From contig CAWDHZ010000014.1 in NCBI GenBank assembly GCA_963802225.1, positions 4,877-68,876 on the forward strand: a stretch of 64,000 bases of DNA, given 5' to 3'. Below the pieces are notes generated by a model. It was not told where the DNA came from and made no database searches. It was given only the letters and a program-made list of their open reading frames with translations. The stretch is from an uncultured delta proteobacterium. GTDB lineage: Bacteria; Desulfobacterota; Syntrophia; Syntrophales; UBA2192. Positions 1 through 64,000 of the stretch are shown here, piece by piece; the first letter of the stretch is position 1; each line of letters starts with the position of its first letter. The translations under genes and the position numbers were made by a program.

Positions 1-321
1 GGCAATGCGCCCGAAACTTGCCGCATCGACCCTCATGCCCAGGCTGTCGCCCGGCTCGGCCTCCTCGTCGAGTTCGCTCTTGGCTTGTTCCAGGGAGATC
101 TGTGTTTCGGGGTCGACCACCTTCTCGACAACCGTCTTGAACTGGAAGACCTCCAGTTCGCCCGCCTCTTCGTTGTACTTGGACTCGAGCTCCACCTTCG
201 CCCCCAGCTTTTTTCTCGCCGCGGTGAGGATGGCCGACTCCAGGGCCTCGATGATGACTTCCTTTTCGATTCCCTTGTCCTTGCCCATCTGCTCGATGAG
301 ACGTTTCAACTCCGGAAACAT
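1..321 (-). CDS. nusA: Transcription termination/antitermination factor NusA, N-terminal part (gene runs off the window start)
   Basis: Not in the ORF track because it is truncated by the window edge. Reverse-strand ATG at 321..319 is preceded by AGGAGG. Hand translation MFPELKRLIEQMGKDKGIEKEVIIEALESAILTAARKKLGAKVELESKYNEEAGELEVFQFK... looks like the NusA N-terminal domain. It sits directly downstream of rimP, as in the conserved rimP-nusA operon. Confidence 0.8.
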   Translation of the reverse strand, partial: MFPELKRLIEQMGKDKGIEKEVIIEALESAILTAARKKLGAKVELESKYNEEAGELEVFQFKTVVEKVVDPETQISLEQAKSELDEEAEPGDSLGMRVDAASFGRIA

Positions 322-353
322 GCTTGACCTCCTGGCTTTTCAAAACGGCACGG

Positions 354-429
354 GGCTAAAGGCTAAAGGCAAAAGGCATGAAGAGTCCTTCCCGTTCTAC
401 CTTTTGCCCTTGGCCTTTCGCCCTTCGCC
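354..429. repeat. Inverted pair of tandem heptamer arrays (GGCTAAA-type x3 at 354-376; CCYTTNG-type x4 at 400-429) around a 23-nt spacer
   Basis: Read directly: ggctaaaggctaaaggcaaaagg ... ccttttgcccttggcctttcgcccttcgcc. The arms are 20/23 complementary. The right arm encodes the last codons and the TAG (397-399) of rimP. Confidence 0.7.
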
Positions 430-897
430 GGTTAGTTCATATTCCAGATTCGCCTTCTGGATGTTGTCCCGGTCGATGCGGACGATCCTGCCGTCCACGT
501 CGACGGTGACGATCCTGCGGCCGTCCTCCATCAAATAGTCGACGAAGGTGCCCAGGAAATTCCTCGACCCGTCGATGGGCTCCCGCGTCCGGATCCGGAT
601 CCTGCCACCGCGGTACTTCTCGAAATCCTTGTCCCGGGTGAGGGGCCGGTCGAGCCCCGGGGACGACACTTCCAGGGTATAGGGACCCGGGGGCAGATCG
701 TGCACGTTGAGCAGATCGCCCACCTGGTGGCTGATGGCCGTGCAGTCCGCGAGGGTCGCACCGCCCTCGCGGTCGATGAAGATCCGAATGAGCCACCGGG
801 TCTGCATCCTGAGGCACTCGAGTTCCACGAGCTCCAGGCCTTCGGACTCGATCACCGGTTCGATCAGTCCGATGATCTCCTCGCGGTACGTGGCCAT
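397..897 (-). CDS. rimP: Ribosome maturation factor RimP
   Basis: ORF 397..1023(-) trimmed to the ATG at 897. MATYREEIIGLIEPVIESEGLELVELEC...EVSSPGLDRPL is the RimP/YhbC signature. It lies upstream of nusA. Confidence 0.85.
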   Translation of the reverse strand: MATYREEIIGLIEPVIESEGLELVELECLRMQTRWLIRIFIDREGGATLADCTAISHQVGDLLNVHDLPPGPYTLEVSSPGLDRPLTRDKDFEKYRGGRIRIRTREPIDGSRNFLGTFVDYLMEDGRRIVTVDVDGRIVRIDRDNIQKANLEYELTGEGRKAKGKR

Positions 898-934
898 CTT
901 CAGGCTCCCTGCCCTCGCCGCGCAAGCGGCGCCT

Positions 935-963
935 AAAATAAAAAAGTGGGCAAAAAGGCCCAC
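935..963 (-). terminator. Intrinsic terminator candidate after the tartrate-dehydrogenase-type gene
   Basis: Minus-strand hairpin GTGGGC-CTTTTT-GCCCAC (946..963) followed by a T-run (an A-run at 935..945 on the + strand). Confidence 0.5.
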
Positions 964-1047
964 TCGAATAGAAACCATTCGAATTTCAGGTGCTTTTCTA
1001 GCACAGAAAAAGCGCTCTTGCAAGCAAAAAACGTGGGACAGTCCCGG

Positions 1048-2103
<1,056 letters not shown>

Positions 2104-2324
2104 GGTCATCCTCCTCGCGTCATGTGTGCGCAACATAACCGATCGGGACCCTCCGGCACCCTGGAATGAATCTGCGCGGACACGGCAACTTTTTCAAGAA
2201 GGTATCGCAACTCATGCGAAATGGCAACCCGCAGATGATCGTGCACAAACGGAAGGCCCGGCGCAGGGCCAGGCCTTCTCGCTAGGGACAGGGAGCAATA
2301 CAGGCTCGGCGGGGAAGAGATCCT

Positions 2325-3194
2325 TTACCGGTCCGCCGGCGGGGTGTGCGCGGCGATGGCCCTGCGCAGCCCGTGGCCCAGGGCGTCGATCAGCGGCTCC
2401 TGCAGGATGCCGTTGTACTCGTCCATGTAGACCTTGGCGATCTCCGTGGGGAGAACCAGGATATGGGGATCCCAGCCCGTCAGGCGACGGCAGAGCTCCC
2501 CCGCGCCCGAAAAAACCCTGTTTTCCTCCACGGTGGTGCATATCCCCGGGATATCAATACAACTCAACTGATGCAGCCATGCATCGCTGAGGCTTCCCCA
2601 GCGCAATCGATCAAGCAGCGCCGTTCCGAGATTGAACAGAGGAGGATTCTTGATCCCTTTCTCGACCTGGCGTGAAATATTGTACGAGTGGATATCGTAG
2701 ACGACGCAGAAACCGAAACGCTCCAGCAGAACGCGGATGCAGCTGCCGGCAAATCGGTAAAACGCCTCGTACTTCTCCAGGGACCGGCGCACCATGGCCT
2801 CCGTCGGGGGGGCGCGGTAGACCTGCACGCCCCAGAACTGCTCCGCTGTGAGCGGAACAGCCTGCTCAGCGGGACGATTCAGATCGTACTCGGCCCTTGA
2901 ATCCAGGCCCCAGATGGCGTTGGCATTCCCCCGGATCATCCGGTCGGTTGCCGGGTCCTCTTCGAACAGGCGGACTTTTTCCGGGATCTGCATCAAGGGA
3001 AGGAGTTCCTCGCGGACGCTGTGCCCGGCATGGATGGCCACAACGAGCGCAGGCGTCGACAGATCCAGATCGAAGGCGAACCCGCCGGTCGCACTTCTCC
3101 CCTGGAGCCGCTTCGCGCTCCGGAGCTGTTCAATCACCTCGGGTTCGACAGGGATCCTCATAATAACGATCGTCCGGACTGCTGCACCCGTCAA
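2325..3194 (-). CDS. N-formylglutamate amidohydrolase (FGase)-fold zinc amidase
   Basis: VVAIHAGH...EEDPATD...DIHSY spacing resembles the FGase/HutG-family metal ligands. TTG at 3194 overlaps the upstream TGA (TTGA). An alternative ATG lies at 3161 (MRIPVEPEV). Confidence 0.6.
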   Translation of the reverse strand: MTGAAVRTIVIMRIPVEPEVIEQLRSAKRLQGRSATGGFAFDLDLSTPALVVAIHAGHSVREELLPLMQIPEKVRLFEEDPATDRMIRGNANAIWGLDSRAEYDLNRPAEQAVPLTAEQFWGVQVYRAPPTEAMVRRSLEKYEAFYRFAGSCIRVLLERFGFCVVYDIHSYNISRQVEKGIKNPPLFNLGTALLDRLRWGSLSDAWLHQLSCIDIPGICTTVEENRVFSGAGELCRRLTGWDPHILVLPTEIAKVYMDEYNGILQEPLIDALGHGLRRAIAAHTPPADR

Positions 3195-4192
3195 CTCCGG
3201 GTGCGTTCGTGGATCCCGTACCGCTCGAGTGCGGAATGCACGATCAGGTGGAGCATGTCCCGGTATTCTTCCATGGGCCCGCCCGCGGAGGGATGATAGA
3301 GCGAATAGATCTGGGGGCTCCAGCTCTTCACGGGCTTGAGTCCCGGGATCCCGTTGATCTCCATGACCCGCAAGCTGCCCCGGCCATCGACGCGCATGTC
3401 AACGCGGACATGGTCCCAGCACTGCAGGGCGTCGGTGGCCTTTCTGGTCAGCTCTTTGGCCTCCTCCGCCCTTTCCGTCGGGATGCTGATCCTGGTCAGC
3501 CCCACGCCCCGCAGATCGCTGCGCAGGATCTGATGCCTGCCGAAATGGTTCTTGTCGACGGTGACAAGCCCGGGCAGGATTTCCTGAAGCCTCCCGTTGC
3601 CCAGCATCAGGACCGTGTATTCCTCGCCGGGCAGGAACTCCTCGATGAGCGCGGCCTGCTCGAGCTTCTCATGCACATATTTGACGCGCAGCTCCATCTC
3701 TCGCAGGTTGTGGACCACGCTCTCGTCGCTGATGCCGACGGAGCGCGATTCGCAGTTGGGCTTGACGAAGGCCGGGTACGGGACATCGGGCAGCGCATCG
3801 CCTGCGGCCACCAGAGTGAAGGCCGGCACCAGCACCCCGTTTTCATGCATGATCCGGTGCGTCTCGTATTTCTGGATGAGCTGCTTCATCGTCAGGGCGT
3901 TGGGGCCGATGTACGGGATGTCCCTCTCGTCCAGGATGTCGGCGACCCATTCATTGTCGTCGCCCAGGCCGATGATGTCCTCGCGGTGCGAAAAATAGTA
4001 CAGGGCACTCCAGACGATATCGTAGCTGCGGCTCGAGATGGCCTTCATGAAGTCGTCCGCGGTGACGCAATAGGCAATCTCGGCCGTCAGATCCCCGCCA
4101 TTGAGGGTCTCGCACATCGTCTCGGTCACCTTCATGTCGCCCCACCCCTGGGCATCGCCGCCGGGGCCCGTTACGATCAACACCTTTCTCAT
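3191..4192 (-). CDS. ATP-grasp ligase (D-alanine--D-alanine-ligase-like)
   Basis: ORF 3191..4321(-) trimmed to ATG 4192, with GAGGAG upstream. PAFVKPNCESRSVGIS...IEEFLPGEEYTV...VRVDMRVDGRGSLRVMEINGIPGL is a typical ATP-grasp core. Confidence 0.7.
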   Translation of the reverse strand: MRKVLIVTGPGGDAQGWGDMKVTETMCETLNGGDLTAEIAYCVTADDFMKAISSRSYDIVWSALYYFSHREDIIGLGDDNEWVADILDERDIPYIGPNALTMKQLIQKYETHRIMHENGVLVPAFTLVAAGDALPDVPYPAFVKPNCESRSVGISDESVVHNLREMELRVKYVHEKLEQAALIEEFLPGEEYTVLMLGNGRLQEILPGLVTVDKNHFGRHQILRSDLRGVGLTRISIPTERAEEAKELTRKATDALQCWDHVRVDMRVDGRGSLRVMEINGIPGLKPVKSWSPQIYSLYHPSAGGPMEEYRDMLHLIVHSALERYGIHERTRS

Positions 4193-4209
4193 CCAGGACT
4201 CTCCTCGTA

Positions 4210-5118
4210 TCAAAAAGTAAACAAATCCGGATCGTGCCGGTACTGTCTCAACGCGCCGGCCGTAAGGGGCGATGCCGTTTCCAGAAGCCGGGCGATCGCC
4301 TCGATCTTCTCGTCGCTCCATACGATGCGCGAGACGACCTTCAAATCGATCCGGGCGTCCTTCTGTCCCAGGAGAGCGAAATCGGCAAGCATCGCATCAC
4401 TCATTGCCTTGTTGGGGTTGAGAATCGTGATCGGGCCCTCGAAGACGGACCGCAGGGCGGCCTCGAAGACGCGTTGACTGTACCCGTAATGCGTGCAGCA
4501 CAGGGCGGCCGCAACGGGCCCGCGCCTGTCCGGGACACGTTCGGCGGCCTGGCGGATGCAGCTCTCGATCATCGTCCGGACGGTTGCACCTTCCGGTGCC
4601 TTCTCGATCTCGCCCGCCAGTCGATCGCAGGGCTGGCAGATGATGCGTTCCGCGGCAATGCCCCGCCCGACAAGGCGCGTTCGATGGGTATCGGCTTCGA
4701 TGGTGGTGGGTGTGCCGAGAATGATGACGAGGCTGTCCGCCCGGGCGCTTAAATACGCGTGTATCAGGTCGACGCCGGAATCGATGATGCCGACCACCGG
4801 CACGGGGGCCTGCTTGCTGAACGGCGTGTGGGCATAGAGCGCCGACAGGGTATTGCAGGCGATCAGGATCAGATCGGGCTGAAAGCGAAGCATGGCGGCA
4901 AGCGCCCGGTCGAAGACGCGGATCCGCTCGGCCATGCCGGGCAGAAGATTATAGCCGCGGTCCTGCTCCGGCCAGGCGTTGAAGTAGGTCACCGCCACGG
5001 ACCGATAGCTTCGGCGTCTCTGCAGGCCTTTGACGATATCGGCGCAGATGGAGAGGCCGCCCATGCCCGAGTCGGCGATGACAATCGAGAGGGTATCTTT
5101 TGCTGCGGCTGCGTTCAT
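4210..5118 (-). CDS. Asp/Glu racemase family protein (glutamate-racemase-like)
   Basis: IVIADSGMGGLS...LILIACNTLSA...CCTHYG carries the two catalytic Cys motifs of MurI-type racemases. Its ATG lies 1 nt after the capA-like stop. Confidence 0.7.
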   Translation of the reverse strand: MNAAAAKDTLSIVIADSGMGGLSICADIVKGLQRRRSYRSVAVTYFNAWPEQDRGYNLLPGMAERIRVFDRALAAMLRFQPDLILIACNTLSALYAHTPFSKQAPVPVVGIIDSGVDLIHAYLSARADSLVIILGTPTTIEADTHRTRLVGRGIAAERIICQPCDRLAGEIEKAPEGATVRTMIESCIRQAAERVPDRRGPVAAALCCTHYGYSQRVFEAALRSVFEGPITILNPNKAMSDAMLADFALLGQKDARIDLKVVSRIVWSDEKIEAIARLLETASPLTAGALRQYRHDPDLFTF

Positions 5119-5119
5119 C

Positions 5120-6367
5120 TCACCGCACTCCCCCCGCTGGCCGCTTTCGCGTCAGCCATTCGGCGGCCAGGTCGAGGGCCCATTGCGGCGAGGCATCGAT
5201 GGTCCCGTCCATGATCCGGGTCATGGCATCGATCCAGTGCTCGCGGTGCTGCATGGTCGCGATGCGATTGCGCAGCATGGCGGCGCCCTTGGCCGGTTCC
5301 TGATCCATCTTCGCCAGGATCATCGCGATCTCGTCGCGAAAACCCTTGAGACCATAGTAACGCAGAAACCCGTGCCAGGCCTCAGTGATTCCGTCCGGTT
5401 GAGCCAGCGGCAGAGAGACCTTCTTCAGGGACTCGAAGAACTCGGCCGACTCGTCCCCCCGGAGCAGGCGGAGGGATTCGGTGCCGATTTCATAAGGAAT
5501 GAGTTCGATGTGCGAAAGGCCCGCCCGCGAGACGCCGGCCTTCACCAGGTATCCCAGCTTGCGGTAGTAGAGGTCGGTCTGCTGGTAAAAGACGAAGTTT
5601 CCCAGGCTGTAGCAGATGGGCACTCCGTTGCAGATCTCGACGCCCTGCGGAACATGGGGGTGATGGCCGATGACGAGATCGGCCCCGGCCTCGGCGATAC
5701 GCTGGAAGGCCGATGCCAGGTACGGCGGCGGAAAGGGGATATATTCGACCCCGCCGTGGCAGATCACAAGGATGACGTCAACCCCCGGCCTGATCGCACG
5801 GACGCTGTCCACAACCTCATCGACTTCCCATCCGAAGACGCCGGGTCCGGAGACGGCGGTAGTCAGATCCTCGCCTTCGCTGAAATTGACGATGCCGATG
5901 CGGACCCCGTTGAGATCGAGGATCAGGGGCCGGCGGGCCTCTTCGGCGGACATGCCCGCCCCGACGGAACGGATGGAGTTCTCGCTCAGCAGCTCCAGGG
6001 TCTGGCGGAAAGCCTCCGGACCATGGTCGAAGACATGATTGTTTCCCAGCGTGACGACCTCGAAGGGGACTGCCGTCAGCCCGCGGATGTGCTCGGGACG
6101 ACCTTTGAAGACCGAGCCGCTCTTCCATACCGGGGATGCGTCTGTCGACAGCGCGCATTCCAGATTGACAATGCGCAGATCGCCCTGGCGCAGGAGCGGC
6201 AACACGTCGCCGTAGACCGCCTCGGGAGAACGGGCAACGATCTCGTCGAAGGCCCGTATGGGCGCCCAGTCGGAGGCGATTACGATTTCGGCCCGGGCCC
6301 GGGGAGCCGCTGCGCTGGTCCATCGGCCCCTGCTCCAGTCAAACCCTTCCAGTCCGGTTTTTTTCAT
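5120..6367 (-). CDS. CapA-family protein (poly-gamma-glutamate capsule synthesis family, metallophosphatase fold)
   Basis: GDLRIVNLECALS...VVTLGNNHVFDHG...VICHGGVEY...LVIGHHPHVPQG...YSLGNFVF. ORF 5120..6427(-); I prefer the ATG at 6367 (MKKTGLEG). Confidence 0.75.
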   Translation of the reverse strand: MKKTGLEGFDWSRGRWTSAAAPRARAEIVIASDWAPIRAFDEIVARSPEAVYGDVLPLLRQGDLRIVNLECALSTDASPVWKSGSVFKGRPEHIRGLTAVPFEVVTLGNNHVFDHGPEAFRQTLELLSENSIRSVGAGMSAEEARRPLILDLNGVRIGIVNFSEGEDLTTAVSGPGVFGWEVDEVVDSVRAIRPGVDVILVICHGGVEYIPFPPPYLASAFQRIAEAGADLVIGHHPHVPQGVEICNGVPICYSLGNFVFYQQTDLYYRKLGYLVKAGVSRAGLSHIELIPYEIGTESLRLLRGDESAEFFESLKKVSLPLAQPDGITEAWHGFLRYYGLKGFRDEIAMILAKMDQEPAKGAAMLRNRIATMQHREHWIDAMTRIMDGTIDASPQWALDLAAEWLTRKRPAGGVR

Positions 6368-6564
6368 CCTCGTGCTCTCGGATCTGAACTCTGTTTCTCG
6401 CCCCGCACTCCCGGGAACCCCCTTCATCGAAGCCGGATGAATGCTGAAAAGACACCGCTTTTTGACGTGCGGAGTATAGGATGCACATTCGGGCGTGTCA
6501 ACGGGACAATTGCCGCGAGCAGCCGCCTCATCTGGCCGTGTCTTGGGGGTCGAGTGTTGATTCT

Positions 6565-7497
6565 TTACCGTTTCATATCATTGAGCAGGTTTGAAGGCGA
6601 ATACTGATCGGAAAGAATTTTTGCATTCACATCCCAGTCTCGGTCAGTCGAAAACAAAGGCAACAGGAAATCCGCTTCAACATGGAACGGTCGAAGAGCA
6701 GCTTCGAGCATCGCGGCGTTCCTTCTAATCGCTTCTTTCAGGGGCAATGCTCCCCTTTTAATGAGAATGACCCTGTTTTGATACTTTAGATTGAGGAATG
6801 TTCCGAAGACGGATTCATACGTCGCGGATTCGTGATCATAAAGCCGGCTCGTCGAAAATGTATTTGCTACCAAAACGCCTTCCGGATTCATAATCTGCTT
6901 TACTTCGTCTAGAAATTCCCTCGTCAACAGATGTTCGGGTATGTATTGATGATCAAAGGCATCCAGCATGATCAGATCGTATATCACTCCCTTCTTTATG
7001 GCGCGCTTCACAAACACGCGCCCGTCTTCCTCAATGACCTTCATCCTGGAGTTCGTCTGAAAATTAAAGTGTTTTTTTGCCACACGCACGACGGCGGGGT
7101 CTATTTCCACCGAATCAATTTCCGAATTGGGCAGAATCTTCGAAAGGGCAGACGGCAATGTGCCCCCGCCCAGGCCGATAATCAGTATCTTGTCCGGCGC
7201 GGGCAGAAGGTACAGCGCGGCCATCATCATCTTCGTATACGGAATGACCATGCTGTCGGGATCCTGAAGCGAGATGCAGGTCTGCCTGTTGATTGACTTG
7301 CTGTTTTTTGAGAACCGCATGCAGCGCTCACCGTCTTTTTCATAGACCGTGATGTTCCTGTACAAAGAACGTTCTGTATGAAGAACCGTGTCGTTCCTGG
7401 TAAAAAGAGGGTAAAGGGCATCCATTCCCAATGTAAGCAAGGGCGCCAAAATCCCCAGGGCTAACAGGAGCAGCACGATTTTATTGGTTCTCGGCAT
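6565..7497 (-). CDS. Spermidine-synthase-like methyltransferase-fold protein (C-terminal module of a fused membrane/SpeE-type protein)
   Basis: ILIIGLGGGTLPS...IDSVEIDPAVV...DLIMLDAFD is an aminopropyltransferase/SAM-MTase motif set, preceded by an N-terminal TM helix. ATG at 7497 (TTG 7524 in the track). AT-rich codon usage. Confidence 0.7.
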   Translation of the reverse strand: MPRTNKIVLLLLALGILAPLLTLGMDALYPLFTRNDTVLHTERSLYRNITVYEKDGERCMRFSKNSKSINRQTCISLQDPDSMVIPYTKMMMAALYLLPAPDKILIIGLGGGTLPSALSKILPNSEIDSVEIDPAVVRVAKKHFNFQTNSRMKVIEEDGRVFVKRAIKKGVIYDLIMLDAFDHQYIPEHLLTREFLDEVKQIMNPEGVLVANTFSTSRLYDHESATYESVFGTFLNLKYQNRVILIKRGALPLKEAIRRNAAMLEAALRPFHVEADFLLPLFSTDRDWDVNAKILSDQYSPSNLLNDMKR

Positions 7498-8083
7498 TTC
7501 TCCCCCCGGCGATAAACGCGACAAAACTCATCAGCATGGATATGCCTATCATGATCCAGACGATCAGGTTTACTTCCAGATAGAGAACCAGATAAAACGA
7601 CGTCAGAAGGGTCCCTGCTGCACTGCCGAACGTCGACACGAAGTAAAGAATTCCGGCACAGTTGCCGCTTTGATCGAGGTCTTTCACGAGCAGGCGGACA
7701 GCATAGGGAGAAACCATCCCCGATATCAGTGTGGGAACAAAGAAAAAGATTGTCGCAGACAGGAGTGAACCGTATCTGGGGTCTTGAATGACGGAGAATA
7801 TATTTTCAAAAGCGGTCTCTCCGATTAATGCAACCGGCGACGTCGACAAAGCCGCGCTGATCAAAATTACCGAAAGTTTTCTCAGGGAAGGTTGCTGAAC
7901 CGAAAGCCGGCCGCCAATAAGATAGCCGATCGATAAAGCCAGCATGAATACGGTGATAATGCCGCCCCAGACGTAAATGCTGTTACCGAAATGGGGCGCG
8001 AGAATTCGCCCGCTGAGCAACTCGACTGCCATGACAAAGAAACCGGACCAACCGGCTATGATAAAAACCAGATATCTGCTCAT
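7481..8083 (-). CDS. Polytopic membrane protein (N-terminal module of a fused membrane/spermidine-synthase-type protein)
   Basis: ORF 7481..8215(-) trimmed to ATG 8083. MSRYLVFIIAGWSGFFVMAVELLSGRILAPHFGNSIYVWGGIIT... has about 6 hydrophobic helices. It overlaps the next ORF by 17 nt across a C6/G6 run (7502-7507). Confidence 0.6.
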   Translation of the reverse strand: MSRYLVFIIAGWSGFFVMAVELLSGRILAPHFGNSIYVWGGIITVFMLALSIGYLIGGRLSVQQPSLRKLSVILISAALSTSPVALIGETAFENIFSVIQDPRYGSLLSATIFFFVPTLISGMVSPYAVRLLVKDLDQSGNCAGILYFVSTFGSAAGTLLTSFYLVLYLEVNLIVWIMIGISMLMSFVAFIAGGRNAENQ

Positions 8084-8348
8084 AAAGGCCCCTTTAGTCT
8101 GGAGCGTATTCCGGCATGTGATACTTGACTCGCACGGCTTCTGTATCATCGCAAGCTCGATTCGTGAATATGTCGTGATCCGGACAAAAGCGCATTGACC
8201 GTGACTTCTTCTCAAGCTGCTACATATACACTGGTCAGTTGCCTATGGAAATGCAATATATCCAAGAGCTCGAACTGCACAGGCATGGTTTGAAAGATTT
8301 TTCACCGGATTTTTTCAGCAGGGGCTTGTTTCAGATACGCACTTGAAA

Positions 8349-8384
8349 TGATGGATAAAAATGGAGCGGGCGATGGGATTCGAA
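8349..8384 (-). repeat. Direct repeat A: 13-nt flank plus 23 nt identical to the 3' end (T-loop to CCA) of the tRNA-Gly at 35835-35909
   Basis: tgatggataaaaa-tggagcgggcgatgggattcgaa. The last 23 nt are identical to 35835-35857. No cloverleaf can be completed. Confidence 0.65.
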
Positions 8385-8635
8385 AACAACCCCAAGCCCG
8401 CGTGGTGCTGGGTTCAGGGCTACTGCCGGATTTTTTCCGGATTTCGAATTTAACTACGCCTTTCTTCTTTCTCCCCGAATCGGACGCCCGGCTCAACACC
8501 CTGAGACATTTATTCATTCTGAATAGAGGGAAGGAAGTTTAAAAAAGTGTCCATTCATGAAATATTACTACTCAAAATACAACATATATGAACTTTCTGT
8601 TGATTATGGTTTAAATATGTGTCTAATAGAGAAGC

Positions 8636-9412
8636 ATGACTACTGATAACAGAACAAAAATAAACAAATTAATAAGCCAATGGCCTCGGGGCACGGTGGC
8701 CTCAACGGCTTACTTGAAAGAACTAGGATTATCTCAGGAGCTCCTTGCCTGGTACAAACGGAGCGGCTGGCTAGAATCCTACGGCCGCGGCGCTTATCTC
8801 CTTGCCGGGGACAAGGTCGAGTGGACCGGCGCCCTGTACGCCCTCCAAAAACATTTGAAGATGTCTGTCCATACAGGCGGCAAGACGGCCCTGGAGCTGA
8901 AGGGCTACGGTCATTTTGTTCCGATGAGGCAAAAGATTTTTCTCTATGGCGAAAGGGGCCTGACGCTGCCCGCCTGGTTTAAAAAGTCCATGCAGCACAG
9001 GGATTTCGTATACGTGATGACCAACCTGTTTCCCCTTGGGTATGAAGACGGTCTGACCGAGTTCAAATCGGGCGAGTTTGCCGTAATCGTTTCGGCGCCG
9101 GAAAGGGCCGCCATGGAAATGCTTCACCTGGTCCCGAAAGTCGTTGGGTTTGAGCAAGCGTCGCTGATCATGGAGAATCTGGCGGGTTTGCGCCCCGAGC
9201 TTGTTCAGAAGCTTTTGGAGACCTGCCGGTTCGTCAAAGTAAAGCGGCTCTTTCTCTACTTTGCGGAGAAATATTCTCATCCATGGTTTTCCCGACTGGA
9301 TTTGTCAAGACTAGACTTGGGAAAGGGAAAGAGGCTGATCGTGCCGCATGGAATGCTGGACAAAAAATATCAGATCACCGTTCCCAGACAGGAAAGAGAA
9401 TCGACGGAGTGA
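8636..9412 (+). CDS. AbiEi-family antitoxin-like transcriptional regulator (type IV TA system)
   Basis: 258 aa. N-terminal wHTH-like ...YLKELGLSQELLAWYKRSGWLESYGRGAYLL... and C-terminal ...VKVKRLFLYFAEKY... resemble AbiEi_3-type antitoxins. Its stop overlaps the GTG of an AbiEii-like start (GTGA). Confidence 0.65.
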   Translation: MTTDNRTKINKLISQWPRGTVASTAYLKELGLSQELLAWYKRSGWLESYGRGAYLLAGDKVEWTGALYALQKHLKMSVHTGGKTALELKGYGHFVPMRQKIFLYGERGLTLPAWFKKSMQHRDFVYVMTNLFPLGYEDGLTEFKSGEFAVIVSAPERAAMEMLHLVPKVVGFEQASLIMENLAGLRPELVQKLLETCRFVKVKRLFLYFAEKYSHPWFSRLDLSRLDLGKGKRLIVPHGMLDKKYQITVPRQERESTE

Positions 9413-9537
9413 AGGACTCGATCTTCTATAAGCAGGCGGAACTCGTCTTGCGGATCCTGCCGGACATTCTGGTCGAGGAGATCTTCGCACTGAAAGGAGG
9501 AACGGCAATCAATTTCTTTTTCAGGGACCTGCCCCGC
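9409..9537 (+). pseudogene. 5' fragment (about 43 codons) of an AbiEii/AbiGii nucleotidyltransferase toxin gene
   Basis: VKDSIFYKQAELVLRILPDILVEEIFALKGGTAINFFFRDLPR matches the conserved AbiEii N-terminus (..ALKGGTA.N.F.RD.PR then LSVDIDL). After 9537 the frame continues as unrelated GC-rich sequence to 9699. Confidence 0.55.
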
Positions 9538-9695
9538 CACGACCCCATCGATCCCGACGTGATGAAGCGCCACCCGCCTGAGTGCATGACGAAGCGCAAC
9601 TTCCTCCGCACGATGCGCCTGCTTCTCGCCGCGGGCGCCATCCCGCTTTTGATTCCGGAGAGGGTGAAGGGGGTGCGGCACGCCCGGCAGAAAGG

Positions 9696-10583
9696 ATGAG
9701 ACGCAGTCAGATGAATATACCAAGCCGGCTTCACCAAGAGACTCGCAGGGTCTGGGCGGTACTGTGTCTCGCCGTGAAAAATTTTTTCCGGATTAACGGG
9801 GTGCAGTGGGCGGGAGCGTTTGCCTTCAATGCGTTCTTCTCGCTGTTTCCCTTGATGATCCTGCTCGTCACGATTGCCTCTTTCTTTGTTGACCGGGACC
9901 AGGCCGGGAAAGAGGTCATTGCCTTCATGGAAAACTACGTCCCGATCAGCGGCAAGATGCAAACTCATATTTTTGAAACCATCACCGGCGTGATCAAAGC
10001 GCGCGGGCAGGCGGGTGTGGTCGCATTTCTCATCCTGCTGTGGGTCGTCCTCCAATGTTTTATCACCCTCATCTGCGCGATCAACCACGCCTGGGGTACC
10101 GCGGTGAACAACTGGTGGCGGCTGCCGTTGAAAAGCCTGGTGCTGCTCGGCATCACGGCGGGTGCGTTCCTTCTGGGCATGGCGGTGCCGGTTATGGCAA
10201 AAATGGCGAAGGATTGGCTCTTTCCAGTGAATGATTTCAGTTCCTGGGTCTATGCCATGGGGAGCTTTTTCATTCCCTTGCTGGTGGTCTTCCTCAGCCT
10301 CAGCCTTTTTTACTGGCTGGCCCCGCGCCGGCCCACGCGCTTTGCCGAAGTCTGGGTTTCCGCCCTTTGCGCCACGGCTCTCCTGCTGGCGACCGAAAGT
10401 CTGTTCGTGATGTACCTCAAGAACTTCGCTACGTTAAACGCGGTCTATGGGGCGTTCGGCGGGATCATGGCATTGCTGCTGTGGATTTACCTTTCCGGGT
10501 GCATTTTCATCTTCGGCGCCTGCCTGTGCGCCGCTCAGGCCGAAGGGCGTTCAGCGCAGGCGAAAACAATCAAGGCGCGCTAA
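9696..10583 (+). CDS. YihY/BrkB-family inner-membrane protein
   Basis: ORF 9582..10583 trimmed to ATG 9696, with GAAAGG upstream. ...FFRINGVQWAGAFAFNAFFSLFPLMILLVTI... plus six TM segments is typical of the YihY family. Confidence 0.75.
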   Translation: MRRSQMNIPSRLHQETRRVWAVLCLAVKNFFRINGVQWAGAFAFNAFFSLFPLMILLVTIASFFVDRDQAGKEVIAFMENYVPISGKMQTHIFETITGVIKARGQAGVVAFLILLWVVLQCFITLICAINHAWGTAVNNWWRLPLKSLVLLGITAGAFLLGMAVPVMAKMAKDWLFPVNDFSSWVYAMGSFFIPLLVVFLSLSLFYWLAPRRPTRFAEVWVSALCATALLLATESLFVMYLKNFATLNAVYGAFGGIMALLLWIYLSGCIFIFGACLCAAQAEGRSAQAKTIKAR

Positions 10584-10601
10584 AAAAAGGAGCACTGAAC
10601 C

Positions 10602-10712
10602 ATGAACAAAAAAACGCTTTCCCCGGAACTACTCCACAAGATGGGTGCCTGCTGGCGCGCAGCCGACGATCTGTCCGTCGGCCAGTTGAACTGGGAGCTG
10701 ACCCATGAATAA
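10602..10712 (+). pseudogene. 5' stub (36 codons) of a phosphoketolase (xfp-type) gene
   Basis: Below the ORF-track size cut-off. AAGGAG RBS, then MNKKTLSPELLHKMGACWRAADDLSVGQLNWELTHE*. Phosphoketolases start ..LSPELL.KMDAYWRAANYLSVGQIYL... The TAA at 10710-10712 overlaps the next gene start (10705). Confidence 0.55.
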
Positions 10713-12051
10713 GTTCACGCAACTCTGGAGCAATCTGCGGTCGAGCTTTTGGTTTATGCCTTCATTGATTGTCGTGTTCAGCATTGCCTTCGCGGTAGCG
10801 TTGATCGAAGCAGACTCCGCCGGGAGCGACCGATGGCTGGCCCAGTGGCCGCGCCTGTTCGGGGCCGGGGCGGAAGGCGCGCGCGGGATGATGTCCACGA
10901 TTGCCGGTTCGATGATGTCCGTGGTGGGCGTCGCGTTCTCCATGATCCTGGTGGTGCTGGCGCTGGCTTCGAGCCAATACACCTCGCGCATCCTGCGGAA
11001 CTTCATGCGCAGTCGCGTCACGCAGGTCGTGCTTGGGATCTTCGCCGGCATTTTCACGTATTGCCTGATCGTGTTACGCACCATTCGCAGCGGCGACGAG
11101 GGCGCATTTGTTCCAAGCCTGGCGGTGTTCTTCGGCTTCGCGCTGGCACTCGGAGGTGTTGGCGCCCTCATGTTCTTCATTCATCATATCGCCTCTTCGA
11201 TCCAGGCTTCCAGCATCATCGCCTCGGTCGCTCAGGAAACCATCGCGGCCGTCGACCGGCTGTTTCCGGAAAAACTCGGACAAGGGCCGGGCGAAGACGA
11301 TGATGACCAGACGCTGCGCCCCCTATCCGAGCGGACTTGGCGCGCCGTCCCGGCCAGGGAGAGCGGCTATATCCAGAGCGTCAATAACGCGGCGCTCCTA
11401 AGCTTGGCGCGGGACAGGAAAACCATCGTGAGGATGGAGCACGGCATTGGCGAGTTCGTTGTCCAGAACACCACTCTGGCCTCACTCGCCCTGGAAGACC
11501 CGCCGGATCAAGAGACGATTGACGCCCTGCAGGCGACTTTCAGCATCAACCGCTACCGCACGGTGGAGCAGGACGCGGCCTTCGGAATCAGGCAGATCGT
11601 GGATGTGGCGTTGAAAGCACTCTCCCCCGGCATCAACGACGTCACGACAGCCGTGACGTGCGTGGATTATCTGACGGCGATTCTGGCGCGGCTGGCGCCT
11701 CGGAAAATTCCCTCATCGCACCGTTACGAGGAGGGGGTACTGCGAGTGATCGCCGAAGGCCCGAGCTTTGAAAGCATGCTGGCTGAATCGTTCGACCAGA
11801 TTCGAAACAACGCCAAAGGCAATGTCACCATCATATCGCGGATGCTCGACGCCTTTCAAACCCTTGCCGGCTTGACGGCCAGCCCACAACGCCGGCGGGC
11901 GCTTCGCGAGCAAGTGCAATGGATCGCCGAGTTGACCGAGCGTACCGTCGAGTCTGCTCATGACCGTGCGAGGATCGACACGCGGCTGGAGCGCCTGCGC
12001 GAAACGCTCGAAGCCGAGCCTGCGCGGTGTCCGGTGGAGGAGAAGGAATAG
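10705..12051 (+). CDS. DUF2254-family membrane protein
   Basis: 448 aa. N-terminal MNKFTQLWSNLRSSFWFMPSLIVVFSIAFAVALIEAD plus four TM helices and a large soluble C-terminal domain, as in the DUF2254 family. Confidence 0.65.
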   Translation: MNKFTQLWSNLRSSFWFMPSLIVVFSIAFAVALIEADSAGSDRWLAQWPRLFGAGAEGARGMMSTIAGSMMSVVGVAFSMILVVLALASSQYTSRILRNFMRSRVTQVVLGIFAGIFTYCLIVLRTIRSGDEGAFVPSLAVFFGFALALGGVGALMFFIHHIASSIQASSIIASVAQETIAAVDRLFPEKLGQGPGEDDDDQTLRPLSERTWRAVPARESGYIQSVNNAALLSLARDRKTIVRMEHGIGEFVVQNTTLASLALEDPPDQETIDALQATFSINRYRTVEQDAAFGIRQIVDVALKALSPGINDVTTAVTCVDYLTAILARLAPRKIPSSHRYEEGVLRVIAEGPSFESMLAESFDQIRNNAKGNVTIISRMLDAFQTLAGLTASPQRRRALREQVQWIAELTERTVESAHDRARIDTRLERLRETLEAEPARCPVEEKE

Positions 12052-12227
12052 TCTTGCAAAATCGAGAGCAAGCCCTGCATCGACAAGCGCCGCCAAGACA
12101 AACCGGAGATTCGAAACAGGAAATGGAGCAACCACAACTGAATGCGCACGGGCTTATCGATACCGTTTTGGGCCTGAAGACAGGGACTCCGCAAGCTGCG
12201 GGGTCCCTGTCCGTTCCAAGGATATTG

Positions 12228-12268
12228 TGATGGATAAAAAAATGGAGCGGGCGATGGGAATCGAACCC
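12228..12268 (-). repeat. Direct repeat B: same flank plus 26 nt (1 mismatch) of the tRNA-Gly 3' end
   Basis: tgatggataaaaaaa-tggagcgggcgatgggaatcgaaccc. It has the same orientation as repeat A and as the complete tRNA. The sequence beyond it does not fold as a tRNA. Confidence 0.65.
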
Positions 12269-12435
12269 TCCCTCCACCCTTGTGGGCAAGGGTTTCATGG
12301 CTTTATCTGACCGCTATCTGACCAGTTCACATCTGCAGTAATCAACTGAAAATCATAAGTCACAAGTGGATGAATGAGTGATGGACATGACGAGGGTTTG
12401 ATCCTCTTGAGAAATCGCCGTACCTTTTCAGATTT

Positions 12436-12630
12436 TCATTTTCTTTTCATCATATAAACGACAGCCAAAATAGCGAGAAACGCGATAATGATCACAACAA
12501 ACCATCCGGAGTTCATTCCCCACCCCCAACTATCACCCATCATGCCGCCACCTTGACTGCTGCCCATCTGGGCATAGCTGAAAGAAGTCAAAAAAGATAA
12601 TATTAACGCTGCCAGAAGTAATATTTTCAT
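12436..12630 (-). CDS. Small exported Gly/Met/Trp-rich membrane-anchored protein
   Basis: 64 aa: signal peptide (MKILLLAALILSFLTSFSYA), QMGSSQGGGMMGDSWGWGMNSGW, a TM helix, then KRK. It is the last gene of the copper operon. Confidence 0.5.
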   Translation of the reverse strand: MKILLLAALILSFLTSFSYAQMGSSQGGGMMGDSWGWGMNSGWFVVIIIAFLAILAVVYMMKRK

Positions 12631-12746
12631 CTTTCTTCCTCCTTAGGTGGATTTCACTTGGGCCCTATGGATGTCTCACAGCTACGGGTCATTGCACTTT
12701 CATTGAATCGTTATATTGGAAGCATGAGAGGCATCTCATTCTTCCT

Positions 12747-14975
12747 TCAGAGTTGTATGCTCTTCAATCTGAGCGAGTTTCCTATAACGGACACCGAACT
12801 GAAGCTCATGGCGGCGGCAGCGATCATGGGGCTGAGCAGGATGCCCATCGTGGGGTAAAGAACCCCGGCTGCTATGGGAACACCCAGCGAATTGTATACA
12901 AAGGCAAAAAAGAGGTTCTGCTTGATGTTGCGCATCGTTGCCCTGCTCAACTTCCTCGCCCGCACGATCCCCCGAAGATCGCCTTTCACCAGGGTCACTC
13001 CCGCACTCTGCATCGCCACATCCGTCCCGGTCCCCATCGCCACACCGACATGCGCCTGAGCGAGGGCGGGGGCGTCATTGATTCCGTCCCCTGCCATTGC
13101 CACAATCCGTCCCTCACTCTGCAGCCGTTTAACCATTACTGCCTTCTGGTCGGGCAGGACCTCCGCGATCACTTCGTCGATGCCAAGCTTTTTCCCGACG
13201 GCTTCAGCAGTCGTCTTGCTGTCCCCGGTGATCATAACGACCCGGATCCCTTCCTGATGAAGCTTTTCGATCGCCTCGGCTGTCGTTGATTTGATCGGGT
13301 CTGCCACGGCGAGGAGCCCTGCAACCTTTCCGTCCACAGCAACAAACATGGCGGTCTGCCCCTCCTTGCGCATGGACTCTGCCTTGTCAGGGAGATCGCC
13401 CAATGCAATGCCGAGATCTTCAATGAGCCTGCGGTTCCCGAGGGCGAGCTTCCGTCCGTCGATCATACCCGTTACCCCGCGTCCGGTCAGCGATTCAAAG
13501 GACTCAACTTTTGAAGGCGAGATACCCTTTTCTTTTGCACCGGCAACGATCGCTTCAGCCAGAGGGTGCTCGCTTCCCATCTCGATGCTTGCAGCGAGGT
13601 GAAGCAGTGTCTTTTCATCAAATTCTGCCGCGGGGACCACATTGACCAGCTTCGGCCTTCCCTCTGTGAGCGTGCCGGTTTTATCCGTGACAAGAGTATC
13701 GACGGTCTTCATCACCTCGATAGCCTCGGCATTCTTAAAGAGCACGCCTCCCGTAGCCCCTTTGCCCATAGCCACCATGATCGACATCGGCGTTGCCAGG
13801 CCGAGGGCACAGGGGCAGGCGATGATCAGCACCGCAACGGCATTGACAAGAGCGTATGCCATCCGCGGCTCAGGCCCGATCCATGCCCAGACCACGAAAG
13901 TGAGAACCGCAATACCGACTATGGTCGGGACAAAATATCCGGCAACGCTATCCGCCAATTTCTGGATTGGAGCGCGGCTCCGCTGGGCCTCTGCAACCAT
14001 GTGGACGATCTGCGCCAGAAGAGTCTCGGCTCCAACCTTCTCCGCTTTCATGATCAATGTGCCTGTCCCGTTCACGGTGGCGCCGATTACCCGGTCGCCA
14101 ACCTGCTTCGACACGGGAATGGGTTCCCCGGTGATCATGGATTCATCCACCGCGCTTGATCCCCCGGTCACCGTGCCATCGACGGGCACCTTTTCGCCGG
14201 GCCTGACCCTAAGGAGATCTCCTGCCTTGATCTGGTCCATGGGGACGTCCTCTTCGTTGCCATCTCTAAGCCTTCGCGCTGTCTTCGGGGCAAGTCCCAG
14301 CAGGGCCTTTATGGCAGCACCGGTCCGTGACCGCGCCCTCAATTCAAGCACCTGACCGAGGAGTACGAGCGTAGTGATGACCGCTGCCGCCTCAAAATAC
14401 ATTCCCACTTCACCGCTCTCACCACGGAAAGTCTTTGGGAAAAGGCCTGGAAACAGAGCAGCCACAATGCTGTATAGATACGAAAGGCCAACGCCGAGCC
14501 CGATCAGGGTGAACATATTGGGGTTCCAGCTGACCACCGACTGCCAGCCCCTGACAAAGAAGGGCCAGGCTCCCCAGAGGACCACCGGTGTGGCGAGGAT
14601 AAGTTCCATCCACTTCAGAAACTCAGCGGAGAGGAGGCGGTCGATGAAAGAAAGTCCCGGAATGTAGTGGCGCATGGCGATAAGGACCAAAGGGACCGCC
14701 AGCACGGCACTGAACCAGAACCGCCGAGTCATGGAGATGAGTTCGGGATTTTCCTCATCCTCTGCCGTGATTGTTTTCGGCTCGAGGGCCATCCCGCAGA
14801 TCGGACAGCTGCCCGGAGCATTGCGGACGATCTCCGGATGCATCGGGCAGGTCCATTCCGTTTTGGTGACGGTGGCAGAAGGAGCAAAAGGTTCAAGGGC
14901 CATCCCGCATTTGGGACAAGCTCCGGGTTCGGCCTCTCTGATTTCAGGGTGCATGGAACAGGTGTACATATCCAT
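12747..14975 (-). CDS. copA: Copper-translocating P1B-type ATPase
   Basis: Two N-terminal C-x-MHPE...CPxCGM metal-binding modules, the CPC motif ([13 protein letters not shown]), DKTGTLT, and GDGINDAP. The start may be the ATG at 14969 (better GGAG spacing). Confidence 0.9.
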
Positions 14976-15067
14976 CTCCAGCCTTTTCTGCGAAAAATTC
15001 AGTGTAACTCAGCCGGTTCTCATACCGATGGATGTCGGATACACCAGGAAAATGGAGTGCCGGCAGG

Positions 15068-15409
15068 CTACCTCGCTTCGACAATGTAGTTTTTGCCCCC
15101 ATACTGGTTCCGGCAGCGGGTCGAGCAGTGTGGTTCATCGGACACGATGCCGTCGACGACGAACCGGTACTCGTATTTCCCGGGCGAGAGGTAGAAAGTG
15201 ACCTCCCAGTTGCCGTCCGTCTCTTTCTTCAAAGGTCTGGTGGAAGGGTCCCAGTTGTTGAATGTGCCTGCCACTGCTTTCTCGCGGGCATTTGGTGCGC
15301 GGATGTTGAAGGTCACTCGTTTCTTGCCAAGATTACTTGCCATAAATCGCCTCTTGGTAGAGTCCAGTTGAGACTGCTCTCTCTTCCTCTCAATCAACGA
15401 ACATTCCAT
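15068..15409 (-). CDS. CBM48/AMPK-beta glycogen-binding-domain-like small protein
   Basis: VTFNIRAPNAREKAVAGTFNNWDPSTRPLKKETDGNWEVTFYLSPGKYEYRFVVDG is the classical CBM48/GBD pattern. An alternative start lies at 15343. Confidence 0.6.
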   Translation of the reverse strand: MECSLIERKREQSQLDSTKRRFMASNLGKKRVTFNIRAPNAREKAVAGTFNNWDPSTRPLKKETDGNWEVTFYLSPGKYEYRFVVDGIVSDEPHCSTRCRNQYGGKNYIVEAR

Positions 15410-15415
15410 GATGAT

Positions 15416-15829
15416 CTACTTCGTCTCCGTGGGGAAACCGGCTTCCAACCACTCATTCCACCCACCCTTCAGGGCGTAGACCTTCTTGAACCCCAGCCTG
15501 ATCATATCCTGTGCCACCCAGGCACTGGTTGCTTCGCTGTGTCAGGCACAGTAAAGGACGATCGTCTTGTCCTTTGGATACTTATCCGCCCAGGATTTTA
15601 CTTCCTGCTTGGGGTCTTCCCGGACGGCGCCCTTGATCATCATGGTACTTTTAGCCAGATCGACGGGTTGACGGACATCGATGATGATTACATCCGGCTT
15701 GCCCAGCATCGACTTGAGCTCTTCCTTGCTCATCCTCGGCACCTGTGCCGAGGCGTCGCTTCCGGCGAGCAGAAACACTGCCCCCATTATCAAAGCCATC
15801 ACGAAGACTGCGATCACCTTGAATCTCAT
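15416..15829 (-). CDS. Exported rhodanese-domain protein with in-frame TGA (candidate selenocysteine, C-A-U active-site loop); alternatively a nonsense pseudogene
   Basis: The track ORF 15542..15829 stops at TGA after ...KTIVLYCA. The next 41 codons stay in frame (HSEATSAWVAQDMIRLGFKKVYALKGGWNEWLEAGFPTETK, TAG at 15416-15418) and complete the rhodanese fold. There is an N-terminal signal peptide, a SECIS-like hairpin downstream, and selA in the same window. Confidence 0.6.
15508..15528 (-). promoter_or_regulatory. SECIS-like hairpin 13 nt downstream of the in-frame UGA
   Basis: The mRNA reads UGA-CACAGCGAAGCAA-CCAGUGCC-UGGGU-GGCACAGG. That is an 8-bp stem with one A.A mismatch and a 5-nt G-rich loop that starts 21 nt after the UGA. 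Confidence 0.5.
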
Positions 15830-15934
15830 CGTCTGATACCTCCTTTTTCGACTTTATTAACCGCCACAGAAAATCGTTATGTTTGCGCAATGCGTCAAGA
15901 TTCGTTTGAACGGAGCCGAATGCGCACTTCGAGA

Positions 15935-16327
15935 TCATCTCGCATCGATGGTAAATTTCGCGGATACCGTCTTTCCTTTATGGGTAATCTTAATGGTGAG
16001 ATTCCAGGAACCGGACATTGGAAAGTCGAGCATTGAATGGTAGGTTTTCCCTTGAAGCTGGGCTTCGGCATTGTAGTTCATTGCAGGCATTCCGGACATG
16101 GCCGGCATGGCGTAATTTGCGATAACCTTCGCATCCGTCACATAATTGCCGCTTGCATCCTTGACGGTTATTTCCAGATCGTTCTTTCCTTTAACCGCGC
16201 TTTTATCCATGGCAAGCTCGACAGAATAGTCCCCTGCCCTTTTCTTCACTTCATAGGCCTTTGCGAAAACAACCCCGGCTGACAACAGCACGATCAAGGT
16301 AACTGCCACGAATCTTTTCATAGTCAT
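15935..16327 (-). CDS. YtkA/FixH-like exported protein with a Met-rich loop
   Basis: Signal peptide and a beta-rich 130-aa protein with YAMPAMSGMPAMNY. It resembles YtkA-like domains found next to heavy-metal genes. Confidence 0.5.
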   Translation of the reverse strand: MTMKRFVAVTLIVLLSAGVVFAKAYEVKKRAGDYSVELAMDKSAVKGKNDLEITVKDASGNYVTDAKVIANYAMPAMSGMPAMNYNAEAQLQGKTYHSMLDFPMSGSWNLTIKITHKGKTVSAKFTIDAR

Positions 16328-16367
16328 TTGCCTCCATCCATTTTCGATATGGAGTATTTATGTTTTT

Positions 16368-17297
16368 CTACTGTGCGGAACTCATACGGCCTGTCTGTTT
16401 GTTGATGAGGACCTTGTCAACAAGGGCGTTGCTCTTCGTTACGACTTCCGCCTCGAAGGCATCTCCCTTATCCTTGATCTTTCCTGGTTTCAGGTTGGGA
16501 TTCCGGCTGGACTTGACGTAATCCTCCATCATAGCCTTGGCATCTTTCATTTCCAGAGGTTTCCCCGGTGCAGCATATGACTGTCCGTAACCGTAGCCTC
16601 GGCCGCCCATCATGCCGCCACCCATGCCGGAGCCCTGCCCAGAACCCATCATGCCTCCGCCCATCATGCCGGGACCCATGCCATATCCATAGCCCCCTCC
16701 CTTCATCATCCCGGGGCCCATGGTGCCGCCCATTTTGAGTGCATGGTCGAACATGACAAGGTGATGGCGGGTCTGCAGAAGGATGTTGTTGAGTATGCCG
16801 GCCGAATCACGGTCCGCGGCGTTCTTCACGAGCCACTCGTAGCGAGGGATCAGATCCTGCTCCATCTTTACACACAGCTCGAAGGCCTCGGTGATCGTTT
16901 TCGTCACAGCGACCGCTGCCGTCTTGCCCTCGGCTGGCAAGCCGTAGGCGGCAAAGAGCCGTTCAATGGCCCTCACATGATCCTCCTCCTGGGGAATGAC
17001 CATGTGATAGGGCATATAGGCGTTGAATTTCTCCGCGTCGGCTGCGTATTGGGCGTAAGAAAGACGTTCCAGGGCCAAGACGTCCCGGAGCTTCTGTGTC
17101 CATTCCTGGCTCTTTGGAGCCGGGAGCTTGTCCGGCACGTCCGGGGCAATCGGGTAGCCCATCATCCCCCCGCCCATACCGTAGCCGGAACCACTGCCGC
17201 CCATCATGCCTCCGCCCATGCCGTGCTGGGCCATAACGGGCATGGCAACCAGAAGCGACAGCAACACGGTAAAAATCCATAATGTTCTCTTTTTCAT
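16368..17297 (-). CDS. Exported ferritin-like (DUF2202-type) protein flanked by Met/Gly-rich repeats
   Basis: Signal peptide, then HGMGGGMMGGSGSGYGMGGGMMGY at the N-terminus and GMGPGMMGGGMMGSGQGSGMGGGMMGG near the C-terminus. The core ERLSYAQYAADAEKF...EEDHVRAIERL resembles DUF2202. Confidence 0.6.
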   Translation of the reverse strand: MKKRTLWIFTVLLSLLVAMPVMAQHGMGGGMMGGSGSGYGMGGGMMGYPIAPDVPDKLPAPKSQEWTQKLRDVLALERLSYAQYAADAEKFNAYMPYHMVIPQEEDHVRAIERLFAAYGLPAEGKTAAVAVTKTITEAFELCVKMEQDLIPRYEWLVKNAADRDSAGILNNILLQTRHHLVMFDHALKMGGTMGPGMMKGGGYGYGMGPGMMGGGMMGSGQGSGMGGGMMGGRGYGYGQSYAAPGKPLEMKDAKAMMEDYVKSSRNPNLKPGKIKDKGDAFEAEVVTKSNALVDKVLINKQTGRMSSAQ

Positions 17298-17357
17298 GAT
17301 GTCCTCCTTGCATGCATTTCGTTTTTCCCGTTTAATCCGGTCGTTGCCTTCCGGAGT

Positions 17358-17720
17358 CTATTCAAGCAGCCACGCCTTTGCTGCGGAGATATCGTGATTC
17401 CCGAAAATTTTGACGGGGCACGGAATGAACAGCGAGAAGAATTGGACGGCCCTCGATATCCACTCCGCGTCGGTGACAACCGCTATCTTTTCGAATGCGG
17501 TCAGGTGGCGTATGCCAAGCTTGGCATCATCGAACATGGCTTCGGCCGTGAAGCCTGAGATATCACGGCTCAATTGATAGAGTACGCGGATCTTCCCATG
17601 TCTTTTCAAGCTGCTCTCCACAGCCGGGATCAGGACGTCGTCGTAATCCTTCCCGGAAATCTGCCCGCTTGCCCTGACCGCCACGACGTTATCCGGCATG
17701 TCCTGTATGATTTCCAACAT
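17358..17720 (-). CDS. STAS/SpoIIAA-like (DUF3478-type) small protein
   Basis: 120 aa: MLEIIQDMPDNVVAVRASGQISGKDYDDVLIPAVE...KIAVVTDAEWI. This is the typical pattern of SpoIIAA-like 'STAS/SEC14' single-domain proteins. Confidence 0.55.
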   Translation of the reverse strand: MLEIIQDMPDNVVAVRASGQISGKDYDDVLIPAVESSLKRHGKIRVLYQLSRDISGFTAEAMFDDAKLGIRHLTAFEKIAVVTDAEWISRAVQFFSLFIPCPVKIFGNHDISAAKAWLLE

Positions 17721-17803
17721 GAAAGTGTCCTTTCCACAGGTGAAAAGATTATTAAGACAACTGGCGATTCAATGAGCCCGAGAAGGAAGCAGCCCGAAAG
17801 AAG

Positions 17804-18112
17804 TCACTCGGAGAGATCCTGCTTCAACCGATTGTATTCCTCTTTTGTGATCTCGCCCTTTGCATAACGCTTTTTCAATATCTCCAGCGGTGTCTCGCTG
17901 ACGCTTCCCCGCCTCTGGGTCTGCACGATAAAATAGATTGCAATAGCGACAACAATCACAAGGATCAGCCACATGAACCATCCTCCATATCCATAGTGCA
18001 TCATCGGCCAGCCGCTTCCCGGCCCATGCATGGGTCCAGATCGATCGTCTCCTGCGCAGGAAAACAGAAAAGCGACAGAGAACAAAATGGTACGGTTCAT
18101 TAATGTGTTCAT
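17804..18112 (-). CDS. SHOCT-domain membrane lipoprotein with a Gly/Met/Trp-rich segment
   Basis: Lipobox-like LFSC, then GPMHGPGSGWPMMHYGYGGW, a TM helix, and a C-terminal PLEILKKRYAKGEITKEEYNRLKQDL (SHOCT motif). AGGAGG RBS. Confidence 0.7.
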   Translation of the reverse strand: MNTLMNRTILFSVAFLFSCAGDDRSGPMHGPGSGWPMMHYGYGGWFMWLILVIVVAIAIYFIVQTQRRGSVSETPLEILKKRYAKGEITKEEYNRLKQDLSE

Positions 18113-18373
18113 CGTGGTTCCTCCTGAATCAACGCAGACGAATGGAATCGGGAATTTCGCGGATGAAACTACTTATTACTAAAGCATCCTGACTCGATGC
18201 CTTCCATCATCTTTATCCCGATATTCCCTCATCCTTTCTATTATTTCACTTCATCCTTACGCAGATGAAGATATTGGAAACGGATCCGCACATCGAAAGT
18301 GAATGGGATTGCGGCAAAGAAATATCGGGAAGCAAAAGCGAGACAGAAGCAATCAAAAACAAGGGGGCAGCGA

Positions 18374-19720
18374 TCAATCCTTTTTCTTTCTGAGCTTGTC
18401 GGCCACCTTCATTCCCGCATCGATGAGGCTCTTGTCGCGTCGCCTGTATTCCGAATGGGTATTCCCGACTTCACCGCCGATCTCCAGGTCAAAGGACGAT
18501 GACTTTCTGGAGGCGATGCGCTGCGAAGGAAAGACGCTCCGATGCCCGGTCATCAGAAAGCTGATGACGCAGGAGATCGCAGCATAGGGCGCGATTGCCG
18601 GTCCGAAAAGCTCTATGGCCAGGATGCTCATGGCAATCGGCGTATTGACGGCACCGGCGAGAACACTGACGAAGCCGATTGCGGCGAAGGTCATGCGGTC
18701 AAGCCCCAGGATCCCCCCGAAGAAACTGCCCGCCAGGGCCCCTGCACAGATCAGGGGTGCGATGATCCCGCCGCTCCCCCCGAATGCGAACGTGACGCCC
18801 GTGAAGACGATCTTGATGAGGAAGGCGTACCATGCGATCTCGACGCCTTGAAGGGCCCGGTGGGTAAGGTCGACACCCAGCCCCAGATAATCCGTTGAAA
18901 AAAGAAACGTCATCCCGATGAGGATCAGGCCCCCGATGATCCCATTGACAGGCCCCCAACGAAAAATCCGCTCCGCCATCTTCAAGCTCCATTGCAGCAT
19001 CTCTGTGGCGAAGACGGCGCAAATGCCGAAAAAGATACCTGCCACGATGACCACCCAGATAAACTCCTCGGATAGGTGGGGGATCGAGCCCAGGGGGACA
19101 TGAAGATATGTGATGCCCAGCAGGGTGGAGACATGATAGCTCGTGATCCCGGCAATGAATGACGGCAGGAGCACCTCGTAGAGGATGCTGCCCATGAAGA
19201 GGACTTCGAGGCCGAAGATGGCACCGGCTACGGGCGCGCCCAATACCGATGCGAATCCGGCGCTGATCCCGCAAATAACCAGCTTTTTGCGGTCGCCGTC
19301 GCCGAAACGAAGCAGGTCGGCCAGCAGGGAGGCCAGCGCGGCGCCGATCTGGGAGCAGGGGCCGATCTGTCCGACGGACCCGCCCGTTGAGGCCGTGATG
19401 ATCGTTGCCGCCAGCTTGGCAGGAATCACTTTTGCCCGGATTTTCCCGGACGATCGGTGGACGGCTTCGATCACCTTTTCCGTTCCGTACCCCTTGGCGT
19501 TGGGGTCCACATACCGGACGATGAGGCCGCTTACAAGCAACCCCAGGGGAAGAAGCAGGAAATAATAGGGGTAAGACGAGGCAATCCGGGTGCTCGAAGA
19601 CAGGATACGGATGAACAGAGCCGTCGATACACCTACCATCGCACCAACGACTGTCGCCAGTACAACCCACTTGAGAACACTGACAAAAAGAACAGATTCT
19701 TCGATCAGTTTCCCGCGCAA
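18374..19720 (-). CDS. ClC-family voltage-gated chloride channel/transporter homologue
   Basis: GYGTEKV, GGSVGQIGP, GAPVAGAIFGLEV and GGSGGIIAP motifs with about 10 TM segments. TTG start in the track; the true start is uncertain. Confidence 0.85.
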   Translation of the reverse strand: MRGKLIEESVLFVSVLKWVVLATVVGAMVGVSTALFIRILSSSTRIASSYPYYFLLLPLGLLVSGLIVRYVDPNAKGYGTEKVIEAVHRSSGKIRAKVIPAKLAATIITASTGGSVGQIGPCSQIGAALASLLADLLRFGDGDRKKLVICGISAGFASVLGAPVAGAIFGLEVLFMGSILYEVLLPSFIAGITSYHVSTLLGITYLHVPLGSIPHLSEEFIWVVIVAGIFFGICAVFATEMLQWSLKMAERIFRWGPVNGIIGGLILIGMTFLFSTDYLGLGVDLTHRALQGVEIAWYAFLIKIVFTGVTFAFGGSGGIIAPLICAGALAGSFFGGILGLDRMTFAAIGFVSVLAGAVNTPIAMSILAIELFGPAIAPYAAISCVISFLMTGHRSVFPSQRIASRKSSSFDLEIGGEVGNTHSEYRRRDKSLIDAGMKVADKLRKKKD

Positions 19721-19843
19721 TCCTGAGATCTATCCTTCATGACTATGTAGAACGTGGCAGGCTCTATGAGCCTGCCACGTCGATCCGATCCTCACACGAT
19801 CAGATCAGAGGTGAATAAAGAAGGAATTTTAAGGTTTGTTGTT

Positions 19844-20257
19844 TCACGGTGCTGCAGTCTTTCTGAGTTTGAACACGGTCACACTGTCCTTATCGCTGCC
19901 CGCGACAAACAGCATCAAGCGGTTTCCCGTTGTGATCTGTCCGATGCACACGTCCCCTGATAAAAGTCTGAAGTACAGATATTCATTGTTCAGGTCTATC
20001 GCGCCGGTGAATTGCACTCTGGTTTCATCCCGGCCTGTGCCGTTGACCAGGTAGCCTTTGTACTGTGTGCCATTTTGCTCCTCAATGACCAGTCTCATGC
20101 CACTGTAAAAAGGAACGAATCCTTGCTGAGAGACATGGCGTATGACCCTGCCGGTCCACGTTCCTTTCAGGTCGATGATTACGTCCTCGGCATATGCTGC
20201 ATGGCAAACCGCAATAGTGACCAAGCACGCAACGATCCCGGCGAACCATTTAATCAT
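19844..20257 (-). CDS. Hypothetical exported protein
   Basis: ORF 19844..20305 trimmed to MIKWFAGIVACLVTIAVCHAAYA (signal peptide). No motif recognised. AT-rich. Confidence 0.4.
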   Translation of the reverse strand: MIKWFAGIVACLVTIAVCHAAYAEDVIIDLKGTWTGRVIRHVSQQGFVPFYSGMRLVIEEQNGTQYKGYLVNGTGRDETRVQFTGAIDLNNEYLYFRLLSGDVCIGQITTGNRLMLFVAGSDKDSVTVFKLRKTAAP

Positions 20258-20492
20258 ACTGAAATACCGCCAATATAGTTTTTTATTTGTTGATATATAT
20301 AACATTTTTGCTTTACTTATGCATCAATTATTTGTAGACAACCTAATTAATGGGAACATGAGAAAAAGGCAGCTATCGACCGGGGGCCAGATCAAGATCA
20401 TTCAAGGATTCTTGATAGATCCAGCCTTCCGATTCGGCAAAACACGAAGCCATGAAACCGGCCTTACGGAATGGGACATTGAGGGGTGACGC

Positions 20493-21158
20493 ATGAAAAA
20501 AACAGCCATCATAATCATGTCTGCCGTTTTTGTCCTTGCTTGGAATATGACGGCTCTATCGGTGGTCTTCGCCCAGACGATGAGCAGGCAGTCGACTTCG
20601 GGAAATGGGACCAGGTCGAACACGTGGTCCGCCGATGCGACAGAGGAACCGCAGACAGGCAGCCAACATAGCGTATGGCTCCAGGGTGACGTACGGCAGC
20701 AGGAGCAACTGATGGGATGCTACAGGCTGTCCTCCGACCTCGAACGGCATGCCCGGGACATGTACGCATCGCTGTCAAAGAAACCGGTCGACTGGCAGGA
20801 AGTCAGGAATCATTACGCGGATATAAATAAAGGGAGCCGGTTCCTTATGATCAAACACGAGGAATTCGAATCGGGACTCAACAACGGGCAGCGCTCGTGG
20901 TGGGAGAACCGGCTGCGAGAAATCGTTGCTGTGGAATTCAAGCTTCAGGCACGGATGGGGGCAATTGAGGGTGAACTTAAGGAGCTGTCGACAATGCCTG
21001 CCAGTATAACAAATCTGTTCAATGATCTGTGGAGGCTGTTCAGAGAGTGGAAAAATTACTATGGCCTGATGGGTGCTGATATGGATATCCAGAATATAGA
21101 CCAGAAATCGACAGGTGCAATCAGGGGGCTGTCGGGTACTCAGAATCCTGGAAGATAA
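20493..21158 (+). CDS. Hypothetical exported protein
   Basis: Signal peptide MKKTAIIIMSAVFVLAWNMTALSVVFA followed by a helical 190-aa body. No family recognised. Confidence 0.45.
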   Translation: MKKTAIIIMSAVFVLAWNMTALSVVFAQTMSRQSTSGNGTRSNTWSADATEEPQTGSQHSVWLQGDVRQQEQLMGCYRLSSDLERHARDMYASLSKKPVDWQEVRNHYADINKGSRFLMIKHEEFESGLNNGQRSWWENRLREIVAVEFKLQARMGAIEGELKELSTMPASITNLFNDLWRLFREWKNYYGLMGADMDIQNIDQKSTGAIRGLSGTQNPGR

Positions 21159-21306
21159 ACGGATCACGGCAATCGGGTGCAGCTTATTCCGATGACAATG
21201 TTCACCTCCAATGATGACCCGAGGTTTCCATCGAAGAAAAGGTTGAGGTAGAAGCAAGAGAAGCGCAGGGATACAAATAGAAGGGAGAAACCTCAAGGAT
21301 AAATTT

Positions 21307-21810
21307 ATGACCGATAAAGACAGGGTGATCGCCGAGATCGTGGATGATTTGAGACGAATCTTTCAGGCAGTCCATTCGTACACCAGGAGGGCAAAGAAGG
21401 AGTCGGGGCTGACAGGTCCGCAGCTCTGGGCGATCAAAATGATTGCAGATTCGGGATCGATCCGGGTATCAGACCTTTCCAGGAAGATGTATCTGCATCC
21501 GGCGACCGTCATTGGCATATTGGATCGGCTGACGCGCCTTGGCCTGATTAAAAAAACTCGTTCACGCAAGGACCGTCGCGTCGTGCATGTAAGCCTGACA
21601 AAAGCAGGAAAAGAGGTAGTCGGACGATCGCCGGAAGTGGCTCAGGGCATGATCGTCTCGGGACTGGAGGCTTTGTCTGCCCAGAGGCTCGGCAAGATTT
21701 CCGACGGCATGAGGGAAATGGTAAGAATTTTACAGGCACAGGAGCTGCCGCCGAAATTGCTTCTGTCACGGGAGGTAAATGTCCCCGTTAATGCTCCGGG
21801 AAGGGGATAA
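21307..21810 (+). CDS. MarR-family transcriptional regulator
   Basis: LTGPQLWAIKMIADSGSIRVSDLSRKMYLHPATVIGILDRLTRLGLIKKTRSRKDRRVVHVSLTKAGKE is a canonical MarR wHTH. Confidence 0.85.
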   Translation: MTDKDRVIAEIVDDLRRIFQAVHSYTRRAKKESGLTGPQLWAIKMIADSGSIRVSDLSRKMYLHPATVIGILDRLTRLGLIKKTRSRKDRRVVHVSLTKAGKEVVGRSPEVAQGMIVSGLEALSAQRLGKISDGMREMVRILQAQELPPKLLLSREVNVPVNAPGRG

Positions 21811-22172
21811 CGACATGGGGTGCCCTTCTGCGAGAGCAACCGATAAATAGGGATAGTGAAAACATCGTTCATTCTATGCTCTTTTTAGTAAAGGGTTCAG
21901 ACTTTTTTCTAGAGGAAGCATCAAGTCCGGTCGGGCCGGCGGCTTTTGCACTCGCCCCATCCATCTTCGGTAATCGATCATGAAAATGAGATGGAATATG
22001 CCATCTTGGAATTGGAAAACAATTAGGTTAGAATAGGACCATGTTTCCACAGCTCCATCCATTGGACGCTTCTTTCCCTTTCACCTCGTCCGACACCCTG
22101 AGTGAGTCGAATAACCGCGGGTGAAGACCCGGCCCATTTCAAGGCAACAAACGGCTGATCAAGGAGGTCGTG

Positions 22173-23660
22173 ATGGATGCTCGATCCCTGGGGGGACTCG
22201 TCTCCCGTATCGCGAAAGGCGCAAAGGTCGTCATCGTCTCGAACAGGGAGCCTTGCATGCACGAGCGAGACGTGGGCGGCATCCGCGTCGTCCGCCCGGC
22301 AAGCGGGATGGTGGCCGCCCTGGAGCCCATCGTCCGGGCGACAGGCGGAACCTGGGTTGCCCACGGGTCAGGCTCTGCCGACCGCCTCGTCACCGACGAA
22401 AAGGGGAGGATCGCTCTGCCCCCCGAAGACCCCCGGTACACACTCAGGCGGGTCTGGCTGACCAGGAAGGAAGAGGAGGGCTACTACTACAACCTTTCCA
22501 ACAGGGCCCTGTGGCCCCTCTGTCACATTGTCTACACAAGACCCCGTTTCTCCCGGACCGACTGGGAAACGTACAGGGAAGTGAACAAACGCTTCTGTGA
22601 TGCGGTCCTCGAGGAGGTCGAGGGAGGGCCCGCCATCGTCTTTATCCAGGACTACCACCTCGCCCTGCTGTCCCGGATGCTCAGGAACGCAAGGCCGGAT
22701 CTCCTGCTCGTCCAGTTCTGGCACATCCCCTGGCCCAACCGAGAGGCCTTCCGGATCTTCCCTTGGGGGGAGGAGCTTCTCGACGGACTCCTTGGAAACG
22801 ACATTATGGGCTTCCACATCCAGTATCACTGCAGCAATTTCATGAACACGGTGGACCGGGGAATCGAGGCGAAGGTCGATTACGAGCATTACCGGATCTT
22901 CCGCGGCGGCAGACCCACGCATGTCCGGGCCTTCCCGATCAGCGTCGACTTCAATCAGATCGGCCAGGACGTGACGTCACGGCGGGTCGAGGATAAACGG
23001 GAGAGCTTTATCAAGGAGCTCGGCGAAGGAATCCTGGAGACGAAGATCTATGTCGGGGCGGACCGCATCGACTATACCAAGGGCATCCCGGAGCGGATGA
23101 AGGGATTCGATCTCATGCTGAAGGATCATCCGGAACTCCGGGGCAAGGTCACCCTTCTTCAGCTGGCGGCACCCAGCAGGACACACTTAGAGGCGTACCG
23201 GGATATCAACGAAGAACTGGACGAGCTTGTCGACGAGATCAACTGGCGCCACCAGACCGAGGACTGGACGCCCATCCGGTTCCTGAGGGCCCATCACGAT
23301 TATTATGCTGTCCTGGCCTCTTACAGGTTGGCCAATGTGGTCATGGTCACCTCCCTTCACGACGGCATGAACCTCGTTGCCAAGGAATTCATCTCCGCCA
23401 GGACCGACGGCGACGGGGCTCTTTTGCTCTCCCAGTACACGGGGGCGGCCCGGGAGCTTCCCGATGCCATCCTCGTGAACCCTTACGACCTCGACGAGCT
23501 TGCCGATGCGATGCACGAGGCCTTCCTCATGCCGGAGAAGGAGCGGAAGAAACGGATGAAGCGGATGCGGGCGCAGGTCCAGAAGCACACGGTCTATGAT
23601 TGGGGCGCGAAAATCTTCGAAGAGTTGGAAGACATTCTTCCCGGGAAGGAGGTCACGTAG
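22173..23660 (+). CDS. otsA: Trehalose-6-phosphate synthase (GT20)
   Basis: VIVSNREP...GGMVAALEP...YYYNLSNRALWPLCH...TSLHDGMNLVAKEF. ATG 22173 lies 5 nt after AAGGAGG (the track starts at GTG 22170). Confidence 0.9.
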   Translation: MDARSLGGLVSRIAKGAKVVIVSNREPCMHERDVGGIRVVRPASGMVAALEPIVRATGGTWVAHGSGSADRLVTDEKGRIALPPEDPRYTLRRVWLTRKEEEGYYYNLSNRALWPLCHIVYTRPRFSRTDWETYREVNKRFCDAVLEEVEGGPAIVFIQDYHLALLSRMLRNARPDLLLVQFWHIPWPNREAFRIFPWGEELLDGLLGNDIMGFHIQYHCSNFMNTVDRGIEAKVDYEHYRIFRGGRPTHVRAFPISVDFNQIGQDVTSRRVEDKRESFIKELGEGILETKIYVGADRIDYTKGIPERMKGFDLMLKDHPELRGKVTLLQLAAPSRTHLEAYRDINEELDELVDEINWRHQTEDWTPIRFLRAHHDYYAVLASYRLANVVMVTSLHDGMNLVAKEFISARTDGDGALLLSQYTGAARELPDAILVNPYDLDELADAMHEAFLMPEKERKKRMKRMRAQVQKHTVYDWGAKIFEELEDILPGKEVT

Positions 23661-24433
23661 TGCCGTCAACGGAGATTCCCCTGCAGCGGCTATGGGTATT
23701 CGATTTCGACGGAACCCTGTCCCCCCTGGTGCCCGATCGGGATACCGCAGCGCTTCTTCCCGAAGGCAGGGAGTTGCTGTCGGCACTTGTGAGGCTGCCC
23801 CGGCAGGGCGTGGCCATACTCTCGAGCAGGCTGCTCGACGATCTGATCCCGAGAGTGGACCTGGACGGGCTCTACCTGGGAGGCGGCAGCGGCGCCGAGT
23901 GGCTTTTGCCAAACGGGGAGCGCAGGATCGCGGAAAACAAAACGCAGCGGCTGGAGAGTGCCAGAAATGCCGTCATGCCGGAACTTGCAACGCTGTCGGG
24001 TATCCAGGGTGTCGATCTGGAGGACAAAAAGTGGTCTGTCGCCATTCATGTAAGACACGTGTCGCCCGATGACCGGAAACGGGTATTCGATTTTCTTTCG
24101 GCGCTGAGCCGCACCACCGGCATTCGTATGCTCCGGGGCCCGGAGGTTTTTGAAATCCAGCTTCTGCCGGAGATCGACAAGCTTTTCGGCGTCAGGGTCC
24201 TTTGCGGGATGCTCAATTTTGTGCCTGCGCAAGGTTCACTGGTGTATGCCGGTGACGATGAAAACGATGCAATCGTCATGGACTGGGTGCTCCGGAATGG
24301 GGGAGTTGCCCTGACCGTCGGGCGAGTTCCACTCGTCCCAGGGGCACTGGTTCTTGAACACCCGGCAGCCCTGGTGTCGGAAGTCAGCAGGCTGGCCGGT
24401 CTGCGAGCAACGAGACAGGAGGTGGCAACATGA
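23660..24433 (+). CDS. otsB: Trehalose-6-phosphate phosphatase (HAD-IIB)
   Basis: LWVFDFDGTLSPLV...YAGDDENDA. I prefer the GTG at 23660 (GGAGG 7 nt upstream, 1-nt overlap with the otsA TAG) over the track ATG 23600. Confidence 0.8.
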   Translation: MPSTEIPLQRLWVFDFDGTLSPLVPDRDTAALLPEGRELLSALVRLPRQGVAILSSRLLDDLIPRVDLDGLYLGGGSGAEWLLPNGERRIAENKTQRLESARNAVMPELATLSGIQGVDLEDKKWSVAIHVRHVSPDDRKRVFDFLSALSRTTGIRMLRGPEVFEIQLLPEIDKLFGVRVLCGMLNFVPAQGSLVYAGDDENDAIVMDWVLRNGGVALTVGRVPLVPGALVLEHPAALVSEVSRLAGLRATRQEVAT

Positions 24434-25101
24434 ATCCATTTGAAATCAAGGACTGTGCGCTTTTGACGCGGATGAGCGGCTTGCCGCCGGCCTTCAACCT
24501 TCGCGAATTGCGGGACCGCATCCTGTCGTGCAGTTGCGATGTCCTGTACCACCACTACTGCGAGACCCTGCTGGTCCCCTCTTTCGATTATCCGGATTAC
24601 CGAAACGATTTTGCCATCTGGGCGAAATGGAGGCTCGGCGATGAGACCCTGGCCGAGCGCCTCGGGATGATCGATCCCTATATTTTTGCATCCATGGAGG
24701 AGCTCCGAGCCGTTACCCTGGAGATCATCGAGGACCGCCTCAGCGAGGTCAGCATGATTCCCTGGGCCCGGCCGGGGCATGAGTTTTATCTCATGCAGGC
24801 GATCACCGTGTCCTTCGACACGGGGGAGAGGGTCGCGCACCCGGACGAACTTGCCGCGGCCGTCGACCGGATGACCGGGGGCAGCATCTACGTCCATATC
24901 CTGGAGGCCAGAAGGCGGAAACCGATCGGTCTGGATGACTTTTCCGCATGGCTCAGCGGGTTGGAGGGAAACTGGGAGCATTATATCACGGCCATACGGG
25001 CCATTGATTTCACGTTTCACTCGCTGAGCGAGATCCGTCGGGAACTGGTGGAAGCCCTCACCGATGCCCGTGATCGCAAACCGAAGGAGAAGAGCCGATG
25101 A
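24430..25101 (+). CDS. Conserved-looking hypothetical protein, translationally coupled between otsB and the TreT-like gene
   Basis: 223 aa with ATGA overlaps at both ends (24430-24433 and 25098-25101). No catalytic motif that I recognise. Confidence 0.5.
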   Translation: MNPFEIKDCALLTRMSGLPPAFNLRELRDRILSCSCDVLYHHYCETLLVPSFDYPDYRNDFAIWAKWRLGDETLAERLGMIDPYIFASMEELRAVTLEIIEDRLSEVSMIPWARPGHEFYLMQAITVSFDTGERVAHPDELAAAVDRMTGGSIYVHILEARRRKPIGLDDFSAWLSGLEGNWEHYITAIRAIDFTFHSLSEIRRELVEALTDARDRKPKEKSR

Positions 25102-26336
25102 ATCAATTTCTTGAAGCCTATACCGACATCGTGGGTTCCCCTGCCATCCGGCAGTTGCATCAGCTGGCGGAAAAACTTCGGGGACTCGAGGTCGTCCACG
25201 TCAACTCCACGTCGGAGGGAGGGGGTGTGGCGGAAATCCTGGCCTGGATGACACCGCTGATGTGCGATCTGGGTCTCGATGCGAAATGGAAGGTGATCCG
25301 CGGCACGCCGGGATTTTTTGCCATGACCAAGTCTATTCACAACGGGCTGCAGGGAAAGAGCGTCGCCCTGACGAAGAAAGACTGGGATACCTATTTCGAC
25401 GTCAATGCAGAGAACCTCGCCGAGTTGAAGGGGCCGCTCGAGAATGCCGACATCGTCGTCATCCATGATCCCCAGCCGGCGCCTCTTCTGCAGCTCTGTC
25501 CGGAGCGGAAGGGCAAGTGGATCTGGCGGGCTCACATCGACGTGAGCCGCCCGGACCGGCATGTGTGGAAGTCCCTGCGCTCCTACGTGGAAAAATACGA
25601 TGCCAGCATTTTCTCCATGTGCCAGTATGCCCAGGCTCTGCCCCACCCCCAGTTCATCGTCGCCCCGAGCATCGATCCCCTGAGCGACAAGAACATCGAC
25701 CTGGGTCCGGCAGAGATCGAAAAGGTCAGGGCCCAGTTCCGCCTGGACCCCGACCGCCCGCTTCTCGTGCAGATTTCACGGTTCGACCGCTTCAAGGACC
25801 CTGTCGGTGTCATCGAGGCCTACCGCCTGATCCGGAAGGTGCTGCCCGTGCAGCTTGTCCTGGCCGGCGGCGGGGCATCGGACGACCCGGAAGGGAATGA
25901 GATCCTCGACGAGGTGAGGGAGGCCGCCGGCAATGATCCCGACGTTCACATCCTTCTTCTCCCGCCGGATGCGCACCGGACGATCAACGCCCTTCAGCGG
26001 CTGGCCGACATCATCATCCAGAAATCGACCCGGGAGGGCTTCGGCCTCACCGTCACGGAAGGGCTCTGGAAAGGCAAGCCCGTGATTGGCGGCGACGTGG
26101 GAGGCATCAAGCTTCAGGTGACCAACCACTACACCGGCTATCTCGTCAATACACCGGAGGGCGCGGCTCACCGGATCCGTTTTCTTCTTCACCACCGGGA
26201 GCAGATGCAGACGATGGGGAAGACGGCGCGGGAATTCGTCCGGGAGAATTTCCTGCTGACCCGCCATCTCCGCGAATACCTGACTCTTTTCACCTGGCTT
26301 CTCAGCGGAGAGGGCAGGCACACGATCAGGGTTTGA
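25098..26336 (+). CDS. treT: Trehalose glycosyltransferring synthase TreT-like glycosyltransferase (GT4)
   Basis: VVHVNSTSEGGGVAEIL...FFAMTKSIHNGLQG...HDPQPAPL...SIDPLSDKN...ISRFDRFKDP...STREGFGLTVTEGLWKGKPVIGGDVGGIKLQV tracks archaeal/thermophile TreT along the whole length, as I recall it. Confidence 0.75.
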   Translation: MNQFLEAYTDIVGSPAIRQLHQLAEKLRGLEVVHVNSTSEGGGVAEILAWMTPLMCDLGLDAKWKVIRGTPGFFAMTKSIHNGLQGKSVALTKKDWDTYFDVNAENLAELKGPLENADIVVIHDPQPAPLLQLCPERKGKWIWRAHIDVSRPDRHVWKSLRSYVEKYDASIFSMCQYAQALPHPQFIVAPSIDPLSDKNIDLGPAEIEKVRAQFRLDPDRPLLVQISRFDRFKDPVGVIEAYRLIRKVLPVQLVLAGGGASDDPEGNEILDEVREAAGNDPDVHILLLPPDAHRTINALQRLADIIIQKSTREGFGLTVTEGLWKGKPVIGGDVGGIKLQVTNHYTGYLVNTPEGAAHRIRFLLHHREQMQTMGKTAREFVRENFLLTRHLREYLTLFTWLLSGEGRHTIRV

Positions 26337-26503
26337 TGTCATGAAGGTTCTTGCGGGATCGAGGGTCAGAGAGGGTATGGAGACGCTCATTCCCGGGAGC
26401 CCCGGCGACAGGGCAACCTGAACGGACGCCATCGGCAGAAAATGGAAACGTTCGCGACCCGAACGCGGGCGTATTGAGGGTTTCCTGTGACGATGGTATT
26501 ATT

Positions 26504-27337
26504 ATGAGACGTATGAGACGGGCGATCATCATTTTTACGGATCTGGACGGGAGCCTGCTGGACCACGACGGGTACTCCTACACAGGCGCCATACCCGCAC
26601 TGAAAATGATCCGAAGGCAAGCCATCCCCCTTGTCTTCGTGACGAGCAAGACCCGGGGGGAGGTCGAGCGCCTGCACGGGGAGATGGACATCCGGGAGCC
26701 CTTCATCGCCGAGAACGGCGGAGGGATCTTCTTCCCCGCGGGATACGGGGGCTTCCGGATTCCGGGAGCGATCGAGCAGGGGTCCTTTGCCCTGATCCTG
26801 CTGGGGAGACCCTACGCCGAGATCCGGCGGTTCGTGGAGGGCGCCAGAGAGCGTTACAGGATTCGCGGATTAGGAGACATGAGCCTGGGGGAAATCGTTT
26901 CGATCACGGGCCTCACCCCGGAGCAGGCCCGTCTCTCGAAGGAGCGGGAATTCACGGAGCCCTTCCTGATGGCAGACCCGGAGAAACTCGCCGCCTTGCG
27001 CGAGGAGGCCCGCGTCGCAGGTTTCAAGATCACCCGCGGGGGGCGCTTCTTTCACCTGATCGGTATCGCGCAGGACAAGGGTGAGGCCGTGAAGTGGACA
27101 ATGGAAATCTTCCGGGACAACCTCGGGGAGGAACTGCTGAGCGTAGGCCTCGGCGACCGGCCCAACGATTTCCCCATGCTCTCCGCAGTGGATATCGCCG
27201 TCCTGATGCCCCACCCGGACGGCCGTTACGAGGATTTTACCCTGCCGCGGCTGATGAAGGCCCCCTGTCCGGGAAGCCGGGGTTGGAACGAGGCCATCAC
27301 GGGCATCCTCGATGGACTGAAGGCGGAGACAAAATGA
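26504..27337 (+). CDS. Mannosyl-3-phosphoglycerate-phosphatase-family HAD-IIB phosphatase (MpgP/MggB-like)
   Basis: ORF 26351..27337 trimmed to ATG 26504. IIFTDLDGSLLDH...PLVFVTSKTRGEV...FIAENGG...GLGDRPNDFPML. Confidence 0.75.
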   Translation: MRRMRRAIIIFTDLDGSLLDHDGYSYTGAIPALKMIRRQAIPLVFVTSKTRGEVERLHGEMDIREPFIAENGGGIFFPAGYGGFRIPGAIEQGSFALILLGRPYAEIRRFVEGARERYRIRGLGDMSLGEIVSITGLTPEQARLSKEREFTEPFLMADPEKLAALREEARVAGFKITRGGRFFHLIGIAQDKGEAVKWTMEIFRDNLGEELLSVGLGDRPNDFPMLSAVDIAVLMPHPDGRYEDFTLPRLMKAPCPGSRGWNEAITGILDGLKAETK

Positions 27338-27362
27338 ATCGGACAAGGAGGAAGCGATCACC

Positions 27363-28625
27363 ATGATGACTGCCACCCGGTTCTCGACGACCCTCAGGGA
27401 TCATGCGAGAAAGACCATCGAAAAGCTCCGCTACACCGACATCGTGATCGGCATCCCTTCCTACTACAGCGGTTCGTCCATCGTACACGTGATCCAGACG
27501 ATCGCCGAAGGGCTTGACCGTTACTATCACGACGCGAAGGCCGTTATCCTGGTCGCCGACGGGGGCTCGACGGACGACTCGCGCGAGATCGCGAACCTCG
27601 TGCAGATCCACTCCTACAACATCGAAAAGATCGTGACGATCTACCGGGGCCTTCCCGGCAAGGGGTCCGGCCTCCGGGCCGCCTTCGAAGTGGCCAACTT
27701 CCTCAAGGCGAAGGCCGTGGCCGTCTTCGACTCCGACCTCGTCTCCATCAAGCCCGAGTGGATCCGCAATGTCCTCGATCCCGTGTTCAACGGATACGAC
27801 TTCGTCGCCCCCTACTACCGGCGCTACAAGCTCGACGGCACCATCACCAACACGATCGCCTACAACCTGACGCGAGCCCTTTACGGGACCCGGATCCGCC
27901 AGCCCATCGGAGGAGACTTCGGGATCTCCCAGAGGCTTGCCAAGCACTACTTCGACCAGGATGCCTGGGAGACGGACGTGGCCCGTTTCGGCATCGACAT
28001 CTGGATGACCACAACGGCCATCGTGGGAGGCTTCAAGCTCTGCCAGGCCAGGCTGGGCGTCAAGGTCCACGGCGAAAAGGATCCCGGCGCCGACCTGGGG
28101 CCCATGTTCCGCCAGGTCGTGGGGACGATCTTCCAGCTCATGGAAACAAACCAGGAGCACTGGCAGAAGATCCGCAGTTCCCTGGATGTTCCGATCCTGG
28201 GCGAGGAGTTCGAACAGGAGCCAGCCCCCTTCGACATCGACCAGGAAGGGCTCATCGACTATTTCCGGATGGGCTGGGCGAACTTCTCGGGCGTCTGGCA
28301 GCGGATCGTCGAGGAGCGGGACCTCGAGGTGATCAGGGGCCTCGTCTCCATCAAGCGCAGGGAGGATTTTCATCTGCCCGTCGAGACGTGGGTGCGCATC
28401 GTGTACCGCTATGCCCGCTATTTCCACGCAACCGCGCGGCAGCGCTTCAAGCTCCTCGACACGATGGTCCCGCTGTACAACGCCCGGGTGGCGAGCCTCA
28501 TCAACGAGGTGCGGGAAAAGAACCCCGAGGAGTCGGAGCAATTGTTCGAAGCCCATGCCGCGACGTTCGAGAACATGAAGGATTACCTGATCAAGCTATG
28601 GGATGAGGAGGTGCACGATGGCTGA
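27363..28625 (+). CDS. GT-A fold (family-2-like) glycosyltransferase, candidate second glycosyl-transfer step
   Basis: DIVIGIPSYYSGSSIVHVIQTI...VILVADGGSTDDS...AVFDSDL. 420 aa. It overlaps the GpgS-like gene by 8 nt. Confidence 0.6.
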   Translation: MMTATRFSTTLRDHARKTIEKLRYTDIVIGIPSYYSGSSIVHVIQTIAEGLDRYYHDAKAVILVADGGSTDDSREIANLVQIHSYNIEKIVTIYRGLPGKGSGLRAAFEVANFLKAKAVAVFDSDLVSIKPEWIRNVLDPVFNGYDFVAPYYRRYKLDGTITNTIAYNLTRALYGTRIRQPIGGDFGISQRLAKHYFDQDAWETDVARFGIDIWMTTTAIVGGFKLCQARLGVKVHGEKDPGADLGPMFRQVVGTIFQLMETNQEHWQKIRSSLDVPILGEEFEQEPAPFDIDQEGLIDYFRMGWANFSGVWQRIVEERDLEVIRGLVSIKRREDFHLPVETWVRIVYRYARYFHATARQRFKLLDTMVPLYNARVASLINEVREKNPEESEQLFEAHAATFENMKDYLIKLWDEEVHDG

Positions 28626-29826
28626 TTTCTGGCAGCACGGAATGATCACGACGCTTCAAAAACTGAGGGAGCGCCCCGTCGGGGAGCTCGAGGCGGAACT
28701 CAAGACCATCGCGCGGCGCCGCAAGCTCGTGCTGCTGCTGCCCGCGTTGTACTCGGAATTCGAGACCCCTGCCATGCCCCGGATCATCGGGGAATTGAAG
28801 AATGTGGACTACCTCCACAAGGTCGTTCTCTCCCTGGACCGGGCCAGCAGAAGCGAGTTCGAGAAGGCAAGGGAGCACATGTCCGTGCTGAAGTCCGACG
28901 TGAAGGTCGTCTGGCACGACGGCCCGAGGATGAAGAAACTCTACCGGGAGCTGATGCGAAATGATTTCTCCATGGACCACCCCGGCAAGGGACGATCAGT
29001 GTGGATGACCCTCGGTTGCATCCTGTCGGAGCGGGATGTCTACGCCATCGCCCTGCACGACTGCGACATCGTCAACTACCGCCGGGAGATGCTGACACGG
29101 CTCTTCTACCCCGTGGCGCACCCGGCCCTGGATTTCGAGTTCAGCAAAGGGTACTACGCCCGGGTGACGGACCGGCTCTACGGCCGCGTGACGCGGCTCT
29201 TCTACACCCCCATGATCCGGACGCTCCGCCGCATCCTGGGCTTCAATGCCTTCCTGTCCTACCTGGACAACTTCCGCTATGCCCTGTCGGGGGAGTTTGC
29301 CTTCATCGCCAGCCTCGCCCGGGGCGTTCGGATTTCGCCCACCTGGGGTCTCGAGGTCTCCATGCTGAGCGAAATCTACCAGAGGGCCTCCATCAACCGG
29401 ATCTGCCAGGTGGAGCTGGCGGAGACCTACGAGCACAAGCACCAGGTGCTCCGGAAGGAAAAACCCAACGAGGGGCTGCTTCGCATGGCCGGGGATATCG
29501 CAAAGGCCCTCTTCCGGGTCCTCACGCAGGACGGGATCGTCCTGAGCGAGGCGTTTTTCCGGACGATGCTCACGTCCTACATGCAGGAGGCCCGGATCAC
29601 CATTGAAAAATACCACGCCCTTGCGCTCATCAACGGGCTCACCTACGATCGCCACAGCGAGATCGAGGCCGTCGAGTTTTTCGTCGGCTCTCTCCGCAAG
29701 GCGATCGCCGATTTCGTGGATGATCCCGTGGGCGTTCCGATGCTCGCCGCATGGGTCCGCGTCAATGCCGCGATCCCGGACTTCGAGGACCGGATCAGCG
29801 AGGCCGTCGACCTCGACAATGCCTGA
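28618..29826 (+). CDS. Glucosyl-3-phosphoglycerate synthase-like glycosyltransferase (GT81-like)
   Basis: ATG 28618 lies 6 nt after GAGGAGG. ...AIALHDCDIVNY...YGRVTRLFYTPMIRTL... resembles the DxD and GRVTEL regions of GpgS/MpgS-type enzymes. Confidence 0.55.
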   Translation: MADFWQHGMITTLQKLRERPVGELEAELKTIARRRKLVLLLPALYSEFETPAMPRIIGELKNVDYLHKVVLSLDRASRSEFEKAREHMSVLKSDVKVVWHDGPRMKKLYRELMRNDFSMDHPGKGRSVWMTLGCILSERDVYAIALHDCDIVNYRREMLTRLFYPVAHPALDFEFSKGYYARVTDRLYGRVTRLFYTPMIRTLRRILGFNAFLSYLDNFRYALSGEFAFIASLARGVRISPTWGLEVSMLSEIYQRASINRICQVELAETYEHKHQVLRKEKPNEGLLRMAGDIAKALFRVLTQDGIVLSEAFFRTMLTSYMQEARITIEKYHALALINGLTYDRHSEIEAVEFFVGSLRKAIADFVDDPVGVPMLAAWVRVNAAIPDFEDRISEAVDLDNA

Positions 29827-30020
29827 GGGATTCCCATCCCGGAAGCCCGATCAGGGATTTCATCTCCCGGGTGGCAGTGATCCATGTGTCCGGTGACTGG
29901 GCACCGGTTCCCTTTTCCCGCGGCCGGTCCTTGGCCGGAGCGGTTCGGCATGAAGACTCCCGTTAGGTGGATCAAAACCCTGCGCGCCGACGCATCCATC
30001 GTTCCGAAAGGAGATTCGTG

Positions 30021-30743
30021 ATGAAGACGCTGAACGGCATGAACGGGATTCGCAAGGAAGTGAAGCCCGATCAACCCGATCCGATTCAGCAGGCAATCGA
30101 AGAATACGGGAAGCGCAGAGCCCTGTATCAGGACTTTGCCGAGGTGATCCGGTTCATCCTGCAGGAGGAGCTGCATGCGAAGTCGATCCGGGTTCAATCC
30201 GTCGAGGTGAGGGCAAAATCGATCGAGAGCTTCCAGAGAAAGATCTCGCAGGCTCGCGAAGCAGGGTCCGGGAAGATCCCTGTGAAGGATCCGCTGACGG
30301 AGATCACGGATCTTGCCGGCGTGAGGGTCATCACGTTATTTCCCAAGACCCTCGTGGAGGTAGACCTGATTCTCCATGAGCAATTCGAGATCATCGAGAT
30401 CGACGACAAATCCGAAACGCTGAAAGAGGACGACAGGTTCGGGTATCACAGCGTCCATTATCTCGTGAGATTGCTGCCCAACCGGACCGAGCTGGCCGAG
30501 TACGGTCGCTTCAGGGATCTCGTCGCGGAGATCCAGCTGCGAACGATCCTGCAGCACGTCTGGGCCGAGATCGAACACGACATCCAATACAAGTCCGTCG
30601 AAGCCATGCCGACGGCGATCCGAAGGCGATTCATCATGCTGGCGGGGCTTCTCGAACTGGCCGATCGCGAATTCCAGGCGATCCGCGACGAGGACCAGAA
30701 ACTGTATCCACCCCCGGTCACAGGGCTCTCGAAAGAGAGATGA
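30021..30743 (+). CDS. RelA/SpoT-domain small alarmone synthetase-like protein
   Basis: ORF 29967..30743 trimmed to ATG 30021 (AAGGAG upstream). DLAGVRVITLF...GYHSVHYLV...EIQLRTILQHVWAEIEHDIQYK is the (p)ppGpp synthetase catalytic motif set. Confidence 0.75.
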   Translation: MKTLNGMNGIRKEVKPDQPDPIQQAIEEYGKRRALYQDFAEVIRFILQEELHAKSIRVQSVEVRAKSIESFQRKISQAREAGSGKIPVKDPLTEITDLAGVRVITLFPKTLVEVDLILHEQFEIIEIDDKSETLKEDDRFGYHSVHYLVRLLPNRTELAEYGRFRDLVAEIQLRTILQHVWAEIEHDIQYKSVEAMPTAIRRRFIMLAGLLELADREFQAIRDEDQKLYPPPVTGLSKER

Positions 30744-30830
30744 CCCGAAGCCGGGGCGCACTGCGAAAAGACCGTTCAAAAGTGCCGTGTCGGGAGCAAC
30801 GGCCACGGCAGGCCAGAGGGGAGGCAGCCC

Positions 30831-31865
30831 ATGCCCGCAAGCCAGATGCGCCAGGACCCGGTCACGAAGCACTGGGTGCTCTATGCGCCTGCCCGGAGTC
30901 GCAGGCCCCATGAATACGGCAACCGGGAAAAGGAAGGCGCACCGATACCGGTTTACGACGCCACATGCCCATTCTGCCCCGGCAACGAGGCGCATCTGGC
31001 CGGCATCGTGATGGAGAGCCCCGCCGGCAAAGGGTCCTGGGCCACACGGGTCGTGCCGAACAAGTACCCGGCGCTCACCCCGGAGGGCAGCGGCATCCGG
31101 ACGTCGGCGGGCTTTTACCGGGTGATGGAAGGCTTCGGGTGCCACGAGGTGATCATCGAAACGCCCTGCCACAACCGGCAGCCGAGCCGGATGGGCGTGC
31201 GGGAGGTGGAGGAGATCGTAAGGGCCTACGATCATCGGTACAGGGCCCTGGAGGCCCTCCCGGGGATCCGGGCGGTCACCCTCTTCCGGAACCACGGACC
31301 CGCGGCGGGAACCTCGCTCCAGCACCCCCATTCGCAGGTCATCGCGACGGGGATTGTCCCCCGGCACATTCGGCATCGCGACGACGCGGTGCGGAGCTAC
31401 TTTGACGACTGGGGGCGGTGCCTGGTTTGCGACATGGCGGAGCAGGAATTGTCGGACGGCAGGCGGGTCGTCCTCGCGAACGAGCGCTTTGTCGCCTACG
31501 TCCCCTTCGCGGCCGGGGTCCCTTTCGAAATCTGGATCGTGCCGAGGCGGCATCGTGCCGGCTTCGGCGGCCTCGCCGGCGAAGAAAGGGCCGATTTCGC
31601 CGCTGCTCTTCGTGCGGTCCTCGGGAAACTGGACACAGCCTGCGGGGACCCCGACTACAACTACGTGATCCATTCCTCCGCCGGCTGCGGCGCCGACGAA
31701 GCCCACCTGCACTGGCATCTTCAGCTCAAGCCGCGGCTGGTCACCCCGGCGGGCTTCGAGATGGGATCCGGAATCCACATCAACCCTTCCATCCCGGAGG
31801 AGGATGCGGCCCTTCTCCGGGATGCGGATGTTCCGCAGCAGCGGGGCGGCCCCCGGATGGAATAG
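30831..31865 (+). CDS. galT: Galactose-1-phosphate uridylyltransferase-family (HIT) nucleotidyltransferase
   Basis: CPFCPGNE zinc motif and the HPHSQV active-site histidine motif; duplicated HIT halves. Confidence 0.8.
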   Translation: MPASQMRQDPVTKHWVLYAPARSRRPHEYGNREKEGAPIPVYDATCPFCPGNEAHLAGIVMESPAGKGSWATRVVPNKYPALTPEGSGIRTSAGFYRVMEGFGCHEVIIETPCHNRQPSRMGVREVEEIVRAYDHRYRALEALPGIRAVTLFRNHGPAAGTSLQHPHSQVIATGIVPRHIRHRDDAVRSYFDDWGRCLVCDMAEQELSDGRRVVLANERFVAYVPFAAGVPFEIWIVPRRHRAGFGGLAGEERADFAAALRAVLGKLDTACGDPDYNYVIHSSAGCGADEAHLHWHLQLKPRLVTPAGFEMGSGIHINPSIPEEDAALLRDADVPQQRGGPRME

Positions 31866-31917
31866 CCGCCCCGCCTCACCCGCTCAGACTGCATGATACC
31901 CTCTCAACGGAGCAGAG

Positions 31918-33267
31918 ATGAAGAATTCCATCGGGTCCAAACGACAAATCCAGGATCTCATTGCCGGGCAGTGCTGGGTCGATCTGCAGGGACTGCTGGG
32001 CGGCCTTCCCGCCCCCGACATTTCCGATCTCGTTGAGCAGCTCGCCGAGACGCACCGCATCGTCGTCCTGCGGCTTCTGCCTCGGGAGATGCTCCCGGAG
32101 GTCTTTTCCTACCTGGCCGACAAGACGCAGACGAACCTGCTCAAGGCGCTCACGGCGGAAGAGACCCGGACGATCCTGGCCGATCTGAGCCCGGACGACC
32201 GCGCCGATTTTCTGGAGGAACTGCCGGGCCAGGCCATCCAGAAGCTTCTCAATCTGCTCAACGCCGAGGATCGCCAGGAAACGCTCCAGCTTCTTGGCTA
32301 CCCCGAGGAGAGCGTGGGCCGCCTCATGACTCCGGACTATGTGGCCGTCCGTCCCGAGTGGACGGCCGATGAGGCGTTGATCCACGTCCGTATCAAGGGG
32401 ATGGACAGCGAGACGATCAACGTCATCTACGTGACCGACGCGAGGTGGAAGCTGTTGGGCGTGCTGGGATTGAGGCGGCTGATCCTGGCCGCACCGGGCG
32501 AGCGGATCGGGGAGATCATGGAAACTGCGGTCATCAGCGTCGGCGCCCTCGAGGACCGCGAAATGGCCGTCGAACTCATCCGGCGCTACGACCTCGTGGC
32601 CCTGCCCGTGGCGGATTCCAACGGCATTCTTCTCGGCATCGTGACGATCGACGACCTGTTCGACGTGGCCGTCGAGGAGGCGACGGAAGACTTCCAGAAG
32701 TCGGCTGCCGTGGAGCCTCTGAAGGCTAGTTACCGGGAGTCCACGGTCCTGTCGCTCTATGGCAAGCGGGTGAGCTGGCTTGCCTCCCTGCTCGGCATCA
32801 GCATCGTCACGACGGGCATCATCTCCTCGCAGACGGACACGCTGAACTCGGCCATCGCGCTGGCCTTCTTCATCCCGCTGCTCATCGGCACGGGCGGCAA
32901 CACGGGGAACCAGTCGGCGACACTCATGATCCGGGCGCTGGCCACGGGCGACATCCGCGAAGGGCAATGGCTCAAGGCTCTCCTGAGGGAAATCGGGATC
33001 GGGCTGCTGCTCGGCATCACCATGGGCCTTGCTAGCTGGGTTCTCGGTTTCTTCAAGGGCGATTCCCGGATCGCTTTGATCGTCTCCCTGACCATGGTCG
33101 GCATCGTCATCGTGTCCAGCATCCTTGGGGTGATCCTGCCCGTGATCCTCCAGCGCCTGCGCATCGACCCCGCCGTGGCCAGCAACCCCTTGATCGCGTC
33201 CGTCATGGACATCGTGGGGCTGCTCATTTATTTCAACATTGCAGCGGCAATTCTGGACGTGGGGTAA
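31918..33267 (+). CDS. mgtE: Magnesium transporter MgtE
   Basis: N-domain, tandem CBS region and five-TM C-terminus with FIPLLIGTGGNTGNQS and ASNPLIASVMDIVGL. Confidence 0.9.
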   Translation: MKNSIGSKRQIQDLIAGQCWVDLQGLLGGLPAPDISDLVEQLAETHRIVVLRLLPREMLPEVFSYLADKTQTNLLKALTAEETRTILADLSPDDRADFLEELPGQAIQKLLNLLNAEDRQETLQLLGYPEESVGRLMTPDYVAVRPEWTADEALIHVRIKGMDSETINVIYVTDARWKLLGVLGLRRLILAAPGERIGEIMETAVISVGALEDREMAVELIRRYDLVALPVADSNGILLGIVTIDDLFDVAVEEATEDFQKSAAVEPLKASYRESTVLSLYGKRVSWLASLLGISIVTTGIISSQTDTLNSAIALAFFIPLLIGTGGNTGNQSATLMIRALATGDIREGQWLKALLREIGIGLLLGITMGLASWVLGFFKGDSRIALIVSLTMVGIVIVSSILGVILPVILQRLRIDPAVASNPLIASVMDIVGLLIYFNIAAAILDVG

Positions 33268-33271
33268 GGTC

Positions 33272-34768
33272 GTGAACGGACAGTCCTTGAAGATACTCAT
33301 GGTTTCCTCGGAGGTGGTCCCTTTTGCCAAGGAGGGAGGCCTGGGAGACGCCGTCGGCGCGCTTGCGAAGGTGCTGTCGACTCGCGGGCACGATGTCAGG
33401 GTCGTCATGCCTCTATACGGGAGAATCGACCGGGGTGCCTGGAAGTTCCGTCCGACAGTCGATGCGTTGCAGGTGCCCATGGGGGGGATGGGACGGCTGG
33501 AGTGTGCCGTCCTCGAGGGAATCCTCCCGGGCACGAAGGTCCCTGTCTATTTCATCGATTACGCCCCGTTCTACGGGCGGTGGGGAATCTACAATGAAGA
33601 CGGGGAAGGATACCGGGACAATGGACCGCGCTTTGTCTTTCTGTCCAGGGCGGGCGTCGAGCTTTGCCGTGCCATCGGTTTCAGTCCCCAGATCATCCAC
33701 GTCCACGACTGGCACACGGCCGCAATCCCCGTGTTCCTCAACACCCTGTACCGTGACGAAGAGATGCTTTCCGGAACGGCGAGCCTGCTGACCATTCACA
33801 ACATGCTGCAGCAGGGGGTCTTCGATAAGGGGCTCATGGATGTCCTGGAGATCGGATGGGAACACTTCCATTTCCGGGAACTGGAGTTCTTCGACAAGGT
33901 CAATCTCCTGAAAGGAGGGATCTACCATGCCACGCTCATCAACACGGTGAGCCCTTCTTATGCCTGGGAAATCCGGCAGCCGCAGTTCGCCTGCGGCATT
34001 GAGGGCGTTGTCCGGGACCGGGCCACCGATCTGTTCGGTATCCTCAACGGCGCCGATTACGATGAGTGGGATCCCGAGACGGACCCGATGATCGCCGCCA
34101 GATATTCGGAGAGCGATCTCTCAGGCAAGGCCCTCTGCAAGGCGGACCTGCAGCGGACACTGGGACTGCCCGACAAGCCGGCCGCCCCGCTTTTCGGCCT
34201 CGTGTCGCGTCTTGTGAAGCAGAAGGGAATCGATCCGCTGGCGGAAGCCCTGCCGCGCATCCTCGACCTCGATGTCCAGTTCGTGCTCCTGGGCTCGGGG
34301 GAGCCCTGGTCTCACGTCTTCTTCGAAGAACTTGCCAGGGCCCGCCCGGACAGATTCGCCTGCCGGATCGGATTCGACGAAACACTTGCCCACAAGGTCA
34401 TCGCGGGGTCCGACTTCTTCCTCATGCCGTCGCGCTTTGAGCCCTGCGGCCTCACGCAGATGTACGCCATGCGGTATGGGACATTGCCCGTCGTCAGGGC
34501 CACGGGGGGTCTCAACGACACGGTGGAGAATTTCGACGAAGAAAAAGATTCAGGGACGGGATTCAAGTTCCATGATTTGACCGGTGAAGCGATATACAAC
34601 ACCCTGGCATGGACATTACGAATATACCGTGAAAAGCCCGGAACCATGAATACCCTCATCACCAGGGTCATGCAGCAAAGATTTACCTGGGAGACAGCGA
34701 CTAGAAGGTATGAGGAGCTTTACATGAAAGCCTTAGAAATCAGGGCATTTGAGAAACGCAAAAACTGA
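33272..34768 (+). CDS. glgA: Glycogen synthase (GT5)
   Basis: LKILMVSSEVVPFAKEGGLGDAVGAL...HVHDWHTA...PSRFEPCGLTQMYAMRYGTLPVV. The start is GTG 33272 or ATG 33299 (the track ATG 33239 overlaps mgtE). Confidence 0.9.
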   Translation: MNGQSLKILMVSSEVVPFAKEGGLGDAVGALAKVLSTRGHDVRVVMPLYGRIDRGAWKFRPTVDALQVPMGGMGRLECAVLEGILPGTKVPVYFIDYAPFYGRWGIYNEDGEGYRDNGPRFVFLSRAGVELCRAIGFSPQIIHVHDWHTAAIPVFLNTLYRDEEMLSGTASLLTIHNMLQQGVFDKGLMDVLEIGWEHFHFRELEFFDKVNLLKGGIYHATLINTVSPSYAWEIRQPQFACGIEGVVRDRATDLFGILNGADYDEWDPETDPMIAARYSESDLSGKALCKADLQRTLGLPDKPAAPLFGLVSRLVKQKGIDPLAEALPRILDLDVQFVLLGSGEPWSHVFFEELARARPDRFACRIGFDETLAHKVIAGSDFFLMPSRFEPCGLTQMYAMRYGTLPVVRATGGLNDTVENFDEEKDSGTGFKFHDLTGEAIYNTLAWTLRIYREKPGTMNTLITRVMQQRFTWETATRRYEELYMKALEIRAFEKRKN

Positions 34769-34966
34769 CTAAAAAGCGATGGTAGATCGACATAGGTCAC
34801 ACAATGAAACATGCAAACCAGTTGGAGCAAGTTAACCTTAAATGCTATGGATGAGCCTGATTTCGAGTTGACGGCGGGTTTTCCGGATTCAGATCCAATC
34901 CGAACTCTTGCCTCACATGCGAAGCGGGGAATTCTGACGTAACAAACCAAGAAAGGAGGTGTACTC

Positions 34967-35428
34967 ATGTATAAGAAAGTCCTTGTTCCATTGGATGGTT
35001 CGGCACTCGCCGAATGCGCGTTGCCTGAATTGAAAAGCTTGGCGCAAAGTGGGTGTATCGGGGAAGTGCTTTTTGTAAACGTGGTCGAAGATCCCATGAG
35101 GGGGGCAATAGAAGGAATGGAAGCTCTTAATCTCGTCGAGATTGAGAATAGATTGCACGATCACGCAAGAAAATATCTGGCGGACATTCAAATCAAACTC
35201 AATGCGGAAAATATTAAGGCCAGTTCGGAGGTGCTGAGGGGACGCGCTGCTCAATCCATCGTAAGCTATGCAAAGGAAAACGGCGTCGATCTCATCATCA
35301 TCGCTTCCCACGGCTATTCAGGCGTAAAACAGTGGGTATTCGGCAGCGTGGCGCTCAGAGTGCTGCATGATGCCCATGTGCCTGTGCTCCTCATCAGGCC
35401 GGAATCTCATCAACTCGAGGCGCACTAG
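34967..35428 (+). CDS. Universal stress protein (UspA family)
   Basis: MYKKVLVPLDGS...DLIIIASHGYSGVKQWVFGSVALRVLHDAHVPVLLI. AAAGGAGG RBS. Confidence 0.85.
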   Translation: MYKKVLVPLDGSALAECALPELKSLAQSGCIGEVLFVNVVEDPMRGAIEGMEALNLVEIENRLHDHARKYLADIQIKLNAENIKASSEVLRGRAAQSIVSYAKENGVDLIIIASHGYSGVKQWVFGSVALRVLHDAHVPVLLIRPESHQLEAH

Positions 35429-35441
35429 AAGACAACCTGGC

Positions 35442-35472
35442 GAAAGGCAGAGCCTCAATGGCCCTGCCTTTC
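35442..35472 (+). terminator. Hairpin after usp (terminator-like, no T-tract)
   Basis: gaaaggcagagcc-tcaat-ggccctgcctttc forms a 13-bp stem with one mismatch. Confidence 0.35.
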
Positions 35473-35834
35473 ACATTACCGACAAGTTGCTCGTAAAAAA
35501 ACAATCAACCAGTATTGTCTGGACTGGCCCCAGACCCTTGCCACATCAGCGTTAGAGTTCCGCTATTGCTAGGCTTTTTTCCAGAAGAAGAATAAAAGCA
35601 GGGCAATTTCAATCCGTCTTTATTGCTTTTGGATCATTGATTGCCGATTGCAATCTACAGCGTCTTCAAAATGAAAATTCCAACGCTTTAAGGAGTCCAG
35701 ACCCGTATTCATTCTATCAGGTCCCCGTTCAGAGCAACTGAACCTGCACAGATTATGAATTTTTTAGGATTTTTACTGGATTTTTCCAGGGGGGTGTTTT
35801 TATGGATAAGTATCTGTATTTATTAAGAAAATAA

Positions 35835-35909
35835 TGGAGCGGGCGATGGGATTCGAACCCACGACTTTCAGCTTGGGAAGCTGACATTCTGCCACTGAAT
35901 TACGCCCGC
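35835..35909 (-). tRNA. tRNA-Gly (anticodon CCC), CCA encoded
   Basis: The reverse complement GCGGGCG-TA-ATTC-AGTGGCA-GAAT-G-TCAGC-TTCCCAA-GCTGA-AAGTC-GTGGG-TTCGAAT-CCCAT-CGCCCGC-TCCA folds as a full cloverleaf of 75 nt. Confidence 0.95.
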
Positions 35910-35970
35910 TCTTGTGGTGAACTGATTGGTTTTGAAAGAGAGCCATAACTTAGCCGGATTGGCTGATTTG

Positions 35971-37266
35971 TCAAGATTTTTTTGCCCTTAGCCTCGCCAG
36001 GATGGACTTCCCGTGGGCGTCGAGCCCTTCCATCGCGGCAAACTCCGCTGCAGCTTTCCCGTATTTCGCAAGCGATTTTGCGTCGAAGGAAAGCACGCTG
36101 ATGCGCTTCACGAAATCGTAGACCCCCAGCGGCGAGGAAAACCGTGCAGTGCCCCCCGTGGGGAGGATGTGGTTGGGACCCGCCAGGTAGTCGCCCAAGG
36201 CCTCGGGGGTATAGTGCCCGAGGAAGACGGCGCCGGCGTTGCGGATCCCGGCGAGGAGCTTCTTCGGGTCCTTCACGAGAAGCTCCAGGTGCTCCGGGGC
36301 AAAGCGGTTCGCCACCTCGACGGCCTCCGCCAGGTCCTGCGTCACGACAACGAGCCCGTAATCTCTTATCGCCTTCACGGCGATGGACTCCCGCGAGAGA
36401 AGCTTGAGCTGTGCCTTGACCTCGGCCGACACCCGTTTCGCGAGGTCCTCGTCGGGGGTCAGCAAAACGGAGCTTGCCAGTTCGTCATGCTCGGCCTGTG
36501 AGAGCAGGTCCGCCGCTGCAACAGCGGGATCGGCTGTCCTGTCCGCGATGATGAGGATCTCGCTGGGGCCCGCGATCATGTCGATCCCCGTGCGCCCGAA
36601 GACAAGCTTCTTGGCCGTGGCCACCCAGGCGTTGCCCGGCCCCACGATTTTGTCGACGGCCGGGACCGTCTCCGTCCCATAGGCCATGGCCGCCACGGCC
36701 TGGGCGCCGCCCACCTTGAAGATCCGGTCGACGCCGGCGATCTGCGCCGCTGCGACGATGATGGGATTGAGGCCCCCTCTTCCCACGGGGCTTGTCATGA
36801 TGATCTCGCGGACCCCGGCGATCGTCGCGGGAATGGCCGCCATGAGAACCGTCGAGGGATAGGACGCAAGCCCCCCCGGGGCATAGATTCCCACACGGGA
36901 AAGGGGAACGATCTTCTGGCCCAGTTCGACGCCCTCTTCCCGGTAGGACCAGGAGGCAAGGCGCTGACGCTTGTGGTATCGGTCTATGCGCTTGGCCGCA
37001 AGAGTCAGAACAGCCCGTTCCTTCTTCGTGACACTGCACAGGGCCTCCCGGATCTCGAGGGGCGAAACCTCGACGGTCCTTGCCGTCAGCGTCACGCCAT
37101 CGAAGCGCTTCGTGTAGCCGAAAAGGGCCCTGTCGCCTCTTTTCTCCACGTCTTGGAGAATGGCTGAAACCTTCTTCTCGAAGGCCGGGTCGAAGGACTT
37201 CCCGCGGTTGACGATCCTCTTGAACTCCCGCTCGAAACCCTTGTCCGATGTTTTTATGATTTTCAT
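35971..37266 (-). CDS. hisD: Histidinol dehydrogenase
   Basis: 431 aa. ...GIYAPGG.ASYPSTVLM...SQAEHDE...APEHLEL... Full-length HisD pattern. Confidence 0.95.
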   Translation of the reverse strand: MKIIKTSDKGFEREFKRIVNRGKSFDPAFEKKVSAILQDVEKRGDRALFGYTKRFDGVTLTARTVEVSPLEIREALCSVTKKERAVLTLAAKRIDRYHKRQRLASWSYREEGVELGQKIVPLSRVGIYAPGGLASYPSTVLMAAIPATIAGVREIIMTSPVGRGGLNPIIVAAAQIAGVDRIFKVGGAQAVAAMAYGTETVPAVDKIVGPGNAWVATAKKLVFGRTGIDMIAGPSEILIIADRTADPAVAAADLLSQAEHDELASSVLLTPDEDLAKRVSAEVKAQLKLLSRESIAVKAIRDYGLVVVTQDLAEAVEVANRFAPEHLELLVKDPKKLLAGIRNAGAVFLGHYTPEALGDYLAGPNHILPTGGTARFSSPLGVYDFVKRISVLSFDAKSLAKYGKAAAEFAAMEGLDAHGKSILARLRAKKS

Positions 37267-37359
37267 TCTCAGGCCCTTTGCCTTGCGATTCTCTCAGTTC
37301 GAAGAAACTCAAATCCCCCTCTTGCCCCCTTTTCCAAAGGGGGATGAACAGGAATCTTT

Positions 37360-38613
<1,254 letters not shown>

Positions 38614-38684
38614 GGTATGTTCTCCTTCGGGTTCCGACTCTCATCCTTACTATTCCCTGCGGAACGGATCAAGATTCTTCCTGA

Positions 38685-39581
38685 TCAAATTTTCCGTCTC
38701 GCGATCACCACCCGGTCGAGGCCGGCGTAGTCGACCCGGAACCGGATGTCGTCGAAGATTTTCGTTTCTTCCAGAATGGCCGCGAGAGCTGCACGCTGCT
38801 CCGCCCCCATCTCCATGAGAAGCCACCCGCCGGGCTTGAGCCTCTCGCGCGCCCCTTCAGCGATGCGGCGGTGGAACTCGGTCCCCTCGGGCCCCGCCAC
38901 GAGGGCCTGACGCGGCTCGTAGAGCGTCACCTCGCGGGCGAGTGTCGCGTACTCGGCCTCGCTGATGTAGGGCGGGTTGGAGCAGACGATGTCGAAGACC
39001 CCCTCGACACCCTCGTAGAGATCGCCCTGCAGAAAGGTGATGTTGGGGTCCGCCCCGAGGAGCCGCCTGGCATTTTCGCGGGCCACCTCGAGGGCTGTGG
39101 CCGAAAACTCCGTCGCCACGATATCCGCGTCGGGCCATTCCGACGCCACGGCGATGCAGACGGCGCCCGAGCCCGCCCCGATGTCCAGGATCCGCGGCCT
39201 TGATCCCTGGTACAAGTCACGGAGGCGGAGGACTTCCTCGACAAGGCACTCTGTCTCGGGTCTCGGCACGAGCACGGCAGGGGTTACGGTGAAGTCGAGG
39301 GACCAGAACTCGCGCCAGCCCCGGATGTAGGCCATGGGCTCACGGCGCTTGCGCCTCCCGGTCAGCACGAGGACCCGGTTGATCTGCTCGTCGTCAAGCT
39401 CGAGCGAGAGGTCCCGGTACAGATCGGCGCGTTCCTTGCCGAGGCAGAAGCCGAGCAGGACCTCGGCATCGAGCCGCGGGGTCTCGATGCCCGCCCTTTC
39501 GAACACCTCGGTGAGGCGGGAGAGAATCCGGGCGATGGAGCGTTTGTCTTCCCCTGACATCCCCTGATCCTTTCGATTCAT
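38685..39581 (-). CDS. prmC: Release-factor glutamine N5-methyltransferase
   Basis: ILDIGAGSGAV...IVCSNPPYI (NPPY motif). It lies downstream of prfA. Confidence 0.9.
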   Translation of the reverse strand: MNRKDQGMSGEDKRSIARILSRLTEVFERAGIETPRLDAEVLLGFCLGKERADLYRDLSLELDDEQINRVLVLTGRRKRREPMAYIRGWREFWSLDFTVTPAVLVPRPETECLVEEVLRLRDLYQGSRPRILDIGAGSGAVCIAVASEWPDADIVATEFSATALEVARENARRLLGADPNITFLQGDLYEGVEGVFDIVCSNPPYISEAEYATLAREVTLYEPRQALVAGPEGTEFHRRIAEGARERLKPGGWLLMEMGAEQRAALAAILEETKIFDDIRFRVDYAGLDRVVIARRKI

Positions 39582-39621
39582 CCAGGTTGCAAGTCGGATT
39601 ATCGATGGAAGATACCGTTAT

Positions 39622-39699
39622 AAAATCCTCCCCAACCCTCCTTTTTCAAAGGAGGGAGCAGGACTCCCCCTTTCGTAAAGGGGGACGGAGGGGGATTTT
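39622..39699. repeat. Nested GC-rich double-hairpin intergenic element
   Basis: The outer stem aaaatcctcccc/ggagggggatttt encloses ccctccttt-ttc-aaaggaggg (39636-39656) and ccccctttcgtaaaggggg (39666-39684). A related single hairpin lies at 37325-37343. Confidence 0.6.
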
Positions 39700-40769
39700 C
39701 AGGCCGCCGTATTTTTCAACGCCTCCGTCTGGTAATAATTCGTGAGCGCGTCGATGATCGGCTGGATATCCCCGTCCAGGATGGACTGGAAATTGTAGAG
39801 GGTGAGCCCGATGCGGTGGTCCGTCATGCGGCCCTGGGGAAAGTTGTAGGTCCGGATTCGCTCGCTGCGGTCGCCTGATCCCACCTGCTTGCGGCGGGCC
39901 TCGGACATCTGGGCGTCGCTTTCGGCCTGCATCTTGTCCAGGAGCCTCGCCCGCAGGACCTTCATGCCCTTGTTCTTGTTCTTGAGCTGGGATTTCTCGT
40001 CCTGACAGCTCACGACGAGGCCCGTGGGGATGTGGGTCAGCCGCACGGCCGAGTCCGTCGTGTTCACGCTCTGGCCGCCGTGGCCGCCCGAGCGGAAGAC
40101 ATCCACCCGGATCTCGTTGGGGTCGATATGGACCTCCACATCTTCGGCCTCGGGAAGCACGGCCACCGTGACGGCCGAGGTGTGGATCCGGCCCTGGGCC
40201 TCCGTGACGGGCACGCGCTGGACCCGGTGCACGCCGCTTTCGTACTTGAGGCGGCTGTAGGCGCCCCGGCCCTCGATCATGGCGATGACTTCCTTGAAGC
40301 CGCCCATACCCGATGCCGCGCTGGAACTCAGGACCTCCACCCTCCAGCCCGACATCTCGGCAAAGCGGGCGTACATGCGGAAAAGATCGGCGGCAAAAAG
40401 TCCCGCCTCGTCTCCGCCGGTTCCTGCCCGGATCTCCAGGATCACGTTTTTGTCGTCGTTGGGGTCCTTCGGCAGCAGCAGGACGGTGATACGCCGCTCG
40501 AGCTCCTCGACCCTCGCCTTGAGCTGGGGGATCTCCTCCTTGGCCATCTCCCGCAGCTCCTCGTCTCCTTCGCGCAGCATCTGCTGGGCCTCGTCGAGCT
40601 GACGGCCCGTTGTTTCGTAGTCCCTGAAGGCCTCGATAAGCGACGTGAGATCAGAGTGCTCCTTGGCCAGCTTCTGGTACTCGGAGCGGTTGGCGATCAC
40701 GGCGGGATCGCTCAAGAGCCTCTCCAGCTCCTCGTATCGCTTTTCAATGTCCTTGATACGCTGAAACAT
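39699..40769 (-). CDS. prfA: Peptide chain release factor 1
   Basis: PVT tripeptide region (RVPVTE) and [17 protein letters not shown] (GGQ motif). Confidence 0.95.
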
Positions 40770-40978
40770 GTCACTCGTTTCCGTTTTTTCGTTATGGCTG
40801 ATGAAGGGGGTGCCGCTTTCGGGGCGGTCAGGGCGCGGAAAGACACCGTTTCAGTGCGCTAGAGGAAATGGCACCTCAGGTGAGGGGAAACCATCGGGCG
40901 AAGCTTCGATGTCATGGCGGTTCGTTTCGGGATGATGAGAAGGAATCGCCCCGCTGCGATCGGCAACGGGGCGTCCTG

Positions 40979-41221
40979 TTATTTCTTGGCCTTCTCTTCC
41001 TTGGCGGCTTCCTTTGATGCTTCCTGGGCGGCGTATCTCTTCTTGAATCGGTCGACGCGCCCGGCCGTGTCGATGATTTTTTGCTTGCCCGTCATGAAGG
41101 GGTGACACTTGGAGCAGATTTCGGTCTTGATGTCCTTCCGCGTCGAGCGTGTCTGGATGACGGTGCCGCAGGCACAGGTGATGGTCGTCTCTGCGTAGTC
41201 GGGGTGGATACCTTCTTTCAT
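40979..41221 (-). CDS. rpmE: 50S ribosomal protein L31 (Zn-ribbon type)
   Basis: ORF 40979..41281 trimmed to ATG 41221 (AAGGAGG upstream). MKEGIHPDY...CACG...[13 protein letters not shown]. Confidence 0.9.
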
Positions 41222-41284
41222 AAAACCCTTTATCCTCCTTGCCATGGGCCCGATTTCCGACCGGACCGGCGTGTGAAGCATGGA

Positions 41285-41312
41285 AGTATAGTCAAAATTT
41301 AAGGAATTTCAA
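41285..41312 (-). promoter_or_regulatory. Sigma-70-like promoter candidate for rpmE
   Basis: The minus strand reads TTGAAA (41312-41307), a 16-nt spacer, then TATACT (41290-41285), about 60 nt upstream of the rpmE ATG. Confidence 0.35.
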
Positions 41313-41327
41313 GAAAATTCTTCCGAC

Positions 41328-41370
41328 CTTCCCTGGTCCCTGGACCCTAGACCCTGAACCCTTTCCCTGA
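41328..41370 (-). repeat. Tandem heptamer array giving six G3 tracts on the rho-sense strand
   Basis: The + strand has CCC at 41331, 41338, 41345, 41352, 41359 and 41365 (spacing 7,7,7,7,6): ccctggtccctggaccctagaccctgaaccctttccc. Confidence 0.75.
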
Positions 41371-41382
41371 GCCGCTTCGCGG

Positions 41383-42630
41383 CTACTGGCTCATCAAGTC
41401 GAAAAAGTCCTTGTTCGTCTGGGTTTTGCGCATCTTGTCGATGATGAACTCGATGGCATCGACGGGATTCATCTCCTGCAGGAGCCGGCGCAGGATCCAG
41501 ACGCGGTTCAGGTGCTCCTTCGGGGTGAGGAGCTCTTCCTTGCGCGTGCCGGAGCGGATCAGGTCGAAGGCCGGGAAGACTCTCCGGTCGGCGATCCGGC
41601 GGTCCAGGATGATTTCCATGTTGCCCGTGCCCTTGAACTCTTCGAAGATGACTTCGTCCATGCGGCTCCCCGTGTCGATGAGGGCCGTGGCGATGATGGT
41701 GAGGCTGCCGCCGAACTCGATGTTGCGGGCGGCGCCGAAGAAGCGCTTGGGCTTGTGCAGGGCGTTGGAGTCCACGCCGCCCGAGAGGACCTTGCCGCTC
41801 GGCGGAACGACGGTGTTGTAGGCGCGGGCGAGTCTCGTGATGCTGTCCAGCAGGATGACTACGTCCTTGCGGTGCTCCACGAGGCGCTTGGCCTTCTCGA
41901 TGACCATTTCGGCCACCTGGACGTGGCGGGTCGCCGGTTCGTCAAAGGTCGAGGAGATGACCTCGCCCTTGACGCTTCGCTCCATGTCCGTCACTTCCTC
42001 GGGGCGCTCGTCGATGAGCAGCACCATGAGGGTCACTTCCGGGTGGTTGGCTGCGATGCTGTTGGCGATGTCCTTGAGCAGGACCGTCTTTCCGGCCCGC
42101 GGCGGGGAGACGACCAGTGCGCGCTGACCCTTCCCGATGGGGACGAAGAGGTCCATGATCCGCGTGGAGAAGTTCTCCGGGTCGCTCTCGAGTTTCAATT
42201 TCTCGTTGGGGTACAGCGGGGTGAGGTTGTCGAAGAGGATCTTGTCCTTGATCTGGTCGGGCCCTTCGAGGTTGACGGTGTCCACCTTCAGCAGGGCGAA
42301 GTATTTCTCCCCCTCCTTGGGCGGCCTCACCTCTCCCGAAACGGTATCCCCGGTTCTCAGGCTGAAGCGCCGGATCTGCGAGGGGGAGACGTAGATGTCA
42401 TCGGGCCCGGGCAGATAGTTGTAATCGACGGCACGCAGGAAACCGAACCCGTCGGGCAGGGTCTCCAGCACCCCTTCACCGTGGATGGCCCCGTTCTTTT
42501 CGGCCTGGGTTTGTAAGATAGAGAAGATGAGGTCCTGGCGGCGCATGCCGCTTGCGCCGGGCACGTTGAGCTCCTTGGCCAGGATTGCGAGCTCGCTGAT
42601 CGGCTTTCGCTTGATCTCGACAATATTCAT
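41383..42630 (-). CDS. rho: Transcription termination factor Rho
   Basis: 415 aa with the N-terminal Rho_N, a cold-shock-like RNA-binding domain, and Walker A (PPRAGKT). The C-terminal FFDLMSQ end looks intact. Confidence 0.95.
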
Positions 42631-42838
42631 GATGTTCTTCCTTAATGCTTGCGCGCGCCGGGTTCACCCCGTGGTCGCCGAAAAACGGCAGACGTAGGGA
42701 TATCCCTTTCTCATTGAAGCAGCGCGCATGGATGTGGGTGTGTTTCTAATCGTATCTCGGGATTAATTCAACGGGTAGTACGTCGAACAGTTGGGTTACT
42801 CAAGGGAAGGTCATTCAAATCCTTTTTGAGATGGCCGG

Positions 42839-42868
42839 AATTTACACCAACCCTTCCCCCCTTGTCAA
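42839..42868 (-). promoter_or_regulatory. Sigma-70-like promoter candidate ahead of the ~200-nt rho leader
   Basis: The minus strand reads TTGACA (42868-42863), an 18-nt spacer, then TAAATT (42844-42839). Confidence 0.3.
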
Positions 42869-42871
42869 GAG

Positions 42872-43693
42872 CTATTTCCCCCGCAAAAGCAGGATGAAAT
42901 TCAGGTGCCGCCCCGTCTTTGCCCCGTCCCGGCGGTGAGAAAAGAACAGGTCACTACGGCAGCAGGTGCAAAGCCCGGCGACGGATATCTGCCCCGGGGG
43001 CACGCCTTCCCGTTCGAGCTGCATCCGGTTTGCCAGCGGCAGATCGAACATCCAGCGCCCTTTTCTCAGCCCGGGCTTGAGAACCCTGTCCTCTGACCCG
43101 TGGCGGGCCATGGCCTCGAAGACGGGCTCGTCGACCTCGTAGCAGCAGGGCCCGATTGAGGGACCAATAACGGCCAACAGGTCTTCGGGCCGGGTGCAGA
43201 ACCGCTCCACCATCACCCGGACCGCCTTTGCCGCGATGGCCAGGGCCGTGCCCCGCCACCCGGCGTGGATGGCGGCGATCGCCTGCCTTCTTTTGTCGAA
43301 AAGGAGCACCGGCGCGCAATCAGCCGTTTTGATCCCGATGGCCACACCGGGCCTGTCCGTTACAATTGCGTCGTACTGCCTGTTTTCCAGGGAATGGCAG
43401 GAACCCGCATCCTCGATGATCAAAAACTTCTCACCGTGAACCTGGTTGACGACAAAGAACTGCTCGCAGGGTATTCCGAAGGCAGCGGCAAGCCGCTGCC
43501 AGTTCATGCGGACTTGCTCCGGAGGGTCTCCCTCCCGGGGGCTGAAGTTGAGGGTGGCATAAGGACCGCCGCTCACACCCCCGATACGCGTGCAAAACCC
43601 GTGCAAGATGGAGGGAAATTGCGAAAGTTCTTCACTTTGCAGGACTGTTATGGGGTCTTTGCGGAGCAGCTTGAGCATATACCCTGGGGGCAT
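42872..43693 (-). CDS. pgeF: YfiH/PgeF-family (DUF152) purine-nucleoside phosphorylase / peptidoglycan editing factor
   Basis: HGFCTRIGGVS..PYATLN...VNQVHG...TADCAPVLL...HAGWRG...CTCC. The start may be the second ATG (43678). Confidence 0.8.
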   Translation of the reverse strand: MPPGYMLKLLRKDPITVLQSEELSQFPSILHGFCTRIGGVSGGPYATLNFSPREGDPPEQVRMNWQRLAAAFGIPCEQFFVVNQVHGEKFLIIEDAGSCHSLENRQYDAIVTDRPGVAIGIKTADCAPVLLFDKRRQAIAAIHAGWRGTALAIAAKAVRVMVERFCTRPEDLLAVIGPSIGPCCYEVDEPVFEAMARHGSEDRVLKPGLRKGRWMFDLPLANRMQLEREGVPPGQISVAGLCTCCRSDLFFSHRRDGAKTGRHLNFILLLRGK

Positions 43694-43781
43694 AAGGCTT
43701 ATGGCGTAGGGCTTATGGCAAGATCATCCGTTTCCGTCTTTTCTTTCTTTGCCTTAAGCCTTTAGCCCTAAGCCTTTTGCC
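43693..43781. repeat. Inverted pair of tandem heptamer arrays (TANGGCN x4 at 43693-43722; GCCYTWW x4 at 43751-43781)
   Basis: taaggcttatggcgtagggcttatggcaag ... gccttaagcctttagccctaagccttttgcc. The arms are 21/26 complementary. The right arm contains the rluD TAG (43768-43770). Confidence 0.7.
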
Positions 43782-44737
43782 ACTTCCTTAGAAAATCGAT
43801 CACCTCGGCCAGATCCGCCGGCAGCGGCGACTCGAACGCCATCTCCTCTCCCGTTACGGGGTGCAGGAAGGAGAGGCGGCTGGCGTGGAGGGCCTGGCGC
43901 GAGAGTTTCTTCAACACCGCCCGCAATGCCGGGCTCTCGACGGCCCGCTTCGTGGCGCCGTAGACGCTGTCCCCGGCGACGGGGTGCCCGAGGGCGCTCA
44001 GGTGCACGCGGATCTGGTGCGTGCGGCCCGTCTCGATCTTCGCCTCGAGGAGGGTGAAGGCGCCGAAGCGCTCCAGGACCCTCCAGCGCGTGAGGGCCGC
44101 CTTTCCCCGGCGGCTTGCCGTGGACATTTTCTTTCGCTCCACGGGGTGACGCCCCACGGGGGCATCGGCGACGCCTTCGTTCTCGCGGAGATTGCCGTGC
44201 ACCAGGGCGGTGTAGCGCTTGGAGACCTGGCGCCTCTTGAACTGCTCCGCAAGATGCCTGTGCGCCTCGTCGGACTTGGCCGCCACCATGAGGCCCGAGG
44301 TCCCCTTGTCGAGTCGGTGGACGATCCCGGGCCGCATCACCCCGCCAATCCCCGAGAGGTTCCGGCAGTGGTACTGCAGGGCATTCACGAGGGTGCCGCT
44401 GTAATTGCCCGCTGCGGGGTGGACGACCATGCCGGCGGGCTTGTCGACGACGATGATCGCCCCGTCCTCATAGAGAATGTGGAGGGGGATCGCCTCGGGA
44501 ACGATCTCGGAAGGAACCGGGGGCGGCTTGCGAAAGGAGACCTTCTCGCCGTGGTTTCAGGCGGTGGCTCGCCCTCACGGGCTCCCCGTCAACGATTGCA
44601 TCCCCGTCCTCGATGAGACGCTTGGCCTGGGAGCGCGAGAGGGTCGGGTCCTTCTGCGGCAAAAAGACATCCAGCCTCAGGCCCTGCTCGTCCTCGGCGA
44701 CGATGAACTCCGACCGCTTTCCCTCTTCCTGTGTCAT
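43768..44737 (-). pseudogene. rluD: 23S rRNA pseudouridine synthase RluD, interrupted by a 1-nt frameshift near 44551-44554
   Basis: ORF 44468..44737 holds the S4 domain (...LSRSQAKRLIEDGDAIVDGEPVRASHRLKP). ORF 43768..44430 holds the catalytic core (HRLDKGTSGLMV...). Hand translation in the third frame restores GEKVSFRKPPPVPSEIVPEAIPLHILYEDGAIIVVDKPAGMVVHP across the gap. Confidence 0.8.
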
Positions 44738-46155
44738 CCCTTCTCACGCGCAGCCAGGACGGCCCTCAGGGCGTTGCGGACCTCGGGGAGCTCCTGTGCG
44801 GCCAGGGTCCGGGGGTCGAAGAGAATCTCGTCCCCGGCGATCCGGGCCACGACGGGCACGGGGAGGGCCCTGAGCTTCTCGTCGATGCGGGCAGCCGACA
44901 ACTTCTCGGAGCGAAGGGCGACCAGCACGGTGGGGATCTGCTGCGTCGGCAGCGACCCGCCTCCGGACATGGAGAATCCCTTCTTCAGGGCGAGCGTGAC
45001 ACCGGGGAAATTCTCTTTCTTCAACGTCTGCAGGAGCCTTCTTGCCCGACGGGTGGCGGCCTCGACGGGTTCCGTGAGCGCCGTGAGCGAGCGCAGCCCC
45101 GCAATGGCCTCCTGCTCGTTCAGGTAGAGCTTCGCCGTTGCCTCCAGCGCTGCGAGGGTCAGCTTGTCGATGCGAAGGGCCCGGTTCAGCGGGTTTTTCC
45201 TGATGCTTTCCAGCTGGTCTTTCTTTCCGACAATGATCCCCGCCTGGGGACCGCCGAGGAGCTTGTCGCCGCTGAAGGTGATCACGTCGGCCCCCTCCTT
45301 CACGGCATCTCCCACGGTGGGCTCGCGCTGCAGACCGTACTTCTCCAGTCGGATGAAACAGCCGCTTCCCAGGTCGTTCATCACGGGGATCCCGTGACGG
45401 CGGCCCAGCGTGACCAGTTCCGGCACGGGGACCTCTTCGGTGAAGCCCACGATCCGGAAGTTGCTCGTGTGGACCTTCATGATCAGGGCCGTGTTCTCGT
45501 TGACGGCCTTCTCGTAGTCGGACAGGTGGGTACGGTTCGTGGCCCCGACCTCGCGCAGGACGGCACCGCTTCGCTCCATGACCTCGGGGATGCGGAACTC
45601 GCCGCCGATCTCGATGAGCTCGCCCCGCGACACGATGGCTTCCCGGCCCCGGGCAAGGGTGCTCAGGACGAGCAGTACCGCCGCGGCGTTGTTGTTGACG
45701 ACGAGGGCGTCCTCGGCCCCCGTGAGCTCGCAGAGAATCTCCCGGATGTGGTCGTACCGCAACCCCCGTTTGCCCGAGGCGAGGTCGAACTCCACGTTGG
45801 AGTAGCCCCGGCTCACCTCGACGATGCGCTCCAGGGCCTCTTTGCAAAGAGGCGCCCGCCCGAGGTTCGTGTGGAGGATGATGCCTGTGGCATTGATCAC
45901 GCGCCGCAGGCTGTACTCGTGGAGCCGCTCGATGCGGGCCGCAGCGGCATCGGCTGCGGATTCATTCGAGGGGACCGAAGCGGCATCCCAGGAGCCCGTA
46001 AGGATTGCAGAGCGGATCCCGGCCACGACCTCCCGGATCGACTCGAGGACTTTTTCCCGGGGGGCCCTTTCGAGGGTTCCGCGCTTCTCGAGAAGAACGA
46101 GGACCTCGTCGATCTTGGGCAGGCTCTTCAGGAGGCTCTTCTGACGCTCATCCAT
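44734..46155 (-). CDS. selA: L-seryl-tRNA(Sec) selenium transferase
   Basis: 473 aa. RRVINATGIILHTNLGRAPL...TFSGDKLLGGPQAGIIVGKK (PLP lysine region). Confidence 0.9.
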   Translation of the reverse strand: MDERQKSLLKSLPKIDEVLVLLEKRGTLERAPREKVLESIREVVAGIRSAILTGSWDAASVPSNESAADAAAARIERLHEYSLRRVINATGIILHTNLGRAPLCKEALERIVEVSRGYSNVEFDLASGKRGLRYDHIREILCELTGAEDALVVNNNAAAVLLVLSTLARGREAIVSRGELIEIGGEFRIPEVMERSGAVLREVGATNRTHLSDYEKAVNENTALIMKVHTSNFRIVGFTEEVPVPELVTLGRRHGIPVMNDLGSGCFIRLEKYGLQREPTVGDAVKEGADVITFSGDKLLGGPQAGIIVGKKDQLESIRKNPLNRALRIDKLTLAALEATAKLYLNEQEAIAGLRSLTALTEPVEAATRRARRLLQTLKKENFPGVTLALKKGFSMSGGGSLPTQQIPTVLVALRSEKLSAARIDEKLRALPVPVVARIAGDEILFDPRTLAAQELPEVRNALRAVLAAREKG

Positions 46156-46236
46156 CTCACGACCTCGCTCGGCATATCATCTCGTCACCCCTCACAAGAT
46201 AGCACAAAAGCTTTCCGCACTATTCTGTTTTTTCCC

Positions 46237-46279
46237 GATGCCCGAAGCCTGTTGCCTGGAGCCTGCCGCGAAGCGGCTA
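46237..46279 (-). repeat. Four heptamers (GNNGCCY) plus a 13-nt GC hairpin abutting the stop codon of the HemN-like gene
   Basis: gatgccc gaagcct gttgcct ggagcct gccgcgaagcggc-ta. The same hairpin with stop arrangement (gccgcttcgcggc-ta) occurs at the rho stop (41371-41385). Confidence 0.65.
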
Positions 46280-47515
46280 ACGGCAATAATCCCTGAAATT
46301 ATTCACGGCAGTAAAGAACTCCCTCATCATCACGACCCAGTAGTAACGCCCCTGGGGGGTAAGATAGAGCCAGTCTTTGCGGTAGTCGTAGCGGACGGCG
46401 CCGACGATGCGAAAAGGCAGCAGCACCTGCCCCAGGTGCCAGTCGAAGGCCTTTCCGTATTTTTTGCGCATCGATGGAAGATCGAGCAGCAGCCCGAAGA
46501 GCTTCATGAGGAAATCGTAGCGCACCTGCTCGCCGAGGCTGAACTCCTTCGAGGCCGCAAGCGGGATCTCCCCGCGGTTCACCTTGTCGATGTAGTCGCG
46601 GATATGGAAGGTGTTGGCGTAGCAGGTCCCGTAGAGATAGCCGATGGAGCCGCTCCCCAGGCCGGCGTAGTCGTCGTAGTTGACGACGTACTCGTCGATC
46701 ATGGCCTCCTTGCGGGAGAAGCACCACGCCGAGGAGAAGCGATAGGGCGGAACGAGCCGCTCCGTGATGATCCCGTAGAATTCCCTTTCGCGGTCCTCCG
46801 GGATGGGCCCCAGGGTCTTGTGAACAAGCTCGCGCGTCTTCGTCGAGACCATGAGGGGGTAGTAGGTGACCTGGTCCACACCGGTTTCCAGGAGCCGGTC
46901 GATGTCCGCATTCAGGCTTTCGCGCGTCTGCCGGGCGAAATTGAAGATCATATCGGCATTGAGCGTGTCAAAGGCACCCCCGATCTCCTTGAGCCTCGCC
47001 GCGATGGAAGCCCCGCTGCCGTATTTCTCATAGCGGTCCATGGCCTTGAGCAGCTCGTCGTCAAAGCTCTGGATGCCCACTGAAAGACGGTTCACGCCCG
47101 CCTTTTTCAAGGTATCGAGGTTCGGGTCGGTCAGGTGGTTGGGGTTGGTCTCGACGGAAATCTCCCGGATGGGGTAGAGGCTTTTCGCATGCTGAAGCGT
47201 TGAGGCCAGTTCGTCAACCATGACCGTCGGCGTACCGCCGCCTACGTAGATCCCCTCGAAGGTATAGCCCCGCGCTTTATAGAGAGACAACTCCCCGCGC
47301 AGGGCCCCGAAGTACTCCCGGCAGAGGGCCTCGTCAAAGGTCACGCGGTTGAAGGAGCAGTAGGGGCAGAGCTTTTCGCAGAAGGGAACGTGGATATAAA
47401 GGAGGCAGGGGCTGCCGGCGCGGGCTGCCGGGAGCGCGGGGTTTGTCCCCTCCCGGAAGTTCATGGCCCGGGCGAATTGTTTTCGCGCCACGTGCCCGAT
47501 AATTTTGTCAATCAC
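46277..47515 (-). CDS. HemN/HemZ-like radical SAM protein (coproporphyrinogen-III-oxidase family)
   Basis: LYIHVPFCEKLCPYCSF (CxxxCxxC), GGGTP, and SVGIQSFDD. Confidence 0.8.
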   Translation of the reverse strand: MIDKIIGHVARKQFARAMNFREGTNPALPAARAGSPCLLYIHVPFCEKLCPYCSFNRVTFDEALCREYFGALRGELSLYKARGYTFEGIYVGGGTPTVMVDELASTLQHAKSLYPIREISVETNPNHLTDPNLDTLKKAGVNRLSVGIQSFDDELLKAMDRYEKYGSGASIAARLKEIGGAFDTLNADMIFNFARQTRESLNADIDRLLETGVDQVTYYPLMVSTKTRELVHKTLGPIPEDREREFYGIITERLVPPYRFSSAWCFSRKEAMIDEYVVNYDDYAGLGSGSIGYLYGTCYANTFHIRDYIDKVNRGEIPLAASKEFSLGEQVRYDFLMKLFGLLLDLPSMRKKYGKAFDWHLGQVLLPFRIVGAVRYDYRKDWLYLTPQGRYYWVVMMREFFTAVNNFRDYCR

Positions 47516-47680
47516 GGGGACCTCACTGGGTGTGCCTGGCCGGCATTTGCCTTGCGGTCAGGCGACGTTAACAGACAAAATCCGATTTATCAAGGGCTTA
47601 TGCAGTCTTGAAATCGACGCCTGTTGGTGCTATAGCAGTTTCCGACAGTTTTCAGCGGGTTATTGCCCAGAGGGTAGACG

Positions 47681-48235
47681 ATGACAAAAAACAAGACCTG
47701 GCAACTCTGGCGCGACGAAAAGATGACCGAAGAGGAGGGGGCACTTCTGCGGAAGAAGGCCACGGACCTGCCCGTCCCCTTCAACGCCGCGGCGAAAAAG
47801 GACATCCAGACCCTCGTCGAGGCCTTCCTGAAGCGCAATGACGCCCTGGGGCTTGCGGCCCCGCAGATCGGGATCAGCAAGCGCATCATCGCCTTCAAGG
47901 TGAAGGACTTCGACAAGAAGGGGCTGAGCGGCAAGGGCGACTGGGAGGTCCTGATCAACGCCCGCATCACCCAGCTTCGCGGTGATGCGGAAGTGATGAA
48001 CGAGGGCTGTCTCTCCTGCCCCGACATCAGCGTGGAGGTAACCCGCGCGACCGAGATCAAGGTCAAGGCCGTCGACGTCAACGGCAACAAGGTGAACAAG
48101 CGCTACACGGGCTTTCTCGCCCGCATCGTCCAGCACGAGATCGACCACCTCGACGGCCGACTCGTCGTCGACCACGAGGGGACCATCTCCTACCCGAAGG
48201 AGAAGCGGGAGTTTTTTGACAAGATCTTCAAATAG
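47681..48235 (+). CDS. def: Peptide deformylase
   Basis: GLAAPQIG, EGCLS and HEIDH motifs. Confidence 0.9.
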   Translation: MTKNKTWQLWRDEKMTEEEGALLRKKATDLPVPFNAAAKKDIQTLVEAFLKRNDALGLAAPQIGISKRIIAFKVKDFDKKGLSGKGDWEVLINARITQLRGDAEVMNEGCLSCPDISVEVTRATEIKVKAVDVNGNKVNKRYTGFLARIVQHEIDHLDGRLVVDHEGTISYPKEKREFFDKIFK

Positions 48236-48287
48236 AGGGTGCAGGGTCCCGGGGTCAGGGACCGGACAATGAGAAGAAGCAAGAAAC

Positions 48288-48330
48288 AACGCCCCCGTTT
48301 GGGAAACCAGACGGGGCGTTCTCTTTTGTT
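48288..48330 (+). terminator. Intrinsic terminator after def
   Basis: aacgcccccg-tttgggaaaccag-acggggcgtt followed by ctcttttgtt. Confidence 0.6.
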
Positions 48331-48619
48331 CGACTTGCTATTTTAAATTGTTAAACAACTGTCTGGATGCAAAACGCCAGGCATCCCGACGAGCGAGGCA
48401 TACTTTGTGGCATACGATGAGCGATGAGGGACGAGGGTAACGCAAGCAGACTGTTGACATATCGAAAGACATCGCCGGGATGGACCTGTGTGAGGTCCTC
48501 GGGATGGGAATGAAACTGGGCGTGAAGGTGAGCGACAACACGAAGGCCTTCTTCAAGAAGACCAAGGCCGATGTGGTGCTCTCTCTCGACTGGACTCGAC
48601 ATTGCACGCGATACTGCGT

Positions 48620-51376
48620 TCAGACTCCGGGGCCGGTTTCAGGGACCGCCGCTTTCAGCTTCTTTCTTTTTCTCAGGACCTGCAGGGTGAAGACGCCCGC
48701 GAGGAGGCCGATTCCCAGGATATCCGTAAAGGTTCCGGGGAAGATCAGGGCCGCGGCCGCGGCGCCCGTGGCAACGCGCTCCGGAATCGTCGAGTGGTCC
48801 TTGAGATACCCGATGATCGTCGCGCCCAGGGCAATAACGCCCAGGAACATCGTGAGCATGACCTGTCCGAACCAGACGTAATCGAAGGGGGTCGTCCCGT
48901 CAAGGATCGTCGGCATCCAGAGCACGATCGGCGCGGACACGAATACAAGTGGAATGATGAAGCCCCCCGATGCGAGCGTGAACGCCCTCAGGCCTGTCTT
49001 GAAGGGATCCGCACCGGAAATCCCCGATGCCGCATAGGCCGCGAGCGCCACGGGCGGCGTCACGTCGGCCAGGATCGCGTAGAAAAAGACGAACATGTGT
49101 GAGACGAGCGGGTGGATGCCCCACTGCATGAGCGCCGGCGCGGCGATCATGGCGGCGATGATGTATTGGGCTGTCGTGGGGATGCCCATGCCGAGGACAA
49201 AGCAGGCCAGCGCCGTGTTGATCAGCGTGAAGAACAGGGTGATGTCACTGACGGTGCTCAGGCCCATCAACAGGGGATGGAGAAAGACGGCGATCTGGTG
49301 GGCTACGGCAATAACGGCCGTGGCAAACTTGAGGCCGATCCCGGTGAGCGTCGTCGCCCCGACGATGAAGCCCACGCAGGCGCAGGCCGCGCCGATGGCG
49401 ATCGCGTTCTTCGTTCCGTCCTCGAGGCTCGAGAGGATCTCGGGAACGCGCATTTTGCTTTCCTTGTAGAAGACACCGGTCAGGATGATGAGCATGCAGC
49501 ACCAGAAGGCGGCAAGCAACGTTTCCATCCCGAAAAAGAGAAGCCCTGTGAGGATGACCGCGATGGCCAGGGCGATTCCCGTCGGGAGCAGCTCGGAGGT
49601 CCTGTAAAAATAAAAAAACGCGATGGACGCAAAGCCCGCCCAGCCGACAAGGACCGCTGTGGATTCGAAGGGGTTGATGCTGAACAGGCAGGGAAGCACG
49701 CTGAGCAGCAGCGGGATCAGGAGCGGTTTTGTTCTTTCATGAATCTGGCCCGTGGCGGTGGCGTAGATAATGCCCCAGAAGGCTGCCATGAAGGGACTCT
49801 TGCCCGAAACGAGCAAATAGATGATGATGAATAGCGGAAAGATCAAAAGCCCCCGTTCCCTCATTACGTCCCACAGGCGGGGCAGGTTCTCCCTCGACAG
49901 GCCCACGAGTCCGCTTTTCTTCGCCTCCAGGTGAACCATGGTAGCTACGGCAAAAAAGTAAAACAAGGCGGGAACGATGGCACAGGTGGCGATCTTGATG
50001 TAGGCAATCCCCAGGAACTCGGCCATGATGAAGGCTGCCGCCCCCATGATGGGGGGCATGATCTGGCCGCCTGTGGAGGCGGCTGCTTCCACAGCTCCCG
50101 CAAAAACCGGGCGATAGCCAACCTTCTTCATCAGGGGAATCGTGAAGGAGCCCGTCGTCACCGTGTTGGCCACGGACGAGCCGCTGATGGAGCCCATGAA
50201 GCCGCTGGAGATGACGGCGACCTTCGCCGGCCCCCCGGCGGACCAGCCAGCAAGCGCCATGGCGAGGTCCATGAAGAGCTGGGCGAGCCCCGTCCGGGCG
50301 ATAAAGAGCCCGAAGAGGACGAAGTGGAAGACGAAGGTGGCCACGACCCCCAGGGGGATGCCGTAGATGCCCTCTGTGCCGAGGAACATGTAGTCGACGA
50401 TCCGCGAGATCGAGTAGCCCCGGTGGGCGAAGATATCGAGCCCCGGGATATCGAGGAAGTAGGGCCCGAGGTAGCAGTTGATCAGCACCAGCATGGCGAT
50501 GATCGGCAGCGGTGCGCCGATGCTGCGCCTCGCCCCCTCCAGGATGAGCAGGAAGGAGAAGCTCCCGACGACGAGTTCCGCCTGATCGGGGCTGCCGGCC
50601 CGCATGCCGATGTTGTTGAACTCCAGGAAGACGAAGACGGAGATCATGCAGGCCATGAGGGCGAAGAAAACATCGAAGTAGGGAATGTTGTCCTGCTTGT
50701 AGTCGGCGGCCTTGTGGTCCCGCAAGATGGCAAGTAGAGCCCGAACCCAGTTCAGAAAGAAGAGCGCGATGATCGCCAGGAAAATCCCCAGCAGGAAAAT
50801 CCCCCAAAAAACGAGTTCGGGGTTAAGGTCCTCGAACCAGGAGCGGACGTCCAGGTGCGTCCAGCCCAGGCCGATTCCGTAGATGACAAACCCGATCATG
50901 GCCGTGTAGATGGGGAAGTCGACATAGAGGGCCAGGCGATCGGGCAGGTTCTCGCGCTGTTTGAAGTAGAGGACCAGGGCGAAGGTGGCAGCGGCCATCG
51001 CCGCACTGGCGCCGAAGGACAGGCCTAAAATTTCCCGGAAAATTGCCGTGTTGAGCATGGCCGCCACGACGGCATAGAGGATATCGTAGACGAGGTGCTT
51101 GCCCCCCTTGAGGTGGACGTCCTTCTTCATCGCGTAGACGAAGAAGACCAGCGGAAGCACGAAGGCCAGGTGGAAGGCGCGGTGGCGCCACTCCTGCAGC
51201 ACACCGAAGCCCGCCGTGTAGATGTGGAAGATTGAGAGGATAATCGTCATGGCGAAGACCAGCTTCGCCGTCATCCCCGTGAGCTGTCGGAACCGCATCT
51301 CGGGGTCGTACTTGGCGATCTGATCCGGATCTTCCTTGATCTCGGGGGCTGTTAGGACCACTTTCTGCTCAGCCAT
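48620..51376 (-). CDS. TAXI-type TRAP transporter fused 4TM/12TM permease
   Basis: 918 aa and extremely hydrophobic. It lies downstream of the DUF1850 and TAXI-binding-protein genes. Confidence 0.9.
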   Translation of the reverse strand: MAEQKVVLTAPEIKEDPDQIAKYDPEMRFRQLTGMTAKLVFAMTIILSIFHIYTAGFGVLQEWRHRAFHLAFVLPLVFFVYAMKKDVHLKGGKHLVYDILYAVVAAMLNTAIFREILGLSFGASAAMAAATFALVLYFKQRENLPDRLALYVDFPIYTAMIGFVIYGIGLGWTHLDVRSWFEDLNPELVFWGIFLLGIFLAIIALFFLNWVRALLAILRDHKAADYKQDNIPYFDVFFALMACMISVFVFLEFNNIGMRAGSPDQAELVVGSFSFLLILEGARRSIGAPLPIIAMLVLINCYLGPYFLDIPGLDIFAHRGYSISRIVDYMFLGTEGIYGIPLGVVATFVFHFVLFGLFIARTGLAQLFMDLAMALAGWSAGGPAKVAVISSGFMGSISGSSVANTVTTGSFTIPLMKKVGYRPVFAGAVEAAASTGGQIMPPIMGAAAFIMAEFLGIAYIKIATCAIVPALFYFFAVATMVHLEAKKSGLVGLSRENLPRLWDVMRERGLLIFPLFIIIYLLVSGKSPFMAAFWGIIYATATGQIHERTKPLLIPLLLSVLPCLFSINPFESTAVLVGWAGFASIAFFYFYRTSELLPTGIALAIAVILTGLLFFGMETLLAAFWCCMLIILTGVFYKESKMRVPEILSSLEDGTKNAIAIGAACACVGFIVGATTLTGIGLKFATAVIAVAHQIAVFLHPLLMGLSTVSDITLFFTLINTALACFVLGMGIPTTAQYIIAAMIAAPALMQWGIHPLVSHMFVFFYAILADVTPPVALAAYAASGISGADPFKTGLRAFTLASGGFIIPLVFVSAPIVLWMPTILDGTTPFDYVWFGQVMLTMFLGVIALGATIIGYLKDHSTIPERVATGAAAAALIFPGTFTDILGIGLLAGVFTLQVLRKRKKLKAAVPETGPGV

Positions 51377-51402
51377 GTCACCGATCCTCGCTTCTGTTCA
51401 GT

Positions 51403-51903
51403 CTACATTCGGAAGGCCCAGGGCAGAAGCTCCCAGGCGAAAACCCTCGGGGTCGAAATCCGGAGAAGCCCGTTTCCCGCCAGCGCCGGGAGGGAAGCAA
51501 CCTTTCCGTCCATCGCAAGCGAACCTCCGAAGTCCTTGTGGACCCAGAGCTGGATCTCGGGCAGCACCCGGTTGAGATTCGAGAGTCGAAAGCCCCTGTC
51601 CGTTCTCTCGAAGACCTCCCCCTTCGAGACGACGGCGGGGAGCCCCGTGTTCAGGGAGCTGAATTCCGTCTGATATAGAATAATCCGGTAGTCATCGTCA
51701 ATCCGGAAATAATCCGTAACCTCGGATTTTTCCACCGAGTGGACAAAGGATAGCGTGAAGGTGTCGCCCGGTGCAACCCTCTTGAGCAATACGACCCTTC
51801 CCGTCCCGCCGGACGCCCGCACTTCAAGGCCGTGCAGGGGGACGAAGCCGGCCGCCAGGACAAGAAGGGCTGCGGCGGCCAGGGTCCAGTGTAACCTTTT
51901 CAT
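51403..51903 (-). CDS. DUF1850-domain protein (TAXI-TRAP accessory)
   Basis: 166 aa with an N-terminal TM/signal segment. Its position between the TAXI SBP and the fused permease is typical. Confidence 0.7.
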   Translation of the reverse strand: MKRLHWTLAAAALLVLAAGFVPLHGLEVRASGGTGRVVLLKRVAPGDTFTLSFVHSVEKSEVTDYFRIDDDYRIILYQTEFSSLNTGLPAVVSKGEVFERTDRGFRLSNLNRVLPEIQLWVHKDFGGSLAMDGKVASLPALAGNGLLRISTPRVFAWELLPWAFRM

Positions 51904-51965
51904 ATAAAAAACTGGGCACCCCCGAGGGAGTGCCCAGTTTACCTCCCGGTTGAAACAGGATGTCG

Positions 51966-52970
51966 CTACTTCTTTTTCGGGGCAGCCTTCTTGGCAGGCT
52001 CCGCCTTGATCACGCCCACTTCCTTATAATACTTCTCCGCACCGGGATGGAGCGGAACGGCCATGCCGGCCAGGGCCGTCTTGATCTGCACGTTCTTGCC
52101 CTGGGCGTGAGCCTGTGCCATCTTCGCGGCGCCGCTCTCCCAGAGGGCCTTCGTCAGCTTGTAGACCACCTCATCGGGCACCTCGGCGCCGACAACCCAC
52201 TGGGCCATCGTCGTGATGGTGGCCACGTCCTTCTCCTGGTCCTTGTAGGTCCCCTTGGGGATGATGATTCGGCTGTAGAAGGGGTATTTTGTGGTGAGTT
52301 CTTTGATCTTAGCTTCATCGATGGGGACAACCATGATCTTCGCCGAGATGGCCAGTTCCTGGATCGCCGCCGTGGGCCAGCCAGCCGTCGTGAAGGTCAC
52401 GTCGGCCTGCTTGTCCTGGAGCCGCTGGGCCGCGCCGGAGAAGCCGAGCCAGTCGACACCGGCAAAGTCCTTGTAGGTGTAGCCGTAGACGCCCAGGACG
52501 TTGAGCGTATCGACCTCGGTTCCACTGCCGCGGTCACCGGGAACGAGCCGCTTTCCCTTGATGTCCTTGACGGTCTTGATCCCCGAATCAGCGCGGGCGA
52601 CGATCTGGATCGTCTCGGGATAGAGGGAGGCGATCAGGCGGAGATTCTTGGCCGGCTTTTCCTTGAACTGATCAACTCCCGCGTAGGCGTTGTAGGCCAC
52701 GTTGCTCTGTACGAAGGCCGACTCGATCTGCTTGTCGCGGATCAGGTTGCAGTTGGCGACCGATGCCTGCCCGGCCTGTGCCGTCGTGACAACCTCGGGT
52801 ACCTTTTCCGTCAGCGCCTGGGCCAGGATGCCGCCTAAGGGATAATAGGTGCCACCCGTGCCACCGGTGGCAATGACGAAGAACTGTTTCTGCTGCGCAA
52901 TCAACGTCCCCGCAAGGACGAGCGTCAGCGCCAGTACGATGGATACGACGAGAAATGCTCTCTTCTTCAT
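51966..52970 (-). CDS. TAXI-family TRAP transporter solute-binding protein
   Basis: ORF trimmed to ATG 52970 (AAGGAGGG upstream). Signal peptide, then ATGGTGGTYYPLGG. Confidence 0.85.
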   Translation of the reverse strand: MKKRAFLVVSIVLALTLVLAGTLIAQQKQFFVIATGGTGGTYYPLGGILAQALTEKVPEVVTTAQAGQASVANCNLIRDKQIESAFVQSNVAYNAYAGVDQFKEKPAKNLRLIASLYPETIQIVARADSGIKTVKDIKGKRLVPGDRGSGTEVDTLNVLGVYGYTYKDFAGVDWLGFSGAAQRLQDKQADVTFTTAGWPTAAIQELAISAKIMVVPIDEAKIKELTTKYPFYSRIIIPKGTYKDQEKDVATITTMAQWVVGAEVPDEVVYKLTKALWESGAAKMAQAHAQGKNVQIKTALAGMAVPLHPGAEKYYKEVGVIKAEPAKKAAPKKK

Positions 52971-53310
52971 CCAAAAACCCTCCTTATCATGTTGGCTGGA
53001 AGTTCCGATAAGATGCCGGCTGCGTCCCGTTTTCACAGACGACCCTGAACGGCTGTTTCAGGGCAATGCCGCCTGTTTCGGTCCGATGGAATTGATTAGA
53101 ATAATTCCCCCTTGTTGTCAAGCTTTTCCCTTGTCTATCCACAGGGCGCCATTGGTAAAATTCGTTGCAAAACAGTACCTTTCGAGGCATCGGGATTTGC
53201 ATCGCCATAAAATATCCTTGATTTTTCGCAATCAAGATAATAAAAGATACCGTTGATGCAAAGGCCTGCCCGGGGATTTCGCGGGCCGGGTCGAACAAGG
53301 AGCTCCGCGG

Positions 53311-54045
53311 ATGATCAAGTTTATCGAGGTCCACAAGTGGTTCAAGGACCTCCACGTCCTCAATGGCGTCAACTTCCACGTGAAGCAAGGGGAGGTCGTC
53401 GTCGTTTGCGGTCCTTCCGGCTCGGGGAAGTCAACGCTCATCCGCTGCATCAACAGCCTCGAGCCCATCCAGAAGGGGACTCTCATCGTCGACGGGATGG
53501 CCCTCGGCGACAAGAAGACGGACATCACGAAGCTGCGCGCCGAGATAGGCTTCGTTTTTCAGCAGTTCAACCTTTACCCCCACCTGACCGCCCTGAAGAA
53601 CATCACCCTTGCCCCCGTCAAGGTGAGGAACATGAGTACAAAGGAAGCCGAGGATGTCGCCATGTCGCTCCTGGAACGGGTGGGTCTGGCCGACAGGAAG
53701 GATTCCTTCCCGGCGCAGCTCTCCGGGGGGCAGCAGCAGCGCGTGGCCATCGCACGGGCGCTGGCAATGAAGCCGAAGATCATGCTTTTCGACGAGCCCA
53801 CCTCGGCCCTGGACCCCGAGATGATCGGCGAGGTGCTTCAGGTCATGCTGGGCCTTGCCAACACGGGCATGACGCTCGTGGTGGTCACCCATGAGATGGG
53901 CTTCGCCCGGGAAGTGGCCAACCGGGTCGTCTTCATGGATTTCGGCCAGATCCTCGAGGAGGCACACCCCGAAGAATTTTTCAAGAACCCGAAACACGAA
54001 CGGGCGAAACAGTTCCTGAAGGAAATATTGTCACCCATGCACTAA
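53311..54045 (+). CDS. Polar amino-acid ABC transporter ATP-binding protein
   Basis: [24 protein letters not shown], and [11 protein letters not shown]. Confidence 0.9.
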
Positions 54046-54062
54046 TAATAAGGAGGATTTCG

Positions 54063-54884
54063 ATGAAAAGATTTCTGGCAACCCTGATCGCGCTGACTTT
54101 TATCTTTGGACTGACGGGCATCGTTCTGGCAGAGGACACCTACGATGTCGTGAAAAAGAGGGGAACCCTGATCGTAGGCGTGAAGGACGCCTCGCCGGGG
54201 TTTGGCTACATCGACCCGAAGACCCGCGAGATCGTGGGCTACGACGCGGATTTCGCGGCTTACCTTGCCAAGAAGATGGGCGTAAAGCTCGAACTCAAGG
54301 GCGTCACCTCGGCGGCCCGGATTCCCCAGCTCCAGGCCGGCAATGTTGACCTGATCGCCGCGACACTGACCTGGACGGCCGAGCGGGCCAAGCAGGTAGA
54401 TTTCTCCTATACCTACTTTCTCACGGGCCAGAAGTTTCTCGTGAAGAAGGGCACCGTGAATAGCCTCGCCGATCTCGAGGGCAAGAAACTCGGGACGGCC
54501 AAGGGCACCACCTCGGAGCAGAACGCCTCCAAGGCCCTGCCCAAGGCGACGATCCTTTCCTTCGACGACTATCCCCAGGCATTCCTGGCGCTGCAGCAGG
54601 GCAAGGTCGTGGCGGTGACGACGGACGAGTCGATCCTGGCCGGCATCCTCGGCAAGGCCCCCAACAAGGACCAGTACGAGATCGCAGACATCCGGATTTC
54701 CGATGAGCCCTACGGGCTTGCGATCCGCAAGGACAACCCCAAGTTCCTGAAATTCATCAACGACACGCTTCTCGAGATGGAGAAGAACGGCGAGGCCAAG
54801 AAAATCTGGGACAAGTGGTTCAACCCGCAGTCCGACCAGCCGATGCCCCGCGGCAAATTCAAGATCACGGCGGACCGGAAGTAG
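54063..54884 (+). CDS. Amino-acid ABC transporter substrate-binding protein (family 3)
   Basis: Signal peptide and a GTLIVGVKDASPGFGY... periplasmic-binding-protein pattern. Confidence 0.85.
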   Translation: MKRFLATLIALTFIFGLTGIVLAEDTYDVVKKRGTLIVGVKDASPGFGYIDPKTREIVGYDADFAAYLAKKMGVKLELKGVTSAARIPQLQAGNVDLIAATLTWTAERAKQVDFSYTYFLTGQKFLVKKGTVNSLADLEGKKLGTAKGTTSEQNASKALPKATILSFDDYPQAFLALQQGKVVAVTTDESILAGILGKAPNKDQYEIADIRISDEPYGLAIRKDNPKFLKFINDTLLEMEKNGEAKKIWDKWFNPQSDQPMPRGKFKITADRK

Positions 54885-54923
54885 CGCCCGTTCGTTCAGG
54901 CCTATCGTTTCTTAAGCATATCG

Positions 54924-54968
54924 GCCGTCCGTACGCGCCGGGCCGGCGTGTACGGACGGCTCCTTTTT
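54924..54968 (+). terminator. Intercistronic hairpin with T-run (attenuator/terminator) between the binding-protein and permease genes
   Basis: gccgtccgtacgcgcc-gggcc-ggcgtgtacggacggc followed by tccttttt. Confidence 0.5.
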
Positions 54969-55025
54969 CGCGCCCCCGCTGGTTGAAATGCGGGGACGAT
55001 CAAATGTTCCGGCGGTCGTGCGGGT

Positions 55026-55733
55026 ATGTTCCAGTATCAGTTTGACTGGTCCGTCGTCCTCACCGGGCAATACGCCCAGTGGATCGTCGACGGCATCAAG
55101 CTCACCATCCAGCTCTCGGCGGTGTCGATTGCCCTGTCGTTTTTGATGGGGCTGCTCATCGCCGTCATGCGAATGAGCCAGGTCGCGCCCATCCGCGGGG
55201 TTGCCCACGGCTATCTGGAGTTCATCCGGAATACGCCGCTGCTCGTCCAGTTCTTCTTCTGGTACTTCGGCTCCTACCAGATCCTGCCGCAGGCCGTGAA
55301 CGACTGGCTCAACGCGCGGGATTTCGAGTTCGCCGCGGCCGTCATCGCGCTGACGATCTACACATCGGCCTTCATCGCCGAGGACATCCGCTCAGGCATC
55401 CGCTCCATCCCGAAGGAGCAGATGGAGGCGGCCCGCAGCTCCGGTTTTTCCTATATTCGCTCCATGCAGCACATCATCCTGCCCCAGGCCGTGCGGCTCA
55501 CCATCCCGCCGCTCATCAGCCAGTTTCTCAACCTGATGAAGAACTCGTCGCTCGCGATGACGATCGGCGTGGCGGAGCTCACGTACCAGGCCAGGCAGGT
55601 GGAAAGCTACACCTTCAGGGGGTTCGAGGCCTTCACGGCGGCGACCCTCGTTTATCTGGTCATGTCGCTCGTCATCACGGGCCTTGTGATGCTTTACGAC
55701 AAGAAAGTTCTCTCTCCAACGGGGATGAAATAA
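55026..55733 (+). CDS. Amino-acid ABC transporter permease
   Basis: HisM/GlnP-type permease with EAA-like loop (EAARSSGFSYIRSMQHIILPQA). Confidence 0.85.
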   Translation: MFQYQFDWSVVLTGQYAQWIVDGIKLTIQLSAVSIALSFLMGLLIAVMRMSQVAPIRGVAHGYLEFIRNTPLLVQFFFWYFGSYQILPQAVNDWLNARDFEFAAAVIALTIYTSAFIAEDIRSGIRSIPKEQMEAARSSGFSYIRSMQHIILPQAVRLTIPPLISQFLNLMKNSSLAMTIGVAELTYQARQVESYTFRGFEAFTAATLVYLVMSLVITGLVMLYDKKVLSPTGMK

Positions 55734-55736
55734 TCC

Positions 55737-56438
55737 ATGGACGGCTGGTTCGGATTCCAGGTCATCTGGGAAAACATGGCTCACTTCCTGGTGGGACGCT
55801 ACCCGAGCGGTCCCATCGGCGGGCTTGCGCTCACGATCTGGCTTGCCGTGGTCTCCTGCGCCCTCTCGATCGTCATCGGCATCTTCGCGGGGCTTTTGTG
55901 CGTCTCCGGTAACCGCTTCATCAAGTACCCCGTGCTCGCCGTCGTGAACTGCATCCGGGGGATCCCCCTGCTCATGGTCATCTTCTGGATGTACTTCCTG
56001 CTGCCCGCCTTCATGGGGATGGTCGTCCCGGAGAGCTGGACCGTCATCGCGGCGCTCACCATCTTCACCTCCGCCTATATGTCCCAGATCGTCCAGGCAG
56101 GCATCGAGGGCATCCCCCGGGGCCAGACCGAAGCGGGGCTCTCGACGGGGCTGTCCCGGAACCGGGTGATGGTCTTCATCGTGCTGCCCCAGGCCATACG
56201 GAACATGATCCCCTCCTTCGTGAACCAGCTAGTGTCCCTCATCAAGGACACGTCGCTTGCCTTCATCGTCGGTGTCGCCGAGCTGACCCACGTGGCCACC
56301 CAGGTGAGCAACCGCACGATGATCTACCCGGCCCAGATCTTCCTCTTCATCGCCATCATCTACTTCATCCTGTGCTTCATGCTCACGAGCTACTCGCGGT
56401 ATCTGGAGCAGAAACTCGCCTACAGAAAGGCCATATAA
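55737..56438 (+). CDS. Amino-acid ABC transporter permease
   Basis: Second permease with TEAGLSTGLSRNRVMVFIVLPQA. Confidence 0.85.
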   Translation: MDGWFGFQVIWENMAHFLVGRYPSGPIGGLALTIWLAVVSCALSIVIGIFAGLLCVSGNRFIKYPVLAVVNCIRGIPLLMVIFWMYFLLPAFMGMVVPESWTVIAALTIFTSAYMSQIVQAGIEGIPRGQTEAGLSTGLSRNRVMVFIVLPQAIRNMIPSFVNQLVSLIKDTSLAFIVGVAELTHVATQVSNRTMIYPAQIFLFIAIIYFILCFMLTSYSRYLEQKLAYRKAI

Positions 56439-56627
56439 ACACCGGCGAAGCCTTTCCCTGATCTCCCTCGCCCCACCGGGGGAGAGGGCCGGGGTGAGGG
56501 GGAATACTCCCCTTCCATGATTACTCTCTCATCTACCCCCTCCTCTGCCGTGCTTTTTCCGTTGACGTTTCCGCCCCGCACTCGTAATATCCCCGCGGCA
56601 AATATGCGTACGAAAGGGGATGGGAAG

Positions 56628-57152
56628 ATGTCCGAAGAAAAGTCTTACGAGATTCCTCCCGAGGCGCGGGCACAGGTCATGGCGGGGCTGGCGCTGGCCT
56701 GGGACGGCCAGTGGTTTTTGAAGGTGAACGACAAGTTCGGGTGGGACACGGCCGCCGAGCTCAACATCCGGACGCGACACGCCTTCGGGCGCATCGAGAT
56801 GCGAAGCACCCTGCTGGCCCTGGGGAAGAAGAAGGCCGATGACCTGGGGGACGCCTTGGAGGTCTGGCAGTCCTATTTCCGGATGTTCGGGGCCGACCGA
56901 GGCGTATTCGCCGGCGATTACGCGATCGAAGGCGACACGCTCGCGGTGACGGTGCACAAGTGCGCGGCCCGGGACGGGGCAAAACGGGCAAAGCTGGAGA
57001 AGGATGTCCAGGCCTGTCTTACCTGCGAGAGACTCTGGGAGATCTGGTTTTCAGCCTTGCTGCCCGACCATGACATCAACCAGGAGACGATTGCCCGGAT
57101 GGGCTTCGGCGATCCTGCCTGCCGCTTTCGCGTTACGGCGAAAGCAAAGTGA
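56628..57152 (+). CDS. Hypothetical soluble Cys-containing protein
   Basis: ORF 56517..57152 trimmed to MSEEKSYEIP. ...WDGQWFLKV...CLTCERLW...CRF. No family that I can name with confidence. Confidence 0.4.
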   Translation: MSEEKSYEIPPEARAQVMAGLALAWDGQWFLKVNDKFGWDTAAELNIRTRHAFGRIEMRSTLLALGKKKADDLGDALEVWQSYFRMFGADRGVFAGDYAIEGDTLAVTVHKCAARDGAKRAKLEKDVQACLTCERLWEIWFSALLPDHDINQETIARMGFGDPACRFRVTAKAK

Positions 57153-57182
57153 CCGGGGTCTCGGGAAAAGAACTCTTCTTCC

Positions 57183-57217
57183 TTCCCTATACCCTAGACC
57201 CTCTACCCTGGTACCCT
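57183..57217 (-). repeat. Tandem heptamer array giving five G3 tracts on the uppP-sense strand
   Basis: CCC at 57185, 57192, 57199, 57206 and 57214: tccctataccctagaccctctaccctggtaccc, then T6. Confidence 0.7.
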
Positions 57218-57228
57218 TTTTTGCTCGT

Positions 57229-58005
57229 TCACGCCATTTTCAAATGAATCAGAAGGACAACGACCAGGATGATCCGGTAGACGCCGAAGGGGATGAAGGT
57301 GTGCGTCTGGATGAAGCGAAGCAGGAACTTGATGCTCAGCAGGGCGACGATGAAGGCGGTGACGAAGCCGGCAATCAGGAACTCGACCTGGGGAAGGGTC
57401 ATTTCCGGTCCCGTCTTGATCAGGTCGTAAACCGTTGCGGCCAGCATGGTCGGCACGGCCAGCAGGAAGGAGAATTCCACGATGGTCTTTCTCTTCAGTC
57501 CCAGAATCAGCCCGCCGATGATGGTGGAGGCCGAGCGGGACACCCCCGGGACCATGGCAATGGACTGGAAAAGGCCGATGATGAGGGCGGTCTTGTAGGA
57601 CATCTGGCGGATCTCGCCGGCTGCACCCTCCTTTTCGCTGTACCAATACTCGAAGGCAATCAGGAACAGGCCCCCGAGAAACAAAGACCAGAGCACGACC
57701 GCCGTCGAGCCCAACAGATAGCTCTTGACCACCCTGTAAAGTGTCAGGCCCAGGACGCCCGTCGGGATGAAGGCGACGGCTACCCGCTTGATGACCTCGA
57801 AATCCACCAGCAGGAGCCGCCAGTACAGAACGACGACAGAAAGGATGGACCCCACCTGGATGGCGATCTCGAAGCTCTTGAGGAATTCCGTGTGCTCGAG
57901 GCCCATGAGATCGGAGGCCAGGATCATGTGCCCCGTCGAGGAGATCGGCAGGAACTCGGAGACGCCCTGAACGATGCCCAGAATAATTGCGGTCAGTAAA
58001 TCCAT
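57229..58005 (-). CDS. uppP: Undecaprenyl-diphosphate phosphatase
   Basis: ORF trimmed to MDLLTAIILGIVQGVSEFLPISSTGH (BacA signature). Confidence 0.9.
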   Translation of the reverse strand: MDLLTAIILGIVQGVSEFLPISSTGHMILASDLMGLEHTEFLKSFEIAIQVGSILSVVVLYWRLLLVDFEVIKRVAVAFIPTGVLGLTLYRVVKSYLLGSTAVVLWSLFLGGLFLIAFEYWYSEKEGAAGEIRQMSYKTALIIGLFQSIAMVPGVSRSASTIIGGLILGLKRKTIVEFSFLLAVPTMLAATVYDLIKTGPEMTLPQVEFLIAGFVTAFIVALLSIKFLLRFIQTHTFIPFGVYRIILVVVLLIHLKMA

Positions 58006-58051
58006 AGGCCCTGCTTCTTTCGGTTCAAACTTACCGCGTTTCGATAACCGT

Positions 58052-58702
58052 CTAGTGCACCGCTGACCCGCGCTTCGCCTGCCGTCTCGCCCGGACCAGC
58101 TCAATGACGCTGGGCAGGACGGACAGGACGATGATGGCGAGGATCACCATGGTGAAGTTCTTCTTCACGAAGGGAAGGTTCCCGACATAGTAACCACCGA
58201 GGATGAAAACGAACATCCAGGTGATCGCCCCGGAGATGTTGAAGGCAAGGAACTTCGGGTACGTCATCTTCGCGATGCCGGCCACGAAGGGTGCGAAGGT
58301 CCGGATGATGGGCAGGAACTTTCCGATAAAGATCGTTTTGCCGCCGTATTTCTCATAGAAATGGTGGGTCCGGTCCAGGTATTCCTGCTTCACCCATTTG
58401 CGCTCCACGATCTTCTGCCCCACAAACCGGCCGATCCAGTAGTTGACGTTGTCGCCAATGATCGCGGCGGAGATAAGCAGAATCAGGGTCGTCTGGAGGT
58501 CGAGGGAACCGCGGGCAGCGACGGTACCCGTCACGAAGAGAAGCGAGTCCCCGGGCAGGAAGGGCGTCACGACGAGGCCCGTCTCGCAAAAGATGATCGC
58601 AAACAGGATGAGATACACCCAGGTCCCGTACGTCTGGATCAGAACGTCCAGGTGCCGGTCGATGTGCAGAACGAAGTCGATGTAGTTGAGGAGGAAGTCC
58701 AT
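58052..58702 (-). CDS. DedA-family membrane protein
   Basis: [19 protein letters not shown]...GRF. is the DedA/SNARE-associated pattern. Confidence 0.85.
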
Positions 58703-58704
58703 GC

Positions 58705-58850
58705 GGGTCTGTTCCGTCTATCCAGTCTGTTCCGTCCGTCCGGTCTCTAACAATTTCTGTGATGGCCAAGTTTTCGACACAGCCTACAAACCATAAGCAA
58801 ATCCGACGCCAACTTCTGACGGGAAAGACGGAAAAGACCGAATAGACGGG
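58705..58850. repeat. MITE-like unit: ~33-bp imperfect inverted repeats built from CCGTCT-type nonamers around a ~70-bp core
   Basis: 58713-58745 tccgtctatccagtctgttccgtccgtccggtc matches the reverse complement of 58818-58850 (cccgtctattcggtcttttccgtctttcccgtc) at 26/33 positions. Confidence 0.6.
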
Positions 58851-58858
58851 ATAAACTC

Positions 58859-59509
58859 TTATTTTATCTTGTCGATATCCGTTTCCTTGCCCACGACGAT
58901 GAGGACCTCGCTGTCCTTGACGACGAAATCGGCCGACGGGACCATGTTGATCTTCTCCGTCAGCATGTCGCGAACGGCGATGACGTCGATGTGGTACTTG
59001 CCGCGAAGCTGGATCTCCGCGAGGGACTTTCCAATGAAGCCGGAAGGAGGCGCGATCTCGCCGATCATGTAACCGTCAGCAAGCGGAATGTAGTCGAGGA
59101 CGTTGGGCGACACGATGCTCTTGGCGATCTTGTCGGCCATGATCTTTTCAGGGATGATGACCTCGGTCGCGCCGACCTTTTCCAGGATCAGCTTGTGCTC
59201 ATCGTTGGGAGCCTTCACGATGATGTTCTTGATCTTCATCTGCTTGAGATGCAGCGTGATCAGGGTGCTCGCGGCAAGGTCCTCCCCGAAAGAAACGACG
59301 ACGATGTCGTCCTCGCGAAGGCCGATCGAGTTCATGAGCTCCTGGTCCGTTCCGTCGGCGACGATGGCCTTGGTCGCGCAGTCTCTCACCTTCTGGACGG
59401 CCTCTTTCGTCTTGTCGATGGCGATCACCTCGACGTCGCTCGCGCAGAGCTCCTTCACGAGGTTGATCCCGAAGATGCCCAGCCCGACCACGACAACTCG
59501 CTTTTTCAT
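58859..59509 (-). CDS. trkA: Trk/Ktr potassium-uptake NAD-binding subunit
   Basis: VVVVGLGIFGINL (Rossmann GxGxxG) plus a TrkA_C domain. Confidence 0.85.
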   Translation of the reverse strand: MKKRVVVVGLGIFGINLVKELCASDVEVIAIDKTKEAVQKVRDCATKAIVADGTDQELMNSIGLREDDIVVVSFGEDLAASTLITLHLKQMKIKNIIVKAPNDEHKLILEKVGATEVIIPEKIMADKIAKSIVSPNVLDYIPLADGYMIGEIAPPSGFIGKSLAEIQLRGKYHIDVIAVRDMLTEKINMVPSADFVVKDSEVLIVVGKETDIDKIK

Positions 59510-59521
59510 GGGAGAGCCTCC

Positions 59522-60895
59522 TTACCCGACCATGACGGTCTCTTCTGCGTAAACCACTCTTTTCTTTCCCTCGCGGTACGAAAGCGAGAACGCCAGTGTC
59601 AGCGGCCCCACCCTGCCCGCAAACATCATGAACGCGATAAGCAGCTTCTGGATGTCGGTGAGCTTCGCCGTGACCCCCATGGAGAGACCCACGGTGCCGA
59701 AGGCCGAGACGGTCTCGAAAATGTATTCCACGAACAGCTGGCGCTCCTGGTGCCCCGATTCGACGTGCCCCGCCACCATGACCACAGCGACGATGAAAAA
59801 AACGGAGAGCATCGAGGCAAAGGTGATGGACAGGGTCCGGCCGATCAGCTCCTTAGGCACGGTCCGGTTGGAAACGGTCACCTCTTCGCTGCCGCGCCAG
59901 CGGTTCCACATCATGAGCAGAAGAAGGGCAAAGCTCGTTGTCTTGATCCCGCCCGCCGTCGAGCCGGGCGAGCCCCCGATGAACATGAGGACGATCAGGA
60001 GCAGAATCGTGGCATTGGTCAGCTGGCCGATATCGACGGTATTAAACCCCGCCGTCCGGGGCGTTATGGATTGGAAGAGCGAGACGAGGACCTGCGTAAG
60101 GGGAGAGAGCCCCCGGAGAAGGTATTGCTGCTCAAAGAGCCAGAAGAGAGCCGCCCCGGAGACAATGAGACAGGCAGTGGTGATCAGGACGATCCGGCTG
60201 TGCAGCGACAGCCTGGCATTGCGGTCTTTCAGGCGGGCAAAGACCTCGTGGTGAACGACGAAGCCGATCCCGCCAAGGATGATGAGGGTCAGGACCGTGA
60301 AGTTCAGGAGCAGGTCCCCCTGGTAGCGGGTGAAGCTGTCCGGAAAGAGGGAAAACCCGCAGTTGTTGAAGGCCGAGATGGCATGGAAGACGGCGTAATA
60401 GAGGGCCTTTGACGCAGGGAACTCCTGGGCGAAGCGGATGAAGAGCAGCAGCACGCCCACGGACTCGATGATGAGCGTCGAGAGGATCACCGACTTGAGG
60501 ATGAAGAAAAAATCCCGCCGGGGCGTGTTCAGGAACGTGCTCTGGACGATCTCGTGTCCCTTGAAGGAAATCCCGCGGCCCATCATCCCGAAGAGGAAGG
60601 CCGAGAACGTGATGATGCCGAGCCCCCCGAACTGGAAAAGGCAGATGAGGATCACCTGCCCCGCCGTCGTGAGGTCGGTGCCGACATCCACCGTGGCAAG
60701 CCCCGTCACGCAAACGGCCGATGCCGACATGAAGAGGGCATCCACGAAGCGCAAACCCTTTGTCGAGGCAACGGGGAGCCAGAGCAGAATCGCGCCGGTC
60801 AGGACAAGGCCGGCGAAGCTGAGGATGAAGATCCTCGCAGGGGTAAGGTGTCTCGAGAGGGACCGAGCCGGGCTGTTGGAAAACTTATTCTGCAT
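59522..60895 (-). CDS. trkH: TrkH/KtrB-family potassium transporter membrane subunit
   Basis: 457 aa with four MPM repeats and selectivity-filter glycines (..CVTGL.., ..FNNCGFS.., ..RTAGFN.., ..GTVGLS..). Confidence 0.85.
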   Translation of the reverse strand: MQNKFSNSPARSLSRHLTPARIFILSFAGLVLTGAILLWLPVASTKGLRFVDALFMSASAVCVTGLATVDVGTDLTTAGQVILICLFQFGGLGIITFSAFLFGMMGRGISFKGHEIVQSTFLNTPRRDFFFILKSVILSTLIIESVGVLLLFIRFAQEFPASKALYYAVFHAISAFNNCGFSLFPDSFTRYQGDLLLNFTVLTLIILGGIGFVVHHEVFARLKDRNARLSLHSRIVLITTACLIVSGAALFWLFEQQYLLRGLSPLTQVLVSLFQSITPRTAGFNTVDIGQLTNATILLLIVLMFIGGSPGSTAGGIKTTSFALLLLMMWNRWRGSEEVTVSNRTVPKELIGRTLSITFASMLSVFFIVAVVMVAGHVESGHQERQLFVEYIFETVSAFGTVGLSMGVTAKLTDIQKLLIAFMMFAGRVGPLTLAFSLSYREGKKRVVYAEETVMVG

Positions 60896-61040
60896 AAGGG
60901 AGCATAAAAAAACACGCCTTCATCGCGAATCAAGGAAGAAGGCGCTGTCATTTCGGCTGTTTATACGCCAGCCTGCTCCCGCCGTCAACTGAATATTTTC
61001 GTCCCGTCAGCCCGGTGTCCGTCCCCGGGGGTGCTGTCTG

Positions 61041-62474
61041 TTACAGAACGGCCGGGGGGAGAACGGCGAGGATTCCCCGCAGGATCTCCCCCGGGAGGAT
61101 TCCCGCCAGGAGAGTCAGAACGGCCACCGTGCCGATTACGCCCGCCAGAAGCGGCAGGCCCGCGCGGATCTCCAGACATCCCGCGTCGTCGCGCATGTAC
61201 ATGGCCACAACGATTCGCAGATAATAATAGAGGGAGACGACGGTCATCACGATGGCCACGAGGATCACGGGCAGGTATCCCGCCTCGATGCCGGCCTTGA
61301 AGAGATAGAGCTTGGCGAAGAACCCGCCCGTGGGCGGAAGCCCCGCGAGCGACACCATGAAGACCGCGACGGCAAAGGCGAAGAGCGGCTGGCGCGCGGC
61401 AAGGCCGGAGAGGTCCTCGATCTGCAGGCGCCCGCCCTCGCGCCGGCACAGGGCCACGGCAGCAGCAAAGGCCCCCAGGTTCATGAAGATGTACACCAGG
61501 AGGTAGAAGGAAAGGGCCGCCCGGCCTTCCCCGGGCAGGGCCAGAAGCCCGATCAGCATATACCCCGCCTGGGCGATGCCCGAGTAGGCAAGCATCCGGA
61601 CAAACCCGGCTTGCCGCAGTGCGGCGAGATTTCCGACGATCATGCTGGCCACGGACATGACCAGGACAGCCTGCGTGAGAGAATCCGACCCGGGACCGGT
61701 CACGTCAAGACCGATGCGCACCAGGACGGCGAAGGCGGCGATCTTGGGCGCCACGGAGATGTAGGCGGCCACCGGAACCGGCGCCCCCTCGTAGGCATCG
61801 GGGGCCCACATGTGGAAGGGGACGGCGGCGATCTTGAAGCCGACGCCCACGGTCACAAGAGCCAGCCCCGCGAAGAGCAGGGCCGGCGATGAAAGGGACC
61901 GCGGGACCGCCCCGAGCCCCGTGGTCCCCGTCGCACCATAATAGAAGGCAAGCCCCAGCAGAAAGAGGGCCGACGAGAAACTGCCCAGGAGGAAGTACTT
62001 CACGGCACCCTCCATCCCGTCACGGGCCGTCCTGTCGAAGGCCACGAGGATGTAAAGGGGCAGCGCCAGGATCTCGAGACCCAGGAAGACAACAAGGAGA
62101 TCCCGGCCGGCGGCCATGATGTGCATGCCGATCAGGGCGAAGAGAGCCAGTGCGTAGAACTCCCCTCCCCGTTGACCCCTGACATCTCCATCCCGGGAAA
62201 GGAAGATGGCCACAAGGGCCGCCAGATCCATGAGAGCCAGGAAGAGAAGGGTTCCGCCGTCCTTCACGATGAGGCCGTCGAAGCCCTCCATGCCGACTCC
62301 CCGGAACAGGATGGGAGTCGTCAACAGGGAGGCGATAACGGCCGCGGCGGCGCATGAGGCGGCCGTCCGGCGGCCGTCCTTGCCGGAAAGAAAAAGTGTT
62401 GCCGTCGCCGCCGCAAGCAGGAGGATCTCGGGCAGGAGGCTGACGAGGTTAACGTTCGGAATGCTGAAGGCCAT
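61041..62474 (-). CDS. nuoN: NADH-quinone oxidoreductase subunit N
   Basis: 477 aa, antiporter-like ...FHMWAPDAYEGAP.... It overlaps the nuoM stop by 26 nt. Confidence 0.9.
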   Translation of the reverse strand: MAFSIPNVNLVSLLPEILLLAAATATLFLSGKDGRRTAASCAAAAVIASLLTTPILFRGVGMEGFDGLIVKDGGTLLFLALMDLAALVAIFLSRDGDVRGQRGGEFYALALFALIGMHIMAAGRDLLVVFLGLEILALPLYILVAFDRTARDGMEGAVKYFLLGSFSSALFLLGLAFYYGATGTTGLGAVPRSLSSPALLFAGLALVTVGVGFKIAAVPFHMWAPDAYEGAPVPVAAYISVAPKIAAFAVLVRIGLDVTGPGSDSLTQAVLVMSVASMIVGNLAALRQAGFVRMLAYSGIAQAGYMLIGLLALPGEGRAALSFYLLVYIFMNLGAFAAAVALCRREGGRLQIEDLSGLAARQPLFAFAVAVFMVSLAGLPPTGGFFAKLYLFKAGIEAGYLPVILVAIVMTVVSLYYYLRIVVAMYMRDDAGCLEIRAGLPLLAGVIGTVAVLTLLAGILPGEILRGILAVLPPAVL

Positions 62475-64000
62475 GGGTTACTTCCTCCATCAGGAATTTC
62501 GCATCCGTTGCCGCCTGGGCCTCGCGTGCGGGGGCCGGCGCCGAGACGGCGATGATCTCGCGGGCCGCCGGCTCCAGGCGGTCCGTCAGGGCGGCCGGGA
62601 AGAGGCCGATGAGAAACATGAGGAGCACCATGGGCGTCATGACGATCTTTTCGCGCAGCGAGAAGTCCCCAAAGCCGGTTTTTTCGGGCGAGCGGTCTTT
62701 CTCGAACAGGACCCGCTGCGTCATCCACAGCAGGTAGACGGCCCCCAGGACAACGGAGGTCGCGGCCAGGGCCCCTAGCCACCAGGCGAACTGAAAACTC
62801 CCCATGAGCAGCAGGAACTCACCCACGAAGCCGTTGAGCCCCGGCAGGCCCACGGAGGACAGCATGGTGATCACGAAAAAGGTTGCCAGCACGGGCGTGC
62901 GCCCCGCAAGCCCCCCCAGCCGGTTGAGATTGCGCGTCTTCTTGCGTTCGTAGAGGGCGCCCACCAGGATAAAGAGCGCCCCCGTGCTGAGGCCATGGTT
63001 GAGCATCTGGACGATGCCCCCTTTGAGGCCCGCCAGGTTGAGGCAGAAGATGCCCACGACGATGAGTCCCATGTGGCTCACACTGGAGTAGGCCACGAGC
63101 CTTTTCAGATCCTCCTGGGCGAAGGCCAGAAGCGCCCCGTAGATCACCCCGATGAGCCCCAGGGTCATGATGGCGGGGGTGAAAAAGGCCGTCGCCTCGG
63201 GGAAGAGGGGGAAGCAGAAGCGCAGGATGCCGTAGACGCCCATCTTGAGGAGCACCCCCGCGAGGATGACGCTTCCCGCCGTGGGGGCCTCCACGTGGGC
63301 ATCGGGCAGCCAGGTGTGAAGAGGGAAAAGGGGCACCTTGACGGCAAAGGCCAGGAAGAAGAAGGCAAAGAGCCAGTACTGGTGCGATGCGGGAACCCGG
63401 AAGGCCATCCAGCGGGTGAGATCGAAGCTGAAGGCGCCGCCCTGCGACTGGGCGAGGAAGGCCATGACGATGAGACCCACCAGCAGAAAGAGGCTCCCCG
63501 CCACGGTGTAGAGGATGAACTTGAGAGCCGCATAGCGCCGGTTCTCGCCTCCCCAGATCCCGATGATGAGGAACATGGGGATCAGCATGGCCTCCCAGAA
63601 GACATAGAAGAGGATCGCGTCCAGGGCGGCGAAGACCCCCAGCATCCCCGCCTCCAGGACGAGGAAGGAGACGAAGTAGGCCTTCACTTTCTGCCCGACG
63701 GCGTTCCACGACACGAGAACGGCCGCCAGGGAAAGAAAGCCCGTCAGCGGCATGAGGAAGAGCGAAAGCCCGTCGATGCCCAGGTGCCAGGAGATTCCCA
63801 GCGCCCCGACCCAGGGGTGATGCTCGACGAACTGGAACCCCGGCTGGCCCGTCCGGAAAAGATAAAGGGGCACAAGCGTCACGAGAAAGGTCAGCAGCGC
63901 GGCGGCGAGCGCGGCGACGCGGGCCCACCGCTCCGCCAGCAGGAGCACCAGGACGCTTCCCGCCAGGGGAAGGACGATCAGGATGGAAAGAAGGGGGAAG
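62449..64000 (-). CDS. nuoM: NADH-quinone oxidoreductase subunit M (5' end beyond the window)
   Basis: ...PLHTWLPDAHVEAPTAGSVILAG.... The frame stays open to 64000 (FPLLSILIVLPLAGSVLVLLLAERW...), so the track start at 63948 is an internal GTG. Confidence 0.9.
   Translation of the reverse strand, partial: FPLLSILIVLPLAGSVLVLLLAERWARVAALAAALLTFLVTLVPLYLFRTGQPGFQFVEHHPWVGALGISWHLGIDGLSLFLMPLTGFLSLAAVLVSWNAVGQKVKAYFVSFLVLEAGMLGVFAALDAILFYVFWEAMLIPMFLIIGIWGGENRRYAALKFILYTVAGSLFLLVGLIVMAFLAQSQGGAFSFDLTRWMAFRVPASHQYWLFAFFFLAFAVKVPLFPLHTWLPDAHVEAPTAGSVILAGVLLKMGVYGILRFCFPLFPEATAFFTPAIMTLGLIGVIYGALLAFAQEDLKRLVAYSSVSHMGLIVVGIFCLNLAGLKGGIVQMLNHGLSTGALFILVGALYERKKTRNLNRLGGLAGRTPVLATFFVITMLSSVGLPGLNGFVGEFLLLMGSFQFAWWLGALAATSVVLGAVYLLWMTQRVLFEKDRSPEKTGFGDFSLREKIVMTPMVLLMFLIGLFPAALTDRLEPAAREIIAVSAPAPAREAQAATDAKFLMEEVTHGLQHSER

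What the first reader, a model, noticed from the sequence alone, without database searches (positions are those of the whole stretch)
2325..6427. CapA / Asp-Glu racemase / ATP-grasp ligase / FGase-fold amidase operon without CapB or CapC
Seen in sequence: four minus-strand genes with coupling-type junctions. The capA-like TGA at 5120 sits 1 nt before the racemase ATG at 5118. There is a 17-nt gap to the ATP-grasp ATG at 4192. The ATP-grasp TGA at 3191 overlaps a TTG at 3194. Motifs support each call (see features). Established knowledge: CapA belongs to the poly-gamma-glutamate capsule system. There polymerisation is done by the Mur-ligase-like CapB/PgsB together with CapC, and a glutamate racemase supplies D-Glu. 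The FGase family hydrolyses N-acyl-glutamate amides. Ddl-like ATP-grasp enzymes make amide bonds between (D-)amino acids. Here CapB and CapC are absent and an ATP-grasp enzyme occupies the ligase slot. Inference: this is a CapBC-independent pathway that makes and trims a D-Glu-containing amide, oligomer or envelope polymer, or recycles one. I cannot tell from memory whether this exact four-gene set has been characterised.
Basis: partly seen in the sequence, partly recalled or inferred. Interest (0 to 1): 0.7.

Follow-up and report, generated by a model that had tools for sequence, protein, structure and literature searches.

The report
Conserved cytoplasmic D-amino-acid ligase operon
Four soluble enzymes (a CapA/MslH-type metalloenzyme, a glutamate-racemase-like protein, a D-Ala-D-Ala-ligase-like ATP-grasp enzyme and a formylglutamate-amidase-like hydrolase) form an uncharacterised operon conserved across many anaerobic bacteria; it most likely makes and turns over a small D-alanine/D-glutamate peptide, not a capsule.

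Summary
Four co-directional minus-strand genes lie between a strong sigma-70-like promoter (6501-6473) and a terminator-like hairpin (2270-2255), and all four domain calls are confirmed. Two starts need correction: CapA-like ATG 6367, FGase-like ATG 3161.

The set is not a chance neighbourhood. Among 80 related loci from Syntrophales, Desulfobacterales, Desulfomonilia, Holophagaceae, Lentisphaerae, Kiritimatiellia and Spirochaetota, the racemase-like gene accompanies the ATP-grasp gene in 65/69 informative loci. The CapA-like gene does so in 63/69 and the FGase-like gene in 30/73.

In about half the loci a bona fide alanine racemase and a group-II D-amino-acid transaminase-like gene sit directly upstream. 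The transaminase-like gene keeps the residues that bind D-Glu. Gene order varies, but the set stays together.

All four proteins are soluble. No CapB/CapC was found in the Pfam-scanned ORFs of the window or among the conserved gene clusters of the related loci. Each protein scores far below the curated thresholds for Ddl, MurI, MslH or HutG.

Best reading: a cytoplasmic module that racemises, ligates and hydrolyses a small D-Ala/D-Glu-containing peptide. The CapA/MslH-like enzyme may epimerise it. The product is unknown.

I found no paper or curated family describing this cluster. A cultured carrier exists: Desulfocicer vacuolatum DSM 3385.

The parts
6473..6501 (-). sigma-70-like promoter (TTGACA, 17 nt, TATACT) upstream of the operon
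   Evidence: 11 of 12 consensus matches. It lies in the 137-nt gap between the low-GC upstream genes and the CapA-like ORF.
5120..6367 (-). Soluble CapA/PgsA/MslH-family (PGA_cap, calcineurin-like fold) metalloenzyme, 415 aa. The mechanical ORF extends to ATG 6427.
   Evidence: Pfam PGA_cap 197.6 bits. Best NCBIfam hit is the epimerase MslH, 64.9 bits against a cut-off of 700. The only PDB relatives are MslH 8GQ9, 8GQB and 8ITH. The counterparts of MslH Asp11, Glu44, Asn87, His88, Asp91, His259 and His295 are invariant as D53, E90, N130, H131, D134, H224 and H258 in 435-aa ORF numbering. No TM segment. Start inferred from homologues.
4210..5118 (-). Divergent glutamate-racemase-like (Asp/Glu racemase superfamily) protein, 302 aa, with a C-terminal extension
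   Evidence: Pfam Asp_Glu_race 38.4 bits. TIGR00067 glutamate racemase 48.6 bits against a cut-off of 146.65. All PDB hits are MurI. The DSG, C88-N-T, G-T and C208-T-H motifs are invariant in 20 family members. Present next to the ATP-grasp gene in 65 of 69 informative loci.
3191..4192 (-). Ddl-like ATP-grasp amide ligase, 333 aa, from a distinct and highly conserved subfamily (N-terminal GPGGDAQGWG, ESRS and LRSDLRGVGLT motifs)
   Evidence: Pfam Dala_Dala_lig_C 70.2 bits. Ddl models score 73-86 bits against cut-offs of 243-246. AF2 model has pLDDT 85, and its best PDB matches are Ddl at TM about 0.72 and about 20% identity. The counterparts of DdlB K144, R255, D257, E270 and N272 are kept, while S150 is an Arg invariant in the close family. 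More than 1000 homologues, the best 120 of them 59-96% identical. 263 hits among GTDB species genomes.
2325..3161 (-). Distant FGase-fold (N-formylglutamate-amidohydrolase family) metallo-amidase, 278 aa. The mechanical ORF extends to TTG 3194.
   Evidence: Pfam FGase 55 bits. No NCBIfam hit and no PDB sequence hit. AF2 model has pLDDT 92, and its best PDB folds are the FGases 2Q7S and 2ODF at TM 0.63-0.67 and 18-20% identity, followed by M14 carboxypeptidases. Conserved HAGH, DLNR, DIHSYN and LPTE motifs. Present in 30 of 73 loci.
2255..2270 (-). terminator-like GC hairpin with a T-rich tail, 55 nt after the FGase-like stop codon
   Evidence: It is followed by a 189-nt gap before the tartrate-dehydrogenase-like gene.

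Best explanation
The operon encodes a cytoplasmic pathway for a small peptide containing D-amino acids. The most likely product is a D-Ala/D-Glu dipeptide or very short oligomer with Glu as the C-terminal (amine-donor) residue.

Proposed steps, all inferred from homology and context:
1. The MurI-like enzyme uses two-cysteine acid/base chemistry to supply D-Glu, or to invert a Glu-like substrate.
2. Where present, Alr makes D-Ala and the group-II D-amino-acid transaminase interconverts D-Ala + 2-oxoglutarate and pyruvate + D-Glu.
3. The Ddl-like ATP-grasp enzyme activates one carboxylate as an acyl phosphate and forms the amide bond. The Arg residues R150, R224 and R228 are specific to the close subfamily and suggest an acidic substrate.
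4. The soluble CapA/MslH-like metalloenzyme acts on the product, most plausibly by epimerising the residue that carries the free C-terminal carboxylate, as MslH does.
5. The FGase-like amidase hydrolyses the N-acyl-Glu-type bond, for turnover or editing. It is an accessory part, present in about 40% of loci.

Shown: gene content, synteny, fold and catalytic-residue conservation, and soluble localisation. Inferred: substrates, order of steps and product.
For: Synteny across at least 6 phyla:
- Racemase-like gene in 65/69 informative loci and CapA-like gene in 63/69.
- Alr in 31/58 and the class-IV aminotransferase in 34/58.
- FGase-like gene in 30/73.
- Rearranged orders keep the set together: Grasp-FGase-AT4-Alr-CapA-Race in the Spirochaetota and Leptospirales loci L025 and L035; Race-Grasp-CapA in L030, L032 and L049; FGase-AT4-CapA-Race-Grasp in L066.
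- Tight spacing and co-varying divergence.

Neighbouring genes:
- The neighbour Alr passes the equivalog threshold (405 bits against 168), as does alanine dehydrogenase (506 against 392).
- The class-IV aminotransferase is closest to the characterised non-canonical D-amino-acid transaminases 7P7X and 8AHR. It keeps the Arg and Lys that bind the alpha- and gamma-carboxylates of D-Glu in AmicoTA (PMC10003956).

The four proteins:
- The ATP-grasp enzyme has a Ddl fold with catalytic residues conserved.
- MurI catalytic motifs are invariant.
- MslH catalytic dyads are conserved.
- The FGase fold is confirmed.
- All four proteins lack TM segments.

Distant relatives:
- Distant members of the same ATP-grasp family are again adjacent to an Asp/Glu-type racemase (L084, L092).
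- In an archaeal-type context the neighbour also includes a protein with FGase-like motifs.

Precedent: a racemase and an ATP-grasp D-amino-acid ligase share one operon in aslA-racD (PMC4155827).
Against: - No product, substrate or activity is known for any member.
- The MurI-like protein differs from MurI in the segment that aligns with the MurI 'PYG' segment, which I recall, from my own knowledge, contacts the Glu side chain. It may not act on free Glu.
- If it is a plain Glu racemase, it is redundant with Alr plus the transaminase.
- An epimerase role for the CapA-like protein rests on a single characterised homologue at low identity. MslH His261 is not conserved (Gly226 here).
- The window itself, like other Syntrophales loci, lacks Alr and the transaminase nearby. 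D-Ala involvement is therefore inferred from other lineages.
- About ten Lentisphaeria/Victivallaceae loci have the ATP-grasp gene alone.
- Encoding both a ligase and a hydrolase for the same bond looks futile unless they are regulated.
Confidence: 0.45

Rival explanations
1. Peptidoglycan-precursor modification or an alternative stem-peptide building block. The racemase supplies a D-acidic amino acid. The ATP-grasp ligase then attaches it, or a D-Ala-D-X depsipeptide-like unit, to a UDP-MurNAc-peptide or makes a non-standard D-Ala-D-X terminus. This resembles AslA/RacD or the Van ligase + racemase + dipeptidase sets, with the FGase-like enzyme playing the VanX-like editing role.
For: - The fold and best sequence matches are Ddl and VanA.
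- There is a precedent for an ATP-grasp ligase and an Asp/Glu-family racemase in one operon (PMC4155827).
- Alr and a D-amino-acid transaminase are classical peptidoglycan-supply enzymes.
- The high conservation (about 60% identity between phyla) fits a housekeeping envelope function.
Against: - The operon is never seen next to mur, ddl or fts genes in the 80 loci.
- No Mur-type or Fem-type partner is conserved nearby.
- The CapA/MslH-like enzyme has no role in known schemes of this kind.
- The carriers are Gram-negative lineages. From my own knowledge, no D-Glu or D-Asp side-chain peptidoglycan is described for them.
Confidence: 0.2
2. Salvage or catabolism of D-amino acids and peptidoglycan-derived peptides. 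The FGase-like amidase and the CapA-like enzyme process imported D-Glu/D-Ala peptides. The racemases, the transaminase and alanine dehydrogenase funnel D-Glu and D-Ala into pyruvate, 2-oxoglutarate and ammonia.
For: - Alr, the D-amino-acid transaminase and alanine dehydrogenase together form a complete D-Glu/D-Ala to pyruvate route.
- A Na+/alanine symporter fragment and amino-acid metabolism genes flank one locus (L081).
- Epimerisation of a C-terminal Glu in a dipeptide is used in peptidoglycan recycling by YcjG (my own knowledge).
Against: - An ATP-consuming ligase is the most conserved member and has no obvious catabolic role.
- No peptide transporter or periplasmic binding protein is conserved with the set.
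- The FGase-like hydrolase, which would be the entry step, is the least conserved member (30 of 73 loci).
Confidence: 0.12
3. A CapBC-independent poly- or oligo-gamma-glutamate-like polymer, possibly for the envelope. The ATP-grasp enzyme replaces PgsB, and the CapA-like protein plays the same role as PgsA.
For: - PGA_cap is a strong Pfam hit.
- CapA has been proposed to be the epimerase that introduces D-Glu into PGA (PMC8179263).
- Some ATP-grasp enzymes act iteratively, such as RimK and cyanophycin synthetase (my own knowledge).
Against: - There are no TM segments or signal peptides.
- No PgsC-like or exporter gene is conserved.
- The ligase is Ddl-like, a single-turnover dipeptide type, not RimK-like.
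- Linkage to Alr argues for a hetero-peptide.
Confidence: 0.07
4. Nothing special: these are the organism's housekeeping murI and ddl, which happen to lie beside two unrelated hydrolase genes.
For: The best-scoring curated models for the two proteins are MurI and Ddl.
Against: - Scores are 3-5 times below the equivalog and subfamily cut-offs.
- The Pfam Ddl N-terminal domain was not detected, and an HHalign comparison did not align the N-terminal ~50 residues with DdlB. DdlB Ser150 is an Arg that is invariant in the close family.
- The four- to six-gene set is conserved and rearranged as a unit across phyla.
- The family is far more conserved than I recall Ddl orthologues to be (my own knowledge for the Ddl comparison; for this family).
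Confidence: 0.04

Closest known systems
D-alanine-D-alanine ligase / VanA-type ligases (ATP-grasp, Ddl family)
   Same: Same fold (TM about 0.72). The ATP/Mg and acyl-phosphate residues are conserved (counterparts of DdlB K144, R255, D257, E270, N272). A racemase is genomically linked, as in the van clusters.
   Different: About 20% identity. Scores are far below the curated Ddl and Van cut-offs. The N-terminal domain is different (QGWG motif). DdlB Ser150 is an Arg invariant in the close family, and the omega-loop is different (LRSDLRGVGLT). The gene is not in a dcw or van context.
AslA/Aslfm D-aspartate ligase + RacD aspartate racemase operon of lactic acid bacteria
   Same: One operon combines an Asp/Glu-superfamily racemase with an ATP-grasp ligase that uses the D-acidic amino acid it makes (PMC4155827).
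   Different: The ligase here is Ddl-like and the racemase is MurI-like rather than AspR-like. The CapA/MslH-like and FGase-like partners are extra. The hosts are Gram-negative. The acceptor is unknown.
MslH, lasso-peptide C-terminal Trp epimerase (PDB 8GQ9)
   Same: It is the only solved relative of the CapA-like protein. It shares the calcineurin-like fold family, is also soluble, and its two His/Asp dyads and most metal ligands are conserved here.
   Different: It scores 64.9 bits against a cut-off of 700 for the MslH equivalog. None of the other lasso-peptide (msl) biosynthesis genes appears among the conserved neighbour genes. MslH His261 is not conserved. The family here has its own roughly 130-aa C-terminal helical region.
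PgsBCA / CapBCA poly-gamma-glutamate synthetase
   Same: It shares the PGA_cap domain, and D-Glu supply by a glutamate racemase is part of the classical system (my own knowledge).
   Different: There is no PgsB (Mur-ligase type) or PgsC. The CapA-like protein has no membrane anchor. The ligase belongs to a different superfamily. Everything is cytoplasmic.
HutG N-formylglutamate amidohydrolase (FGase family, PDB 2Q7S/2ODF)
   Same: Same fold (TM 0.63-0.67). Pfam FGase is above its threshold. Motifs of the HAG / DxNR / H-S type are present.
   Different: 18-20% identity. There is no NCBIfam hit, no hut genes nearby, and the gene is linked to a ligase instead of histidine catabolism.
Alr + D-amino-acid transaminase (Dat) D-Ala/D-Glu supply pair; non-canonical DAATs of Haliscomenobacter and Aminobacterium
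   Same: In about half the loci, an equivalog-level Alr and a transaminase carrying the AmicoTA D-Glu-binding Arg and Lys sit directly upstream in the same orientation (PMC10003956).
   Different: Neither gene is present in this window's 64 kb. The transaminase of this cluster has not itself been assayed.

Membership tests
D-alanine-D-alanine ligase (Ddl) | Scores above the curated NCBIfam Ddl thresholds | tested here: not met
   PRK01372 scores 86.4 bits against 243. TIGR01205 scores 73 against 245.65.
D-alanine-D-alanine ligase (Ddl) | ATP-grasp fold with the catalytic Lys/Arg/Asp/Glu/Asn of DdlB (K144, R255, D257, E270, N272) | tested here: met
   HHalign to DdlB gives 97.9% probability, with the counterparts K144, R263, D265, E278 and N280. 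Of these, K144, R263 and D265 are invariant across the whole family, including the distant clusters, while E278 and N280 are invariant only in the close family. Foldseek TM about 0.72 to Ddl structures.
D-alanine-D-alanine ligase (Ddl) | First D-Ala site triad Glu15-Ser150-Tyr216 and the Ddl N-terminal domain | tested here: not met
   The Ser150 position is an Arg invariant in the close family. The N-terminal ~50 residues do not align with DdlB and carry a family-specific GPGGDAQGWG motif. The omega-loop differs. Pfam Dala_Dala_lig_N was not detected.
Glutamate racemase (MurI) | Scores above the TIGR00067 / PRK00865 thresholds | tested here: not met
   48.6 bits against 146.65, and 46.1 against 328.
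Glutamate racemase (MurI) | Two catalytic cysteines in CNT and CTH motifs plus the DSG motif | tested here: met
   D16, S17, G18, C88, N89, T90, C208, T209 and H210 are invariant in 20 members. They align with MurI 1B73 and 3UHF.
Glutamate racemase (MurI) | Racemisation of free glutamate | not testable with these tools
   The segment aligning with the MurI 'PYG' segment is different here. An enzyme assay is needed.
PgsA/CapA of the poly-gamma-glutamate synthetase complex | PGA_cap domain | tested here: met
   PF09587 scores 197.6 bits against a cut-off of 27.
PgsA/CapA of the poly-gamma-glutamate synthetase complex | N-terminal membrane anchor and genetic linkage to PgsB (Mur-ligase-like) and PgsC | tested here: not met
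   The maximum 19-residue hydropathy is 1.47, so there is no TM segment. No such families appear in the window ORFs scanned with Pfam or among the conserved neighbour clusters I identified.
MslH-type peptide C-terminal epimerase | Catalytic dyads His88/Asp91 and His295/Asp11, and metal ligands Glu44, Asn87, His259, His261 | tested here: inconclusive
   Seven of the eight are conserved and invariant (D53, E90, N130, H131, D134, H224, H258). His261 is Gly, with an invariant Glu two residues later. These residues are also typical of metallophosphoesterases, so they do not prove epimerase activity.
MslH-type peptide C-terminal epimerase | Equivalog score and lasso-peptide (RiPP) gene context | tested here: not met
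   NF038314 scores 64.9 bits against 700. The conserved neighbour genes identified by Pfam and NCBIfam are amino-acid-metabolism enzymes, not lasso-peptide genes.
HutG N-formylglutamate amidohydrolase | FGase fold and Pfam family | tested here: met
   PF05013 scores 55 bits against 28.9. The AF2 model matches 2Q7S and 2ODF at TM 0.63-0.67.
HutG N-formylglutamate amidohydrolase | Orthology to HutG (curated model, hut operon context) | tested here: not met
   There is no NCBIfam hit at E<=0.01 and no PDB sequence hit. The neighbours are ligase and racemase genes, not hut genes.

The most novel reading that the evidence does not exclude
A 'ligate, then epimerise' route in primary metabolism. A Ddl-like ATP-grasp enzyme makes a small Glu-terminated peptide, and a soluble CapA/MslH-type metalloenzyme inverts its C-terminal residue. 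This would be the first small-molecule role for the CapA/PgsA family. It would yield a previously undescribed D-amino-acid metabolite common to many anaerobes (Syntrophales, Desulfobacterales, Holophagae, PVC bacteria, spirochaetes). It would also give a soluble, tractable model for the unresolved function of PgsA/CapA in poly-gamma-glutamate synthesis.
Probability: 0.22. Interest if true: 0.8.

Novelty: new variant of a known kind. Interest (0 to 1): 0.58.

Why it matters
- The module is widespread. There are 263 hits among the one-per-species GTDB genomes scanned and more than 1000 protein clusters, and the ligase stays about 60% identical between phyla. Yet it has no curated family, no name beyond 'hypothetical' or 'D-alanine-D-alanine ligase', and no paper that I could find.
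- It links four stereo-inverting or D-specific enzymes to an ATP-dependent ligase. This implies a D-Ala/D-Glu metabolite, or an envelope modification, that is currently unknown in ecologically important anaerobes such as syntrophs and sulfate reducers.
- Its soluble CapA/MslH homologue could settle what the CapA/PgsA family does chemically.
- A practical point: automatic annotation of these genes as capsule synthesis, Ddl, MurI and HutG is misleading.

Tried and rejected
- Literature: nine full-text searches found no description of this cluster. The Iyer/Aravind 2009 amidoligase survey could not be read.
- Rfam: no riboswitch or leader in 1-12000, only palindrome noise at 342-434.
- RiPP idea: the gene junctions are too tight to hold a precursor ORF, and the conserved neighbours are amino-acid-metabolism enzymes rather than RiPP-maturation genes. 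Rejected.
- Polyamine link: the spermidine-synthase-like neighbour lies in a low-GC segment and accompanies the operon only in the window and one close relative, L004. Rejected.
- Extended Desulfobacterales neighbours: the TAL-like, alanine dehydrogenase and HisC-like genes occur in only 16-17 of 47 loci. I treat them as lineage-specific context.
- Lentisphaeria loci with the ATP-grasp gene alone: the neighbours were uninformative.
- Distant relatives: several contigs were too short to be useful.
- DestiTA: I could not show that the published Desulfomonile D-amino-acid transaminase is the orthologue of the cluster's transaminase.
Pocket-level analysis of the AF2 models was not possible because coordinates are not returned.

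Full report
OBSERVATION

The junctions read exactly as described:
- The CapA-like TGA (5122-5120) is followed by one base and then the racemase ATG at 5118.
- The racemase TGA (4212-4210) is followed by a 17-nt spacer containing GAGGAG and then the ATP-grasp ATG at 4192.
- The ATP-grasp TGA (3193-3191) overlaps a TTG at 3194.

Pfam confirms all four domain calls above the gathering thresholds: PGA_cap 197.6 bits, Asp_Glu_race 38.4, Dala_Dala_lig_C 70.2 and FGase 55.

Two details need correction:
- Homologues of the FGase-like protein are 278 aa and start at the position of ATG 3161. The TTGA overlap is therefore probably not the real start.
- Homologues of the CapA-like protein start just before the DW..G.W motif, which favours ATG 6367 over 6427.

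A near-consensus sigma-70-type promoter (TTGACA-17-TATACT, 11/12) lies at 6501-6473. A GC hairpin with a T-rich tail lies at 2270-2255, both on the minus strand. The four genes look like one transcription unit.

The operon has the G+C content of the surrounding genome (0.61-0.64). The genes immediately upstream (6.5-9.5 kb) have a G+C content of 0.47-0.51 and look like an insertion.

IS IT MORE THAN A CHANCE NEIGHBOURHOOD?

The ATP-grasp protein belongs to a large, tightly conserved family. More than 1000 database clusters match it, and the best 120 are 59-96% identical and almost all about 329 aa long.

A scan of one genome per GTDB species found 263 encoded relatives. The best 80 loci come from Syntrophales, Desulfobacterales, Desulfomonilia, Holophagaceae, Lentisphaerae/Victivallaceae/Oligosphaeraceae, Kiritimatiellia, Verrucomicrobiota, Spirochaetota and Leptospirales.

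I searched those loci with tblastn using the window's proteins. Counting only loci with enough flanking sequence:

| Gene | Loci carrying it |
|---|---|
| Racemase-like | 65 of 69 |
| CapA-like | 63 of 69 |
| FGase-like | 30 of 73 |

Further signs of a functional unit:
- Median gaps are 12, 36 and 18 nt. The identities of the four proteins to the window's copies co-vary across loci with r = 0.94-0.97. They are inherited as a unit.
- Gene order is sometimes rearranged, yet the set stays together. Race-Grasp-CapA occurs in L030, L032 and L049. Grasp-FGase-AT4-Alr-CapA-Race occurs in the spirochaete loci L025 and L035. FGase-AT4-CapA-Race-Grasp occurs in L066.

I clustered all neighbouring ORFs. 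Two further genes lie directly upstream and in the same orientation in about half of the loci.

The first is a bona fide alanine racemase. TIGR00492 scores 405 bits against a cut-off of 168. It is present in 31 of 58 loci.

The second is a class-IV aminotransferase, present in 34 of 58 loci.
- Its best solved relatives, apart from an archaeal 'putative branched-chain aminotransferase' (5MQZ, 144 bits), are the characterised non-canonical D-amino-acid transaminases of Haliscomenobacter (7P7X/7P8O) and Aminobacterium (8AHR).
- It conserves the Arg (R27) and Lys (K240) that bind the alpha- and gamma-carboxylates of D-glutamate in AmicoTA. It also conserves R90, the catalytic Lys and the PLP-binding Glu.
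- The archaeal branched-chain enzyme 5MQZ lacks both R27 and K240 (PMC10003956).

In a subset of Desulfobacterales (16-17 of 47 loci), an equivalog-level alanine dehydrogenase, a HisC-like aminotransferase and a transaldolase-like gene precede these two.

The window has none of these genes within its 64 kb. In Syntrophales the unit is the bare four genes.

A cultured isolate, Desulfocicer vacuolatum DSM 3385, carries the complete six-gene version with overlapping junctions (L094).

THE FOUR PROTEINS

(i) ATP-grasp enzyme.
- The AF2 model (pLDDT 85) matches Ddl structures best, at TM about 0.72 and about 20% identity.
- A profile alignment to E. coli DdlB shows that the ATP/Mg/acyl-phosphate residues are conserved: K144, R263, D265, E278 and N280, matching DdlB K144, R255, D257, E270 and N272.
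- DdlB Ser150, part of the first D-Ala site, is an Arg that is invariant in the close family. The omega-loop reads LRSDLRGVGLT. The N-terminal domain does not align with Ddl and carries a GPGGDAQGWG motif.
- Curated Ddl and Van models score 3-5 times below their cut-offs.
- In a 1.84-billion-protein representative library, the close family collapses into one 50%-identity cluster. About 25 more distant full-length clusters share the QGWG and VWS.LY motifs. Most of these have Glu instead of Arg at position 150 and lack the Arg-rich loop.
- The Arg residues specific to the close subfamily point to an anionic substrate. This is an inference.

(ii) Racemase-like protein.
- All of its PDB hits are glutamate racemases.
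- The DSG, Cys88-Asn-Thr, Gly-Thr and Cys208-Thr-His motifs are invariant.
- It scores 48.6 bits against 146.65 for TIGR00067.
- It differs in the segment that aligns with the MurI 'PYG' segment, which I recall, from my own knowledge, contacts the Glu side chain.
- It has a C-terminal extension.

(iii) CapA-like protein.
- Its only solved relative is MslH, the Ca(II)-dependent epimerase of the C-terminal Trp of a lasso-peptide precursor (PMC10406935).
- The MslH dyads His88/Asp91 and His295/Asp11, and the ligands Glu44, Asn87 and His259, are invariant here. His261 is not conserved.
- The protein has no membrane anchor. From my own knowledge, PgsA/CapA does have one.

(iv) FGase-like protein.
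- It has no PDB sequence match.
- Its AF2 model (pLDDT 92) superposes best on the two N-formylglutamate amidohydrolase structures 2Q7S and 2ODF, at TM 0.63-0.67. M14 carboxypeptidases come next.

None of the four proteins has a transmembrane segment.

No Mur-ligase-type (CapB) or CapC family occurs in the window ORFs scanned with Pfam. None occurs among the conserved neighbour clusters that I identified.

DISTANT RELATIVES

Two more distant members of the ATP-grasp family again sit next to an Asp/Glu-type racemase:
- L084 lies inside what looks like a secondary-metabolite cluster. It contains LuxI/LuxR, two AMP-binding enzymes, a PhzF-like protein, a decarboxylase-like protein and an amidohydrolase.
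- L092 is in an archaeal-type context. Its overlapping four-gene operon encodes an ATP-grasp-like protein, the Ddl-like ligase, the racemase and a 257-aa protein with FGase-like HAG / NLNR / IHTS motifs.

The racemase + ligase pair, with or without the amidase, therefore seems to be the ancient core. The CapA-like enzyme is an addition specific to the close subfamily.

HOW IT MOST LIKELY WORKS

This section is inference. All components are cytoplasmic.
- Alr and the D-amino-acid transaminase can supply D-Ala and D-Glu.
- The MurI-like enzyme can supply D-Glu or invert a Glu-like compound.
- The Ddl-like ligase forms one amide bond through an acyl phosphate.

By analogy, both the FGase-like and the MslH-like enzymes act on a residue that carries a free alpha-carboxylate and an acylated amine. 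These are the Glu of N-formyl-Glu and the C-terminal residue of MslA. That fits a product of the type X-Glu, for example D-alanyl-glutamate.

In this scheme the CapA-like enzyme would invert the C-terminal stereocentre, and the FGase-like enzyme would hydrolyse the bond for turnover or editing.

I give this general reading (a small cytoplasmic D-Ala/D-Glu peptide that is made and turned over) a probability of about 0.45. The specific order of steps is much less certain.

Rivals, with my probabilities:
- Modification or replacement of a peptidoglycan precursor unit, as in AslA/RacD (PMC4155827) or the Van clusters: 0.2.
- Salvage or catabolism of D-amino-acid peptides: 0.12.
- A CapBC-independent polyglutamate-like polymer: 0.07.
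- Ordinary murI and ddl genes: 0.04.

COMPARISON WITH WHAT IS KNOWN, AND NOVELTY

Each protein belongs to a known superfamily, but each fails the curated test for the named enzyme (Ddl, MurI, MslH, HutG). The system lacks the defining partners of the poly-gamma-glutamate machinery.

Public sources name these proteins only as 'hypothetical', 'ATP-grasp domain-containing', 'D-alanine-D-alanine ligase' or 'N-formylglutamate amidohydrolase'. Nine full-text literature searches found no description of the cluster.

I therefore rate it as a new variant of a known kind, namely racemase-coupled ATP-grasp D-amino-acid ligase systems. It is distinguished by a soluble CapA/MslH-type enzyme and an FGase-fold amidase.

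Limits on this judgement:
- Subscription literature could not be searched.
- No whole-genome checks were possible.

Interest is moderate to high. The module is widespread and strongly conserved in ecologically important anaerobes. It implies an unknown D-amino-acid metabolite or envelope feature. It also offers a soluble model for the unresolved CapA/PgsA chemistry. The product remains unknown, however, and the mechanism is inferred only from homology and context.

Noticed in passing
window 6565-9412: A low-GC segment (0.47-0.51, against 0.60-0.65 in the flanks) lies directly upstream of the operon. It holds a fused-type MFS/spermidine-synthase gene split into two ORFs that overlap by 44 nt (7481-8215 matches the N-terminal half of NF037959, 6565-7524 the C-terminal half). 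It also holds an AbiEi-type antitoxin gene (8636-9412) with no obvious AbiEii partner. It looks like an insertion, possibly with a frameshifted gene.
   Followed up: partly
window 22170-28625: A run of compatible-solute-type genes: GT20 trehalose-6-phosphate synthase (22170-23660), TreT-like trehalose synthase (25098-26336), a HAD phosphatase (26351-27337) and a mannosylglycerate-synthase-like GT2 (27363-28625).
   Followed up: no
window 1048-2136: The gene just downstream of the operon passes the tartrate dehydrogenase equivalog threshold (TIGR02089, 561 bits against 470), not the threshold for 3-isopropylmalate dehydrogenase. It and RimP stay next to the operon only in close Syntrophales relatives (L001, L002, L004, L011).
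   Followed up: partly
window 343-433: An imperfect 34-nt inverted repeat (79% complementary, 23-nt loop) overlaps the 3' end of rimP. It produced spurious miRNA-family hits on both strands in Rfam.
   Followed up: partly
L092 6952-10651: In an archaeal-type context (Thy1, wyosine and archaeal CCA-enzyme neighbours) lies an overlapping four-gene operon. It encodes a 350-aa ATP-grasp-like protein with no Pfam hit, a distant member of the same Ddl-like family, an Asp/Glu racemase, and a 257-aa protein with FGase-like motifs but no Pfam hit.
   Followed up: partly
L084 2830-16589: Another distant family member and its racemase lie inside a likely secondary-metabolite cluster. The cluster contains LuxI/LuxR, a radical SAM enzyme, a TylF-type methyltransferase, an Orn/DAP-decarboxylase-like protein, a cupin, a PhzF-like protein, two AMP-binding enzymes and an amidohydrolase.
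   Followed up: no
L094 10001-16359 (Desulfocicer vacuolatum DSM 3385, FWXY01000012.1): This cultured sulfate reducer carries the full six-gene version (class-IV aminotransferase, Alr, PGA_cap, racemase-like, Ddl-like, FGase-like). A divergent class-III aminotransferase, a GntR/FCD regulator and acetate kinase lie upstream. Its racemase-like protein has no precomputed Pfam hit at all.
   Followed up: partly
L053, L055, L057, L060, L061, L063, L067, L071, L072: In gut and rumen Lentisphaeria and Victivallaceae, the ATP-grasp gene (about 60% identical) stands alone, often right after phosphoglycerate kinase. No racemase, CapA-like or FGase-like gene is found within the sequence held for these loci (flanks range from under 1 kb to 8 kb).
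   Followed up: partly
window 12747-14975 and 48620-53036: A heavy-metal P-type ATPase with two HMBD motifs lies at 12747-14975. At 48620-53036 lie a fused 918-aa TRAP-type DctM transporter, a DUF1850 gene and an NMT1_3-family binding protein.
   Followed up: no

Follow-up and report, generated by a model that had tools for sequence, protein, structure and literature searches.

The 64,000-nt stretch of DNA analyzed here (hereafter the window), from an uncultured delta proteobacterium, contains two direct repeats that resemble the 3′ end of a tRNA-Gly gene, and the question is how they arose and what they delimit. An earlier note, made from the sequence alone, had placed these repeats at 8349-8384 and 12228-12268, where the quoted strings are indeed present, and had read them as relic att sites bracketing a 3.9-kb mosaic of gene stubs. 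Our analysis supports relic att sites, although the 3.9-kb scope proved too narrow and the array spans 29.3 kb: the tRNA-derived parts of the two repeats, DR1 and DR2, are probably displaced 3′ ends of tRNA-Gly(CCC), left as the distal att sites of successive site-specific insertions in the T-loop region.

The intact target gene, tRNA-Gly(CCC), is located at 35835-35909 on the minus strand (ARAGORN; Rfam RF00005, 70.6 bits), and hisD adjoins the same tRNA in relatives. The sequence TGGAGCGGGCGATGGGA occurs exactly three times in the window, at 8362, 12243, and 35835, always on the plus strand, while 0.04 copies are expected by shuffling and none of 100 shuffles reached three. A repeat search of the window recovered the same three-member family (D4). 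It is not the generic dispersed repeat that the earlier note had named as a refutation: the window has three copies, and one of these is the tRNA itself. The plus-strand text of the copies is the reverse complement of the tRNA 3′ end, the gene being on the minus strand. The gene, DR1, and DR2 have one orientation, as had been stated, and both partial copies are located downstream (on the 3′ side) of the gene. DR2 (8362-8384, minus strand) is a 23-nt fragment identical to the tRNA from exactly the T loop, TTCGAAT, through CCA. DR1 (12243-12268, minus strand) is a 26-nt fragment that comprises GGG and the stretch from the T loop through CCA; a single T-loop base sets it apart from the present tRNA (TTCGATT versus TTCGAAT). 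Such a difference would be expected after replacement of the gene's 3′ part, and the part from the T loop on was presumably supplied by the most recently inserted segment. Over 31-33 nt, DR1 also shows 100% identity with the tRNA allele found in three related loci (L082, L085, and L167), as well as with the distal repeat in L167. Neither DR1 nor DR2 was called a tRNA by ARAGORN or Rfam, in line with the earlier observation that neither completes a cloverleaf. The two copies have the flank TGATGGATAAAAA in common, with exact matches only at these two places, and TTTTTATCCATCA is located beside DR2 at 8349-8361. The flank 'tgatggataaaaa' corresponds to the old sequence immediately 3′ of the tRNA; in each of the eight relatives with a flank that starts with TTTTTATC, the sequence next to the tRNA is TTTTTATC(C/T).

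The extent of the inserted DNA is seen in relatives with an empty site. In L085 and L082 (approximately 90% nucleotide identity), the tRNA is located about 25 nt from the sequence ending at window position 6562: in L085, the tRNA ends at 11431 and 11457-15748 corresponds to window 6562-2286, and in L082, 11457-11592 matches window 6562-6442 with the same junction. Therefore, 6563-35834 (29.3 kb) is inserted DNA, and the flank conserved in relatives starts with an intergenic block (6442-6562) followed by the PGA_cap gene. The inserted DNA consists of three stacked segments. Segment A (12269-35834, 23.6 kb) reaches from the tRNA to DR1 and comprises its cargo (12269-35740, by Pfam and NCBIfam) and, at the tRNA-proximal end, arm X′ (35741-35834, minus strand, by alignment to arm X). 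Segment B (8385-12227, 3.9 kb), the mosaic described in the earlier note, is ended by DR2; its cargo occupies 8385-12179 (by Pfam, ORFs, and homology to L084) and is followed by arm Y (12180-12242, minus strand), a former tRNA downstream flank that starts with TTTTTTTATCCATCA. Segment C, including arm X, covers 6563-8361 and has no repeat at its far end; it consists of a split, fused MFS/spermidine-synthase gene (6563-8271, minus strand, NCBIfam NF037959) and arm X (8272-8361, minus strand), which would have been the sequence 3′ of the tRNA before B was inserted. DR1 marks the distal end of the 23.6-kb segment extending to the true tRNA, and DR2 marks that of the 3.9-kb segment.

The gene order is not shared by relatives, two of which (L085 and L082) are empty and others of which carry different cargo at the same tRNA. 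AbiE pairs follow the tRNA in L081 and L083, a helicase plus AbiE in L084, and AAA_14/DUF4143 in L166. L167 has a 9.8-kb TRAP/ECH/rhodanese islet closed by a 33-nt repeat identical to DR1, and L249-L252 have a 6.5-kb islet closed by a degenerate repeat. Furthermore, L084 and L085 have an extra 23-nt repeat beyond a PGA_cap-to-FGase block. The composition profile suggested in the earlier note is atypical in segment C, segment B, and the left half of segment A, with GC contents of 0.48, 0.56, and 0.53 (12.3-22 kb), respectively; the tetranucleotide distance is the largest of all segments in C and is atypical in B. The right half of A (22-35.8 kb, GC 0.60) has a host-like composition and housekeeping-like genes.

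The positions at which the repeats start argue for a site-specific origin. The crossover subsites recognized for tyrosine integrases in tRNA genes are the anticodon loop, the T loop, and the T/acceptor junction (Hudson, Lau and Williams 2015, PMC4383910), following the sublocation scheme of Williams (2002, NAR 30:866) as given in that paper. The repeat starts at this locus form two sharp classes: DR2 and the distal repeats of L084 and L085 start at the T loop itself, with the left boundary TGTT|TTCGA in common, and DR1 and the distal repeats of L167 and L249-L252 start 3 nt before it. Fragments of the same tRNA end with an identical GGG plus T-loop start were also found in IMG/VR contigs, 46-232 nt from tyrosine integrase genes in L198 and L235 and, weakly, in L204. 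These viral tRNA-Gly attP sites are like DR1 in that the 26-nt core GGGTTCGATTCCCATCGCCCGCTCCA is identical and the identity begins at the same base; they differ from the window in having an integrase gene close by and flanks unrelated to the window arms. Arm motifs of the window type were searched for next to this tRNA end in viral contigs, and none were found.

In contrast to the viral sites, the array itself contains no integrase gene that we could detect. None of the 27 main ORFs between 6.5 and 36 kb gave a Phage_integrase match in Pfam, NCBIfam identified no integrase among ten ORFs (including six without any Pfam match), and five intergenic regions, those at the junctions among them, contained no integrase remnant when translated in six frames. 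Genes for integrase, excisionase, phage, or conjugation functions were not found in the 29 kb, nor was an integrase or its remnant present among the genes listed for 13 related loci spanning this tRNA. The loss of the integrase, as proposed in the earlier note, is an inference.

The sequences flanking the repeats retain traces of the former tRNA surroundings. Arm Y is 75-81% identical to the tRNA-adjacent downstream sequence in L081, L083, L084, and L166 (z = 15.9 against L084) and contains a displaced tRNA terminator hairpin at 12180-12210 that has lost the U-run after its stem; its fold has −29.9 kcal/mol (z = −4.4), and the same hairpin plus U-run in L084 has −40.2 kcal/mol (z = −8.1). Arms X and X′ resemble each other over about 60 nt (about 35741-35800 in X′), with a local alignment score of 33, compared with a mean of 16.2 (sd 2.6) for shuffled sequences; none of 500 shuffles scored as well. 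Arm X′ has a tandem GGATTTTT motif on the plus strand at 35767 and 35778 and no significant RNA fold, and CCGGATTTTT is present either side of DR2, at 8305-8314 in arm X and at 8426-8435. Arm X is missing at the empty sites of L082 and L085, and the element-side arms beside DR1, DR2, and the L167 repeat have no significant likeness.

The cargo is partly degraded. On the plus strand of segment B, Pfam confirmed a full abiEi (8636-9412, AbiEi_3_N and AbiEi_3), an abiEii stub (9409-9538, E = 0.0021, profile positions 4-32 of 238), brkB/yihY (within 9582-10583), and DUF2254 (10705-12051), all of which had been listed in the earlier note. The possible phosphoketolase N-terminal stub of that list (10602-10712, plus strand) fared less well, with residues 12-36 of a phosphoketolase as its sole PDB match (E = 1.4) and no phosphoketolase match in Pfam. 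The internal deletions that the note had assumed are directly visible in abiEii. L084 15308-16368 matches window 9538-8475 at 89.6% nucleotide identity, and the homology breaks at 9538, where L084 continues as an intact 369-aa AbiEii. The abiEii start overlaps the abiEi end, an arrangement also seen where the pair is intact (L084, L083, and L081). Segment B resembles an AbiE type IV toxin-antitoxin system in its complete antitoxin/regulator gene but differs from it in having only the first 43 codons of the toxin gene, which prevents the module from functioning as a toxin-antitoxin pair. In segment C, which is missing from empty-site relatives, two overlapping minus-strand ORFs (7481-8215 and 6565-7524) are the halves of the MFS/spermidine-synthase gene and match NF037959 at profile positions 4-185 and 250-391. 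Segment A carries a copper-resistance module (approximately 12359-18061) with CopA, a Met-rich protein, a SpoIIAA-like protein, and an SHOCT protein, which is 88-91% identical to L168, where it is in another context; the homology stops at 12359. The other cargo of A includes CLC, MarR, OtsA/OtsB/DUF5752/TreT, GpgS-like glycosyltransferases, a small RelA/SpoT synthetase, GalT, MgtE, GlgA, and Usp, and it is not located at the relatives' hisD loci. GlgA has a single homologue at 91% identity and the next at 77%, while hisD has dozens at 88-97%.

These observations fit a succession of insertions at one tRNA gene. Each insertion would bring a new tRNA 3′ end that repairs the gene and would push the previous 3′ end, together with whatever followed it, further downstream. 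The order from the tRNA would then be A, DR1, the old tRNA terminator and B, DR2, arm X and C, and the ancestral flank from 6562. Later erosion and remodeling may have truncated abiEii, left the stubs, spliced in the copper module, and removed the far repeat of C; that C has no such repeat counts against this reading, as do the missing integrase, the host-like composition of the right half of A, and the dissimilar element-side arms. The repeats with their orientation and boundaries, the empty site, the different occupants of the site in relatives, and the abiEii deletion are directly shown. Because no integrase or remnant was found in the array or listed for the 13 related loci, we infer the site-specific mechanism, the making of the junctions by a tyrosine integrase, and the order of events; the putative recombination site would contain GGGTTCGAWTCCCATCGCCCGCTCCA.

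Among known systems, the array is close to the genomic islands integrated in tRNA genes that are collected in Islander (Hudson, Lau and Williams 2015, PMC4383910). Like these, it has a tRNA gene that is intact (regenerated) at one end, displaced 3′ fragments of matching orientation on the expected side at the other, a boundary at the T-loop/T-stem crossover subsite, an insertion missing from the empty site of relatives, and several islands stacked at one tRNA gene. It differs from them in that the cargo is partly degraded, the outermost segment is without its fragment, and no segment has an integrase gene, so the Islander filter would reject all of them. Under the Islander resolution rule for tandem arrays, each member should have its own fragment and integrase; here, A and B have a fragment, C has none, and an integrase is found in none of the three. 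Another comparison is with cis-mobilizable elements (CIMEs) and accretion arrays, which derive from integrative conjugative elements (ICEs), are known from the ICESt1/ICESt3 family of Streptococcus thermophilus, and are thought to arise through deletion of the mobility module and site-specific accretion; they are located at the 3′ end of the protein-coding gene fda, and their mobilization by a resident ICE has been demonstrated experimentally. In the window, A (bounded by the tRNA and DR1) and B (bounded by DR1 and DR2) are likewise att-flanked DNA, arranged in tandem at the attachment site, in which no recombination or transfer genes were found. In contrast to CIMEs, the target is a tRNA T loop and not fda, and no helper element is known.

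Alternatively, the segments might be still-mobile, integrase-less cassettes (CIME- or integron-cassette-like), each with its own att arms and tRNA fragment; a helper integrase, supplied from another genomic locus or by a visiting element, would insert, excise, or shuffle them at tRNA-Gly(CCC). All five repeat-bounded segments (A, B, the L167 islet, the L249-L252 islet, and the L084/L085 PGA_cap block) are without an integrase, site occupancy varies among strains at 88-97% hisD identity, and the arms at the proximal ends of A and C resemble each other significantly and have tandem GGATTTTT motifs, while CCGGATTTTT on either side of DR2 is as expected of arm-type sites. However, no integrase emerged as a candidate, and neither an excised-circle junction nor another insertion site was observed for the segments. 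Furthermore, conservation is lacking in the element-side arms, the arm motifs were not found beside this tRNA end in viral contigs, and the decay of the cargo (stubs and a split gene) fits fixation better than active movement. We therefore consider such mobility unlikely.

An origin without site-specific recombination is very unlikely, whether the tRNA 3′ end was copied with its flank (through illegitimate recombination or as a segmental duplication) or the repeats came by homologous import of variants in which whole intervals between hisD/tRNA and the downstream conserved genes are exchanged. It would be compatible with the lack of an integrase, with the second copy of a roughly 60-nt stretch adjoining the tRNA (X and X′), and with conserved flanks on either side that would permit allelic replacement. 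Nevertheless, independent repeats from different strains begin at one or the other of two positions at the T loop, integrase-associated viral fragments start likewise, and all repeats have the orientation and side predicted by tRNA-gene integration; homologous exchange would account for the spread of variants but not for the making of displaced fragments. A chimera joined via short tRNA-derived repeats might also be suspected, since the window belongs to a contig of 148,920 bp whose source organism is uncultured and the related contigs are metagenome assemblies, some with many split genes. Yet the repeats are only 23-41 nt and differ in length, in an A-run, and in one T-loop base, which makes them poor substrates for misjoining; moreover, both outer flanks are collinear with several independent assemblies, and segment B agrees with L084 at each of its two ends. 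An assembly artefact is therefore extremely unlikely.

The reading as relic islands stacked by successive insertions is thus preferred. Because no recombinase gene remains, the array is most likely fixed now, unless an integrase encoded elsewhere can act on it, and strain differences could also have arisen from homologous exchange via the conserved flanks without recent integrase action. A broader proposal, to which we give little credence, is that the interval from tRNA-Gly(CCC) to the conserved genes (up to Iso_dh/rimP/nusA) is an integrase-less cassette array in this Syntrophales lineage. If so, a recombinase with its gene at another locus would capture, stack, and exchange cargo segments that each end in a T-loop-to-CCA fragment, the tandem GGATTTTT and the CCGGATTTTT either side of DR2 would be putative recombinase binding sites, and the locus would be a tRNA-anchored analogue of an integron. 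On the preferred reading of stacked relics, DNA insertion at tRNA genes being an ordinary route of bacterial gene gain, the feature is of a textbook kind, decayed tandem tRNA-gene islands, in an uncultured Syntrophales lineage.

In this Syntrophales contig, the DNA on the 3' side of tRNA-Gly(CCC) forms a tandem array of tRNA-gene islands that has decayed and contains no integrase. The 17-mer TGGAGCGGGCGATGGGA has three exact copies in the 64-kb window, all on the plus strand (at 8362, 12243, and 35835), where dinucleotide-preserving shuffles give an expectation of 0.04, and a repeat-family search of the window recovered the same three-member family. The copy at 35835 belongs to tRNA-Gly(CCC) (35835-35909), the window's sole tRNA gene, which was called by both ARAGORN and Rfam. 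Because this gene lies on the minus strand, the plus-strand text is the reverse complement of the tRNA 3' end. The two other copies, DR1 and DR2, have the orientation of the tRNA gene and both lie on its 3' side. Read in tRNA orientation, DR2 (8384 to 8362) starts exactly at the T loop (TTCGAAT...CCA) and is identical to the tRNA over 23 nt, while DR1 (12268 to 12243; GGG plus T loop to CCA) is identical over 26 nt except for one T-loop base (TTCGATT). The repeat sequences quoted in an earlier note were found at 8349-8384 and 12228-12268, and its description of them as tRNA-Gly 3' ends that cannot be completed to a cloverleaf agrees with these lengths of identity and with the negative ARAGORN and Rfam results for both. 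We also considered whether the DR1 region could be the remains of a tRNA whose anticodon loop reads CCC, and this candidate was rejected on loop length, on a misfit at U33, and on the same negative searches.

We compared the locus with relatives through hisD, which adjoins the tRNA and has many close homologues (84-97% identity); those that are named come from metagenome-assembled genomes of Syntrophales or "Deltaproteobacteria". Neighborhoods of nine hisD proteins yielded twelve loci (L081-L085, L166, L167, and L249-L252), in all of which tRNA-Gly(CCC) directly follows hisD and the hisD side is collinear with the window at 83-96% nucleotide identity. Among the matches listed in further scans of genome and metagenome contigs with generic hisD peptides, relatives reached at most 59-62% identity and had no tRNA adjoining hisD. 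Two relatives exhibited the empty site. The tRNA of L085 has its end at 11431, and the stretch 11457-15748 of this locus corresponds to window 6562-2286 at 91% identity. L082 has the same junction, with the tRNA followed by TTTTTATCTAAATTCCCCCCGATAAA and then by ATCAACACTCGACCCC..., the block that ends at window 6562. The window therefore holds 6563-35834 (29.3 kb) as extra sequence between the tRNA and the ancestral flank. In another relative, L081, many genes, including rho, prfA, aroA, and PGA_cap, are broken into two or three ORFs when set against the window and L083. Indel errors in that long-read assembly are the probable cause, and gene calls from that sample set thus need care.

Starting from the tRNA, the array consists of arm X' (35834 to 35741), the cargo of segment A (12269-35834), DR1, arm Y (12242 to 12180), the cargo of segment B (8385-12227), DR2, arm X (8361 to 8272), and segment C (6563-8361), with the ancestral flank beginning at 6562. 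Arm Y is composed of TTTTTTTATCCATCA and, after it, a strong hairpin (12210-12180). At 75-81% identity, the arm matches the sequence directly 3' of the tRNA in L081, L083, L084, and L166 (z = 15.9 for L084). The L084 counterpart folds as a terminator with an A-run, a stem, and a U-run (-40.2 kcal/mol, z = -8.1), of which the window has kept the stem (-29.9 kcal/mol, z = -4.4) and lost the U-run. Both hairpins were found by folding, a simple terminator scanner having called neither. From this homology and the hairpin, DR1 with arm Y represents a former tRNA 3' end and its terminator, which the arrival of segment A would have displaced from the tRNA. The "tgatggataaaaa" flank pointed out in the earlier note is the start of this old tRNA downstream sequence. 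Correspondingly, TTTTTATC(C/T) follows the tRNA in L081-L085, L166, and L167 (eight relatives), whereas the tRNA flank of L249-L252 is different (TTTATTTTCC).

Segment B resembles the islet of L084 at both ends, with arm Y proximal and the abiEi region distal. L084 15308-16368 matches window 9538-8475 at 89.6% identity and the match breaks within abiEii, which directly shows an internal deletion or replacement, as the earlier note had proposed. Among the genes named in that note, AbiEi, BrkB/YihY, and DUF2254 were confirmed by Pfam and the AbiEii start matched Pfam positions 4-32 only (E = 0.0021), while the 36-codon putative phosphoketolase stub gave one weak PDB match (phosphoketolase residues 12-36, E = 1.4). 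The reading of the repeats as relic att sites of decayed integrative elements is upheld by the boundaries at the T loop, the empty site, and the abiEii break. Its extent had to be revised: the 3.9 kb originally described is only the middle part of a three-segment, 29.3-kb array whose anchor is the true tRNA, at 35.8 kb. Segment C consists of a fused MFS/spermidine-synthase gene present as two overlapping minus-strand ORFs (7481-8215 and 6565-7524), which cover positions 4-185 and 250-391 of the NCBIfam model "fused MFS/spermidine synthase" and look like one gene split by a frameshift. No repeat was found at the far end of segment C, and neither blastn nor tblastx detected remnants of its gene downstream of arm X'.

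Base composition sets much of the array apart. GC content is 0.48 in segment C (the lowest-GC stretch of the window), 0.56 in segment B, and 0.53 in the 12.3-22 kb part of segment A, compared with 0.62 in the syntenic core, and these three stretches have larger tetranucleotide distances than core pieces of the same size. Segment A is host-like in composition from 22 to 35.8 kb (GC 0.60). The GlgA of this part has a single homologue at 91% identity, the next being at 77%, compared with dozens at 88-97% for hisD, and the 91% homologue sits in another gene context (GlgA-Usp-GntR...). This pattern and context identify 22-35.8 kb as accessory, and it probably came from a related Syntrophales donor. 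A copper-resistance module at 12359-18061 encodes CopA with HMBD domains, a small membrane peptide, a Met/Gly-rich repeat protein (16368-17297), a SpoIIAA-like protein, and a SHOCT protein. It is 88-91% identical to part of another locus, L168 (6586-12609), where it has other neighbors, so that segment A is itself a mosaic; the homology ends 91 nt before DR1. Bins labeled Nitrospirae, Aminicenantes, and Deltaproteobacteria contain CopA homologues with 80-96% identity, and by this spread the module appears to have been widely transferred. A compatible-solute cluster at 22170-29826 encodes OtsA, OtsB, DUF5752, a TreT-like trehalose synthase, a HAD phosphatase, and two glucosyl-3-phosphoglycerate-synthase-like glycosyltransferases. 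Genes for a small RelA/SpoT-domain synthetase (29967-30743), GalT, MgtE, GlgA, and Usp come next, and together with the cluster they form a stress/osmoadaptation set within the inserted segment.

The cargo at this tRNA varies among strains. At tRNA-Gly, L081 and L083 carry intact AbiEii/AbiEi pairs, L084 a DEAD/ResIII helicase with AbiEii/AbiEi, and L166 an AAA_14/DUF4143 ATPase. The 9.8-kb islet of L167 (GntR, acetyl-CoA hydrolase, TRAP transporter, enoyl-CoA hydratase, and rhodaneses) ends in a 33-nt repeat identical to DR1, and the 6.5-kb islet of L249-L252 ends in a degenerate repeat with 3 mismatches. L081, L083, L084, and L166 have a common distal junction at which the block resumes at window 6515-6518, not 6562, despite their differing cargo, and L166 retains only the upstream region of abiEi; these features suggest that cargo was swapped inside a common islet frame from which the distal repeat had been deleted. 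When the distal junction sequence of the L083 and L084 islets was compared with the window, only noise was returned. An additional 23-nt tRNA-Gly 3' fragment follows the PGA_cap-racemase-Ddl-FGase block in L084 (20825-20847) and L085 (15754-15776), and this otherwise "conserved" block may therefore be an older islet itself. No tRNA fragment is present at the corresponding point of the window (~2284), and L085 carries ~2.6 kb beyond its extra repeat that the window lacks.

Across these loci the repeats start at two positions only. DR2 and the distal repeats of L084 and L085 start at the first T-loop base, each preceded by TGTT; DR1 and the distal repeats of L167 and L249-L252 start three bases earlier. 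The T loop itself is polymorphic across the lineage. TTCGAAT is found in DR2, in the present window tRNA, and in the tRNAs of L081, L083, and L166, and TTCGATT in DR1 and in the tRNAs of L082, L084, L085, L167, and L249-L252; DR1 thus retains an allele absent from the present window gene. This polymorphism fits a mechanism in which each insertion would replace the 3' part of the tRNA gene. Island ends are known to be marked by a regenerated tRNA gene and its displaced fragment, and the crossover subsites listed are the anticodon loop, the T loop, and the T/acceptor junction (Islander paper, PMC4383910). A scan of IMG/VR with the 23-mer returned at least 80 loci, many with fragments and not full tRNAs, and several fragments among the loci listed begin exactly at the GGG plus T-loop boundary of DR1. 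Two of these viral contigs have a tyrosine integrase gene (Pfam Phage_integrase, E ~1e-19 to 1e-20) close to the fragment, at a distance of 73 nt in L198 and 46 nt in L235, and a third, L204, has a weak integrase match 232 nt away.

No such gene was found in the array. Pfam searches of the 27 main ORFs at 6.5-36 kb detected no integrase, excisionase, transposase, phage, or conjugation domain, nor did NCBIfam on ten of them, including the six without a Pfam match. Six-frame translations of five intergenic regions, including those beside DR1, DR2, and the tRNA, contained no integrase remnant; ten large ORFs in the rest of the window (eight at 47-64 kb) and the precomputed Pfam matches of 13 related loci likewise included no integrase. 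The DNA next to the repeats carries short motifs. Arms X and X' have ~60 nt in common at ~75% identity (score 33 versus 16.2 +/- 2.6 for shuffles, 0/500 as good), including a tandem GGATTTTT motif, which lies at 35767-35785 downstream of the true tRNA. Folding of either arm was no better than that of shuffled sequence, and protein-binding DNA would fit them better than an RNA element. CCGGATTTTT flanks DR2 on both sides, at 8305-8314 (48 nt away) and 8426-8435 (42 nt away). A tandem GGTCAGATA lies at 12304-12323 beside DR1, and L249 has a single copy (11538-11546) starting 41 nt past its tRNA. From their placement, these direct motifs could be binding sites for a recombinase or an accessory protein; the site of a cognate tyrosine recombinase would contain GGGTTCGAWTCCCATCGCCCGCTCCA. 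A suspected motif common to the element-side arms beside DR1, DR2, and the L167 repeat (GCCnnGAAACCC plus tandem repeats) was dropped when shuffle tests were not significant, and the similarity of arm X' to the proximal flank of L249 was not significant either. A scan of viral contigs found no GGATTTTT at the right spacing from the tRNA end, and the one database match to tandem GGTCAGATA, with no tRNA fragment nearby, was taken as chance.

Site-specific integration is the best explanation of the repeats, and the anatomy of the junctions, together with analogy, leads us to infer that an integrase was involved. Duplication without site-specific recombination does not explain why the repeat boundaries recur at the T loop. 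Homologous exchange via the conserved flanks probably spreads variants among strains, yet it creates no displaced fragments. Misassembly is unlikely, since the repeats are short and differ from one another, and since independent assemblies corroborate the two outer flanks as well as the two ends of segment B. In a further alternative, the cassettes would still be mobile, CIME-like units served by an integrase in trans. The arm motifs and the lack of an integrase in all five repeat-bounded segments seen in the lineage speak for such an array at tRNA-Gly(CCC); however, cargo decay favors fixation, and we regard this alternative as improbable.

Displaced tRNA fragments as marks of island ends reflect a long-established mechanism; what is new here is an example in a poorly studied lineage, with the unusual point that none of the five segments has kept an integrase. 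The analysis provides a base-level map of a ~29-kb accessory gain at one tRNA gene in an uncultured syntrophic deltaproteobacterium. The functions gained comprise copper export, a chloride channel, synthesis of trehalose and glucosylglycerate-type solutes, glycogen synthase, Mg transport, and a defunct AbiE defense module. Across the lineage, tRNA-Gly(CCC) is a strain-variable hotspot, which is of use in reading the accessory gene content of metagenome-assembled genomes and in telling core from acquired metabolism.

Follow-up and report, generated by a model that had tools for sequence, protein, structure and literature searches.

A probable LYCAU-family rhodanese selenoprotein encoded in a copper-type gene cluster of an uncultured delta proteobacterium

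INTRODUCTION

Several forms of rhodanese-related proteins are known that carry selenocysteine (Sec) in the active-site loop or close to it. The form with a Cys-x-Sec (C-x-U) motif is listed in the selenoproteome reviews of 2022 and 2026, which credit it to Zhang and Gladyshev (2005, Bioinformatics 21:2580) and class it among the predicted, not experimentally verified, selenoproteins (PMC9312934, PMC13188914). A U-x-U variant was reported in 2007 from the metagenome of the delta-symbionts of Olavius algarvensis (PMC1976440, Fig. 3A), and other Sec-containing rhodaneses comprise the UxxS form (form 1), the UxxG forms (forms 2 and 4), and the TsoB rhodanese/DsbD fusion with a UxxxxU motif (NF045694) (PMC13188914). 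The C-x-U form is curated in NCBIfam as the equivalog NF041203 ("rhodanese_LYCAU, rhodanese-related (seleno)protein"), named after its L-Y-C-A-U motif. The SECIS logic is prior knowledge, and so is the U-x-U variant. A literature search for experimental work on the LYCAU family found no paper.

Here, we describe a member of this family encoded in a 64-kb stretch of DNA from an uncultured delta proteobacterium (hereafter, the window, to which all coordinates refer), and we compare it with its relatives in sequence, RNA structure, predicted protein structure, and genomic setting.

RESULTS AND DISCUSSION

Gene structure and family assignment

The rhodanese gene occupies positions 15416..15829 of the minus strand, starting with an ATG at 15829 that is preceded by AAAGGAGG, and contains 137 codons, including one UGA (Sec96), before a TAG stop at 15418-15416. 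Translation in this frame gave ...KDKTIVLYCA directly followed by a TGA at 15544-15542, after which 41 further in-frame codons (HSEATSAWVAQDMIRLGFKKVYALKGGWNEWLEAGFPTETK), beginning HSEATSAW and ending GGWNEWLEAGFPTETK, extend to the TAG. The active-site motif codons TGT-GCC-TGA (Cys94-Ala95-Sec96) thus lie at 15542..15550 on the minus strand. In a mechanical list of open reading frames (ORFs), the gene is split into a 95-aa ORF and a 33-aa ORF. When the 137-residue product was searched with Cys at the TGA, residues 35-129 matched the Pfam Rhodanese domain (PF00581; E = 9e-19), and the match ran across the TGA. The frame and this match bear out the first-pass annotation, which had described an exported rhodanese with an in-frame TGA in its active-site loop and a domain that resumes after it; the TAG and the ATG of the next gene (15409) are separated by 6 nt, whereas 7 nt had been given there.

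With Cys for Sec, the protein matched NF041203 with 173.1 bits against an equivalog cutoff of 115 (E = 1.7e-51; protein residues 15-137 against profile positions 5-126 of 126), and the eponymous motif is present as ...IVLYCA-TGA, the TGA lying two codons past the conserved Cys. The window gene is therefore a routine new member of an already catalogued family, with which it agrees in motif, domain, length, Sec position, signal-peptide-like N-terminus, and host phyla (Sec-rich anaerobic Thermodesulfobacteriota); it differs only by its setting in a cluster with CopA, YtkA-like, and Met-rich proteins, which was found here and in one other locus (L002). The first-pass annotation had known of no characterized periplasmic C-x-U rhodanese in a copper operon, and this claim of novelty fails, since the form has a curated equivalog and stands in two published inventories that trace it to 2005 (PMC9312934, PMC13188914). 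The U-x-U form of the Olavius symbionts belongs to the same family, whereas in the window gene the first position is still Cys (TGT), leaving a single Sec. The UxxS, UxxG, and TsoB proteins likewise carry Sec in or near the rhodanese loop, but there Sec replaces the catalytic Cys, whereas the window protein keeps a Cys at the catalytic position and has Sec at +2; TsoB (NF045694) gave only a weak partial match to the window protein (31.8 bits against a cutoff of 805).

Conservation of the TGA codon

A homology search yielded 700 relatives of the window rhodanese, and 80 loci were obtained when one genome of each species was scanned; 72 members (71 copies recovered from such loci plus the window gene) were analyzed. 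The closest relative, L002 (89% identity), comes from a MAG of an uncultured "delta proteobacterium," followed by sequences from Syntrophaceae MAGs, and the family is widespread in anaerobic Thermodesulfobacteriota, Methylomirabilota, and Nitrospirota. In the alignment of homologues, which the first-pass annotation had proposed as a check on the TGA column, this column was TGA in all 72 members and never TAG or TAA, Cys forms also exist, and the genuine terminators of the same 72 genes were mixed (31 TGA, 22 TAG, and 19 TAA). The Cys column of the motif was TGY or TGA throughout. Exactly 41 codons followed the TGA in 64 of the 72 members, and the mean identity between species was higher for the 41 residues after the TGA (59.8%) than for the 41 before the motif (50.1%). 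Taken together with the hairpin described below, the in-frame TGA at 15544-15542 is almost certainly a genuine selenocysteine codon.

Public gene calls, read literally, would suggest a nonsense pseudogene, in which the TGA ends translation and leaves a 95-residue fragment or nothing functional. Public collections hold the exact protein only as a 95-aa call (P0001), and at least 85 of the 120 closest homologue clusters are called as ∼95-aa products ending at the same spot, down to ∼55% identity. Moreover, no tRNA-Sec was found within the 64-kb window, nor was selB or selD among the larger ORFs scanned there, which fits the same explanation. Against it stand the same-codon TGA in 72 of 72 species-level genomes, the 41-codon in-frame tail in 64 of them and its higher conservation, the covarying hairpin after the TGA, and the fact that truncation would break the Rhodanese domain in the middle of its active site. 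Thus, we consider a pseudogene very improbable.

Some full-length homologue calls in the databases carry W at the column, which could indicate an alternative code or another read-through without Sec, with TGA read as Trp or Gly (code 4 or 25). These W residues arose where TGA on short contigs was translated with an alternative code, as verified on L001, which under table 11 reads ...LYCS-TGA-PNEETSA... and does not reproduce its recorded W product. In the window, TGA is a real stop in 9 of 22 confidently identified genes, including selA, copA, glgA, hisD, and prfA, and the genetic code is therefore standard; TGA also terminates 31 of the 72 LYCAU genes themselves, and the hosts are Thermodesulfobacteriota and similar phyla with the standard code. 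In addition, homologues with a sense codon at the Sec column have Cys (TGT) in P0052 (LYCACHDE) and P0061 (LYCACPDE) or, more rarely, Ser, Gln, or Leu, and no TGG Trp occurred among those whose DNA was checkable. Decoding of the TGA as Trp or Gly is thus hardly credible.

The U-x-U variant was found as TGA-x-TGA in 8 of the 72 members (L015, L029, L047, L051, L054, L063, L072, and L073), which share the same downstream hairpin. By analogy with L001 and these eight genomic loci, P0005 and P0020, recorded as "W-x-W," are probably U-x-U as well.

As regards the decoding apparatus, selA (L-seryl-tRNA(Sec) selenium transferase) was identified at 44734..46155 on the minus strand (TIGR00474; 613.1 bits against a cutoff of 267.9), in line with the first-pass annotation, so that the host encodes some of the Sec machinery at the least. 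When the window was searched for further selenoprotein genes with an in-frame TGA, only ordinary genes with spurious upstream extensions came up.

A conserved SECIS-like hairpin downstream of the UGA

The first-pass annotation had described an 8-bp SECIS-like stem. This hairpin, CCAGUGCC-UGGGU-GGCACAGG (15508..15528, minus strand; 13 nt after the UGA), is indeed present in the minimum free energy (MFE) fold, but only its inner 5 bp are kept across the family. Its outer pairs (C-G and C-G) and its A.A mismatch belong to the window lineage alone, pairs 23-43 and 24-42 being unpaired in 50 and 31 of 71 homologues, respectively. The conserved core (15511..15525, minus strand) starts 16 nt after the UGA and consists of GUGCC (15525-15521), a 5-nt loop UGGGU (15520-15516), and GGCAC (15515-15511). 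For the window sequence taken alone, the folding energy of the hairpin was not better than that of shuffled sequences (z = -0.42).

The comparative signal is much stronger. Between the Cys codon and +60, the alignment of the 72 sequences is free of gaps, and RNAalifold independently predicted the 5-bp stem (15525-15521 with 15515-15511) around a 5-nt loop. All five core pairs were standard in 71 of 71 distinct sequences; the second pair (27-39) was UA in 51, CG in 16, and UG in 4 and was broken in none. Covariation of the core exceeded that of all 500 column shuffles and of every slid control. The two positions that covary are third codon positions at which the changes are synonymous (Ser AGY and Ala GCR); 16 double changes from U-A to C-G occurred there, and Fisher's exact test gave a P value of 1.8e-10, a value not corrected for phylogeny. 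Third-position entropy was lowered only in the stem codons, to 0.12 to 0.82 bits versus 1.28 to 1.83 bits in other, equally conserved four-fold codons of the same gene. The loop consensus is N-G-K-N-U, in which the G (loop position 2) never varies.

A conserved stem of 5 bp is short for a bacterial SECIS element. The criteria of Zhang and Gladyshev from 2005 reportedly call for a stem-loop within the coding sequence shortly past the UGA and a conserved G in the apical loop, and the window hairpin has both features, lying shortly 3' of the UGA with an invariant loop G. Rfam returned no SECIS-type match, either at gathering thresholds over the whole window or at permissive thresholds over 15380-15620, and evidently holds no model for the rhodanese element. 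Among the three non-TGA homologues compared, one Cys form (L083) keeps the stem, the other Cys form (L082) retains four of the five pairs, and the Ser form (L084) retains three of five, which suggests, on these three sequences, decay of the hairpin where the TGA is lost. The intact stem of L083 may be explained by a recent conversion to Cys; on the other hand, its presence in a Cys form means that the stem of the family could result partly from conserved Ser-Ala...Ala codons, against which the constraint on synonymous sites argues.

Active-site loop and export

We examined the loop on an AlphaFold2 model of P0052, the closest true Cys form (50% identical to the window protein), with boundaries taken from DSSP. 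The domain was modeled with a pLDDT of ∼98, and a Foldseek search returned only rhodanese domains (top matches, TM ∼0.65 to 0.69). A strand (residues 87-91) is followed by the six-residue loop C92-A93-C94-H95-D96-E97 and a helix starting at residue 98, so that this homologue model has a rhodanese fold with the catalytic Cys first in a six-residue strand-helix loop. By this model, Cys94 of the window protein is placed at the canonical catalytic position and Sec96 at loop position 3. The assignment of the C-x-U motif to the rhodanese active-site loop in the first-pass annotation agrees with the model, in which C-A-C-H-D-E lies between the central strand and the helix.

Alignment with solved structures offered a second candidate for the canonical residue. 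An ungapped alignment with 6mxv puts its catalytic Cys on the Sec column, whereas Sud of Wolinella succinogenes aligns to Cys94 with a gap. We rejected this second candidate, Sec96, and take Cys94 as the probable canonical catalytic residue because of the strand, loop, and helix boundaries of the P0052 model and because the first Cys is retained in every non-Sec variant.

The loop of the window protein reads C-A-U-H-S-E (Cys94 to Glu99). At its sixth position, all 72 members have Glu, encoded by GAR. The residue directly after Sec, His in the window protein, lacks such conservation and is mostly Pro or variable. In thiosulfate sulfurtransferases, the loop CRxGx[R/T] closes with a basic residue or Thr that forms an anion-binding cradle. 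The closing Arg or Thr is absent here, and the conserved Glu99 stands in its place. Sud (PDB 1qxn), a polysulfide-sulfur transferase, was one of the best sequence matches of known structure (E = 7e-8) and was also a Foldseek match. Sud and Escherichia coli PspE are periplasmic single-domain rhodaneses, and the window protein, probably exported as well, is comparable to them in setting; however, Sud and PspE have one Cys, no Sec, and a basic-residue loop (CKTAAR in Sud), whereas the window loop has an additional chalcogen and an acidic residue that is conserved, suggesting a different chemistry. Given the lack of the anion-binding basic residue and a second, more nucleophilic chalcogen at +2, a classical thiosulfate:cyanide sulfurtransferase is unlikely, even though the protein probably has the rhodanese fold.

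The N-terminus (MRFKVIAVFVMALIMGAVFLLAGSDASA, followed by Q; 15743..15829, minus strand) resembles a Sec-type signal peptide with an A-x-A cleavage site when read by eye, with putative cleavage between AGSDASA and QVPRM. On inspection, the N-terminus of every member is basic and hydrophobic and leads into a site with small residues, and the family is therefore probably exported to the envelope. The signal peptide attributed to the window rhodanese in the first-pass annotation is thus matched by comparable N-termini in its homologues.

Genomic neighborhood and possible link to copper

The rhodanese gene lies in a co-directional copper-type cluster of six genes (12436..17297, minus strand). In order of transcription, it is preceded by genes for a Met/Gly-rich ferritin-like protein (17297-16368) and a YtkA-like Met-rich protein (16327-15935) and followed by those for a CBM48/AMPK1_CBM protein (15409-15068), the copper-type P1B ATPase CopA (14975-12747; TIGR01511, 612 bits), and a small Met/Gly-rich exported peptide (12630-12436), all on the minus strand. 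The successive intergenic gaps are 40, 105, 6, 92, and 116 nt, and terminator-like sites within the cluster were not above background. The neighbors are those named in the first-pass annotation, with the rhodanese between the YtkA-like and CBM48 proteins and upstream of copA. The copper-cluster setting is thus real here and in L002, yet it does not characterize the family. When the ten window neighbors were compared with the 80 loci, the cluster was common to L002 only, and de novo clustering of neighbors across the 72 loci gave no neighbor family in more than 14. A Cu ATPase occurred within 5 kb of the rhodanese in 5 of the 72 loci, representing two independent lineages. The second lineage comprises L039, L065, and L070, in which a CcoI-type Cu P1B ATPase is directly convergent with the rhodanese on the opposite strand, and in L065 this ATPase ends a cbb3 oxidase cluster (COX1, FixO, and cytochrome c). 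These three loci are mutually syntenic (CcoN 81 to 90% identical) and were therefore treated as a single event. Among 72 loci, two independent adjacencies to copper genes are a hint and not evidence.

A copper-specific reading, along the lines of the first-pass annotation, would have the C-x-U center act directly on Cu(I), or on sulfide or selenium in the envelope, as a dedicated part of a copper-efflux operon, so that the family would serve copper handling. The co-directional and tightly spaced arrangement with the YtkA-like and ferritin-like proteins, CopA, and the Met/Gly-rich peptide, its retention in L002, the second lineage, in which a cbb3 oxidase cluster and a CcoI-type Cu ATPase adjoin the gene, and a loop without the anion-binding Arg but with Glu conserved would all be in keeping with such a role. 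Yet the scarcity of Cu ATPases near the gene (5 of 72 loci in two lineages, the second on the opposite strand), the restriction of each neighbor family to at most 14 loci, and the poor conservation of the His after Sec argue against it, and we regard copper handling as an unlikely family function. The more specific possibility of a periplasmic copper-linked selenoprotein, whose Cys-x-Sec/Glu loop would bind Cu(I) or would deliver or resolve sulfane sulfur or selenium in the protection or maturation of envelope cuproproteins, appears quite doubtful. If it were true, the CopA/YtkA and ccoNOP-ccoI adjacencies would reflect that function, and no selenoprotein before it would have been assigned to extracytoplasmic copper homeostasis in bacteria.

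Proposed decoding and function

The best explanation, in which we have high confidence, is that the gene is intact and encodes an exported single-domain rhodanese selenoprotein of the LYCAU family (NF041203), its UGA being decoded as Sec. According to this proposal, the UGA at 15544-15542 would be decoded as selenocysteine, with SelB and Sec-tRNA(Sec) recruited by the in-gene hairpin and its G+C-rich 5-bp stem, by analogy with characterized bacterial SECIS elements. The product would be exported, with ∼109 residues after removal of the signal peptide, and would adopt an ordinary rhodanese fold. Cys94 and Sec96 probably alternate with a selenenylsulfide state or pass sulfane sulfur or selenium between the two chalcogens, pointing to a possible periplasmic redox or persulfide-handling role rather than classical thiosulfate:cyanide sulfurtransferase activity. 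Most tentatively, within the copper-export cluster of this genome and its closest relative, the protein might keep envelope thiols and sulfide chemistry compatible with Cu(I) efflux.

Implications

The locus reveals no new kind of system, and its placement in a copper cluster is one concrete functional hint that is not family-wide. The window protein and dozens of homologues are misannotated publicly, either as a 95-residue fragment or with TGA as Trp, and the locus illustrates cleanly how selenoproteins in MAGs are systematically misannotated. The LYCAU family itself has an unusual Cys-x-Sec, sometimes Sec-x-Sec, center in a rhodanese loop that is devoid of the anion-binding residue.

Constituents of the copper-type cluster

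The copper-type cluster opens with a gene (16368-17297, minus strand) for a 309-aa exported protein, in which low-complexity N- and C-terminal Met/Gly-rich regions with GMGGGMMGG repeats lie on both sides of a weak ferritin-like core. The match of this core to Pfam Ferritin (E = 0.0098) was below threshold, and the protein had no match in NCBIfam. Its counterpart in L002, the only other locus with the whole cluster, was 80% identical. A possible role for this protein, which belongs to no assigned family, is Cu(I) binding in the periplasm.

A CBM48/AMPK-beta glycogen-binding-type domain protein (15068-15409, minus strand) is encoded 6 nt after the rhodanese gene and before copA; the called ORF has no signal peptide, and the L002 counterpart shares 80% identity. 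A carbohydrate-binding module is an odd constituent for a copper cluster. At its N terminus, CopA itself (12747-14975, minus strand) has a pair of Cys-x-x-His-Pro-Glu ... Cys-Pro-x-Cys-Gly-Met motifs (CSMHPEI...CPKCGM and CPMHPEI...CPICGM), apparently in place of a classical HMA ferredoxin-like domain. Met/Gly/Trp-rich stretches also occur in two small proteins, membrane-bound or exported, that border the cluster on either side, namely, a 64-aa peptide after copA (12436-12630, minus strand), for which no family match was obtained, and a 102-aa SHOCT-domain protein (17804-18112, minus strand). Both would fit a metal-stress island.

A second copper-related neighborhood and the selA surroundings

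In locus L065, the rhodanese_LYCAU gene and a cbb3-type cytochrome oxidase cluster (2862-8946, minus strand) converge. The cluster comprises COX1/CcoN, FixO, a cytochrome c subunit, and a terminal CcoI/FixI-like HMA P-type ATPase, and the same setting occurs in L039 and L070. This is a second copper-related neighborhood, independent of that in the window.

In the window, selA stands alone (44431-44736 and 43768-46155 for the region), flanked by genes for an RluA/RluD-family pseudouridine synthase and a HemN-like radical SAM protein. As it is not arranged in a selAB operon, selB must be located elsewhere in the genome.

Paralogs, hairpin variation, and U-x-U members

Some genomes encode two paralogous LYCAU rhodanese selenoproteins, as in L036 (961 and 8282, 7.3 kb or less apart) and in L015 and L029, both from one MAG, RBG_16_49_23. 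The closing pair of the L036:961 hairpin shows a compensatory change (GCGCU/AGCGC). The perfect GUGCC/GGCAC hairpin is kept in the Cys-form homolog L083:1039-1428 (LYCACPDE, with TGT at the Sec column), consistent with a recent Sec-to-Cys conversion that left a "fossil" SECIS.

In eight genomic family members (L015, L029, L047, L051, L054, L063, L072, and L073), the catalytic-Cys codon and the codon at +2 are both TGA (U-x-U), a variant reported in 2007 (PMC1976440). The database proteins P0005 and P0020, recorded as W-x-W, are probably also to be read as U-x-U. The downstream hairpin of the eight loci is the same as in the rest of the family, and one SECIS would need to serve two UGAs 6 nt apart. 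The U-x-U variant appears to be widespread among soil and sediment MAGs.
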